From assembly GCA_002269645.1 (NCBI GenBank), contig NIVC01000251.1:434001-498000 (forward strand): DNA of 64,000 nucleotides, in the 5' to 3' direction. This document shows, piece by piece, positions 1 to 64,000 of this stretch. A model generated the notes under the pieces. That model had not been told where the DNA came from. It ran no database searches and was given only the letters and a program-made list of their open reading frames with translations. Both the position numbers and the translations under genes were made by a program. Numbering within the stretch: the first letter of the stretch is position 1; the number at the start of each line of letters is the position of its first letter. Origin of the DNA: Macrostomum lignano (lineage: Eukaryota).

Positions 1-1849
1 ATATAAAATTTATACTTGAGGCCTTTCAAGTCGTAAATTATTTGTTATAATAGATAGTAACAATTTTAAAGTACTGTTTCAAGGGCCTATGGAAGGGAGA
101 CACACAGGACAATTTGTATATTTTTATATTAATTCAAGCACATGTTAAATTTAATACATACAAATTCATGCATCGATGCCACTTATGAAAGGTTTCAGAA
201 CTTATAAACTGCACAAAACAGATTATATTTTGTTTAAGTTCTAAAAATTACACGAAACTAATGTACGTCCATCGCGGTCCGGTCCATATTTTTCATTGTC
301 CCAATTGTTTTAAGGATAGCTGTCGTTAATTTATAGTTTCACTTGATTTTTAAAAGTTAAAATGATTTGCATTGCGTATCATATATTTTAATTTTTAAAT
401 TAGATATTTAAAAACGATATGTATAATAATGATCACCAATTGTAAAAATGTTATCAATGTGTTACTGCATGAATCATTTCATTTTTTAACTTGCACATTA
501 TAGTAAACTTCTATGTTTGCACATAGAGAATTTATCTAGCTGTCACTAACTTGTTAATAGATATTTTAATTTATTTTGATAATATTAGCATAGCGCGGTC
601 ATTCGATGCTTATATTTTATTTCTTCTAATCAAAATGTGTTAATACAATATTTTTGTTATAAACTTTATTTTTCTCGGCGGCGTTTGTGGTGATTCGCGC
701 CTTTAGCAAATTATTTGGTGATTCTCTTCCTCGATTCAATGGCTTTGTTAAATTAAAATGTAATAAACACCTCGTGTGCTTATATTAACACGCCTACATG
801 TAAATTGAATATATAAATACATAACTATAGCTGTCACATCAACTGCCGGTCCCACTGCACGTGGATCGGATCAAATATCAATTCATATGCAGTTATATTT
901 TCTGCATCTACTTTGTCTATTTTTTCAAAGCAACACTGTAGCTTATAAAACCGCCACATATTATTTTGAATATAAGAAATATTGCCATATTATTACAGAA
1001 ATACGAAACTACTTTTTAAATCGTGGTAATTGTCTTCCTTGTACTGGACTCGTCGTAAACAATTAATAAAGTACATGTTAAAACAAAAATGCAGACAGAA
1101 ACTAATTAGAGAAACAAATTTTGAAACATTCAAAACCTTTCGATCTAAGTTATTTATCTCGTTGGGGATAAAAAATTCATGCTTGCATCAGTCAGCCGGT
1201 TTAATTTTTAAATGTGCTCTCTAGATATGGCTACTGCAGTATTTTAATTAATGCAATCGTCGCTATAAAACACAGCGGGAGTATTAACTACCACTCTAAA
1301 AATCTAGCGGCTACTCAGCTAAATCATGATGAGCCTACACATCATATATGACTGACTGTGTATTTTTAAATGGCATATACGGTACATTAACTGCCTGCCT
1401 GCCTGTCTATGACATCCGCAAACTGCTGCTGTACATGACAGAAAAATTCTTGTTTATTCCTAACCCAGCTCTGCAACCCCCTAATCGCAGCAGTTATTCC
1501 ACCGTTTACCCGGGTCCTCTACATTGAAGTAGCTCACATATCGTTTATTAGTAATAGCTATATTTGTAGACAATTTCAGCAAATTATTCGTCTAATAGCT
1601 TCTCTGCTTCTTGAAAAATACTTGTCCTGCAACTGCAGGTGTTGATAATAATAATATTGCAATATATGGCAGGTTGAATCGGTTTTGATTGTGCTTTATT
1701 TCATTTACACTTTGTGTGAATGCATGTCTTGCAGGCAGCTTTGGATTGGCATTTTTCGGCGGAGGGTATGAGCGATTGAGTCTGCTCATTTAGTCTCCTT
1801 TCCCGTCTTTCCTCTCCGGCTCCTTCTGTGTCCCCTACAGCCTACCGCT

Positions 1850-2480
1850 CCCCTCCCTTCTCTCCCCCTCTCCCTCTCTCCCCTCTCCCTCTCTCCCCTC
1901 TCCCTCTCTCCCCTCTCCCTCTCTCCCCTCTCCCTCTCTCCCCTCTCCCTCTCTCCCCTCTCCCTCTCTCCCCTCTCCCTCTCTCCCCTCTCCCTCTCTC
2001 CCCTCTCCCTCTCTCCCCTCTCCCTCTCTCCCCTCTCCCTCTCTCCCCTCTCCCTCTCTCCCCTCTCCCTCTCTCCCCTCTCCCTCTCTCCCCTCTCCCT
2101 CTCTCCCCTCTCTCCCTCTCTCCCCTCTCCCTCTCTCCCTCTCCCTCTCTCCCCTCTCCCTCTCTCCCCTCTCCCTCTCTCCCCTCTCCCTCTCTCCCCT
2201 CTCCCTCTCTCCCCTCTCCCTCTCTCCACTCTCCCTCTCTCTCTCTCTTCTCCCTGTCTCCCAGCTCTCTACTCTCCATCTCCCTCTTTCCCTCTCCACC
2301 GCCCTTTCCCTCGCCCTCTCTATCTCCCCATCCTTCTGTCCCCTTTACGTCTCTTCCCTCCCTCCCTCTCTTCGCTTTCCTTCCGTCCCTTTTTCTCTTC
2401 CTCTCCTCTCTCCCTCTCTCCCATCTCTCTCTCTCTCCCTCTCTGTCTCCATCCCCTTCTCTCAATCTCCCTTTCATCAT
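1850..2480. repeat. Polypyrimidine/polypurine satellite, 15-bp unit CCCCTCTCCCTCTCT, degenerating to CT-rich sequence
   Basis: Directly visible tandem unit; the ORFs at 1786-2553 are translations of this repeat. Confidence 0.95.
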
Positions 2481-3289
2481 CTCCCCTTATCCTTCTTCAA
2501 GTCCCCCAGCGATTTTAGGCGCCCACTTCAAGCTGATATTTCAGTCCCTCTGATCAATATCAGAGTCTCATTCTCTCTCGCAGAATTAATCTTAATCCAT
2601 TTAATATTTGCAATCCCCCTACCCTTCTCTTCCCTCCCTTTCCGATTGCCTCATCAAATTTCTCCGAGAAGCTCGCATGGACAATTAAAATCGCATTAAA
2701 AAGCGGCAGAATACTCTCGTAGCAGGCAGCCTCTCAGAGATATTATGTTCACTTTATTCTGTAGATGAACAGAAGTAGATTGGTAGATAGAAAAGGTAGA
2801 TAAGCAGAAATTTATTGGTAGATAGAGAAGTAGATAAACAGAAATAGATTGGCAGATAGATTCTTGCCAGGATTATAGTCAATAACATGGCAGTACATCC
2901 ACATGAGATGAAAATACAGTTATGGATGGTCGACACAAGAAGGTTGAACCAGAGTCACAGCTACGGTACTGCAGATTAGCAATAAAGTGCTGCATCCACT
3001 CGCCAGCGCTATCATCAATGGCTCTCCATGCCGTGTTGTTTTTATCTGGTTGTAAAAAAAGTACAAAGTACGAAGAGCATCGAATCGTTGCCCTTCCCTT
3101 AACGGCTTCCCATTCTCCCCCCGATACTGCAGTCTGCCTGTCTGTATTTTTGCACTCTGGTTTGCCTACTTTTTCTGCATGAATACGGATATAGCAGATG
3201 TGAAATACGCGCATAGATGGATGCTATAATTTAAACTGTTTCAAGCAGATAGATGGAGATAGATGCATGCAGCTATTTGGGAATTGGTA

Positions 3290-4770
3290 GATGGATAGGT
3301 AGATAGACAGAAGTAGATTAGTAGATAGATAATTACTACAAGGATCAGTCGATATATCGGTTGATAGATCGGTCGACGATAGACATGGCAGATAGATTAG
3401 TAGATAAATGATAGATCGGTAGATAGATTGGTAGATAGATCGGTATATAGATTAGTAGATGGATCAGTCAATAGACAGGGTAGAAAGATCGGTAAATAGA
3501 TTGTAGATAGATCGGTAGATAGATTGGTAGATAGATCGGTAGATGGATTGGCAGATAAATGATAGATCGGTCGACCATAGACATGGCAGATAGATTGGTA
3601 AATAGATGATAGATCGGTCGATAGATTCTTAGATCGATCGGTAAACAGATGATAGATCGGTCGATAGATTAGTAGATCGATCGGTAGATAGATGATAGAT
3701 CGGTCGATAGATTCTTAGATCGATCGGTAAACAGATGATAGATCGGTCGATAGATTAGTAGATCGATCGGTAGATAGATGATAGATCGGTCGATAGATTC
3801 TTAGATCGATCGGTAAACAGATGATAGATCGGTCGATAGATTAGTAGATCGATCGGTAGATAGATGATAGATCGGTCGATAGATTAGTAGATCGATCGGT
3901 AGATAGATGATAGATCGGTCGATAGATTAGTAGATGGATCAGTCAATAGACGGGGTAGAAAGATCGGTGGATAGATTGGTAGAAAGATCGGTGGATAGAT
4001 TGGTAGAAAGATCGGTGGATAGATTGGTAGATAGATCAGTGGATAGATTGGTAGAAAGATCGGTGGATAGATTGGTAGATAGATCAGTGGATAGATTGGT
4101 AGAAAGATCGGTGGATAGATTGGTAGAAAGATCGGTGGATAGATTGGTAGAAAGATCGGTGGATAGATTGGTAGAAAGATCGGTGGATAGATTGGTAGAA
4201 AGATCGGTGGATAGATTGGTAGAAAGATCGGTGGATAGATTGGTAGAAAGATCGGTGGATAGATTGGTAGAAAGATCGGTGGATAGATTGGTAGATAGAT
4301 CGGTAGATAGATTGGTAGAAAGATCGGTGGATAGATTGGTAGATAGATCGGTAGATAGATTGGTAGATAGATCGGTAGATAGATTGGTAGATAGATCGGT
4401 AGATAGATTGGTAGAAAGATCGGTGGATAGATTGGTAGATAGATCGGTAGATAGATTGGTAGATAGATCGGTAGATAGATTGGTAGATAGATCGGTAGAT
4501 AGATTGGTAGAAAGATCGGTGGATAGATTGGTAGATAGATCGGTAGATAGATTGGTAGATAGATCGGTAGATAGATTGGTAGATAGATCGGTAGATAGAT
4601 TGGTAGAAAGATCGGTAGATAGATTGGTAGAAAGATCGGTGGATAGATTGGTAGAAAGATCGGTGGATAGATTGGTAGAAAGATCGGTAGATAGATTGGT
4701 AGATAGATCGGTAGATAGATTGGTAGAAAGATCGGTGGATAGATTGGTAGATAGATCAGTAGATAGGCAG
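3290..4770. repeat. GATA-derived minisatellite, 24-bp unit GATAGATTGGTAGAAAGATCGGTG
   Basis: Tandem 24-mer (8-aa periodicity VERSVDRL in the ORF track) with a more degenerate left portion. Confidence 0.95.
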
Positions 4771-5290
4771 GGATGTAAAAGTAAATTATCAATGACAAAT
4801 ATTTTATTACCAGATCTGCTGCATCAGGATCAGACAGTTACTCTCACCAAGTCATATAATATTAATGAATGTGCAGTAGCAATGTATAAATAAATGACAC
4901 CCTCATCGTTATAATTAATTTTATGCGCATATTATTACATTCATATAGAGTGCTCGCGAGTAAATGTGTAAAAACTGTAGCAGAACGAAGAGGCTGAGAT
5001 GGGGAGCTGAGAAGAGACGAATGATGAAGAAGAAGAAGAGTTGAGCAAATCTTTCGAATGGCCCAGCTGATGACGAGATGGTTGCACTGCAGGATTTCTC
5101 TGACTGCTTCCGATTGGCTGGCTTGCCCACGGTTTCGGGGTGGCTGGTCTGGACTGACCACTGCAGCCTCAGTTTTAAAGTGTTCGCTTTTGCAACTGCT
5201 TTTAGAGGTGTGAATCTTCTGTCTGCCACTGCTTCTGCTTTTGCTCAGCAGCAGAAATGAAAGCTGGATTCGCGCGTAAGTTTCTCATGG

Positions 5291-5870
<580 letters not shown>

Positions 5871-6344
5871 GATAGGGGCGTAAATTTTTTATTGCTAGTC
5901 GCTCCATAAAGGCAGTTGCGGTCAGAGGGTCGCAAAGGATCTGGCCGCGAGAAGCGAAAGAGTTTCACATTCACGCGGGATTCTTTCCCCAGGCCCTGAG
6001 TACAATTTCGCTCTCAATCCTGTTGTATTTAAATGGTTCTCATTCCCATTGAAAGGAAGAGTTGACATTCGTGCTTTCTAGTTTATATTTTGACCAACTA
6101 AGCGTGCTAGTGATTAATCTAGAACGACCTTCAGTAGTATACAGTGTAAATATTTTGTTAAAATGCCATTACATAGAGCTTTTAACGCATCAGAATTTCC
6201 TTGCTGTAACGCGCAGATCTCGAAGAAAAACATTTGATTATCTCTAGAGTGAATTTTTGGGTGAATTTTTTCTAGAAAAGCATATTGTTGGCAGACTTAA
6301 GAGGATTGATTAAAAGATTTGCGCGCTTAAGCCAGTATTTGTCT

Positions 6345-7600
6345 CTAGAGATTCAACCATTCTGTCTATAGACATTTAACCATTCTGTCTATAGACATTC
6401 AACCATTCTGTCTATAGACATTCAACCATTCTGTCTATAGACATTCAACCATTCTGTCTATAGACATTCAACCATTCTGTCTAGAGACATTCAACCATTC
6501 TGTCTATAGACATTCAACGATTCTGTCTATAGGCATTAAACCGTTCTGTCTATAGACATTCAACGATTCTGTCTATAGACATTCAACGATTCTGTCTATA
6601 GACATTCAACCATTCTGTCTATAGACATTCAACCATTCTGTCTATAGACATTCAACCATTCTGTCTATAGACATTCAACGATTCTGTCTATAGGCATTAA
6701 ACCGTTCTGTCTATAGACATTCAACCATTCTGTCTATAGACATTCAACCATTCTGTCTATAGACATTCAACCATTCTGTCTATAGACATTCAACCATTCT
6801 GTCTATAGACATTCAACCATTCTGTCTATAGACATTCAACCATTCTGTCTATAGACATTCAACCATTCTGTCTTTAGACATTCAACCATTCTGTCTATAG
6901 ACATTCAACGATTCTGTCTATAGGCATTAAACCGTTCTGTCTATAGACATTCAACGATTCTGTCTATAGACATTCAACGATTCTGTCTATAGACATTCAA
7001 CCATTCTGTCTAGAGACATTCAACCATTATGTCTATAGGCATTAAACCATTCTGTCTATAGACATTCAACCATTCTGTCTAGAGACATTCAACCATTCTG
7101 TCTATAGACATTCAACCATTCTGTCTATAGACATTCAACCATTCTGTCTAGAGACATTCAACCATTCTGTCTATAGGCATTAAACCATTCTGTCTATAGA
7201 CATTCAACCATTCTGTCTATAGGCATTAAACCATTCTGTCTATAGGCATTAAACCATTCTGTCTATAGACATTCAACCATTTATCTATAGACCTTCAACC
7301 ATTCTCTCTATAGGCATTAAACCATTCTGTCTATAGACATTCAACGATTCTGTCTATAGGCGTTAAACCGCTCTGTCTATAGGCATTTAAGCATTCTGTG
7401 TCGATAGACATTCAATTATTTTGTCTATAGACATTTTAAATATCCATCGATACACATAATGTCTACAGACTTTCAAGTAATTTGTCTATAGATATTTGAG
7501 TATTCTGTCTATAGATATTCAAGTAATCTGTCAATGGACTTTCAAACATCTGTCTATAGACTTCCGGATATCTATCTATAGACTTCAAATATCAGACTAT
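6345..7600. repeat. 23-bp minisatellite ACATTCAACCATTCTGTCTATAG
   Basis: Tandem 23-mer with palindromic GTCTATAGAC across unit junctions; degenerate after about 7430. Confidence 0.95.
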
Positions 7601-7888
7601 ATAGACGTTCACAGGCTTACAGAAGCATCTGTCTGCATACATTAGCCATTGGTCAAAACTGAGTTGACCGGAACTAGAAAATTCGCATAAAAAAGTCTTC
7701 ATTTTTCAGTTTCAAGTTTATCGAAGTTTGCGTTTACACAATTGGGGCATTTTAGAAATTTGCGCTGTTTACATTGGCGCAGAGGAGATGGAACCTTATC
7801 TGCCTTCCCGCGGGACTTGTTGCACAGTTTTTGTAGTGATTCATTTATCTATGGTGGTCAGTGGCTGCGAGATAAACGACTTTACTGG

Positions 7889-8087
<199 letters not shown>

Positions 8088-8354
8088 GTTCTGCATTGCT
8101 GGCTAAAATGAATGGCCCTGCACTGTATTAATCGTCTGTAGGTGTCCGGGAAGTTTTTCGATGCAGAAAGCGATGGGATCGGATTGATTTGCGTCCACTG
8201 TTTGCACGCTCACATCCTGCTTTTTCTTTGCTATCGGGGGGGGGGGTTGTAAATCAATTTATTTTTATTACATGCGTACTTTAAGTTCCAGTTTCTATGC
8301 ACTGATGCGTGAGTGAGTGAATTCGAATGAATAATGGATACATTAAAGTTTGAA

Positions 8355-8950
8355 TGAGTAGTTTGAAGTGTGAATGAGAGGTTTGAGGTGTGAATGAGAG
8401 GTTTGAAATGTGAATGAGAGGTTTGAGGTGTGAATGAGAGGTTTGAGGTGTGAATGAGTGGTTTGAGGTGTGAATGAGTGGTTTGAGGTGTGAATGAGAG
8501 ATGTGATGTATTAATGAAAGTGTGAATGAATATTTGAGGTGTGGATGAGTAGTCTAAACTGGGAATAAGTAAGTGTGAATGAAAATTTTAACGTGTGAAT
8601 GAGTGGTTTGAAGTGTGACTAAGTGGTTTGAGGTGTGTTTGAGGTGTAAATGAAAGTTTTAAAGTTTGAATGCATGGTTGAAAGTGTGAATGCATGGTTT
8701 AGTGTAAATGCATGGTTGAAAGTGTGAATGCATGGTTGAAAGTGTGAATGCATTGTTAAAATGTGAATGCATGGTTTAGTGTGAATGCAATGGTTTAAAG
8801 TGTGAACGTATAGTTTAAAGTGTGAATTCATGGTTTAAAGTGTGAATGCATGGTTAAAATGTGAATGCATGGCTTAAGGTGTGAATGCATGATTGAAAGT
8901 GTGAATGCATTGTTTGAAAGTGTGAATGCATTGGTTGAAAGCGTGAATTC
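8355..8950. repeat. ~20-bp minisatellite with GTGTGAATG core (GTGTGAATGAGAGGTTTGAG shifting to GTGTGAATGCATGGTTGAAA)
   Basis: Tandem degenerate 20-mers in two sub-arrays. Confidence 0.85.
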
Positions 8951-9459
8951 ATGTGAGTGACGGAAGCTACAAGGGTGAAAAAATGAAAACTGGTAATAAA
9001 GGAGAAATTCAGAAGAAATCACTTCCGAATAGTTAAAAGTACATTTCGAATAGAGCTTTCGATTGCAAGAGGTCGTAAAGTTCTTTCCTCGTCGCCAACC
9101 TGGGGCTCGCATAAACCCCCCAGGTAAAGTTATTATTATTAACTATAATTACGATTGTAAATCATAAACTGAGTTTGCATCTCCTCCTTTCCTCTGTCTT
9201 TCACCTCTAGACGAAGATTTTTCTGGCATTTGCGCAGATTGAAATCTGTATTAGGATCGAGCCAGAGGGGTGCCGCATGGATGCAGATAGCAGATGCAGG
9301 GGATTCAGGCTAAGTTAAATTATTCAATCCCTTTGCTTGTGCACTCAGGCTAAAGCAGAAGAGAAATCCATTGCTTTCTCTGGCACAAAACTTGTTGAAT
9401 TTTGAAAAACTATTAAGCTATAAACACCTGAAGTATTTGTTAAGTATTGGAAAACAGGA

Positions 9460-10090
9460 GAGATATAGAGAGGGGGAGAGAGGGAAAAGGAGAGGGGAGA
9501 CGGGAGAGGGAGAGACGGGAGAAGGAGAGAGGGGAGAGGGAGAGACGGGAGAGGGGAGAGGGAGAGAGGGGAGAGGGAGAGAGGGGAGAGGGAGAGAGGG
9601 GAGAGAGGGAGAGAGGGGAGAGGGGTAGAGAGGGAGAGGGAGAGAGGGGAGAGAGGAGAGAGGGAGAGAGGGAGAGAGGGGAGAGGGAGAGAGGGGAGAG
9701 GGAGAGAGGGGAGAGGGAGAGAGGGGAGAGGGAGAGAGGGGAGAGAGGGAGAGAGGGGAGAGGGGTAGAGAGGGAGAGGGAGAGAGGGGAGAGAGGGAGA
9801 GAGAGGAGAGAGGGAGAGAGGGGAGAGGGAGAGAGGGGAGAGGGAGAGAGGGGAGAGGGAGAGAGGGGAGAGTGAGAGAGGGAGAGGGGGAGAGGGAGAG
9901 AGGGGAGAGGGAGAGAGGGGAGAGTGAGAGAGGGAGAGGGGGAGAGGGAGAGAGGAGAGGGAGAGAGGGGGAGGGAGAGAGGGGAGAGGGAGAGAGGGGA
10001 GAGGGAGAGAGGGGAGAGGGAGAGAGGAGAGGGAGAGAGGGAGAGGGAGAGAGGGGAGAGGGAGAGAGGGGAGAGGGAGAGAGGGGAGAA
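9460..10090. repeat. Polypurine satellite, 15-bp unit GGGGAGAGGGAGAGA
   Basis: Direct inspection; repeated G3/G4 tracts with 3-5 nt spacers. Confidence 0.95.
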
Positions 10091-10529
10091 TATGCCAAAT
10101 TCTTCAGAGAGATTCTAGGGAAAGCAACTTGATGAGAGGTTGCTGACAGATGGGACAGGAAAGAGACACCAGTCGGAATAGGGCTGATGGAGTGAAGGAA
10201 ACGAACTCAAGCTCTAGAGCAGCATGAAGAAGTTTGAGCAGAGTAAGCCAGATATAAATATAGAGGTGAAGGCATTTCTGTAAGTTCAGTCTTGCCCGAA
10301 GCAGTAAGTCATAATTATAGTTTCTGGGTCGGTTCTGTTTGAGTTCGTGTCAATCAAAATGCACCTCTAGCTGTGCATGCATATAAGTGTGTTTGCGTAT
10401 TTCTGTAATACGGAATGACATATCCCCTTGGGGTGAACCGAGTTCCCCTCAGCTGAGCCTAACTCACAGCACTAACTCAATAGTGAACCCGGGAAGTTCG
10501 AATTAAATATTGATTTCTCATACTGATTT

Positions 10530-11335
10530 TTTAACTTGGACGAGATTCTCATAGATTAGGGTGAGATGTTTATATATTTTGGTAAGATTCTAATATAATT
10601 GAGGCGAGACTCTGATAGATCGGGTGAGATCCTCAGAGAATAGGGTAAGATCATCATAGATTGGGATGAGATTCTCATATATTAGGGTAAGTTTCTAATA
10701 GATCGGCTGAGATTCTAATAGATTAGGGTGAGATTCTTATAAATTTTGGTGAGATTCTAATAAATTTGAATGAGATTCTAATAGATTCGGGTGAGATTCT
10801 TATAAATTTGGGTGAGATTCTAATAAATTTGAATGAGATTCTAATAGATTCGGGTGAGATTCTTATAGATTTGGGTGAGATTCTAATAAATTTGAATGAG
10901 ATTCTAATAGATTAGGGTGAGATTCTAATAGATTAGCTAAGATTCTAATAGATTGGGACGAGATTCTAATAGATTCAGGTGAGATTCTAATAGATTAGGG
11001 TGAGATTCTAAAAGATTAGGGTGAGATTCTAATAGATTAGGGTGAGATTCTAATAGATTAGGGTGAGATTCTAATAGATTAGGGTGAGATTCTAATAGAT
11101 CGGGTGAGATTCTAATAGATCGGGTGAGATTCTAATAGATTAGGGTGAGATTCTAATAGATTAGGGTGAGATTCTAATAGATTAGGGTGAGATTCTAATA
11201 GATTAGGGTGAGATTCTAAAGATCGGGTGAGATTCTAATAGATTAGGGTGAGATTCTAATAGATCGGGTGAGATTCTAATAGATTAGGGTGAGATTCTAA
11301 TAGATTAGAATGGGATTCTAATAGATTCTCATATC
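10530..11335. repeat. 21-bp minisatellite GAGATTCTAATAGATTAGGGT
   Basis: Direct inspection. Confidence 0.93.
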
Positions 11336-11756
11336 TTAGGGGAAAAGCTGTGAGAATCTGCTGTTAAGCCAGTCAGTCAAGTTCCAATCTTTCCCGGCCT
11401 CACTGACGGGGAAAGTGTGTGGGCGTGGGACTGCAAAAGCGATAAGATAAGAGCGGTACGAATATGCACGAATTCTGCCTAGCAACCAGGCCGAACCATT
11501 CGGGGTTAAACTTTGCTTTCGAATTGGTCAGTTTTAATGGCGCAAATATGGCCCATATGGGGCCATTCGGTGGCAATTTTTTTCCCGGAGATCTGCAGGT
11601 CAGCGTTGCATGATTGTTCAGAGATTCGCAGTGGGAGGCAGACTGTATGCCAGTAGCGACTTTTCGAATTCCGAATTGTGCTTCGATTTCGTGGAAAGCC
11701 GGTCTTGCGGGCTGAAAATAAAAAAAGGAAATTCATGCCGTTTTGAATTTTAGTCA

Positions 11757-12345
11757 GGATTCTCATATGCATTGGGTGAGATTCTCATATGCATTGGGTG
11801 AGGTTCTCATATGCATTGGGTGAGATAGATTCTCATATGCATGGGGTGATATTCTCATATGCATGGGGGAGATTCTCATATGCATGGGGTGAGATTCTCA
11901 TATGCATGGGGTGAGATTCTCATATGCATGGGGTGAGATTTTCATATGCATGGGGTGAGATTCTCATATGCATGGGGTGATATTCTCATATGCATGGGGT
12001 GAGATTCTCATATGCATTGGGTGAGATTCTCGTATGCAAGGGGTGAGATTCTCATATGCATGGGGTGAGAATGAGATTCTCGTAAAAATGGGTGAGATTC
12101 TCATTATTAGGGTGAGATTCTCATAAATAGGATGAGATTTTCATAAATAAGCGAAGGTGATATTCTTGTAGATAGGGTGAGATTCTCGTAGATAGGGTGA
12201 GATTCTCGTAGATAGGGTGAGATTCTCGTAGATAGGGTGAGATTCTCGTAGATAGGGTGAGATTCTCGTAGATAGGGTGAGATTCTCGTAGATAGGGTGA
12301 GATTCTCGTAGATAGGGTGAGATTCCTGTATATAGGGTAAGATTT
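11757..12345. repeat. Two adjacent minisatellites: 22-bp GAGATTCTCATATGCATGGGGT and 20-bp GAGATTCTCGTAGATAGGGT
   Basis: Direct inspection; both share the GGGTGAGATTCTC core. Confidence 0.92.
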
Positions 12346-12939
12346 TCCAGGTGAGATCATATTGATAGAGACTGTCAGTAGTCCAGGTGAGAGACCCTAT
12401 CAAAAGCAGAGTGAGATTCTAACTAGCCATGAGAAGGATTCGCCCTTGCCTGAGTGCTTCGAACTTTCCAGTAAAAATTCGCCGAGACTAATTAACTATT
12501 CGCAGATCCGAAGTGACGACAGAAACCCCCAGGCAGTCTACGAAACTCTGCCGCACTCCCAGCTTGGTCACCGAATAATTCTAATTAAGAAGAAGCCTTC
12601 GCTCGCTGCCAAGCGTTAAAAGTACATTTCACAAGCATAGGGCTCTTCAGCAGCCTTGGTAGATATCCTCTACGTTGCTAGGATCGAAATGGATTTTTCT
12701 GCTAGCTAATTGGCCTGTCTGTCATCTGTGATCAACAAGTGTACTTGAATTTTTTGTTGCTAGCTAGCGCCATCAACTTTTTTCTGAGAGTCTGTAAAAT
12801 GCTGCAATATAAGGCTTTTCTTGATACGGTTTCACCCAAGCAGCCAAAATTTATATGTAGATATTTTAAAGTACATTATTGATAGTTAATCTGTGTCAAA
12901 ATAGGGTTTAGGAGAGATGATTGCCTTATTTTTAAATTG

Positions 12940-14670
12940 AATCTTGAATCTCAGTTTATGTTGTCACAGAATCTCAGTTTATGGTGTCACAGAATCTCAG
13001 TTTATGGTGTCACAGACTCTCAGTTTATGGTGTCACAGACTCTCAGTTTATGGTGTCACGGAATCTCAGTTTATGGTGTCACAGACTCTCAGTTTATGGT
13101 GTCACAGACTCTCAGTTTATGGTGTCACAGACTCTCAGTTTATGGTGTCACGGAATCTCAGTTTATGGTGTCACAGACTCTCAGTTTATGATGTCATTGA
13201 ATCTCAGTTTATGATGTCATTGAATCTCAGTTTATGATCTCATTGAATCTCAGTTTATGATGTCATTGAATCTCAGTTTATGATCTCATTGAATCTCAGT
13301 TTATGATCTCATTGAATCTCAGTTTATGATGTCATTGAATCTCAGTTTATGATCTCATTGAATCTCAGTTTATGATCTCATTGAATCTCAGTTTATGATG
13401 TCATTGAATCTCAGTTTATGATGTCATTGAATCTCAGTTTATGATGTCATTGAATCTCAGTTTATGATCTCATTGAATCTCAGTTTATGATCTCATTGAA
13501 TCTCAGTTTATGATGTCATTGAATATCAGTTTATGATGTCATTGAATCTCAGTTTATGATGTCATTGAATCTCAGTTTATGATCTCATTGAATCTCAGTT
13601 TATGATGTCATTGAATATCAGTTTATGATGTCATTGAATCTCAATTTATGATGTCATTGAATCTCAGTTTATGATGTCATTGAATCTCAGTTTATGATGT
13701 CATTGAATCTCAGTTTATGATCTCATTGAATCTCAGTTTATGGTGTCACAGACTCTCAGTTTATGGTGTCACAGACTCTCAGTTTATGGTGTCACAGACT
13801 CTCAGTTTATGGTGTCACGGAATCTCAGTTTATGGTGTCACAGACTCTCAGTTTATGGTGTCACGGAATCTCAGTTTATGGTGTCACAGACTCTCAGTTT
13901 ATGGTGTCACAGACTCTCAGTTTATGGTGTCACAGACTCTCAGTTTATGGTGTCACGGAATCTCAGTTTATGGTGTCACAGACTCTCAGTTTATGATGTC
14001 ATTGAATCTCAGTTTATGATGTCATTGAATCTCAGTTTATGATCTCATTGAATCTCAGTTTATGATGTCATTGAATCTCAGTTTATGATCTCATTGAATC
14101 TCAGTTTATGATCTCATTGAATCTCAGTTTATGATGTCATTGAATCTCAGTTTATGATCTCATTGAATCTCAGTTTATGATCTCATTGAATCTCAGTTTA
14201 TGATGTCATTGAATCTCAGTTTATGATGTCATTGAATCTCAGTTTATGATGTCATTGAATCTCAGTTTATGATCTCATTGAATCTCAGTTTATGATCTCA
14301 TTGAATCTCAGTTTATGATGTCATTGAATATCAGTTTATGATGTCATTGAATCTCAGTTTATGATGTCATTGAATCTCAGTTTATGATCTCATTGAATCT
14401 CAGTTTATGATGTCATTGAATATCAGTTTATGATGTCATTGAATCTCAATTTATGATGTCATTGAATCTCAGTTTATGATGTCATTGAATCTCAGTTTAT
14501 GATGTCATTGAATCTCAGTTTATGATCTCATTGAATCTCAGTTTATGATGTCATTGAATATCAGTTTATGATGTCATTGAATCTCAGTTTATGATGTCAT
14601 TGAATCTCAGTTTATGATGTCACAGAATCTCAGTTTATGATGCCATTGAATCTCAGTTTATGGTATTACA
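12940..14670. repeat. 23-bp minisatellite with two alternating subtypes (CTCAGTTTATGGTGTCACAGACT / CTCAGTTTATGATGTCATTGAAT)
   Basis: A-B-A-B block structure; blocks recur at 782 bp (34 units; ORFs at 12981 and 13763 start 782 apart). Confidence 0.95.
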
Positions 14671-15299
14671 GACTATTAATATACTTGTAAATTGTGACTG
14701 TGATATAACAAAGTACAATAATGGTTAAACTATGCAGTTAGGATTTCCTAACATAACTTCGGCTATACAGCGCTCATTCTGCTTATAAAAGTGCCCACTT
14801 TACTTAATCGGATGCAGAATTATTTTCATTAGTAACTGCATCTGCAGGTTCAGGGTGGGCACAAGCTTTGTAACCACTTAGAAACCCATAGTCTCCTGGG
14901 AGAAAAATTACTTTTTTTGCATAAATGAGTACATTTCTCTCTCTCTCTCTCTCTCTTAAACCAAGCAAGCGTGCATGAAGTTGGTAAAACTTTCAGAGTT
15001 CTTTTGAGTGGTCCCAGAGGCTGCTCTGTCGTCTCAAGCGCCGTGTTGCTGGCAAAGAGAAACTTGAGCATAAGGCCGAAGTGGAATGCCTATGTACTAT
15101 ATAATAGTAATATGTAGCTGCAATCTACTGTATAATGCTTTATATTTTTACGTGTTAAAATGTGCAATGTACTCTTACATCATATAACATAGGTCGCAAA
15201 ACGGTTTACCTTATCATGTGTGATTTTAATTTCTATTTTTGATATTCAATAATTTGATTTCTATCGATCCACCAATCAACTTATGTAATTCGCCAATTA

Positions 15300-15461
15300 G
15301 TGAATCAATCAACCAATCAAATCAATCACTCAATAAACTAATCAGTAAATAAGCCAATCAATAAGTCAAGCAATCAGTCAATCAATCAATCAATCAATCA
15401 ATCAATGAATCAATCAATCAATCAGTCAATCAATCAATTAATCAATCAATCAATCAATCAG

Positions 15462-15493
<32 letters not shown>

Positions 15494-15501
15494 CCAATCA
15501 G

Positions 15502-15532
<31 letters not shown>

Positions 15533-15533
15533 G

Positions 15534-15564
<31 letters not shown>

Positions 15565-15599
15565 GTCAATCATTCAATCAATCAACCAATCAATCAATT

Positions 15600-15644
<45 letters not shown>

Positions 15645-15679
15645 GTCAATCATTCAATCAATCAACCAATCAATCAATT

Positions 15680-15716
<37 letters not shown>

Positions 15717-15726
15717 GTCAATCATT

Positions 15727-15790
<64 letters not shown>

Positions 15791-15847
15791 TAATCAATCA
15801 ATCAATCAATCAGTCAATCAATCAATCAGTCAATCAATCAATCAATT

Positions 15848-15891
<44 letters not shown>

Positions 15892-15975
15892 TTTCAATCA
15901 ATCAACCAATCAATCAATTAATCAATCAATCAATCAATCAATCAGTCAATCAATCAATCAGTCAATCAATCAATT

Positions 15976-16012
<37 letters not shown>

Positions 16013-16047
16013 GTCAATCATTCAATCAATCAACCAATCAATCAATT

Positions 16048-16080
<33 letters not shown>

Positions 16081-16200
16081 GTCAATCATTCAATCAATTA
16101 ACCAATCAATCAATTAATCAACCAACAGTCAGTCAACCAATCCGCAAATTAATCAATCAATCAGTCAATCAATCAATCAATCAATAAACCAATCAAATAT
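15300..16200. repeat. (AATC)n microsatellite, imperfect
   Basis: Direct inspection. Confidence 0.97.
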
Positions 16201-16263
16201 ATTTAAACCAACCTAAACTTATCAATCAGCTGTATCGTGGCAGTAATCGCAATCAAATTTCAG

Positions 16264-18419
16264 TAGTGCTCACTCAACTGTACTGCTGGCATCTCAATCT
16301 GGTGGCATCGGCCGGGTCAGATGTGGGCTCAGAGTGCTACAGTGAGTGCAGCTGCAGCTCCAGATTCTCGATATTCCTACAGCACAAAAATTAAGAAACT
16401 TTAATTCCCCTATAAACTCCCACTCCCAGGACGAGCGGTGAGCTGCATCCAGTGCTCAACAGAGTCGGTCCACGAGCCTACAGGTGCCAGGCTGTGCCGG
16501 GATCCCTTCGATGCCCGAATAAAAACCGAGTTTAAACAGCTGCACAAGTCGAGTGCGAGTTCCTTGGCAGCTGGTGGTCCAATTGCAGCGATTGTTAAAT
16601 ACAATATCAGCACCGTGATGTGCGATGGCTACTGCATCAAATGGGTGAAGGTGCCGCTTCTGGGTGAGCTTAGACTGAATGAGAGAGAGACTTTGGGATG
16701 TTTTTTTGATAATTGTAACTTAGCTGCAGTTCCCTGTCTAACAGGCTGAAGCGGAATCTTGTGTCTGACCGGATCAAAAAGGGATAGCGTATCTAACAGG
16801 CCTGATGGATTTTGTCTAAAAGTTCTAATATGATTTTGTACACTAGATACCATATCTAACAGGTCATCGATCTCATCATCTCTAACAGGTCCTAGATCTT
16901 ATATCAAACAGGTGCTAGATCTCATCATATCAAACAGGTGCTAGATCTCATCATATCAAACAGGTGCTAGATCTCATCATATCTAACAGGTCCTCGATCT
17001 CATCATATCTAATAGATCCTAGATCTAATCATATCTAACAGATCCTTGATCTCATCATATCTAACAGATCCTTGAGCTCATCATATCTAACAGATCCTTG
17101 AGCTCACCATATCTAACAGGTCCTAGATCTCATCATATCGAACAGATCCTAGATCTCAACATATCTAACAGATCATTGATCTCATCATATCTAACAGATC
17201 CTTGAGCTCATCATATCTAACAGATCCTCGATCTCATCATATCTAACAGGTCCTTGAGCTCATCATATCTAACAGATCCTTGATCTCATCATATCTAACA
17301 GATCCTTGAGCTCATCATATCTAACAGATCCTTGATCTCATCATATCTAACAGATCCTTGAGCTCATCATATCTAACAGATCCTTGATCTCATCATATCT
17401 AACAGATCCTTGAGCTCATCATATCTAACAGATCCTTGATCTCATCATATCTAACAGATCCTTGATCTCATCATATCTAACAGATCCTTGATCTCATCAT
17501 ATCTAACAGATCCTTGAGCTCATCATATCTAACAGATCCTTGAGCTCATCATATCTAACAGATCCTTGATCTCATCATATCTAACAGATCCTTGATCTCA
17601 TCATATCTAACAGATCCTTGAGCTCATCATATCTAACAGATCCTTGATCTCATCATATCTAACAGATCCTTGAGCTCATCATATCTAACAGATCCTTGAT
17701 CTCATCATATCTAACAGATCCTTGATCTCATCATATCTAACAGATCCTTGATCTCATCATATCTAACAGATCCTTGAGCTCATCATATCTAACAGATCCT
17801 TGATCTCATCATATCTAACAGATCCTTGATCTCATCATATCTAACAGATCCTTGAGCTCATCATATCTAACAGATCCTTGATCTCATCATATCTAACAGA
17901 TCCTTGAGCTCACCATATCTAACAGATCCTAGATCTCATCATATCTAACAGATCCTTGATCTCATTATATCTAACAGATCCTTGAGCTCATCATATCTAA
18001 CAGGTCCTCGATCTCATCATATCTAACAGGTCCTCGATCTCATCATATCGAACAGATCCTTGAGCTCATCATATCTAACAGTACCTAGATTTCATCACAT
18101 CTAAATCTAAACTAATGTGCTAGATGTAATTAACAATTAATTTATTGTATGCTAACCCACAGGTGGCGACACCCATGTAGTGAGAACATGCTCATCCAGC
18201 ATGGACATTCGCTTTTTCCAAAACACCCCGGTATGCATCTCCGAGTCCCGTACAGGCCGCGGCACAATGTGCTTCTGTCGAGAGAATATGTGCAATTCGG
18301 CTACTCACAGTAGAGTGACAAAAACTGCTACCTATTATATTTTAGCAAGCTGTCTGCTAATAAACAGACTACTAATGAACTACTTGCTACTCGCGAGTAA
18401 TATTGTCAGCATCTGTTAG
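16264..18419 (+). CDS. qvr: Quiver/Sleepless-like Ly6/uPAR three-finger GPI-anchored protein (5' exon not found)
   Basis: Phase-1 GT-AG exons 16264-16341, 16430-16663 and 18163-18419 join in frame: VLTQLYCWHLNLVASAGSDVGSECYRRAVSCIQCSTES...CRDPF...CDGYCIKWVKVPLLGGDTHVVRTCSSSMDIRFFQNTPVCISESRTGRGTMCFCRENMCNSA + hydrophobic tail. Cys spacing and motifs match Drosophila Quiver as I recall them (EC..R.I.C..C, CKDPF, CNGCCVK, CFC...MCN). The boundary of the 16264 exon is less certain. Confidence 0.85.
16850..18110. repeat. 26-bp minisatellite ATCTCATCATATCTAACAGATCCTTG in the qvr-like intron
   Basis: Direct inspection; lies inside intron 16664-18162. Confidence 0.95.
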
Positions 18420-19239
18420 TAAAGAAACGATATTTTAATTACAATAGCAACCCTATATGTTATAAATATATATTTTAACTGCTATAATGTCAATCAATTA
18501 TTTTTGGCTCAAAATTACGAATGTAATGAAAGCATAAAATGCAAATAAATAAATAAAATAAAAAAAGCAGAAAATTACTGTTTTTTGTGTGTTTCATTCT
18601 GACCACCAAAACAATACAGCTATTAAATTCTTTCATTTTTCATATATTTTTATTCTCAGAAGACAAAGGGACAACTGATTAAACAGCTGTATATATCACA
18701 TTAAAATGTAGGTCTATAATTACGCCTAAGGTCCAAAAGTGTACTTTATTCATTGTCTAAGAGACAGCAATTTAGCCTAGATTCAAACAAAAAAAGACAA
18801 AACAGACGCTTACGGTCTACTTACCATAGTAGTATCATTTATAGCCTAAAGCACACATAAACTAAAATAGAGATTAACAGTTTGGCACCAAAAAATATTG
18901 TTCAATAATTCAGTTTACTTGGTTAGCAAACATTGGAGTTTGTCGACCCCCAACTATACTACTAACTTGCATTGCTTTAAAAGTAATAAATTACAGGTAT
19001 TTTCTGTTACGATAACGTATTTTTAATTAATTAAGGAAACTAAACAAATGAAATCCAAAATACCCAATTATATAATTCTTACTATTGCTCTAATAATCTA
19101 CTATTAGTAGTAGCACAAGTTTTATGGCCTGTAGCAATAATATAATGAATTAAATATAATAATATCAAGATGTAAATAATTTAATTGTCATGTCAAATAT
19201 CGAGCTCAATGCTGAATTAATCGGTAAGTGACAAAAATG

Positions 19240-22200
19240 TTATTTGTTAGACTTGAGCCAATCTGCATGCCGCTTAGCCTGGGCATCCCAGAGCTTCTGC
19301 AGCTTCTTCAAAGCCGACTTGGACACCTCCTTGCCCTGGGCATCGTGAGTCGGCATGCCGCGTTCGTCGAACTTTGAATATTTGTCCGTGTCGCCGAGGA
19401 ACATCTGCTCAGCGGGCTGTTTGCCACGATCCTCCAGCGAAGCCTTGGCGGCCGCTTTTGCCGCCTTTTCAGCCGCTTTGTTGGCCTCCCTCTGCATGGT
19501 TTTTTGGGGGTGTTTGGCGCTGGTTCTACATGAGACAACTAAATGGCTACTGATACGAGCTAAACCTTAATTTTGGCGCCAAGTCTACTGATAGCTAAGG
19601 ATTTGGCGCCAAGTCTACTCTCATACTCAAGGATTTGGCACCAAGTCTACTGATAGCTAAGGGTTTGGCGCCAAGTCTACTGATAGCTAAGGGTTTGGCG
19701 CCAAGTCTACTGATAGCTAAGGGTTTGGCGCCAAGTCTACTGATAGCTAAGGGTTTGGCGCCAAGTCTACTGATAGCTAAGGATTTGGCGCCAAGTCTAC
19801 TGATAGCTAAGGGTTTGGCGCCAAGTCTACCGATAGCTAATGATTTGGCGCCAAGTCTATTGAAAGCTTAGAGTTTGGCGCCAAGTCTACTGATAGCTAA
19901 GGATTTGGCGCCAAGTCTACTCTCATACTCAAGGATTTGGCACCAAGTCTACTGATAGCTAAAGATTTGGGGCCAAGTCTACTGATAGCTAAGGATTTTG
20001 GCGCCAAGTCTACTGATAGCTAAGAATTTGGCGCCAAGTCTACTGATAGCTAAGGGTTTGGCGCCAAGTCTACTGATAGCTAAGGGTTTGGCGCCAAGTC
20101 TACTGATAGCTAATGATTTGGCGCCAAGTCTACTCTCATATACCAGGATTTGGCGCCAATGTCTAACCCGCCTCACCTCGGCCCTCTCACTCCGCTCGGC
20201 AGCCAGCAGATCAGCCGGATAGAAGCCCACAGCAGCGGGCAAGTTGCCCTCGCGATCCTGCAGCCGAACCCCCAGCCGACTCAACCGATCGTCCCGCATG
20301 ACATCGCAAGCGGCCAAGACGTCTTTGAGCTTGCGTTCGCGGGCTTGAAGTCGAACGCTGGCTCGAGCATCGGCGATGGCTCTTAGCAGAGGCGCCAAAG
20401 TTACCTGCCGATCAATGCTAGCCGCTTCAATAGGCAGATCGTCAACTTCGGGCTTGTCGTCGCCGAACTTGGCTTTGATGCCGGATTTCTGTAGGGCTTC
20501 GATTAATTGATTGGGCAGAGAGGCCAGCTCCGGCGCCAGGTCCGGGTTGCAGTCGGTGAAGAACTGCTTGGCCTCTTGGAGCAGGTCACGGATCTGGATG
20601 TGTAGGTTGGACAGCAGAGGGAGTGAGGTTATAGATCGATTTAAGTTAATTTTATTAAGCACACAGAGTTCAGATAATGGCACCTTTAGAGGTCTCAGAT
20701 AATGACACCCTTAGATCTCAGATACTGGCACTCTTAGATCTCAGATACTGGCACCCTTAGATCTCAGATACTGGCACCCTTAGATCTCAGATACTGGCAC
20801 TCTTAGATCTCAGATACTGGCACCCTTAGATCTCAGATACTGGCACCCTTAGATCTCAGATACTGGCACCCTTAGATTTCAGATAATGACACCCTTAAAG
20901 GTCTCAGATAATAGCACACTTAGATTACAGATAATAGCACACTTAGATCTCAGATAATGGCACCCTATAGAGGGTTTTAGATAACGATAACCACAGAACA
21001 ATGCCAGAATACTTTATAAATCGCAAAGAATAAAATAAAATGAAATTACCAACTCTTTAGTAGCAGGCCTCCATTCCAAACCATAGAAGCCATCAGGCAG
21101 CGGTTTATGCTTGAATCCGGGTTCTGTACCAGCCACATCAACAGTCCCATACACGTCCAACAATCGAGTGACGGCAACAGCCAATTGCTGCAGCAGTTGA
21201 ACATTACCGCCAGTTCGTCCATTACTAGAAGCCAAGAGATTATTAGCCGCAAATATTGCCTCCTGACAAATAATCAACGACCGTCTTGTATCCAAATTAT
21301 CGCACAGAGCTTCGCGTATTTTATCGTCAAACGAAGCGACTTGTCCAGCAAAATCTTCAGCCACTGAACTGTCAGATTCGCTGCTCAGCTGAAGCTCTTC
21401 AACTGCTCGAGCAATATTGTAGAAAAAGTCGGCAAACTGTCGTTCATAACTTGCCGCTAAAGTCATGGTCTCCTCGCTGTAGTCCAGCGTGTCCTTCCAC
21501 GAGTGCAATAGGAAGGCTAGTCGGAGTTTTCGCGGCGAGTGCTGAGCCAGAGCCTCGCGAATAGTGATGAAGTTTTTGAGACTTTTGCTCATCTTGCAGC
21601 CAGAGATGGTCAGGTGACCGGAGTGGAGAAAGTAGCTGGAGTATGAAAAAGACATCTAGTACGATTACTCGCTATCATTGAGGATAAGCTTTTCTTAGAA
21701 ATACTCTTACCAAATATATTGATAAAATATACTCAAGTAACTCTCATGCAAGCTAAAATATTTTTCAAAGTCAACCTCGCCGAATGAAACTGGATTTAAA
21801 ACATTTTTTCAATAACTGCAAATTATCTTTGCCCCCCCCTGCAATAAATTTCTTAAAAATACCCTCTCCCAAGAAATCCTCGAAAATACCCTCCCATAAA
21901 TTCCTCACATAACAGCCATAATTATTTTCACAAATTACGGTTAAATACCCTTATTTCCTCTAAAAACTCACTAATTCCTCTCAAAAATACCCCTAATACC
22001 TCCCATAAAATACCCCTACTTCCTCTCACAGAATACCCCTAATTCCTCTCACAAAATACCTCTAATTCCTCTTACAGAATACCCCTAATTTCTCTTACAG
22101 AATACCCCTAATTCCTCTTACAGAATACCCCTAATTCCCCTCACGAAATACCCCTAATTCCCAAACAGAAAAACGCACCAGTCTAATGAAAATACCCCAG

Positions 22201-25200
22201 AGAAACACGATCTCGCCGACTCACCGGACCCAATGCGAATGACCAAAATAAGCCTCAGCCTGGGCCAGCTCGTTATCGTGATGCGGGAATTTCAAATCCA
22301 CTCCGCCAGTGTGAATATCGAGCACAGGACCGCACTCCTTACTAGCCATCACTGAGCACTCAATATGCCAGCCCGGTCGGCCGGAACCCCACGGACTTTT
22401 CCAAGCCGGCTCGCCAGGTTTGCTAGCCTTCCACAGGGCGAAATCGGCTTGAGACCGTTTCTCTCTGAGTCGATCGGCTCCGATTGACAGGTCGCCCTCG
22501 CCCTCCTGCAGCAGTTTCTGATTGCCGTAGGCGGCCGGGACCAGCTTAGCGTAGAAATGACCATCCGCTTCGGAGAATTTTTGCGTATCAAAGTAAACCG
22601 AACCGTTGGACTCGTAGGCGAAGCCTTGGTCGATGATTTTCTGGGATTAAATTATTTTCAAGGTAAACAGTCGGAGTAAAAATTTGTGTGCCTCGTCATC
22701 TAATTAGATAAACGTTTCTACTCTGACGTCTCGTGAGAATTTAGACTGTTAATTCCCTTAATTGAGAATCTTAAGAGGGTTCTCAGGTGAAAATCACAGG
22801 TGATAATCTCGAGAGAGATCTCATTTGAGAATGAATCTCAAGAAAGATCCCGGGTGAGAATCTCAAGAGAGATCCCGGGTGAGAATCTCAAGAGAGATCT
22901 CAGGTGAGAATCTCAAGAGAGATCTCAGGTGAGAATCTCAAGAGAGATCTCAGGTAAGAATGAATCTCAAGAAAGATCCCAGGTGAGAATATCAAGAGAG
23001 ATCACAGGTGAGAATCTCAAGAGAGATCTCAGGTGAGAATCTCAAGAGAGATCTCATTTGAGAACGAATCTCAAGAGAGATCTCAGGTGAGAATGAATCT
23101 CAAGAGAGATCCCGGGTGAGAATCTCAAGAGAGATCCCGGGTGAGAATCTCAAGAGAGATCCCGGGTGAGAATCTCAAGAGAGATCTCAGGTGAGAATCT
23201 CAAGAGAGATCTCAGGTGAGAATCTCAAGAGAGATCACAGATGATAATCTCGAGAGAGATCTCAGGTGAGAATCTCAAGAGAGATCTCATTTGAGAACGA
23301 ATCTCAAGAGAGATCTCAGGTGAGAATGAATCTCAAGAGAGATCCCGGGTGAGAATCTCAAGAGAGATCCCGGGTGAGAATCTCAAGAGAGATCCCGGGT
23401 GAGAATCTCAAGAGAGATCTCAGGTGAGAATCTCAAGAGAGATCTCAGGTGAGAATCTCAAGAGAGATCACAGATGATAATCTCGAGAGAGATCTCATTT
23501 GAGAATGAATCTCGAGAGAGATCTCATTTGAGAATGAATCTCAAGAGAGATCCCAGGTGAGAATCTCAAGAAAGATCTCAGGTGAGGATCTCGAGAGAGA
23601 TCTCATTTGAGAATGAATCTCAAGAGATCTGAGGTGGGAATCTAAAGAGAAAGAGAGATCTCCGGTGAGAATCTAAGTGAGAGATCTCAAATGAGAATCT
23701 CAGTCTTTACAGAGAAGGTAAAACAGATTTACCTGGCAGTAGTCAATAATCTCGGGTACAACTTCGCTAACCCGCACCAGTCGATCAGGATCCAAAATAT
23801 TCAAGGCTCGCATATCAACAAAGTATTCACGTTCGAATTGTTTCGGCAGATCTTCAAACACGGCATTATCAGTGACGGTGCTGCCCAGCTTGCTGTCTAA
23901 CCAATCGCAAAGACAGTCCCGAGATTGCGTTAGCAGCACTTTAAAATTGTCGCTATTAAGTGCAGCTTGTACTTTGTCTAGATCGCGCTTGTGCATAGCT
24001 TGTTTATCTGGGTCTGTCTCGTTACTAGCTTTGGATTCTAAACGTTTGACAGCTTCGAGAACATCGGCCCGAACTTCATCGAGACTGCTGGCTCGGCTCG
24101 AGTATTGATCGAATAGGTAGCCTTGGCGAGCCCGCTTGATGATCTGGTGGAGATATGATGCAGAGGAGATCCTTCTTTGTGACTCAGTAGGATCTCTGCT
24201 TGCTTGTCTGAGATCTCTTCTAGGTGTCTCTATGAGATATTTCCTGAGTGTCTCTATGAGATCTCTCCTGGTGTCTCCATGAGATCTCTCCTGGTGTCTA
24301 TGAGATATCTCCTGTTATCTCTGAGATCTTTCCTGGTGTCTCAGATCTTTCCTGGGTGTCTATGATATCTTTCCTGGTGTCTCTATGAGATCTCTCCTGG
24401 TGTCTCTATAAGATCTCTCCTGGTGTCTCTATGAGATCTGTCCTGGTGTCTCTATGAGATCTCTCCTGGTGTCTCTATAAGATCTGTCCTGGTGTCTCTA
24501 TAAGATTTCTCCTGGTGTCTCCATGAGATCTCTCCTGGTGTCTATGAGATATCTCCTGTTATCTCTGAGATCTTTCCTGGTGTCTATGAGATCTTTCCTG
24601 GGTGTCTATGAGATCTTCCTGGTGTCTCAGATCTTTCCTGGGTGTCTATGAGATCTTTCCTGGTGTCTCTATGAGATCTCTCCTGGTGTCTCTATAAGAT
24701 CTCTCCTGGTGTCTCCATGAGATCTCTCCTGGTGTCTATGAGATACCTCCTGTTATCTCTGAGATCTTTCCTGGTGTCTATGAGATCTTTCCTGGTGTCT
24801 ATGAGATCTTTCCTGGGTGTCTATGAGATCTTTCCTGGTGTCTCTATGAGATCTCTCCTGGTGTCTCTATGAGATCTCTCCTGGTGTCTCTATCAGATCT
24901 CTACTGGTGTCTCTATCAGATCTCTACTGGTGTCTCTATCTGATCTCTCCTTGTGTCTCAGATCTTTCCTGGGTGTCTCTCTCCTGGTGCCCTCTATGAG
25001 ATCTCTCCTGATGCCTTCTATGAGATCTCTGCTTATACCCTCTATGAGATCTCTCCTGATGCCTTCTATGAGATCTCCTGATGCCTTCTATGAGATCTCC
25101 TGATGCCTTCTATGAGATCTCTGCTTATACCCTCTATGAGATCTCTCCTGATGCCCTCTATGAGATCTCTCCTGGTGCCCTCTATGAGATCCCTTCTGAT

Positions 25201-25697
25201 GCCCATTATGATCTCTCTCCTTGCGTCTCAACGAGATCTCACTTGGTTTTGGTCTATGAGATTTTTCTATTGTATCTCTATCAGGTCTCTCGCTTGTTTT
25301 TGAGATCTCGCTTTGTAATTTTACCTGTTTCCTTATTAACTTTCCCTGCTTCTATGAGATCTCTATAACTGAACAATTTGAGACCAAATAAGCCCCGCAC
25401 GCAATTTACCTTATCATCAATATCCGTAATATTCATAACGTAGTGCACATCAAATTTAAAATAATCCACAAATATTCTGCGCATAATATCGAAGCTGATG
25501 TAGGATCTGGCGTGGCCCATATGCGACATATCGTACACAGTCGGACCGCACGAGTACCACTCAACGTGACGCCCCTTCTCTGGCACAAACGGTTCTTTCT
25601 GGTTAGTTAAACTGTTGAATAGCTTTAACGGTGGCAGGTTATCAACGCCAGGCGTTGGCTGAGGCGGCTGCCACAGCGGTTGAGCTCGAGTTGACAT
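19240..25697 (-). CDS. CARS1: Cytoplasmic cysteinyl-tRNA synthetase, 6 exons, ~789 aa
   Basis: Exons (minus) 25697-25410, 24143-23733, 22640-22225, 21635-21050, 20593-20177 and 19491-19240, all GT-AG with consistent phases. Motifs: [18 protein letters not shown] (HIGH-type), [67 protein letters not shown], and the eukaryotic C-terminal [15 protein letters not shown]. The last acceptor is the least certain. Confidence 0.95.
19570..20160. repeat. 30-bp minisatellite TTGGCGCCAAGTCTACTGATAGCTAAGGGT (CARS intron 5)
   Basis: 10-aa periodicity [10 protein letters not shown]; 10-bp palindrome TTGGCGCCAA. Confidence 0.95.
20685..20970. repeat. 23-bp minisatellite TTAGATCTCAGATACTGGCACCC (CARS intron 4)
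   Basis: Direct inspection. Confidence 0.9.
21975..22165. repeat. ~23-bp degenerate minisatellite TACCCCTAATTCCTCTCACAGAA (CARS intron 3)
   Basis: About 7 degenerate copies. Confidence 0.8.
22780..23700. repeat. ~25-bp minisatellite GTGAGAATCTCAAGAGAGATCYCRG (CARS intron 2)
   Basis: Direct inspection; contains an internal duplicated block. Confidence 0.93.
24200..25260. repeat. ~23-bp minisatellite GAGATCTCTCCTGGTGTCTCTAT (CARS intron 1)
   Basis: Direct inspection; palindromic GAGATCTC core. Confidence 0.93.
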
Positions 25698-26279
25698 GTC
25701 TGCAGACAAGCAACCAAAGCGGTACTTACATATTTTTTATCATACTGTAGCGATCTTATGTTAACAAAAACAAACCGGAAACTTACTGACGCTGCTATCA
25801 ATCAATTTCCCAGCAGACGAAAATGATAATCCAGAGGCTTGGTTAATCAGCTGTTTAGATATAGTTTGAAAGAAACTGAGTTTCTTTGCTAGGACAAACT
25901 GCAATCATAAAAAAGTGATGGATAATATAAATTTCACAAATTGATTGTAGAGATTGCTTGTTTAAGATTTTACATTAAGAAAATTTTCACTATAGACTAC
26001 TTGTAGCAATTAAGAAAACAAAAATTCAGACGCAAACTGTCTAAAATATTCTGAAAACTACTGTTGGTAGGAGAATAGAATATTATGTAAAAACTATCAG
26101 AAAAAATCACCTTCACCTCACCTTCACCTTCACCTTAAAGGCTATTTTTTATTAAACAGTTTTAATCGTGATTGAGTGACCATTCTAGGATTGTGTCAGA
26201 AAACTTTGAAGACGATTAAAGTATTATTTTAAGGATGGTTAAAAAGGCGATATTAAGGATTATTTAAGGACGATTCAAA

Positions 26280-29200
26280 GAATTATTTAAGGGCGGTTCT
26301 AAGAATGATTCAAGGGCGATTCTAAGAATGATTCAAGGGCGGTTCTAAGAATAATTCAAGGGCGATTCTAAGAATGATTCAAGGGCGATTCTAAGAATGA
26401 TTCAAGGGCGGTTCTAAGAATGATTCAAGGGCGATTCTAAGAATGATTCAAGGGCGGTTCTAAGAATAATTCAAGGGCGATTCTAAGAATGATTCAAGGG
26501 CGGTTCTAAGAATGATTCAAGGGCGGTTCTAAGAATAATTCAAGGGCGATTCTAAGAATGATTCAAGGGCGGTTCTAAGAATAATTCAAGGGCGATTCTA
26601 AGAATGATTCAAGGGCGGTTCTAAGAATAATTCAAGGGCGATTCTAAGAATGATTCAAGGGCGATTCTAAGAATGATTCAATGGCGATTCTAAGAAAGGT
26701 TTAGGTACTATTCTTAGAATGATTCAAGGGCGATTCTAAGAATGATTCAAGGGCGATTCTAAGAAAGGTTCAAGGGCGATTCTAAGAATGATTCAATGGC
26801 GATTCTAAGAATGATTCAAGGGCGATTCTAAGAATAATTCAAGGGCGATTCTAAGAATGATTCAAGGGCGATTCTAAGAATGATTCAATGGCGATTCTAA
26901 GAATAATTCAAGGGCGATTCTAAGAATGATTCAAGGGCGATTTTAAAAATGATTCAATGGCGATTCTAAGAATAATTCAAGGGCGATTCTAAGAATGATT
27001 CAAGGGCGATTCTAAGAATGATTCAAGGGCGATTCTAAGAATGATTCAAGGGCGATTCTAAGAATGATTCAAGGGCGATTTTAAGAATGATTCAAGGGCG
27101 ATTCTAAGAATGATTCAAGGGCGATTCTAAGAATGATTCAAGGGCGATTCTAAGAATGATTCAAGGGCGATTCTAAGAATGATTCAAGGGCGGTTCTAAG
27201 AATAATTCAAGGGCGATTCTAAGAATGATTCAAGGGCGGTTCTAAGAATAATTCAAGGGCGATTCTAAGAATGATTCAAGGGCGATTCTAAGAATGATTC
27301 AATGGCGATTCTAAGAAAGGTTTAGGTACTATTCTTAGAATGATTCAAGGGCGATTCTAAGAATGATTCAAGGGCGATTCTAAGAAAGGTTCAAGGGCGA
27401 TTCTAAGAATGATTCAATGGCGATTCTAAGAATGATTCAAGGGCGATTCTAAGAATAATTCAAGGGCGATTCTAAGAATGATTCAAGGGCGATTCTAAGA
27501 ATGATTCAATGGCGATTCTAAGAATAATTCAAGGGCGATTCTAAGAATGATTCAAGGGCGATTTTAAAAATGATTCAATGGCGATTCTAAGAATAATTCA
27601 AGGGCGATTCTAAGAATGATTCAAGGGCGATTCTAAGAATGATTCAAGGGCGATTCTAAGAATGATTCAAGGGCGATTCTAAGAATGATTCAAGGGCGAT
27701 TTTAAGAATGATTCAAGGGCGATTCTAAGAATGATTCAAGGGCGATTCTAAGAATGATTCAAGGGCGATTCTAAGAATGATTCAAGGGCGATTCTAAGAA
27801 TGATTCAAGGGCGGTTCTAAGAATGATTCAAGGGCGATTCTAAGAATGATTCAAGGGCGGTTCTAAGAATGATTCAAGGGCGATTCTAAGAATGATTCAA
27901 GGGCGGTTCTAAGAATGATTCAAGGGCGATTCTAAGAATGATTCAAGGGCGGTTCTAAGAATGATTCAAGGGCGGTTCTAAGAATGATTCAAGGGCGGTT
28001 CTAAGAATGATTCAAGGGCGGTTCTGAGAATGATTCAAGGGCGATTCTGAGAATTATTCAAGGGCGGTTCTAGGAATGATTCAAGGGCGGTTCTAAGAAT
28101 GATTCAAGGGCGGTTCTAAGAATGATTCAAGGGCGATTCTAAGAATGATTCAAGGGCGGTTCTAAGAATGATTCAAGGGCGGTTCTAAGAATGATTCAAG
28201 GGCGGTTCTAAGAATGATTCAAGGGCGGTTCTGAGAATGATTCAAGGGCGATTCTGAGAATGATTCAAGGGCGGTTCTAGGAATGATTCAAGGGCGGTTC
28301 TAAGAATGATTCAAGGGCGGTTCTAAGAATGATTCAAGGGCGGTTCTGAGAATGATTCAAGGGCGATTCTGAGAATGATTCAAGGGCGGTTCTAGGAATG
28401 ATTCAAGGGCGGTTCTAAGAATGATTCAAGGGCGGTTCTAAGAATGATTTAAGGGCGGTTCTAAGAATGATTCAAGGGCGGTTCTAAGAATGATTCAAGG
28501 GCGATTCTAAGAATGATTCAAGGGCGGTTCTAAGAATAATTCAAGGGCGATTCTAAGAATGATTCAAGGGCGGTTCTAAGAATAATTCAAGGGCGATTCT
28601 AAGAATGATTCAAGGGCGATTCTAAGAATGATTCAATGGCGATTCTAAGAAAGGTTTAGGTACTATTCTTAGAATGATTCAAGGGCGATTCTAAGAATGA
28701 TTCAAGGGCGATTCTAAGAAAGGTTCAAGGGCGATTCTAAGAATGATTAAATGGCGATTCTAAGAATGATTCAAGGGCGATTCTAAGAATGATTCAAGGG
28801 CGATTCTAAGAACGATTCAAGGGCGATTCTAAGAATGATTCAATGGCGATTCTAAGAATAATTCAAGGGCGATTCTAAGAATGATTCAAGGGCGATTTTA
28901 AAAATGATTCAATGGCGATTCTAAGAATAATTCAAGGGCGATTCTAAGAATGATTCAAGGGCGATTCTAAGAATGATTCAAGGGCGATTCTAAGAATGAT
29001 TCAAGGGCGATTCTAAGAATGATTCAAGGGCGATTTTAAGAATGATTCAAGGGCGATTCTAAGAATGATTCAAGGGCGATTCTAAGAATGATTCAAGGGC
29101 GATTCTAAGAATGATTCAAGGGCGATTCTAAGAATGATTCAAGGGCGGTTCTAAGAATAATTCAAGGGCGATTCTAAGAATGATTCAAGGGCGGTTCTAA

Positions 29201-32200
29201 GAATAATTCAAGGGCGATTCTAAGAATGATTCAAGGGCGATTCTAAGAATGATTCAATGGCGATTCTAAGAAAGGTTTAGGTACTTTTCTTAGAATGATT
29301 CAAGGGCGATTCTAAGAATGATTCAAGGGCGATTCTAAGAAAGGTTCAAGGGCGATTCTAAGAATGATTCAATGGCGATTCTAAGAATGATTCAAGGGCG
29401 ATTCTAAGAATAATTCAAGGGCGATTCTAAGAATGATTCAAGGGCGGTTCTAAGAATGATTCAAGGGCGATTTTAAAAATGATTCAAGGGCGATTCTAAG
29501 AATAATTCAAGGGCGATTCTAAGAATGATTCAAGGGCGATTCTAAGAATGATTCAAGGGCGATTCTAAGAATGATTCGAGGGCGATTCTAAGAATGATTC
29601 AAGGGCGATTTTAAGAATGATTCAAGGGCGATTCTAAGAATGATTCAAGGGCGATTCTAAGAATGATTCAAGGGCGATTCTAAGAATGATTCAAGGGCGA
29701 TTCTAAGAATGATTCAAGGGCGGTTCTAAGAATGATTCAAGGGCGATTCTAAGAATGATTCAAGGGCGGTTCTAAGAATGATTCAAGGGCGATTCTAAGA
29801 ATGATTCAAGGGCGGTTCTAAGAATGATTCAAGGGCGATTCTAAGAATGATTCAAGGGCGGTTCTAAGAATGATTCAAGGGCGGTTCTAAGAATGATTCA
29901 AGGGCGGTTCTAAGAATGATTCAAGGGCGGTTCTGAGAATGATTCAAGGGCGATTCTGAGAATGATTCAAGGGCGGTTCTAGGAATGATTCAAGGGCGGT
30001 TCTAAGAATGATTCAAGGGCGGTTCTAAGAATGATTCAAGGGCGATTCTAAGAATGATTCAAGGGCGGTTCTAAGAATGATTCAAGGGCGGTTCTAAGAA
30101 TGATTCAAGGGCGGTTCTAGGAATGATTCAAGGGCGGTTCTAAGAATGATTCAAGGGCGGTTCTAAGAATGATTTAAGGGCGGTTCTAAGAATGATTCAA
30201 GGGCGATTCTAAGAATGATTAAGGGCGGTTCCAAGAATGATTCAAGGGCGGTTCTGAGAATGATTCAAGGGCGATTCTGAGAATGATTCAAGGGCGGTTC
30301 TAAGAATGATTCAAGGGCGGTTCTAAGAATGATTCAAGGGCGGTTCTAAGAATGATTTAAGGGCGGTTCTAAGAATGATTCAAGGGCGATTCTAAGAATG
30401 ATTAAGGGCGGTTCCAAGAATGATTCAAGGGCGGTTCTAGGAATGATTCAAGGGCGGTTCTAAGAATGATTCAAGGGCAATTCTAAGAATGATTCAAGGG
30501 CGATTCTAAGAATGACTCAAGGGCGATTCTAAGAAAGTTTCAAGGGTGATTCTAAGAAAGTTTCAAGGGTGATTCTAAGAATGATTCAAGGGCGATTCTA
30601 AGAATGATTCAAGGGCGGTTCTAAGAATGATTCAAGGGCGATTCTAAGAATGATTCAAGGGCGATTCTAAGAATGACTCAAGGGCGATTCTAAGAAAGTT
30701 TCAAGGGTGATTCTAAGAATGATTCAAGGGCGATTCTAAGAATGATTCAAGGGCGGTTCTAAGAATGATTCAAGGGCGATTCTAAGAATGATTCAAGGGC
30801 GATTCTAAGAATGATTCAATGGCGATTCTAAGAATGATTCAAGGGCGATTCTAAGAATAATTCAAGGGCGATTCTAAGAATGATTCAAGGGCGGTTCTAA
30901 GAATGATTCAAGGGCGATTTTAAAAATGATTCAAGGGCGATTCTAAGAATAATTCAAGGGCGATTCTAAGAATGATTCAAGGGCGATTCTAAGAATGATT
31001 CAAGGGCGATTCTAAGAATGATTCGAGGGCGATTCTAAGAATGATTCAAGGGCGATTTTAAGAATGATTCAAGGGCGATTCTAAGAATGATTCAAGGGCG
31101 ATTCTAAGAATGATTCAAGGGCGATTCTAAGAATGATTCAAGGGCGATTCTAAGAATGATTCAAGGGCGGTTCTAAGAATGATTCAAGGGCGATTCTAAG
31201 AATGATTCAAGGGCGGTTCTAAGAATGATTCAAGGGCGATTCTAAGAATGATTCAAGGGCGGTTCTAAGAATGATTCAAGGGCGATTCTAAGAATGATTC
31301 AAGGGCGGTTCTAAGAATGATTCAAGGGCGGTTCTAAGAATGATTCAAGGGCGGTTCTAAGAATGATTCAAGGGCGGTTCTGAGAATGATTCAAGGGCGA
31401 TTCTGAGAATGATTCAAGGGCGGTTCTAGAATGATTCAAGGGCGGTTCTAAGAATGATTCAAGGGCGGTTCTAAGAATGATTCAAGGGCGATTCTAAGAA
31501 TGATTCAAGGGCGGTTCTAAGAATGATTCAAGGGCGGTTCTAAGAATGATTCAAGGGCGGTTCTAGAATGATTCAAGGGCGGTTCTAAGAATGATTCAAG
31601 GGCGGTTCTAAGAATGATTTAAGGGCGGTTCTAAGAATGATTCAAGGGCGATTCTAAGAATGATTAAGGGCGGTTCCAAGAATGATTCAAGGGCGGTTCT
31701 GAGAATGATTCAAGGGCGATTCTGAGAATGATTCAAGGGCGGTTCTAAGAATGATTCAAGGGCGGTTCTAAGAATGATTCAAGGGCGGTTCTAAGAATGA
31801 TTTAAGGGCGGTTCTAAGAATGATTCAAGGGCGATTCTAAGAATGATTAAGGGCGGTTCCAAGAATGATTCAAGGGCGGTTCTAGAATGATTCAAGGGCG
31901 GTTCTAAGAATGATTCAAGGGCAATTCTAAGAATGATTCAAGGGCGATTCTAAGAATGACTCAAGGGCGATTCTAAGAAAGTTTCAAGGGTGATTCTAAG
32001 AAAGTTTCAAGGGTGATTCTAAGAATGATTCAAGGGCGATTCTAAGAATGATTCAAGGGCGGTTCTAAGAATGATTCAAGGGCGATTCTAAGAATGATTC
32101 AAGGGCGATTCTAAGAATGACTCAAGGGCGATTCTAAGAAAGTTTCAAGGGTGATTCTAAGAATGATTCAAGGGCGATTCTAAGAATGATTCAAGGGCGG

Positions 32201-33010
32201 TTCTAAGAATGATTCAAGGGCGATTCTAAGAATGATTCAAGGGCGATTCTAAGAATGATTCAAGGGCGATTCTAAGAATGATTCAAGGGCGATTCTAAGA
32301 ATGATTCAAGGGCGATTCTAAGAAAGTTTCAAGGGCGATTCTAAGAATGATTCAAGGGCGATTCTAAGAAAGTTTCAAGGGCGATTCTAAGAATGATTCA
32401 AGGGCGATTCTAAGAATGATTCAAGGGCGGTTCCAAGAATGATTCAAGGGCGGTTCTAAGAATGATTCAAGGGCGATTCTAAGAAAGTTTCAAGGGCGAT
32501 TCTAAGAAAGTTTCAAGGGCGATTCTAAGAAAGTTTCAAGGGCGATTCTAAGAAAGTTTCAAGGGCGATTCTAAGAATGATTCAAGGGCGATTCTAAGAA
32601 TGATTAGAGCGATTCTAAGAATGATTCAAGGGCGATTCTAAGAAAGTTTCAAGGGCGATTCTAAGAAATGTTCAGGGGCGATTCTAAAAAAAAAGTTTCA
32701 AGGGCGATTCTAAGAAAGTTTCAAGGGCGATTCTAAGAAAGTTTCAAGGGCGATTCTAAGAAATGTTCAGGGACTATTCTTAGAATGATTCAAGGGCGAT
32801 TCTAAGAAAGTTTCAAGGGCGATTCTAAGAAAGTTTCAAGGGCGATTCTAAGAAAGTTTCAAGGGCGATTCTAAGAAATGTTCAGGGACTATTCTTAGAA
32901 TGATTCAAGGGCGATTCTAAGAAAGTTTCAAGGGCGATTCTAAGAAAGTTTCAAGGGCGATTCTAAGAAAGTTTCAAGGGCGATTCTAAGAAATGATTCA
33001 GGGACTATTA
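26280..33010. repeat. 6.7-kb 23-bp satellite TTCTAAGAATGATTCAAGGGCGR (~290 copies) with higher-order repeats
   Basis: Direct inspection; variant units recur at 621, 1955 and 1447 bp spacings. Confidence 0.98.
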
Positions 33011-34147
33011 CTATAATGATTCAAAATTATATTGCCAGACAGTGCAACTGAAAGAAAAACCATACGCATACCGCGTGAATCTAAATAATTTAACAAACTC
33101 ACTTGCTTAAAAAACCGGCATGATTTTGTTTAGCACAGAACGATGAAACAACCTGGCACAGGTAATTAATAATTAATTAATTATTGTGATTGAGAGCTGG
33201 ATAACAAAAACCTAATATTTTAAAATCATATTTTTAAGAAACGGAGAACATATTGAAGCTAAAAGGTTATAAGAAAATTATTTTTAGTTTTAAATGCCTT
33301 ATTAAGAGATATTATTCCTAGATAATAAAAAAAGCTGAATAAAACGCAAATGATAAAAAAATGTTCGAGAGACACTACTTAAGTAGTGTTGGCCCGGTAA
33401 GCAGACAAAATGCTAAATATTTTTATAGATTAATTATTGTTAGCTAGTAAACAGGTTGCATCATGAAATTTTAACAGACAGAGCAATATATCGCGCACTA
33501 CTTGCTAGTAGCATCGTGTTTGCAGAATGCTAAACATTATTTCTGTTTTTCGTCTTCTAAAACCGTACAAATGAATGAAACAACAATTGAGAGAACATTT
33601 TTTTCCAGACTATTATGTCGTCTGATTTTTTGTTACGTTTCTTTGTTTCTCATTTCACAATGTTTTGTTTTTCAACGCCAGCAAAATTATTACACACACA
33701 GAGACAAATATGCCTACTAATAACAGGCAGCAAAGTAAGTAGTATTTAGTGCGAGAATGATTACAATAAAAATTACGATTTTGTTGGACTGGAACAAGAA
33801 ACGAAACAGAAAAAAACCGGCACATTGAAAAGATGACTTAAACCTTGAGACTGGGGTGACAAGTTGCTCAAGTTTCATTGAGTTTTGAATTGTTTAAAAA
33901 ATTGACACGCAATTAATTATAATTCATATTATTATAGCTAAAACACGACAACAGACAAGTAAGAATTTACTATTATTATTTAATTTGTTTAAACTGTATA
34001 AAAGACAGCGACACTGGTATTTTCAGCTCGATACAAACGCAACTAACAGCAAAGCAATTCAAGGTTTTGATAACCGTCAGTTATTAACTACAGGTACCGG
34101 GGGTGCTGGATGTACTTTTATTTTTAGAGAAAAAAAGAGGTTTTCCT

Positions 34148-34861
34148 TCACTCAGCAGCGGCAGCAGCGGCGGTGTACTTGTCCAGCTCCGCGTCAAGAT
34201 CTTCTTTGCTGGGCACCGGCTGCCTGCCACCGCCGCCGCCCCGACCTCCGCCGCGACCGCCGCGACCTCCTCGAGCAGCGCCGCGACCACCGCCTCGACC
34301 TCCGCGGTTGGCGAAACCGCCACTACCGCCGGTGCCACCACCGCGTCGCTGCTGCTGAGGCTGTTGAAGCACCCGACGCCCGCCAGTCATTCCGCCGCCG
34401 CCGCCACCTCCGACAAGTTCAATTCGCATCGGCCGGCCGTCAAGCGGCACGCCATTGTACTGATTGAAAGCCTTAGCGGCACTTTGCTGCCGGTCAAAGT
34501 ACACATCAGCTGTGCCCAACGATCTGCCCGAACGATCGTAATGAATTGTAGTTTTCTTAACCCGACCGAATTCGGAGAACAATTCGAACAAATCGGAATC
34601 CGTGACGCCAAAGTCTAGATTAGAGATTAACAATTTGCCAGTCTGCTGTTGAGATTGCATCGGCTGATTTGATGGGGCATTGTTAGCGGAAGCTGGACGA
34701 CGCCATTCGCGCTTTTGTACGCCGCCGCCTCCGCGGATGCCGCCGCCAGCGCCGCCACCGCCCCCAGCACCTCGACGGGCTCCGCCGCGGCCGCGGCCAC
34801 GACCGGCGGGCTTTGTCATCTTGATGATGTCATCTAAGCTAAGAGCGATTTTATCGGGCAT
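34148..34861 (-). CDS. ALYREF: THO complex subunit 4 / ALYREF mRNA export adaptor (237 aa, intronless CDS)
   Basis: N-terminal UBM (DKIALSLDDII), RGG tracts, RRM (KLLISNLDFGVTDSDLFELFSEFG...HYDRSGRSLGTADV...QYNGVPLDGRPMRIEL), C-terminal UBM (SKEDLDAELDKY). Confidence 0.96.
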   Translation of the reverse strand: MPDKIALSLDDIIKMTKPAGRGRGRGGARRGAGGGGGAGGGIRGGGGVQKREWRRPASANNAPSNQPMQSQQQTGKLLISNLDFGVTDSDLFELFSEFGRVKKTTIHYDRSGRSLGTADVYFDRQQSAAKAFNQYNGVPLDGRPMRIELVGGGGGGGMTGGRRVLQQPQQQRRGGGTGGSGGFANRGGRGGGRGAARGGRGGRGGGRGGGGGRQPVPSKEDLDAELDKYTAAAAAAE

Positions 34862-34979
34862 GTTGATTGATTGATTGATTTAGTATGACGGTCTTTGTTC
34901 GAATGAGAGGTTAGGTTGGCTGCGCTTGCTGAAAAGTATCAACAGAAATATTAATCAAAATATGAATTATTAATTTATA

Positions 34980-35605
34980 GACAAGCTAAATACCCCCTAT
35001 ATGATGGATACAGGAGCTAAATACCCCACTATATGATGGACACAGAAGCTAAATACCCCACTATATGATGGATACAGAAGCTAAATACCCCGCAGTATGA
35101 TGGATACAGAAGCTAAATACCCCACTATATGATGGACACAGAAGCTAAATACCCCGCAGTATGATGGATACAGAAGCTAAATACCCCGCAGTATGATGGA
35201 TACAGGAGCTAAATACCCCACTATATGATGGATACAGGAGCTAAATACCCCACTATATGATGGACACAGGAGCTAAATACCCCACTATATGATAGACACA
35301 GGAGCTAAATACCCCACTATATGATGGACACAGGAGCTAAATACCCCACTATATGATGGATACAGAAGCTAAATACCCCACTATATGATGGACACAGAAG
35401 CTAAATACCCCGCAGTATGATGGACACAGAAGCTAAATACCCCACTATATGATGGACACAGAAGCTAAATACCCCGCAGTATGATGGATACAGAAGCTAA
35501 ATACCCCGCAGTATGATGGACACAGAAGCTAGATACCCCACAACAGGATAGACCCAGAAGCTAAATACCTAAATATCCCACAATATGATGAACACAGAAG
35601 CTAAA
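34980..35605. repeat. 32-bp minisatellite AGCTAAATACCCCACTATATGATGGAYACAGR between RPS15 copy A and ALYREF
   Basis: Direct inspection. Confidence 0.95.
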
Positions 35606-35763
35606 TACCACATTACAATAGCAAGGATAAAGGACCTAAATGAAGACAGAGACAATCATTGTTCCAAGCCAAGAATACCCTTCAACTCTGTTTATTTCGG
35701 CATTAAAAAACACTTGAAATTTGAATCTCCGACAGTTTTAAAAGTACATTGCTCATGAGATCC

Positions 35764-36198
35764 CTACTTCAGCGGGATGAACCGAGAGCTGTGAGTAGCG
35801 CCAATACCCGGTCGGCCATGCTTCACAGGCTTGTAGGTGAGCGAGAACTCTCCCAGGTAGTGCCCAATCATGTCCGGTTTCACTTCAACAGCATTGAAAG
35901 TCTTGCCGTTGTACACGCCAACAATGGAGCCGACCATCTCGGGCAGCACAGGCATGTTGCGCAGGTGAGTCTTGACAGTTGCGGGCTTCTCACCAACAAC
36001 GCATTCCTTCTTAGCCTTGCGCAGCCGCTTCAGCAGAGACTGGTGCTTGCGCTTCAGGCCTCGGTTGAGGCGGCGCCGAATTCTGCAGGTGGCCAACTCG
36101 GAGAACTGATCGATGCTCATGTCCAGCAGCTGGTCCAGCTCCACTCCGCGGTAATAGTACTTGCGGAAGGTCCTGCTCTTTTTCTGGTCGTCAGCCAT
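35764..36198 (-). CDS. RPS15: 40S ribosomal protein S15 (uS19), copy A
   Basis: 144 aa: [19 protein letters not shown]...VKTHLRNM...[15 protein letters not shown]...[41 protein letters not shown] on the minus strand at 35691-35696. Confidence 0.98.
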
Positions 36199-36904
36199 TG
36201 GTTAGACATGCAAGAGAATGGGATCAATGTGGAAATGTGTACACTTCGCGTGAGCTTGTGCCTGCCAAGGACTACTAAAGTGGACAGACGGGAAACTGCC
36301 GGCTTCTCCAAACGAAAAAATACACTACGGTGATAGGAAGTTTTTTTTCAGAACAATTTTTGTCCTGAAAAAATGAAAACTTCCTATTTCCGTAGTGTAT
36401 TTGCCTGAATCCCAAAGTTTTCCAAGAATCGCGGCTTCTCGTCCTACTACCCGAGTAGTCTGAGGTGCCTGCTTGGGGGGGGGGGGGCACTTTACGTTGG
36501 CTGTGGGTGAACTAATTAAAAATATTTTAATACCCCCTTAGAAAGAGTCAACAAAACAACTGCTTTGGATTTCGAAGTGTTCCTATTTCGGTAATAATGA
36601 TATTAAACCTTAAACCTTGGGAAAAGAAACAGAAAATCAATAAATACAACAATGGAAAAACTCAAGCCAACACCAAAATTAGGCTGGTTTTATTTTAAGT
36701 TTCGCCAAAATGCGAAAAAAATTCCGAAACTGATTTAACTAATTCAAGTTTTTTTCAACGCGACACTACTGGCGGACACGATATTTCGCCATTTTGACAG
36801 TTATTATTACTGTTCAATCAGATTTTAAACTCAAGATTGCCGCGGACACAAAATAACTATTATTCAATGCCAGGAAAATGCTTCAGTTCAAAAAATCGCT
36901 AGTC

Positions 36905-38137
36905 TTAAGCGTCAGCAGGTACACGTTTGTTGCTTTTCTTTTTCTGCTTCTGCGGCCGACCGCCTTTCTTCTTGTCGGCAGTCTTCTGCTTTTGCTCAGT
37001 GCTAGCACTCTTGGAAATTTTGCCTATCTCTTTTCTCTTGTTCTTTGACTGCTTTAACTTCTTCTCAGCTTGAGCAGTCTTGGCCTTGGTGGTCTTCTTC
37101 TTCTTACCAGCTTTGGACAGCAACTCTTGGTCCCAGAGACTAGCGCTTAGCTCAGCCAGGTCTTTATCCAAATCTCTGGCTTCCTTTTTCTTTGTTGTCT
37201 TCGCCAAATCGGCGCCGCTAGCAGTCTTTGTAGCGGCTGGATCGGCGACAAAGATTGGCACATTGCCGCAAGACGGATAGCGCAGATACAAACCGGCAAT
37301 TGACAAGCCGTATTGACTAGCAAGTCTCTGAGCTGACTGTTGACAAGCTGACACAATGTTAGCTAATAGTCGCTGGTCTTCATCCAATCGATCTTTGTCA
37401 CTACTACTGCTACCCCGCGATAGCGGAGTCATCTGGCCGACCAAGCAAGACAAAGTGCTACCATTCAAACAGACTCTAACGCAGCGCAGAGCGCGTTCAA
37501 TTTCAGCGGACAAATTCTTTGCTTCCAAATCGATAGGCATAGGCAATTTCCGCCTATTCTTAGCGCCAAACTGTTTGCCAAGCTTATTGCCTAATCGGTG
37601 CACAATGGTCCGATCGGCTAAGAAGTAATCGTAGGCATAGCAGAGCCTACGCTTAGCCTCGTGAGGCATGTAAGCCACGGTCAGTTCGCGCAGAGGCAGC
37701 ACCGTTAGACTGGCTTTAACGCCGCAAGATTTCAACAGTTCAGCGTAATGCGCCGATGTAGCATCATAATCTGCCGGAGCTCTTGGCAAATCTTTTGTGA
37801 TAAGACAACCGGATTCTGTGTCCGGACAGTGCACCAAGTTTGGCAGCGTCAAGATTATCGTGTTACCATCCGAGGATTTGATGGATTTCGCTTCTGATGA
37901 CAAGGTAATAGTGAGCAATAACTCGGACGGTTCAAACAACTGAAGACTCTTTTTAATATTATTGGGAGTTCTATAACAAATAGCGCCGTTAGCAACGGAA
38001 GCTAGTCGAACTGTGCGCAGAGCGTTCGAAGCTCGTTTAGTAAGTTCGTCCTGCGTCAAGGGTAGCGAATGCTGAAGTTGTTCAGCTGCCGGAGGCTGGG
38101 CAGCCTTGACAGATGTTGCTTGCTGGTTCTTGCTCAT
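36905..38137 (-). CDS. RSL1D1: Ribosomal L1 domain-containing protein 1 (RSL1D1/Cic1/Utp30-like), 410 aa, intronless
   Basis: CLITKD; LPLRELTVAYMPHEAKRRLCYAYDYFLADRTI; LGKQF...KLPMPIDLEAKNLSAEIERAL pattern of the L1-like domain; Lys-rich nucleolar-type C-terminal tail. Confidence 0.85.
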   Translation of the reverse strand: MSKNQQATSVKAAQPPAAEQLQHSLPLTQDELTKRASNALRTVRLASVANGAICYRTPNNIKKSLQLFEPSELLLTITLSSEAKSIKSSDGNTIILTLPNLVHCPDTESGCLITKDLPRAPADYDATSAHYAELLKSCGVKASLTVLPLRELTVAYMPHEAKRRLCYAYDYFLADRTIVHRLGNKLGKQFGAKNRRKLPMPIDLEAKNLSAEIERALRCVRVCLNGSTLSCLVGQMTPLSRGSSSSDKDRLDEDQRLLANIVSACQQSAQRLASQYGLSIAGLYLRYPSCGNVPIFVADPAATKTASGADLAKTTKKKEARDLDKDLAELSASLWDQELLSKAGKKKKTTKAKTAQAEKKLKQSKNKRKEIGKISKSASTEQKQKTADKKKGGRPQKQKKKSNKRVPADA

Positions 38138-38264
38138 TTTGGCGACTGAAATTTAAGTGGAGGGATAATTATCAATCGGGTAGAGTAATTATAATCCATA
38201 AACTAAGAAGAAATTTATTCCTAATGTGCAGAGGGAAATTTTCGATGAGAGTAGATAGAGGGTA

Positions 38265-38720
38265 GTTATCGGTAAGATAGAGGGTAGTTATCGGTAAGAT
38301 AGAGAGGGTAGTTATCGGTAAGATAGAGAGGGTAGTTATCGGTAAGATAGAGAGGGTAGTTATCGGTAAGATAGAGAGGGTAGTTATCGGTAAGATAGAG
38401 AGGGTAGTTATCGGTAAGATAGAGAGGGTAGTTATCGGTAAGATAGAGAGGGTAGTTATCGGTAAGATAGAGAGGGTAGTTATCGGTAAGATAGAGAGGG
38501 TAGTTATCGGTAAGATAGAGAGGGTAGTTATCGGTAAGATAGAGAGGGTAGTTATCGGTAAGATAGAGAGGGTAGTTATCGGTAAGATAGAGAGGGTAGT
38601 TATCGGTAAGATAGAGAGGGTAGTTATCGGTAAGATAGAGAGGGTAGTTATCGGTAAAATAGAGAGCGTAGTTATCGATAAGATAGAGGGTAGTTATCGG
38701 TAAGATAAAGAGAGTAGTTA
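38265..38720. repeat. 24-bp minisatellite GATAGAGAGGGTAGTTATCGGTAA between RPS15 copy B and RSL1D1
   Basis: 8-aa periodicity TDNYPLYL; near-perfect copies. Confidence 0.96.
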
Positions 38721-39151
38721 TCAAGAAGATAAAGGGAAATAAACGATAATTTAGAGATGCACTTATCGATGAGAGAGGAAATTTATCGATAATATAGAGA
38801 TGCAGTTATCGATAAGTTGAAGAGGGTAGTTATCGATAAGTTGAAGAGGGTAGTTATCGATAAGGTAGAGAGGTAATCATATGTAAGGAGTAAACCTTAT
38901 AAACAATCTAATATACTAAATAATAGTTCTAAGGTAGAAAACTCGAAGCAAAAAGTCAAAGACAAAACAAAAATATTCCAAGCTATTAAACTGTTAGTCG
39001 ATCAAACTGATCGATATATTATTTTTTTCCAATTCACTGATCAAACTCAACAAAACCGTTATTATCTGGCCAAGAATTCACCGCCAAAGCCTTCTAACTA
39101 ACAGAAAATCACACTCGCAGTTTTCAGTCTCTTTCCAGCTAGCAGCAAAGC

Positions 39152-39586
39152 TCACTTCAGCGGGATAAACCGAGAGCTGTGAGTAGCACCAATACCCGGT
39201 CGGCCGTGCTTCACAGGCTTGTAGGTGAGCGAGAACTCTCCCAGGTAGTGCCCAATCATATCCGGTTTCACTTCAACAGCATTGAAAGTCTTGCCGTTGT
39301 ACACGCCAACAATGGAGCCGACCATCTCGGGCAGCACAGGCATGTTGCGCAGGTGAGTCTTGACAGTTGCGGGCTTCTCACCAACAACGCATTCCTTCTT
39401 AGCCTTGCGCAGCCGCTTCAGCAGAGACTGGTGCTTGCGCTTCAGGCCTCGGTTGAGGCGGCGGCGAATCCTGCAGGTGGCCAACTCGGAGAACTGATCG
39501 ATGCTCATGTCCAGCAGCTGGTCCAGCTCCACTCCGCGGTAATAGTACTTGCGGAAGGTCCTGCTCTTCTTCTGGTCGTCAGCCAT
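39152..39586 (-). CDS. RPS15: 40S ribosomal protein S15 (uS19), copy B, protein identical to copy A
   Basis: Same 144-aa translation; differs from copy A by 7 synonymous substitutions plus the stop codon (TGA vs TAG) by my manual comparison. Confidence 0.98.
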
Positions 39587-41652
39587 TGGTTAGACTTCTT
39601 GCTTGAAATATATCAAAAGCATTTGCATCATTTTCAGTTAAATGTATGGCTGCTCATAATGTAATGATTAAAAGTCAATACTATTGGGTATGAGTATGCT
39701 AAAGACTATTATATTTGTATTTAAAAATGCCCAGAAGGTAATTTTTTATAAAAAATATACTAAAAGTTATTTCGCTTAATGCCTGTCTTAACAGGTTTGT
39801 TTACCTGGCAAAATAAAAAGGAACTACAATGGATCATAGCTTCAATTATTCTGGCAGTTTGCAGAGCACCACCTTTGTTTCTTTATTGGCAAAATTTTTG
39901 TACAAACACCAGTGAAATAAAAGAAGTCTTTTATTTCAACAAATTTTTATCCTGTTACTTTTGTGTAGATACACAAAATTTACACTTTGAAAATACACTA
40001 GATTGTACAATATTGGTTTGTTTTTACACTTTTCAGTATGCAATTTTGCTTTTTCTTTAATGCATAAACAAATTTTTACACATCTAAATCAACTTTAAGT
40101 ATTGTCAACTCTAAGAGATCTAACTCTTAGTATTGTCAATTACAGTGTGTCTATAGAAATATCAATAATTAATATCAAATATCAAAATATGTCCACTGAT
40201 TGGCACTTTCTATCCTTTAATTGACACTTCTTGTCCACTCACTGACAAATCCTATCTATTTACCAATGCTTCCTGTCCACTTACTGACATTCTTAAAATT
40301 AAAAAAGAACATTTGCGTTGCTATACTTATATTGTGCATAACACAGTATTTTTTCCTATCTACTAATATGTTTTCTTCTTAAAAACTAAAAGAAAAAATG
40401 AAGTGCATGAAACAAAAATAATGGTATACTACTTCTATATCTTTAAAAATATAAAGTTTATTATTATTTTTTTCAAATACAAATATGTTATAATTAGAAA
40501 CAAAACAGCTTTTTTAGTTTTTAGACAGTTTGACTTTTTATATTAGTACATATTAGGTTTAATGCCATAAAAAAGGGTAAGACCTCACTGGGTTTATATA
40601 CTAGGTTTATACACTATACTCTAGATCATTTAGTATATATACAAAAATTTCAATATGCATTATCCATGCATAGCAAAAGTAAGTGTGTATAGTTAGCACG
40701 CATCATTTCAAAAAATAATGTATATATATACCTAGTATGCTTTTTATAGAATCAGAGAAAAATTATTTTGAAGCAAAAAAGTTTGTTTTTTAGGCTTACT
40801 AAGTTTTGTAAGTTTATAAACCATTAAAAAAATCTTTGCAAATATTGATTTTCTATATATTATTACCAATAAAGCAAAAAAATCTACCAAATTATTTGCA
40901 AAAAATGGGTTTATTATGCAATTTAAAAGATCATTTAATATTGCAATAATAATATAGTTTTGAAAATAGACATGTTGTAAACACTTTTTAACATACATTT
41001 GATAACTAAGCATATTTAATTTTTGTTTGGGTATACATCCTATAGTTTGGAACACCTTGAATGTATGCCAGACTAAAATCTCTCACAATATTTTTGGTAT
41101 GCTAGTGTACACCAAATTTTACGACAATGAATTATTTTGTTTTTAAATTGTGTAAAATAACATTTTTAGCTAATAATTTGGTTATTACTTTTGCTTTTTT
41201 GCTGATATTATTTATAGCGAAAACTTAATACATGCAAAGATTTGTTTAAATTTTTTATTACGAGCTTTAAAAACCCGGAAACTTAAAACTGCTTAAAAAT
41301 AAACTCATTATTTTATTTTATTTTTTATTTTTATCTTATTACTGTTCACGAACTCTTCCATGTGATTCTATTAACTGCATGCACACTATTTTCTTAGACT
41401 ATTTGATTTGATTCCGCAACTGCAGGAACATGTACGCTACTTTTTGAATATGCATTTTTATATGCCAGATAGTACGCCAGATTTCAAAAAGTAAAAAATT
41501 GTACGCCAAGTGTACACCAAAAGTTGTGAATGTATGCTGGATAAATCCGGCATACCACTAGCATGATCCAGACTAGTTTGTATATCAATACAAAAAATTG
41601 TTATTAGACTATTTATTTAGGCCTACTATACTATTATGTCAAGATATATCCA

Positions 41653-42730
41653 GGCTTCTTGAAGTTTATGTTGATAAAATAGTTGCAATTTTTATAGGAT
41701 CATAATTCTGTCTCTATAAGGGTTTTTGATAGTGCTGATTTTAAATTTGAGCTTCATTTTTTGGTAGCTTTAACCCAATTATATGTTGCTTAAAGCCACA
41801 AATATCTAATATCTAATATCTAATAGCTTTTTAGATATTAATATTAATCTTTGATTGGCTTAATGAAGTTCTAGCACATGTGCTACTATATTAAAAGTCT
41901 AGTGGATACATTTTCAAAAATGTATTTGTAGAAACTTTTGCTTACTGAACCTCATTAAATGAATAGGAAATTGAGTAAATTGTGATTGAGTACAGGTAAC
42001 TTTCTGCTGTTTTATTTGCATTTTTGAGATTTTCGGTGTCCCATAGGTCTGTGGTCATTTCGTCTGCCACCTTTTCGTCTGCCAAAGAATTTTAGCAGAC
42101 AAAACGACTTTTTTATTTATGTTTATTTTGGTTCACTTATTTAGTATTTTTTATGTAGGGAATTAAAATAAATTAGTATAAGCAAGTTTTAAGTATGTTT
42201 TCTTATTTATATTGATACATTTTGTTTTTCTTCATTTTCTACGAAACCTAACTAACCTATATAATACTTTCAACGCATCAATGCGTGTGTGCCTACAATT
42301 TCGATTGCTCCTTACATTTTACACTTTGTGCATTTAAGCTAGTTGTATTCGTGAATAAATTGCATATGAGTTTACATACACGAAAAAAAAGAAAGTTGGA
42401 AGGAAACTAAATGGTTGGAGATATTTGCTTTTGGCTTTGTGTATTTATATGCAACATATTAGCTCCGGAACTTTCAGAAAAATCCTAGCATTATAATAAA
42501 TTACAATTAATAAGACATTTACATTACACTTCCATGCGAAGCTTGATAACATAATTAGTTATTCCAATTTATATATGATATATATTGGCAGACGAAACGA
42601 CTTTATCGTATATTGGCAGACGAAAAGGCGGCACACGAAATGACCATCAACCGTCCTATAAGTGTCTACTGCAAGTTTTAGAAAAATTGGAAAATTGGAA
42701 GTATTTTATCAACATAAACTTCAAGAAGCC
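41653..42730. mobile_element. Non-autonomous DNA transposon-like element with 29-bp perfect terminal inverted repeats (hosts a nested MITE)
   Basis: GGCTTCTTGAAGTTTATGTTGATAAAATA (41653-41681) is the exact reverse complement of 42702-42730. No coding capacity; TSD not clear. Confidence 0.7.
42046..42652. mobile_element. Nested ~607-bp MITE with ~40-bp imperfect TIRs and an 8-bp near-identical TSD
   Basis: Left GGTCATTTCGTCTGCCACCTTTTCGTCTGCCAA vs right TTGGCAGACGAAAAGGCGGCACACGAAATGACC (2 mismatches). Flanks GTCCCATA (42038-42045) / GTCCTATA (42653-42660). Confidence 0.75.
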
Positions 42731-44937
42731 CATATATCCTATTATACATTAAAATATTTAGACCTTTGTTATACATTAGGAAATCTTGGCATACATGTGT
42801 TGCCTTTTGAACTATAGGTATTTAGCTTAAAAATAATAAGAGAAATCAAATAATAGTAAGAGCTATAAGACTTAGATTATAGGCTTATTTATGTCTAACA
42901 AAAATGGTATTACAAAACTTCACATAAGTATACAATAAAGATTGTACAATAGTATAACTATAACCTCTAGTCTAGTTTACAGTACACACAAGCTAAAAAG
43001 TGAAGAAGATCTATTCTATTATAATATTTTTATATTTTATTCTTTTATATACAAGGTTGGACATTGAATTAGGGCCTACAATACAAAAAAACAAATTAAT
43101 TATAATCTAAATATACTAAATTGTTAATTTTGTGTTTTTTATCTGTCTGTCTATTGTTAATTTTTTTCAAGAACCATCTGGCTAAGCTTTTTTTCAAATT
43201 AGCTTTAAAAAATCTCTATTTTTGGGGGCTAATGGCAAAGTGTAGGCCTAACTCATTTGATAAAAAGTTTAAATAGGATCTATTTTTTAAAAAAGTTCAA
43301 AGAGAAATTGTCCATTGGCAAATAGAGTGGCAACTTTTCAATGTTGCGAAGTTCACACAAAATTTTGAACAATAAAATCAATGTGGACATAGGTCACATA
43401 TTCGAAAAAAACTATTTTTTCATGCTTTCAATGTTTGAATTTTTAATTTGAATGCTCCCCTCCCTGGCCTGGGGACTTAATGCGCTACATTTAAAACTAA
43501 CTTTATAGATAGCTCATTTTGCCATTTATTATTTTTGCTGCAGATTCCTTAGTTACTATGCTATTATTCTTTTCCGATTCCATTGCAGATTCTGCCTTTC
43601 ACTGGTTAGGCCTACCTGCTATCTATACCAATTAGTGACTTTGTCAACCATTTGAGAAAAGGCCAATTAATAAAATCACTAGCACCCAAATTTTCTAGCA
43701 TAAAGGCTATTTACTTTCTACGTTTCTAGACTTCGCAACACCAGGATTTACAAGCTCGTTTGGGGTAACTACGTTTACTGAAAAAAAAACAGAAAATGAT
43801 TATTAGTTACTTTGAACCTAAATAATTGCGTCAAACCAGTTTTAAAACATTTAAGATATAACAAATTTAAAAAATGCGTTTAGCTTTCAAATGTAAAAAG
43901 GTATATTTGCTTACTTTTTAAAATAACTAATGTAATAAACCGCTTTCAAGATTGTGTTAAATTTAAAAAAATATATAATTCAATAAACCAGTCGTGTTAT
44001 AAACTATTCTGTTTGAACAATAACAAAAACAAAGAACTGCGCATATGTAATGAGGGTTTGCCTGCGACATGTTACTTAGGGGATCAATATCACGAAGGAA
44101 TAATTACATGTATACTTAAAGATGGTAAATCTCGAAGGAATACATTTACTGTAATGTAATGTTCTACTGTACTGCTTACAAAGTTTGCGTATTTAATTTA
44201 AGTACATGTAACATGTAAAATGCTAAGAAAGTACGACCAAAGGAGAAAATTACATATACATCGTGACTGTAATTTTGGAGGTTCAACTTTGAATTCAAGG
44301 TTGAAGGCTCAATTTCAGAAAAAACTGATAAATATTGTTCCTAAATGTATTGGCCATGGAAGAACGAGCAAGACTTCATATACATGTACATGTACATTTG
44401 GTCCAATTAAGTTTGAAAAACCGGCGGATTGCTATGGCGACGTCGCGGAACGTTGACGTCAACAGCCATAAATCAAGGTTAATAGACTTGCTCTGTCATA
44501 AACTTGATCGGGAGCCGTACATTGTGTAAAAAATATCACCCTAAATATATTAATTAATGCATGCATATATGTACGTATACATGTACATGTACGTAGTAAT
44601 GTTTACAAGTGTCTGTGCATCATGTATGTAAGAAAAAGCTTTGCTGAAGCAAACACGTGCATCTAACAATGCAATTTGGAATCTCGATTAAGATGATAGA
44701 AATATATTGATCATGTACATGTACTATGTGCATTTAATTAATTTTATCGTTCGAGTTGCTTCACTTTTTTCATTATTACATGCAGATCGTCTGTTTTTAA
44801 TGAAATAAAACGAATTGTCTCTCCTTAAGTTAAGTTATTAAGTTATTCATCCTTAATTCAATTTGCATACTGAATCTTTCTTGTCAATGATATAGCGTTA
44901 ATTTGCATGCAGTTTCAATAATGACGTTGACGATTAA

Positions 44938-46748
44938 TCAATTAAAAAGCGGGCTCATGGCGACCCAGTTGAAATCATAAACCGACGGGAGTCCAGCGTG
45001 GCTCACGTTTGGGAATTGACTCCACGCGAACGGCGACAGCGGGTGGCCTGCGCTGCCTCGAGATGGCCCGCTGATGGCATAGCTTGTCAGATGCTTGGCC
45101 AACTGGAACTCCGTGAACTTCGTGTCGTAGCAACCAAAGGCGCCGGCATCAGAGCCCTTCCTCAGGTCGCCCCGACAGCAGATGCTGTTGCACGCGTCGC
45201 CCTCGGAGTACGGATCGTCGGCGAACTCGTTGAAGCGAAGGACGGCCGCCATGCCGGCTGCGTCGAAGACTCGAGGTGCCTCCCGGCGGAAGATTTTCGC
45301 TCGAGGCGCCATCTGGTAGGAGAAGTCCAGGCCGCGCTGCTTCACCACATCCGGGTAGCCGCTCAGGTTGTAGACCGTCTCGTGGAACGGCACGTTATAG
45401 GAAGGGAAATAGCCGGTGCGCAGCAGGCCCGTCTGGTCCGAAGACACCACCAGAGTCGGGATCTGCTCCACGACAGTCAGCGCTCCGTCATCGATGGACG
45501 CGTTTGGTCGGATTTTGCGTAGATCGATCACCATGTACTGATTATTGTAGGTCCCGGAGTTCTGCTGAGTCATCACCCACGCCCAGTGGCTTCCATTCCT
45601 CGCAATCTGATTGGCCACTCGAACCCGTTGCCATGCCAACAGGCTCTGAGGCTTCACCGTTTTGTACAGACTCATATTGAACACGCTGTTCGTAGTCTGC
45701 AGCACTACCATTCCGCTGTCGAGGATATAAAAGTCGTCCAGCGATTCTAGAAAACCGGGATAGCTTGAGAAGGAAATCAAAGGGCTGGACAAGTCTTTGT
45801 CGTTCAACTTGAGGAGGTAATTCTTGAAAATTCGAAGCGTTGCAGCATAAACAAACCAACTGGAGTGTCCCATAAAAATCTTTTCCAGGCCAGGAGTCAC
45901 CCGAATCAAAGCGGAACAGTGTCCTGCTTTCTGGAAGAAAGTCGTGAACTCTGACTGCGACATCCTCATAAAGTGATCTTCCTTCGTGTTGTTCAACGCC
46001 GTCTGCAGGTCCAGCATGTCTCCAACTGCATTGAGCAGGTGCAGTACAAACGGATCCCTAACCACGGTGTCATTCCTAGCCAAGTAGCCATCGATGAGTC
46101 CTTGGAGCTGAGCCAGAACAAAGCCGGTGTGCCTCGCCACCGCCGACTGCGGATTCGCCGCGGCAAACTGCCGTCCCATTGAAATTGTCGAGTTAGAAAC
46201 TGTCGAACTTTGGGTAGCAACACTTTCCTGCTTTGCTCAGTGCCGAAAAAGTTGGCCATCATGTTAGTGTACATGAGAGCGATGCGATCGGCAGTGAGGT
46301 AGCCCTCCACCAGGCCTGCTGCATACATCGAGGCCGTGTCATTCCTCAAAGCAGCGTCAGTTCCAATAATGACGTCGAGAATGTCCCAGCCCGTTTTGTT
46401 AAGCGTCTTAGCCAAAGATCCGTAGGCTACAGAATTTGGCGCCCAAGTGTTTGGCATAATGTTGAACTTGCCGTTCTTGTAAACGATGCTAGCTTTCACA
46501 AGGGCGTCCCGACCGTTTGGAGGTGGTGTAGCCCATGGCGGGTAGTTGCGGCTCTTTGTTGGCTCTTGGTAAGTCGGCTTATGAGTCAGCTGGTCCATCT
46601 GCCAGACGGTGTTTCTTTGCTTCGGCCAGCGAAGCCTCAACGATCGGTCACCACGATTGTCATGCTCAACAACCGCTGAAGTTGTGAACTCGGTGAAGCC
46701 AGCAATTAGCAGAGCTGCTAGAAGAACAAAGGACAACGTTGATTGCAT
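44938..46748 (-). CDS. PLBD1: Phospholipase B-like 1 (lysosomal Ntn-hydrolase), intronless, with a 1-nt frameshift near 46176
   Basis: Signal peptide MQSTLSFVLLAALLIAG; TGWDILDV; AAGLVEGYLT; RHTGFVLAQLQGL; GHCSALIRV (Cys nucleophile); HSSWFVY; FSSYPGFLESLDDFY; NSGTYNNQYMVIDL; YFPSYNVPF; RAKIFRR; ICCRGDL; GCYDTK. ORFs 46748-45993 and 46179-44938 join if GGG at 46175-46177 were GGGG (~603 aa). Confidence 0.9.
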
Positions 46749-47439
46749 TACGTGTTTGCAGTTTTACGTTCGTATAACTTGGTTGTCCGTTGGTGCAACA
46801 GAAACGCTTTCTTCTCAGCTTTATCTTTCGTTTGACTCAGCCGTTTTTGTTTATATAAACTGCATATATCTGTTGCAGTCTAAAAATGTTATCGAAATAA
46901 ACGGTTTGCGTTCAAATCTAAAACCTGTTGCTTTTGTGCTTTTAATGTACGAATCGAAATTCAGCAGGCTGTGTATACAGATGCGTTATCTATGCGAATT
47001 CAACTACGAGTGTACACCGTAAGTCCACCGAGGCATATGACAATACATGTGCATGTAGAAGTGTATATCGCAATTCACATACTTTAAAAATCTATGCAAA
47101 TGACATATACTTCGAAAGTTCGATAAGTTGCAGATAAACAGAAACTATTTTTATCACACCCAGAAGGACGTTCGTCGAATAAAAAAGACATGTAGAAGGA
47201 AAATTTGAGGTTCAAAGACTAAAGTCATGCTGGTTAGCCTGTGTGATAAACAAAGTTTTCAAAGCATAGGAAGAGATATCTGACTAGATTAAGATTTCAG
47301 TTTAACTTCTAACTTAAAAAAATTTAACTTCAACTAGCACATAAATTAACAACAGGCTTACGTTAAGTTAGGGGTTAGCAATTTTTTACAAAAGGGTCAG
47401 ATAGACAACCTAGCGCATGACTGTGCATGGGCCAGAGAA

Positions 47440-48175
47440 GGGTGAGAGAGAAGATGAGAAGAGAAAAGGAAGGGGGAGAGAAGAGGAGAGAGGAGAGGAG
47501 GGAAGGGAGACGAAAAGAGAGAAGGGAGGAGGAGAGGAGAGCAAAGAAAGGAAGGAAGCAGGGGAGAGAGAAGAGAAGAGAGAGAGAAGAGGAGAGAAAG
47601 GAGAGGAGAAGAGAGAGAAGAGAGAAACGAGGGAGGGAGAGAAGGGGGATAGGAGAGAGAAGAAAGGAGGAGAGGAGGTGAATAGGAGAGGAGGGAAGAG
47701 AGAAGAAGAGAGGTGGGGAGAGAGAAGAGGAGAGGAGGGGAGAGAGGAGAGGAGAGGAGGGGAGAGAGGAGAGGAGAGGAGGGGAGAGAGGAGAGGAGAG
47801 GTGGGGAGAAAGAAGAGGAGAGGTGGGGGAGAGGGAAGAGGAGAGGAGGGGAGAGAGAAGAGGAGAGGTGGGAGAGAGAGAAAAGAGGAGAAGAGGGGAG
47901 AGAGGAGAGGAGAGGTGGGGGAGAGAGAAGAGGAGAGGAGGGGAGAGAGGAGAGGAGAGGTGGGGAGAGAGAAGAGGAGAGGAGGGGAGAGAGGAGAGGA
48001 GAGGTGGGGAGAGAGAAGAGGAGAGGAGGGGAGAGAGGAGAGGACGGGAGGGGAGAGAGAAGAGGAGAGGAGGGGAGACAGTAGAGGAGAGAATGGAGGG
48101 AAGGTAGAGAGCAGAGGAGATATGAGGAGGGGAGAGAGGAGAGGAGAGGAGAGAAAAGAGAAGAGAGAGGAGATC
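47440..48175. repeat. Degenerate polypurine (GA/GGAGA) tract
   Basis: Almost purine-only + strand; the ORFs here are low-complexity artefacts. Confidence 0.93.
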
Positions 48176-49217
48176 AGACAGCCGGGATTGAGCTCAGAAG
48201 AGAGCTAAGAAGAGACAGACCTTGAGCTGGCCGGATCGCTATTGTGAAGTTTCAAAGGACCAGTGAGATCAGGGGCGGACAGAAAGGTGTTGCAGGCCAC
48301 ATGTGGTTGCCAACGGACCGGAGTTTGCGGACCCAGCATTAAATGTACACCCTGATTTTCCAAAAAAGACAGTATTGTGGCAGCCATTTCTAACACGGAT
48401 ACTGTAAAATTGAGTTACTGTAGTCGAAGTGATCGTTAGGTTAAATTTTTTTATTCTCACCTAAGATACCGATAAAAATCACTTCGATAACTAAACCGGT
48501 ATTCAGAAGCCTCCTGAGTAGAAGTTCGGGGTTCAGGGTCGAGATACCGGGTCATGGAGCACTTTATAACAGAACAGATGTGCACAAAAATATTTTTATT
48601 ACTCTTGGTGTCTGATCCCCTGACAGTTCTTGTACGTCAGGGGTTTCAGTTTCGAATTGGTGCCGAAAAATTTCTTGATGTACTAATTTGCAAGTTTATT
48701 TAAACGAAAAAATCGATTCGTTAGCTCAGACTGTAAATTTGTGTTAGATAATACAATACGATTAGCATGACAATAAGGGTAACACATGTAAATTGTGAAA
48801 ATTAACATTCGAAAATAGTAGTAAGTGCACTGCAAATTAAATAACAACAAAACTAAAACAAATACATCTAATTGTCTAGTAGTGCGTTAAATTAATGCAC
48901 TTTATTAACCTTTTTGTAACAGTTCAAATTCAAATTCGTGCCAAAATTGACTAACTGCAATATTAGCACCTGGCATTAGAATTTCTCTTTAAGTTCAAAT
49001 TAAAGTTTTAAGAACTTGAATTTGAGGTGGCTTTACAAGCGGAAAAAACTTTTGTTAAATTAAAGTGTACATTTCGAGACAAATTAAATTGACAAATACT
49101 TTGAATTGTTTACTATTTCATAAAGTCAAGTGTGACTAAATTAAAGTTTTGTATGTCATTTCGGTAGGTCAGGAATATCAATTTTAAGGGAGAGATTAAT
49201 TTCTGCATGAACTTCTT

Positions 49218-53224
<4,007 letters not shown>

Positions 53225-53814
53225 ATCTAAAAATGGTAGCTACTCGTAGCTGTTGCTTAGGCTGAGGCGATACTAGAAGCTCAACAAAAACCCACCATGC
53301 ACAGCTTGCGTTTGCTTATGGCGTTGTGGTTCGAAGCTAATATTTTATATACTATATACGTTGAATTTCAGCGGACCCCACAGCTGTCCGCACGAACTGG
53401 CATGCCAAAGTAAGAATTTTTGTCTTATACAGAAATATAAATTGACAAAAAAAACTGAATGTTAACCTGCGGCAAGAAAGAATGAATGAAATGGAAGGCT
53501 CCGACAGACGGAAAGAAAGAGAGAGAGAGACTGGAAGAATGTCAACAAAAATCTCTTCTTCCATATGCTCATAAATATAGTTTTAGCTATTTACAGAAAC
53601 TTTCCACACTGCACAGTAATTCAAGGAGTCCTTGCACTCAGCATCTGGGGTGGAAGCTGTGTACAACTGAACAGCCTACAAATTGATATATCGTTAATCT
53701 TGTGGTATAGCTGCGTGGGGTAACGCTAATTTATTGTACTTTAACAATAGTGTAGTCAGGGAGGTAGTCTTGATGATGGCGCCCCTGTTGTTGGCGCCTC
53801 TGCTGCTAGAACCT

Positions 53815-53895
53815 TCAAATGAAATGGCGCCCCCTCAAAGAAAATGGCGCCCCCTCAAAGAAAATGGCGCCCCCTCAAAGGAAATGGCGCCCTAA
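53815..53895. repeat. Short 20-bp tandem (AAATGGCGCCCCCTCAAAGA) x ~4
   Basis: Direct inspection. Confidence 0.85.
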
Positions 53896-54351
53896 AGACG
53901 CACCACCAATAATAATCAAGTGAACAGACTATTGTTTTTTAGCTTTGACCGACAAATATTTTAGGCAGCAGTTAATGTTACAATTCCAGATATTTTTTCA
54001 TGTGGAATTCTTTGAACGGAGAGTGTCATGAGGCCGGGAGGAGGTGAAAGAGTGGTTAGCTTGCTAGAATGCGAGGTAATTGAAAGAGAAATATTAAATT
54101 CTACATTGTAATGTCTGACTGTGTCTGACTGTGTATGGCAGTGCAGTATTTACATAATGCTCTCTGCCACAATCAAACAATAAGCCATTTTTTGTCCAGT
54201 TGGTGTGCACAAAAAGTTTCACCTATGTTAAAGAGCTACAAGCTTCCAAACTACGTTTCAGGCAACTTCACGACCAGTTCTTGTGGCCCGAAGGACTGGT
54301 ACTTGATGACCCCGTACACACCGTATATTAGTCCCTAACAAAGCAGCTATG

Positions 54352-54796
<445 letters not shown>

Positions 54797-55348
54797 GATT
54801 GAATCTGTCTATTTACTCAATGATGCTATCGATGAATAAATAATGAACTGGAGTGCCTGTGCGGTGGCGCCATAAAAAACCCTCTGCTGATACATAGATA
54901 TGAGCAGCAGAATTAGCAGTATAGCTAGCAGCAGAAGGGTTCGCGTTTTATGGTAGAATCTTATGCGAGCAATTGGAATACAAATATATCTATTGTTTGT
55001 TTGAGTGGGAGCCTCATGCGTCTGATAATCAATTATTTTTTTGCAACCCAGTGACATTTTTTGTCAGCCAGAGGCATGTGATGGAGACTAGCCACGGCAG
55101 CTGTAAAATATTTTAGGCGGCGGTTGAGGTTGTACTGTCTTGTTGGACTGCGTTGGCTTGGTGATGACAGCCAAGTCTGGAGGAGCTCCCATCTCTCAGC
55201 CCCCATCCTTCATCATGGATTGGCTGCAGCCTGCGCTCCTAACGGCATAAAATGCAGGTTTGCCTGCTTCCCATCAGGTCTCCTATCTCCCCGCAAACAA
55301 TCTATCTAGCTAAAATTCACAGCTTAAAAACTTACAATCTTGTTGAAT

Positions 55349-57546
55349 ATGAAATTCTCGGTCATTTTGGCGATTGTGCTGATATGCAGTGAGTAAGCTC
55401 CATTCGATCCATATGCCTTCCTCTGTGGCTTACTGCAATCGTGGCTCACTTATTGGACGGCTATAGGTAAATAATATCGATGTGGACTGTCCATAAATCT
55501 TTGCTCAACTTTTAGTGACGGACGCTGTGAGCAGCAAACGCTTCAATCGATTCGTCACCAGCGGCTCCGTTGAGCTGAGTGACTCTGTGAGCAGCTGGTT
55601 GTTCGTCGAGACCGAAGTCGCTCGGGAAAGTCAGTGCCTGCTGCTGTGCCAGCTCCGCGGCTGCGCTGTCGCCGAGCTGAACCGGACCGCCAGAGTCTGT
55701 CGGGCAGTCAGCCTCAGCAATGAGTCATCGGGGCAGCCCGCCGGCCCAAACGGAAGTCACGTGACGAGACAGCTCGGCTCGCCCGATGACAGCGCTGTGA
55801 CTTTGTGGAAAGCGGAAGAATTTGAGCAATACCTGATGAGTTTACCGTCAGCTGGACACTTGCTTAAAAGTGAGTCAAGAGATATGAGAATGTCTGCAAA
55901 AATCGTGACACACAAAGCTTCATCAGTTATAATGGACATTGCATGAACCCCTGCAGACAGCAGCTCGGGCAGAAACGGATCGATCGAAACCTTCACGGCT
56001 CCCGCTAGCGGCTGCTACCTGATCGAGGCTGCCGGAGCCAGAGGAGGCAACAACACCCTCACGAACACCACCGGAGGCCAGGGAGCCCAGGTGAGCGCCA
56101 GAGTCAACCTGACAGCCGGAACCCAGCTGAGCATCGTGGTGGGCCAGATGGGCGGCTCGACCTCCCTGAGCAGCGAAGGAGGCGGCGGAGGCGGCGGCAG
56201 CTTCGTGTTCCGGACGAACGACCATCTGCTGCTGCTGGCTGCTGGCGGGGGCGGTGGCGCCACTCTGTGGAAAAATGGTGAGATGTCACGCTTGCAGCTA
56301 ACGGCACAGCAGATGCAATGGTACCTGCATTCAATACGGCAATAGTTAGTACGCCACAACTGTAAATCCTTAGCAGTTAGCTCGTATGCTTACTAATTAT
56401 CCTGAGTAGTATGTATTGATTTCAATGAAGAACACTGCTAAGGCCACTCATCGTTGTTCAGGATGAGCGGCATGGACTACTTAAGTAGAAGGACGCGACA
56501 CGCGCAAAAGTGCAAATTTTATTGGAGGCTGATTATTCAATCTTATGTGGCCCGGCTCCAGAAACTCGCCAAAGTGTAGTTTTTTTTTCACAGGATGCAA
56601 ATAATTTAGTCCTCATTCATGTAAGACTTGTAATGTATGGTTTACACGATGCAGAAATCTTAGAAATTAGTTAAAGTCTAATTTAAAATAGGCCTAATAC
56701 AATAATAGACGTAAAATATTTCTAAACAATACTAAGCTAGACGGAAACATATATTGATAAAAAACTTTAAAATATTACAATAGATACAAACATCACTCTG
56801 AATAAGGATCTGCATCAAATTGTAGCTCGTAAGATTATTTCAATGCCTGCACGCTAAGGGAAGTTCAGCCTAAAAAAACTACACGAATCGTGCATCTCGC
56901 GTCCTAAATAAAAGACAAGTAAATAGTCCGTGATTAGCGGCTGCTAATGGCCGTATTTGATGCCGTTTAGAGACAATAATGGAACAAGCAACAAAAAGTG
57001 GCAACCGCGTATTCTTGAGACATCTAAGCTTGTTTAAACTTTTTGGAACTCTGCGCAGGACGGCCGGGAGAGGTCAGTGTCAACGCTTCCGACAGCATCG
57101 GATCTGACTATTCCGCTACGGGATTCGGTGGCAGCAACGGACAGCCGGGCTTCAACGATCCAAGCGGCACGCGGAGCGAAACCAACCACGGTGGCTGCGG
57201 CGCCGGCTGGCTCGGCAGGGCCGTCAACCCGAGGCGCAGCTCCGACGATGGCGAGCGAGGCGGCGGTCCAGCCGAAGGCTTCGTCGGCGGCAGCGCCGGT
57301 GGTGGCAGCGCTTGCGACGGCGGCTTCGGCGGCGGCGGCGGAGGCGGCTGCATGTGCGGCGGCAAATACGGAGCTCCGGGCGCTGGCGGCGGCTTCAGCG
57401 GCGGCGGGGCCGGGGTCGGCTACGGGCACATCGGTGGCGGCGGCGGCTCCTTCTGCATGGGGGGCTGCGTCTCCGGAACCGTCTCGACTGGCGACCAGGG
57501 CTTCGCGTCCATCCGGTTGGAGTCCCTGTCCGGTAGATGCGGCTGA
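55349..57546 (+). CDS. Secreted protein: signal peptide + PAN/apple-like Cys domain + ALK/LTK-type glycine-rich domain, no TM or kinase, 4 exons, 400 aa
   Basis: Exons 55349-55388, 55516-55869, 55957-56277 and 57059-57546 (all phase-1 GT-AG; 1203 nt). MKFSVILAIVLICMTDA; CLLLCQLRGC...VC; FTAPASGCYLIEAAGARGG...IVVGQMG...GGGGGGGSFVFR...LLLAAGGGGG...GAGW...GGFGGGGGG...GGGFSGG...GGGGGSF. Confidence 0.85.
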
Positions 57547-57780
57547 GAGGCAATATTGGTAGAGCTAAGAGTAAGATCAAGGCAGACAGTTTCACAAGCT
57601 CCGAACCTTCTCAAATTCCCAAACGATTGAGAGTGCATATTGCGTCTATTATCAACTGCCGCGTGCAAAATGCTTGCAAAGAAATCAGTGAGCGCAATTT
57701 TTTGTCTGGAAATTCCACAAATAATTTTTTTACATGTAACACTACATGTACACACACACAACACGCACTTTTTAATTGCA

Positions 57781-57896
57781 GAGCTCGTTGATACTACAAA
57801 AAGAAGTGCATGCATCGCCAAAAGACTGTTCGAACTAATTAACTCAATTTCCATATGCTGAAATGCTGCACTTCTTTTTGTAGTATTAACTGGCTC
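57781..57896. other. ~116-bp foldback with 24-bp arms (1 mismatch)
   Basis: GTTGATACTACAAAAAGAAGTGCA ... TGCACTTCTTTTTGTAGTATTAAC. Confidence 0.7.
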
Positions 57897-58391
57897 TTAA
57901 ATTTAAACTTGTGCCTTTTGAAAGCTAAACACTGTGAGGATGAATAGCCAAATGAAGTGAAGTTTAGGAATTGTTTACAGATGTGCTGCTGAGAAACCGA
58001 TAAATTCGAGTGACCATGTATGAAATTTCATTCTCTATTCGATTTGTTTTACCTTAATTCAGTTTAACGATTTTTGAGATCAACGCGTCTTTTCCCTACC
58101 AAAAAGACCAAAATGTACCAAGTTTGAAATCGCAGCTTATAAAATTTTGCGTAGAAAAAAAAACCCAAAATGAATATATATTCAATGAAACTATATTTTT
58201 CGCCTTTTCCGTTACAATAAACTAAAAATAAAAGAAAAATTACCACACTTAGCTATTCCCGTATTTTTCTTGTGGTTTTAATTACAGATTTTAACGAACG
58301 TTATTTTATAAAAATAAGTAGTTACCATATTCGAACACTTTTTTTCAGTAACATTGAGACTTGACCCAGCTTCCATGGCATGGGGAAGCCA

Positions 58392-59290
58392 TTATGTAGT
58401 AGCAGGGCAACTTTCAGAAAGTTTTAAAGCTCTTAAAGAGGGCCTGGGTGACAGAGATTTTTTGATAAATTGAGCAGCTGATTGTCTAGACATTCGATTC
58501 TCTGCTGCATTGAACGCTTTCTGAATCACTCCTGTTTGAGTAGAGGCTATAACTGATAATTCGCTGACTGACATCTGACATAGCTTGATTGACAGGCCGA
58601 AGTCGATAAGCTTTGAACCTGCGTTTCAAGCCTGCAAATTGCACAACCATGTTAGTACAGTTGATGTCTCTGAAGATCACTGATCAATCTTCACTGGCTG
58701 TACATGCGTGCTACATCTCTGTGAAGATGTTTTTTACGACTAATTGTGAGTTGAGTGTACGAGGTTTGCTGCTGGGACCTATCAGACTCTCCTTTGCTGC
58801 TGGGAGCTATAAGACTCTCCGAGCCTTCTTAGTTCTGTAACCGTTTTCAACTTCGATCTAACTGCCCGGTGTCAAAAGTCGAGTCCTTCTTCGGACAGAC
58901 TGGGAACAGACCCCTCTTGACAAAATCCATTCAGACGATACTGCTCTGAGTAGTCGGCCCAAGGCATGAATTTTGTCCCCCGATTTCTGCGGGACAAAGA
59001 CAATAATTAAATTGTAGAGGCAGCTGCAACGATTCTGTATCTCGGCCCTTACTGATTTGCCATTTTGCTGAGGCTTGCTCGAAATTCCAGTTTCCAGCTA
59101 TAGTCCTCAAGGCTTTTTCTAAGACTAAGTCATAGACTTCGATTATACTCGTAGTTAGCCTAAGCGTGTTCAAACGAAGCGAAACCCTTCGCTTCGATGA
59201 AGGAATAGATTCCTTCATCCATGGGTGAAACGTACGTCAGCCCGCCCGCTGCAAATTGTCTTTGGCCGACTTCAATAAAAAAAATCGAAT
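58392..59290 (-). pseudogene. Degraded protein kinase fragment
   Basis: VIFRDINCTNMVV (HRD-like catalytic loop, from 58680), frameshift, KLIDFGLS (DFG at 58604-58596), then SAAQFIKKSLSPRPSLR (subdomain XI-like). In-frame stops upstream; subdomains VIII-X missing. The left boundary is the ORF stop; the upstream limit is a guess. Confidence 0.6.
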
Positions 59291-59612
59291 GCATACATAA
59301 GTTTTTAGTTAATGTTTCTACAACTTGAATATACTGCTTAATAATGCTTAGTATCATTATCAGTTGCTATTTTTTCGATTCACAAAATTTGGCCATAGAC
59401 AATTCCTTAGATTTCATTCATTCTTTCTTTCTTTAGAGTGCTGGTGTGCCAATGTGGGGCCCCCTTGACCCCGCTGTCTTCTGACTTAATGCCATAGACA
59501 TCAGCGGGCCGTGAAACCAACTGAATGCATAGGAGTAAATGGGATTTTACCATAGACAGTCTCAGCGGGCCGTGAAACGCGGTTTTTCGCTCACTAACTA
59601 TAACACTGTATG

Positions 59613-59699
59613 ATTATCGAGAGGTCATGCTTCACACATAACTGCCATACCGGCCGACGCGGTAAGGCAGTTGTGTGTGAAGCGTTACCTCTCGATAGT
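59613..59699 (+). other. 87-nt long hairpin (pre-miRNA-like or TE foldback) inside a CCATAGAC-motif repeat region
   Basis: 34-bp outer stem with three U-G wobbles and one mismatch, a 5-bp inner stem and a 7-nt loop. Confidence 0.6.
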
Positions 59700-59950
59700 G
59701 GAATTGTGTTTATTTTCGTCCAAAAACCAATTCAAAACGGCTAGGACACAACTTCCCAGACGGGAATTGTTCACTAAGCGATTCTAGGGATTTGTGTCAT
59801 AGGCATTTTCCACTTGGCGCAAGCCAAGTGATGGCCATAGACTAAACGTCTGGAACGAAAAGTTAAGCGGAACAGCCTGAAATTACCATAGACAAAACAT
59901 GTTAAATGAAGTTGTGGTCTTATAAGCTGGAACTCTGCAGCAGAGGATAC

Positions 59951-60447
59951 ATGTTCCTGTTTCTTCTGTTTGCCCTAACCTCTATTCATGCCACTCATAC
60001 GAATGATAAATTGGTCGAATTTGCCGATTGAAAGCATTGACGGCTTGAATGGAAATGAGGTCAACTTTCTCAGCGACGTGATGAGGCGGATGACGAAGAC
60101 TTGATGGAGTTCATCCGATTCATTGAATGCGGTAACGATGATGCTCTGCCACCACTGCCAAGCGAAGAAGAGGCTTGCCCCGAGGATCCCATGCGGAACA
60201 AACCATGCAATTCGGCCAATGTGAGTGTAACGTCTAAAGACATTTCTTATATAAATAAGAAGTTTTGATTTTTATAGTTAGAGATAATGTGGCCCAAACG
60301 AAACTAGGCACAATAATATGGATGGGCTGCAGAGGGCAGAAACAAGCAAAAGCGAGTTGTTGAATGCCTTAACCGCTGGTTGTGCTGTGCGACGATGTCG
60401 TAGAAGGAGTTGCCCCAAGGTGCCCACAACGCTTCTGCAATTATTAA
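59951..60447 (+). other. Possible small secreted acidic/Cys-containing peptide gene or pseudogene
   Basis: MFLFLLFALTSIHA signal-like start; same-frame DEADDEDLMEFIRFIECGNDDALPPLPSEEEACPEDPMRNKPCNSAN ending at a GTGAGT donor (60221). Needs a weak-donor 60-nt intron (60014-60073) to remove three stops; the 3' exon is ambiguous. Confidence 0.35.
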
Positions 60448-60957
60448 TAATATTTTATAATGATCAATATTACTATTAATATTATAATACCTATTATTAA
60501 ATACAAACTTTTATTTGCAGAAAATGAATAAAGTAAAATGTCCAAAGGAACTTTGAATGCATGCAACTACAACTACAAGTTTATCGCTTACAAAGAGTCA
60601 CATTCAGCCAAATTTTAGAGTAGGGGGGGGGGTGGCTGAGAAACTTGATCCAGCGTGGGAGGCGTGGTGTGCTCAGAAATCCAGCTCAAGCACTGCAGTT
60701 GTGAGCGAATGACTCGAAGGGATTACATGTATTGATAGATTTGGAATCGATCCAAAAATGTAGAACTTTTTTTCTAAATTTTTTTAATATAAGTCAAACT
60801 TTACTGAGACAAGTATACGCAAGCAGAAGTCAAGATACTTAACGAAAAGTGCCACGTTTTTTAATGCGTTTTTAGCGTGCAAGTCTTACTTAAATTCTCG
60901 AATGCATTGGGTTTTTGTCATATTTTTCGTATCGAGTAGTGCATTCAGAATTCTCTC

Positions 60958-62482
60958 ACTGACTGACTGACTGACTTAAGTGAATGGGTGACTGACTGAC
61001 TCACTGACTGACTGACTGACTGACTGACTGACTGACTGACTGACTGACTCACTCACTGACTGACTGACTGACTGACTGACTGACTGACTGACTCACTGAC
61101 TGACTGACTGACTCACTGACTGACTGACTGACTTAAGTGAATGGGTGACTGACTGACTCACTGACTGACTGACTGACTGACTGACTGACTGACTGACTTA
61201 AGTGAATGGGTGACTGACTGACTGACTGACTGACTGACTGACTTAAGTGAATGGGTGACTGACTGACTCACTGACTGACTGACTGACTTAAGTGAATGGG
61301 TGACTGACTGACTGACTGACTGACTTAAGTGAATGGGTGACTGACTGACTCACTGACTGACTGACTGACTTAAGTGAATGGGTGACTGACTGACTCACTG
61401 ACTGACTGACTGACTGACTGACTGACTGACTGACTTAAGTGAATGGGTGACTGACTGACTCACTGACTGACTGACTGACTTAAGTGAATGGGTGACTGAC
61501 TGACTGACTGACTGACTGACTGACTGACTGACTGACTGACTGACTGACTGACTGACTGACTTAAGTGAATGGGTGACTGACTGACTGACTGACTGACTGA
61601 CTGACTGACTGACTGACTGACTGACTGACTGACTGACTGACTGACTGACTGACTGACTGACTGACTGACTGACTGACTGACTGACTGACTTAAGTGAATG
61701 GGTGACTGACTGACTGACTGACTGACTGACTGACTGACTGACTGACTGACTGACTGACTGACTGACTGACTGACTGACTGACTGACTGACTGACTGACTG
61801 ACTGACTGACTGACTGACTGACTGACTGACTGACTGACTGACTGACTGACTGACTGACTGACTGACTGACTGACTGACTGACTGACTGACTGACTGACTG
61901 ACTGACTGACTTAAGTGAATGGGTGACTGACTGACTCACTGACTGACTGACTGACTTAAGTGAATGGGTGACTGACTGACTGACTGACTGACTGACTGAC
62001 TGACTGACTGACTGACTGACTGACTGACTGACTGACTGACTGACTGACTGACTGACTGACTGACTGACTGACTGACTTAAGTGAATGGGTGACTGACTGA
62101 CTGACTGACTGACTGACTGACTGACTGACTGACTGACTGACTGACTGACTGACTGACTGACTGACTTAAGTGAATGGGTGACTGACTGACTCACTGACTG
62201 ACTGACTGACTTAAGTGAATGGGTGACTGACTGACTCACTGACTGACTGACTGACTTAAGTGAATGGGTGACTGACTGACTCACTGACTGACTGACTGAC
62301 TGACTGACTCACTGACTGACTGACTGACTGACTGACTGACTGACTGACTGACTGACTGACTGACTGACTGACTGACTGACTGACTGACTGGCTGACTGAC
62401 TGACTGACTGACTGACTGACTGACTGACTGACTGACTGACTGACTGACTGACTGACTGGCTGACTGACTGACTGACTGACTG
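60958..62482. repeat. (ACTG)n microsatellite with interspersed TTAAGTGAATGGGT cassettes (45-bp higher-order unit in parts)
   Basis: Direct inspection; cassettes at 62166 and 62211 are 45 bp apart. Confidence 0.96.
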
Positions 62483-62880
62483 AATTGGCCGAAATTGACA
62501 AAGCATAGAAAAAAATGACAATGCAAACATGCAATTACTAGTATTTCACAATACGTAGCTGTGATTTTATTTGAAGTACTGAGTTTATTTGAATAGTATT
62601 TTAAATCAATTTTCTGTTATCAGAAAGTTGAAAGAAACAGTTAAACAACGGATCTCACAAAGCAGAAAAGTGGATAGTGGGCAGTTAGTTTTCTATGTTA
62701 TCGTATCGTTGAAAATACGAAATACATGCAGATAGCTATAAATAGAGTTGTGATTCAATGTGCTTGCTTCAGGCTGAGTCTGAAAAGGATAAACTAAACG
62801 TTTTGCGGATTTATTTATCAGCAATTATATGTGCAGACTGCAGTCTTCTATGGTGTTCAACGTTTGAATTAAAAATGAAC

Positions 62881-63352
62881 TCATAGTAAGCCGAGCTGCT
62901 GGCGGAGTCGCCTGCGAATGAAGTTGAACAGAGGAATGTAGGACGGTCGGCTCAGTCTGTTCGAGAGTCCTGCGTAGGTATTGTAAGGTTTTTAGAAATT
63001 AGCATTGCTAGAGGATTTTAAAGAAACATGAAAAAGCCGCACCTTTCTTGTCTCGCCTTCCAGCAGCAATCGATGACTTGTTGGCAGTCCCGCCGCCTTC
63101 TTTGCGATGCTGCTGCAAACCGCGTAAAATTTCGATGCACAATCGCATGGCAACCAGTTTGTCCACGGTAGCTTTCGTTGAGGCCATCAACTTGTTGATG
63201 ACATCGTCCGGTGACCACCAATCAGCTCGTTCAACGTCGATCTTGTCCATTTTCATCAAAGGCTGGCTGATGGCGATGGGCAGGGCGATGGCAGAAGCGA
63301 CCGCCACTGCGGCGACGCTGACCAGGGCGAATATGACAAGAAATTTTACCAT
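62881..63352 (-). CDS. Secreted peptide precursor (132 aa, 2 exons) with a cationic C-terminal peptide
   Basis: Exon 63352-63043, 73-nt GT-AG intron, exon 62969-62881 in frame: MVKFLVIFALVSVAAVAVASA...GRRDKK-GLSNRLSRPSYIPLFNFIRRRLRQQLGLL*. Confidence 0.7.
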
Positions 63353-64000
63353 GGTTGCTTTCCGAGATTGCTAGCTTTTCTCAATGGGAATGCTTTCTAC
63401 TCATTTTCGAAAACTTTTATAGGCGAATCCAAAGTGAAGGCGGCTTAACAGATTAAAATTGTGGGGGTGGCTTGAGGAAGATTGGCTGTCGACGATTTCC
63501 TGGGGGGGGGATGATTAGGCCTAAAAAATTGTGCAAAATTGTTTTGAAATAATAAACACGTGCATCGCACCGCACGCAGAACAGAACGTCTATCGATTAG
63601 GTAGAAGCGATGATCAAATCTCAGACTAATTACGACAGAGATAATCGAACACCTGCATGATTTCCCTGCCTAATATGTTTATTTCTCTACGCCAATATCG
63701 ATCCCTTCATTTGGAGCCAAATAGCTCCAAAATTGGAGCCAAAATCCCGTTATACCGAAAATATGGCGACAAATGCGATAAATGGGGATTTCATGTGATC
63801 GGAAACCTTCCTGTGCTATTTTCAGTTTAATACACGAACGTAGGTTTTCATTGTGCTTTTTTTCAGGACCTTCTAGCAGGCCACCATTTATGAAAAATTG
63901 CACTAAAACCTGACGCTAGTTACATGAGAACGCCTTAAGCTGTTGTTTTACGCATATCAATGTCTCAAATGTCTTGAGGACTTCTTTCAGTGTAGAAGAT

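What the first reader, a model, noticed from the sequence alone, without database searches (positions are those of the whole stretch)
34148..39600. Operon-like cassette: RPS15-[minisatellite]-RSL1D1 then RPS15-[minisatellite]-ALYREF, with acceptor sites just before the start codons
Seen: four intronless, co-oriented genes for translation, ribosome biogenesis and mRNA export, 0.7-1.0 kb apart. RSL1D1 has TTTCAG 8 nt before its ATG (38151-38146), ALYREF has TTTTCAG 67 nt before its ATG (AG at 34930-34929), and RPS15-B has AG 8 nt before its ATG. Each spacer after an RPS15 copy is mostly a tandem array with no obvious donor-bearing 5' exon; RPS15-A has AATAAA at 35691-35696. Known: flatworms use spliced-leader trans-splicing, which can resolve polycistronic transcripts. 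Inference: two RPS15-led bicistrons (or one longer operon) coupling a ribosomal protein to its biogenesis and export factors, with minisatellites as intercistronic spacers.
Basis: partly seen in the sequence, partly recalled or inferred. Interest (0 to 1): 0.7.

Follow-up and report, generated by a model that had tools for sequence, protein, structure and literature searches.

The report
Trans-spliced housekeeping gene cluster in Macrostomum
This is an ordinary example of the operon-like, spliced-leader-processed gene clusters already described in the flatworm Macrostomum lignano; the one odd detail is that the reference assembly has spliced-leader letters written over some splice acceptor sites, most likely because it was polished with RNA-seq reads.

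Summary
The window is Macrostomum lignano contig NIVC01000251.1. On the minus strand it carries four intronless genes: RPS15-B, a 24-bp array, an RSL1D1-like gene, RPS15-A, a 32-bp array, and ALYREF.

- Published transcripts for both are flagged TRANSSPLICED.
- The deposited RSL1D1 model starts at the predicted junction.
- In the three homeologous copies, the 2-7 bases before the junctions of RSL1D1, RPS15-A and the next gene (CysRS) switch between a canonical acceptor and the last bases of the SL (TTGCATG).

The assembly was polished with RNA-seq, so I read that switch as an artefact. It hides RPS15-A's acceptor in this contig, which weakens the "two bicistrons" model.

The cluster meets the published operational definition of an M. 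lignano operon: same strand, trans-spliced, repeat-adjusted spacers under 1 kb. Polycistronic transcription itself could not be tested.

The minisatellites are background, since 41% of the window is such arrays. The two RPS15 copies match only from the junction to the stop codon and evolve in concert.

Verdict: a new member of a known kind, of low to moderate interest.

The parts
39152..39586 (-). RPS15-B coding sequence (uS19, 144 aa, no intron)
   Evidence: ORF. Pfam Ribosomal_S19 E=9e-34. PDB 40S S15 E=3e-72. 100% identical to NIVC01000251.1.
39595..39600 (-). AAGAAG just before TCTAACCA-ATG of RPS15-B. A candidate acceptor that does not fit the consensus. Homology with RPS15-A starts right after it.
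   Evidence: Identical in all three homeologs. Does not fit YTNCAG. No SL imprint seen.
38257..38873 (.). 24-bp minisatellite, about 26 copies, in the RPS15-B to RSL1D1 spacer
   Evidence: TRF. Present at the same place in all three homeologs, with spans of about 360-800 bp.
38214..38219 (-). The only canonical AATAAA downstream of RPS15-B, at +933 from its stop and about 70 nt before the RSL1D1 junction
   Evidence: Conserved in the three homeologs. The variants AATAAT and AATATA lie at +129 and +132.
38146..38151 (-). TTTCAG trans-splice acceptor of RSL1D1; junction at 38146|38145
   Evidence: The deposited protein model P0007 starts AKMSK, a 5'-partial ORF opening at GCC two bases after the AG. 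Paralog L001 reads TGCATG, the SL tail, here. Transcript RNA1509_4001 is flagged TRANSSPLICED.
36905..38137 (-). RSL1D1-like coding sequence (ribosomal L1 domain, 410 aa, no intron)
36689..36694 (-). AATAAA 211 nt after the RSL1D1 stop
   Evidence: Fits the 1549-nt published transcript: 35 + 8 + 1233 + about 273.
36318..36402 (.). Palindromic element with 27-nt arms that are 93% complementary, in the RSL1D1 to RPS15-A spacer
   Evidence: The region differs in L002.
36207..36213 (-). TTGCATG, the last 7 bases of the M. lignano SL, sitting where paralog L001 has the acceptor TTTCCAG. RPS15-A junction at 36207|36206.
   Evidence: SL sequence from PMC8629364. Assembly polished with RNA-seq.
35764..36198 (-). 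RPS15-A coding sequence, giving a protein identical to RPS15-B
35691..35696 (-). AATAAA 68 nt after the RPS15-A stop
34983..35609 (.). 32-bp minisatellite, about 18-20 copies, in the RPS15-A to ALYREF spacer
34929..34935 (-). TTTTCAG candidate trans-splice acceptor of ALYREF, 67 nt before the ATG
   Evidence: Identical in all three homeologs. Fits YTNCAG. No direct SL evidence obtained.
34148..34861 (-). ALYREF/THOC4-like coding sequence (237 aa, no intron); AATAAA at 34117-34122
   Evidence: The 6 differences from each of the other two homeologs are all synonymous.
26246..33024 (.). 6.8-kb array of a 23-bp unit between ALYREF and the next gene on the same strand
25893..25905 (-). Acceptor gattgcAG|TTTGTCC of the downstream cysteinyl-tRNA synthetase gene; junction at 25899|25898
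   Evidence: The annotated partial CDS starts at the first base after the AG. L002 reads TG instead of AG.

Best explanation
The region is a cluster of same-strand, intronless housekeeping genes of Macrostomum lignano, in the order RPS15-B, RSL1D1-like, RPS15-A, ALYREF. Their mRNAs receive the 35-nt spliced leader at acceptors just upstream of the start codons.

Shown here:
- The genes, their order, and the conservation of the whole cassette in three homeologous copies.
- SL addition to RSL1D1 and RPS15 mRNAs.
- The exact junctions TTTCAG|TCGCC and TTTCCAG|TCTAACCA.
- Repeat-adjusted spacers of about 390, 700 or less, and 210 nt. These meet the published operational criterion for an M. lignano operon.

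Inferred:
- The four genes are transcribed as one precursor from a promoter upstream of RPS15-B.
- The precursor is resolved by 3' cleavage and polyadenylation of each upstream gene plus SL trans-splicing of each downstream gene.
- The minisatellites are passive filler that has expanded inside the spacers.

The SL-tail bases at some junctions are most likely written into the assembly by Pilon polishing with RNA-seq reads. The two RPS15 copies are an old duplication whose coding parts are kept alike by gene conversion, and perhaps in part by the same polishing.
For: Organism and locus:
- The RSL1D1-like ORF is 99% identical to M. lignano BOX15_Mlig001018g4.
- The window is 100% identical to NIVC01000251.1.
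- All three homeologous contigs carry the full cassette, arrays included.

SL use in this species:
- Published for M. lignano: 30% of genes are trans-spliced and 15% are in operons, the acceptor motif is [T/C]TNCAG, and repeats inflate operon spacers (PMC8629364).

SL addition to these genes:
- Transcripts RNA1509_4001 (RSL1D1) and RNA1509_556 (RPS15) are flagged TRANSSPLICED (PMC5173321 supplement).
- The deposited RSL1D1 model starts two bases after the AG, and the CysRS model starts at the first base after its AG.

Paralog comparison:
- RPS15-A reads TTTCCAG, TTGCATG or TTTCATG in the three copies.
- RSL1D1 reads TTTCAG, TTTCAG or TGCATG.
- CysRS reads TTGCAG, TTGCAG or TTGCTG.
- That is 8-10 substitutions. 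All are contiguous with the junction and all go to the SL base, which has a chance of (1/3)^8 to (1/3)^10.

Other:
- The assembly was polished with Pilon using RNA-seq mapped by STAR (PMC5730564 Methods).
- Spacer lengths and polyadenylation signals.
- RPS15 concerted evolution: the only fixed A/B difference is the stop codon, and the flanks show no homology.
Against: - No transcript spanning two genes was seen. No TSS, CAGE or RAMPAGE data could be read here.
- The raw spacers (700-1000 nt) are far from the roughly 100-nt mode of M. lignano operons. After removing the arrays they are still 200-700 nt.
- RPS15 mRNA is about 8-fold more abundant than RSL1D1 mRNA in the published tables. A single promoter explains that only with different RNA stabilities or through copy number.
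- 60% of trans-spliced genes in this species are not in operons, so trans-splicing alone does not show co-transcription.
- The RPS15-B acceptor does not fit the consensus, and its trans-splicing is not assigned to a particular copy.
- ALYREF has no direct SL evidence.
- In L001 the deposited RSL1D1 model starts 3 nt further downstream than the junction.
Confidence: 0.55

Rival explanations
1. Independent genes. Each of the four genes has its own promoter in the spacer in front of it, and SL trans-splicing only trims a short outron. The cluster is then a run of same-strand housekeeping genes and not an operon.
For: - Most trans-spliced M. lignano genes (about 60%) are not in operons.
- Spacers of 700-1000 nt are long enough to hold promoters.
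- RPS15 and RSL1D1 steady-state levels differ about 8-fold.
- The A+T-rich 5 kb upstream of RPS15-B shows that at least the first gene has room for its own control region.
Against: - The cluster meets the published operon criterion once repeats are subtracted.
- 61-75% of two of the spacers is array sequence whose copy number varies freely between homeologs.
- In L002 a new roughly 33-nt array has expanded 25 nt in front of the RPS15-A junction. That is easier to tolerate in an intercistronic region or outron than in a compact promoter.
Confidence: 0.3
2. Two bicistrons. RPS15-B with RSL1D1 would be one unit and RPS15-A with ALYREF a second, with RPS15-A transcribed from its own promoter and not trans-spliced.
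For: - In this contig RPS15-A has no AG at the junction.
- A pyrimidine-rich stretch (CCCATTCTCTT) precedes it.
- The RSL1D1 to RPS15-A spacer is the one with the most non-array sequence.
Against: - Paralog L001 has a canonical acceptor cTTTCCAG| at exactly that position.
- The bases that replace it in the window and in L002 are those of the SL tail. This means SL-carrying RPS15 reads or mRNAs end at this junction.
- The pyrimidine stretch is what a 3' splice site looks like.
Confidence: 0.08
3. Real SL relics. The SL-tail bases at the junctions are true genomic changes, made by recombination of the genes with cDNA copies of their own trans-spliced mRNAs. The same process would have removed the introns and would explain why the two RPS15 copies become alike exactly at the splice junction.
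For: - All four cluster genes lack introns, although the species averages about 4.9 introns per gene.
- RPS15 A/B homology begins exactly at the junction.
- A full SL sequence encoded in front of a protein-coding gene has been reported for this genome (PMC8629364).
Against: - The changes are substitutions only, 2-7 nt long, and always contiguous with the junction. They differ between nearly identical homeologs.
- Each change destroys the AG of an otherwise intact gene that is under selection. Four such events in 15 site-copies is implausibly frequent.
- The assembly is documented to have been polished with RNA-seq reads, which predicts this pattern.
- RPS15 homology ends at the stop codon, not at the poly(A) site, and there is no poly(A) tract or target-site duplication.
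Confidence: 0.1

Closest known systems
Macrostomum lignano SL trans-spliced operons / transcriptional units (Wudarski et al. 2017, PMC5730564; Ustyantsev & Berezikov 2021, PMC8629364)
   Same: Same species and the same single 35-nt SL. Same acceptor motif [T/C]TNCAG, same-strand neighbours, conserved and neoblast-enriched housekeeping genes, and spacers inflated by tandem repeats. Repeat-adjusted distances are under 1 kb.
   Different: Nothing in kind. This particular cassette is not singled out in the papers I could search. Its spacers lie in the upper part of the accepted range. It contains a duplicated gene (RPS15) at positions 1 and 3.
Caenorhabditis elegans operons
   Same: Co-oriented genes for basic gene-expression machinery. 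Downstream genes are trans-spliced close to their start codons. The upstream gene's polyadenylation signal lies ahead of the next acceptor.
   Different: C. elegans uses a dedicated SL2 for downstream genes and spacers of about 100 nt. Here there is one SL for everything, and the spacers are 700-1000 nt and mostly minisatellite.
Single-SL operons of other flatworms and tunicates (Schistosoma mansoni, Ciona, Oikopleura)
   Same: A single SL serves both monocistronic and operon genes.
   Different: Those operons usually have very short or no intercistronic regions. No synteny with them was tested.
Relic spliced leaders in dinoflagellate genes (recycling of processed cDNAs; recalled from the literature, not checked here)
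   Same: SL-derived bases are found in genomic DNA directly in front of the mature 5' end of a gene.
   Different: The dinoflagellate relics are longer, often tandem, and accompany retroposed genes. Here only 2-7 bases are replaced, by substitution, in an assembly polished with RNA-seq.
Concerted evolution of duplicated ribosomal-protein genes (for example yeast RP paralog pairs; from general knowledge)
   Same: Coding sequences are kept nearly identical, with a mosaic sharing of variants, while flanks are unalignable.
   Different: Here the copies are 3.4 kb apart on the same strand with another gene between them. Part of the identity could come from RNA-seq polishing.

Membership tests
M. 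lignano operon (operational definition of Ustyantsev & Berezikov 2021) | Adjacent genes in the same orientation with no opposite-strand gene between them | tested here: met
   Four ORFs on the minus strand. No credible ORF or Pfam-bearing gene on the plus strand between them. Same gene calls in the deposited annotation.
M. lignano operon (operational definition of Ustyantsev & Berezikov 2021) | The downstream gene of each pair is SL trans-spliced | tested here: inconclusive
   Met for RSL1D1: TRANSSPLICED transcript, model start at the junction, SL imprint. Met for RPS15 as a gene, with a canonical acceptor and imprint at copy A. For ALYREF there is only a conserved TTTTCAG motif.
M. lignano operon (operational definition of Ustyantsev & Berezikov 2021) | Intergenic distance below 1 kb after subtracting repeats | tested here: met
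   Stop-to-junction spacers are 1006, 698 and 835 nt. After subtracting the arrays (617 and 627 nt) they are about 389, 698 and 208 nt. The true 3' ends would make them shorter.
Eukaryotic operon in the strict sense | One promoter and a polycistronic precursor RNA that spans the genes | not testable with these tools
   No RNA reads or TSS data could be reached. No transcript contigs for these proteins are on record in the assembly collection.
C. elegans-type operon | A specialised SL2 for downstream genes and intercistronic regions of about 100 nt | tested here: not met
   M. lignano has a single SL. The spacers here are 700-1000 nt.
Processed retrogene derived from an SL-bearing mRNA (considered for RPS15-A) | SL sequence at the 5' end, the parental 3' UTR, a poly(A) tract and target-site duplication | tested here: not met
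   Only 7 SL bases are present, and they are replaced by a normal acceptor in L001. 3' UTR homology with RPS15-B is not significant (score 11, against 10.9 +/- 1.8 in shuffles). No poly(A) tract.
SL RNA gene | Full 35-nt SL followed by a GT donor and an Sm site | tested here: not met
   No match to the SL with up to 3 mismatches anywhere in the window. No Rfam family hit.
uS19 / RPS15, RSL1D1, ALYREF protein families | Significant full-length similarity to the named proteins | tested here: met
   Pfam and PDB searches. RSL1D1 is the best hit for the L1-domain protein, but Utp30 is the next (2.8e-12 against 1.4e-8), so that orthology is the least secure of the three.

The most novel reading that the evidence does not exclude
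The SL-tail bases at the junctions of RPS15-A, RSL1D1 and CysRS are real genomic changes. On this reading, highly expressed, trans-spliced M. lignano genes repeatedly recombine with cDNA copies of their own mature mRNAs. That would erase introns, write pieces of the spliced leader over acceptor sites, and homogenise paralogs from the splice junction onwards.
Probability: 0.1. Interest if true: 0.65.

Novelty: new member of a known kind. Interest (0 to 1): 0.3.

Why it matters
As biology it adds one more predicted operon to a species in which about 15% of genes are already assigned to operons, so little changes.

Two practical points are worth passing on.
- In the Mlig_3_7 reference, some trans-splice acceptors of highly expressed genes appear to have been overwritten with spliced-leader bases. 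It can also lower acceptor-motif counts and create false 'broken' splice sites and false differences between homeologs.
- The same imprint can be used as a marker. It gives the exact SL junction from genomic sequence alone when paralogs are compared.

If the imprint were instead real, it would show frequent cDNA-mediated gene conversion in an animal germline.

Tried and rejected
1. RPS15-A as a retrocopy of an SL-bearing mRNA. Rejected: L001 has a normal acceptor there, there is no 3' UTR homology and no poly(A) tract.
2. Reading operon membership from locus tags such as Mlig001018g4. Rejected: the gN index numbers paralog copies across contigs. The phospholipase B-like genes g1 and g2 lie on different contigs.
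3. Looking for transcript contigs that carry the SL or span two genes. The collection holds only the three NCBI genome contigs for these proteins.
4. Searching for an SL RNA gene or any known RNA family in the window. Nothing found.
5. Looking for an analogous imprint at the cis-splice junctions of the CysRS gene, to separate artefact from real conversion. The introns are full of arrays, and the few clear junctions are identical between copies, so this was uninformative.
6. The other eight TTGCATG sites in the window. Their number is about what chance gives, and none lies at a recognisable gene start.
7. A cluster of changes 20 nt inside the CysRS first exon in L002 that yields TATTGC. It is out of register with any junction, so I treated it as chance.
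8. Names for the CysRS paralogs, to test whether they share a transcriptional-unit prefix. The search returned nothing.
9. The supplement of PMC5816591 does not list these genes, and no paper mentions Mlig001018.
10. The bacterial promoter/terminator scan was not used because it does not apply to this organism.

Full report
**What is there**

On the minus strand the window holds four uninterrupted ORFs: RPS15-B at 39586..39152, an L1-domain gene at 38137..36905, RPS15-A at 36198..35764, and an RRM/FoP gene at 34861..34148. Two tandem arrays lie between them, a 24-bp unit at 38257-38873 and a 32-bp unit at 34983-35609.

Pfam and PDB searches identify the products:
- uS19/RPS15, E=3e-72 to 40S S15 chains.
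- An RSL1D1-like protein. The best solved relative is human RSL1D1 (2.8e-12), and the next is Utp30 (1.4e-8).
- ALYREF/THOC4, 2.5e-41.

**Where it comes from**

The RSL1D1-like protein is 99% identical to Macrostomum lignano BOX15_Mlig001018g4. The cassette is 100% identical to GCA_002269645.1 contig NIVC01000251.1. From the coordinates in those calls, the window corresponds to about 434,001-498,000 of that record.

Two further contigs, NIVC01001879.1 (L001) and NIVC01000175.1 (L002), carry homeologous copies of the cassette. Identity is about 98-99% in the coding parts and roughly 86-98% in the spacers. These copies have the same gene order and both arrays in the same places, but with different copy numbers.

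A phospholipase B-like gene lies 5.3 kb upstream on the same strand. A cysteinyl-tRNA synthetase gene (CysRS) lies downstream on the same strand, beyond a 6.8-kb array of a 23-bp unit.

**What is already known about this species**

The following comes from PMC5730564 and PMC8629364.
- M. lignano adds one 35-nt spliced leader, CGGTCTCTTACTGCGAAGACTCAATTTATTGCATG, to about 30% of its genes.
- About 15% of genes are assigned to operons of two to nine genes.
- The top acceptor motif is [T/C]TNCAG.
- The authors state that repeats inflate the spacers inside operons. They call two same-strand trans-spliced neighbours an operon when the repeat-adjusted distance is under 1 kb.

**Evidence that the acceptors are real SL sites**

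1. The supplement of Grudniewska et al. 2016 (PMC5173321) lists RNA1509_4001 (RSL1D1, 1549 nt) and RNA1509_556 (RPS15, 696 nt, grouped with RNA1509_23719). Both are flagged TRANSSPLICED and both are classed as neoblast-enriched. The 1549 nt fit 35 (SL) + 8 + 1233 + about 273, with the AATAAA lying 211 nt after the stop.
2. The deposited RSL1D1 model on this contig starts AKMSK. That is a 5'-open ORF beginning at GCC, two bases after the AG of TTTCAG. The CysRS models start at the first base after gattgcAG. The authors' pipeline sets 5' ends from SL-read peaks, so these starts point to SL junctions. The L001 RSL1D1 model starts 3 nt further downstream and does not fit as neatly.
3. The three homeologs differ at exactly these junctions:
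   - RPS15-A: cTTTCCAG|TCTAACCA in L001, cTTGCATG| in the window, cTTTCATG| in L002.
   - RSL1D1: TTTCAG|TCGCC in the window and L002, TGCATG| in L001.
   - CysRS: TTGCAG| in the window and L001, TTGCTG| in L002.

   In each case one or two copies keep a canonical acceptor. The others carry the last 2, 4, 6 or 7 bases of the SL (...TTGCATG), contiguous with the junction, with no change in length. That makes 8-10 substitutions, all to the SL base. Chance would give this with probability (1/3)^8 to (1/3)^10, even before counting their clustering at the junctions. TTGCATG on its own is not rare, with nine copies in the window. It is the position and the paralog contrast that carry the weight.

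**What the SL-tail bases are**

The Methods of PMC5730564 state that the Canu assembly was polished with Pilon, using both genomic Illumina reads and RNA-seq reads mapped by STAR. Reads from SL-carrying mRNAs of highly expressed genes, aligned a few bases past the junction, would outvote genomic reads and write SL bases over the acceptor. The effect would be strongest next to the junction and would fade with distance. That is the pattern seen.

The alternative is real recombination with cDNA. That would require four independent events in 15 site-copies of nearly identical homeologs, each destroying the AG of an otherwise intact gene. ALYREF shows only synonymous differences, and RSL1D1 keeps an open frame in all three copies. 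I therefore favour the artefact, at roughly 85:10, but I could not look at raw genomic reads.

Either way the imprint marks where the SL is joined. One caveat applies. RPS15-A and RPS15-B are identical for the first bases after the junction, so SL reads from either copy could have produced the imprint at copy A.

The L001 copy shows a textbook acceptor at that position, so RPS15-A is itself a trans-splice target. RPS15-B has only AAGAAG| (or TTTCAAG| seven bases further up), which does not fit the consensus. It may be the non-trans-spliced or weakly trans-spliced first gene. In the published set, 18% of operons start with a non-trans-spliced gene.

**Is it an operon?**

By the published operational rule, yes.
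- The genes are on the same strand, and at least RSL1D1 and RPS15 are trans-spliced.
- Stop-to-junction spacers are 1006, 698 and 835 nt, which shrink to about 389, 698 and 208 nt after removing the arrays. CysRS falls outside the rule, at about 1.4 kb after adjustment in L001.
- Canonical polyadenylation signals lie 211, 68 and 26 nt after the stops of RSL1D1, RPS15-A and ALYREF.
- RPS15-B has none until +933, about 70 nt before the RSL1D1 junction. Only the variants AATAAT and AATATA occur, at +129 and +132.

Nothing I could run shows a precursor RNA or excludes promoters in the spacers. The roughly 8-fold higher RPS15 level and the fact that most trans-spliced genes in this species are monocistronic keep the independent-genes model alive. 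I put co-transcription at a little over one half.

**The minisatellites**

Arrays with 20-32-bp units cover 41% of the whole window. These include introns of CysRS and 6.8 kb after ALYREF. The two arrays in the cassette are unrelated in sequence and vary in length between homeologs. L002 has a third array of about seven 33-nt units, grown from a single-copy sequence 25 nt before the RPS15-A junction. The arrays are therefore genomic background that the spacers tolerate, as already noted for this species, and not a designed feature.

**The RPS15 duplication**

The two copies align only from G|TCTAACCA, 8-9 nt before the ATG, to the last sense codon. The 3' UTRs and upstream flanks show no similarity beyond shuffled controls.

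Among the six copies in the three loci, the only difference fixed between positions A and B is the stop codon (TGA against TAG). The other ten variable sites, all synonymous, are shared in a mosaic. For example, L002-B differs from window-A at only 2 sites. This is concerted evolution of an old duplication, possibly exaggerated by RNA-seq polishing.

**Functional reading**

RPS15 is a 40S protein. RSL1D1 appears in pre-60S structures, and ALYREF exports mRNA. The grouping is therefore the generic housekeeping and neoblast-enriched mix typical of operons, not a ribosomal protein coupled to its own assembly factor.

**Verdict**

The operon is plausible and fits a known class. The two-bicistron layout and a special role for the minisatellites are not supported.

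Noticed in passing
window 1-64000: About 26 kb (41%) of the window is tandem arrays, mostly with 20-32-bp units, plus several tetranucleotide runs. Many units share motifs such as GAGATCTC or GGGGTATT.
   Followed up: partly
L002 14585-14586 (NIVC01000175.1); window 25899-25900: The CysRS trans-splice acceptor AG reads TG in L002. This is a one-base version of the SL-tail imprint, and it makes the gene look as if it had lost its acceptor.
   Followed up: yes
L002 6001-9767; L001 11944-13859: Deposited annotation problems caused by the duplicated RPS15. In NIVC01000175.1 one 144-aa RPS15 model is joined from copy B to copy A across 3.7 kb, and RSL1D1 inside it is left unannotated. In NIVC01001879.1, RPS15-A and ALYREF are present in the DNA but have no gene model.
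   Followed up: partly
L002 about 4831-5872: A 1.05-kb insertion with long terminal inverted repeats of roughly 190 nt, flanked by TA, lies 117 nt upstream of the RPS15-B start codon in this homeolog only. It looks like a non-autonomous DNA transposon.
   Followed up: no
L002 about 9070-9300 (alignment A2 columns 690-960): A unit of about 33 nt (GGCACACGCTCACGCGAGGTGTACACATTTCC) is single-copy in the window and in L001. In L002 it is expanded to about seven copies just upstream of the RPS15-A junction, which looks like a minisatellite caught at birth.
   Followed up: partly
window 36318-36402: A palindrome with 27-nt arms (93% complementary) and a nested 14-nt hairpin lies in the RSL1D1 to RPS15-A spacer, next to a run of 13 C. 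It has no Rfam match. It could be a small foldback element.
   Followed up: partly
window 44938-46748 (minus strand): The phospholipase B-like gene is one 528-aa ORF in L001. In the window it is split into two overlapping ORFs of 251 and 413 aa (98.5% identity with 7 gap positions), and it is annotated as 413 aa. This is either a frameshift or an assembly indel.
   Followed up: partly
window 34148-46748: Five consecutive genes on one strand have no introns (PLB-like, RPS15, RSL1D1, RPS15, ALYREF), although the species averages about 4.9 introns per gene. The next gene, CysRS, has array-filled introns.
   Followed up: no
window 55500-57600 (plus strand): G+C-rich exons encode a glycine-rich protein (GGGGGGSFVF..., GGGGGA...). 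An ATTGCATG 8-mer at 55938 lies inside this region but not at a recognisable gene start.
   Followed up: no
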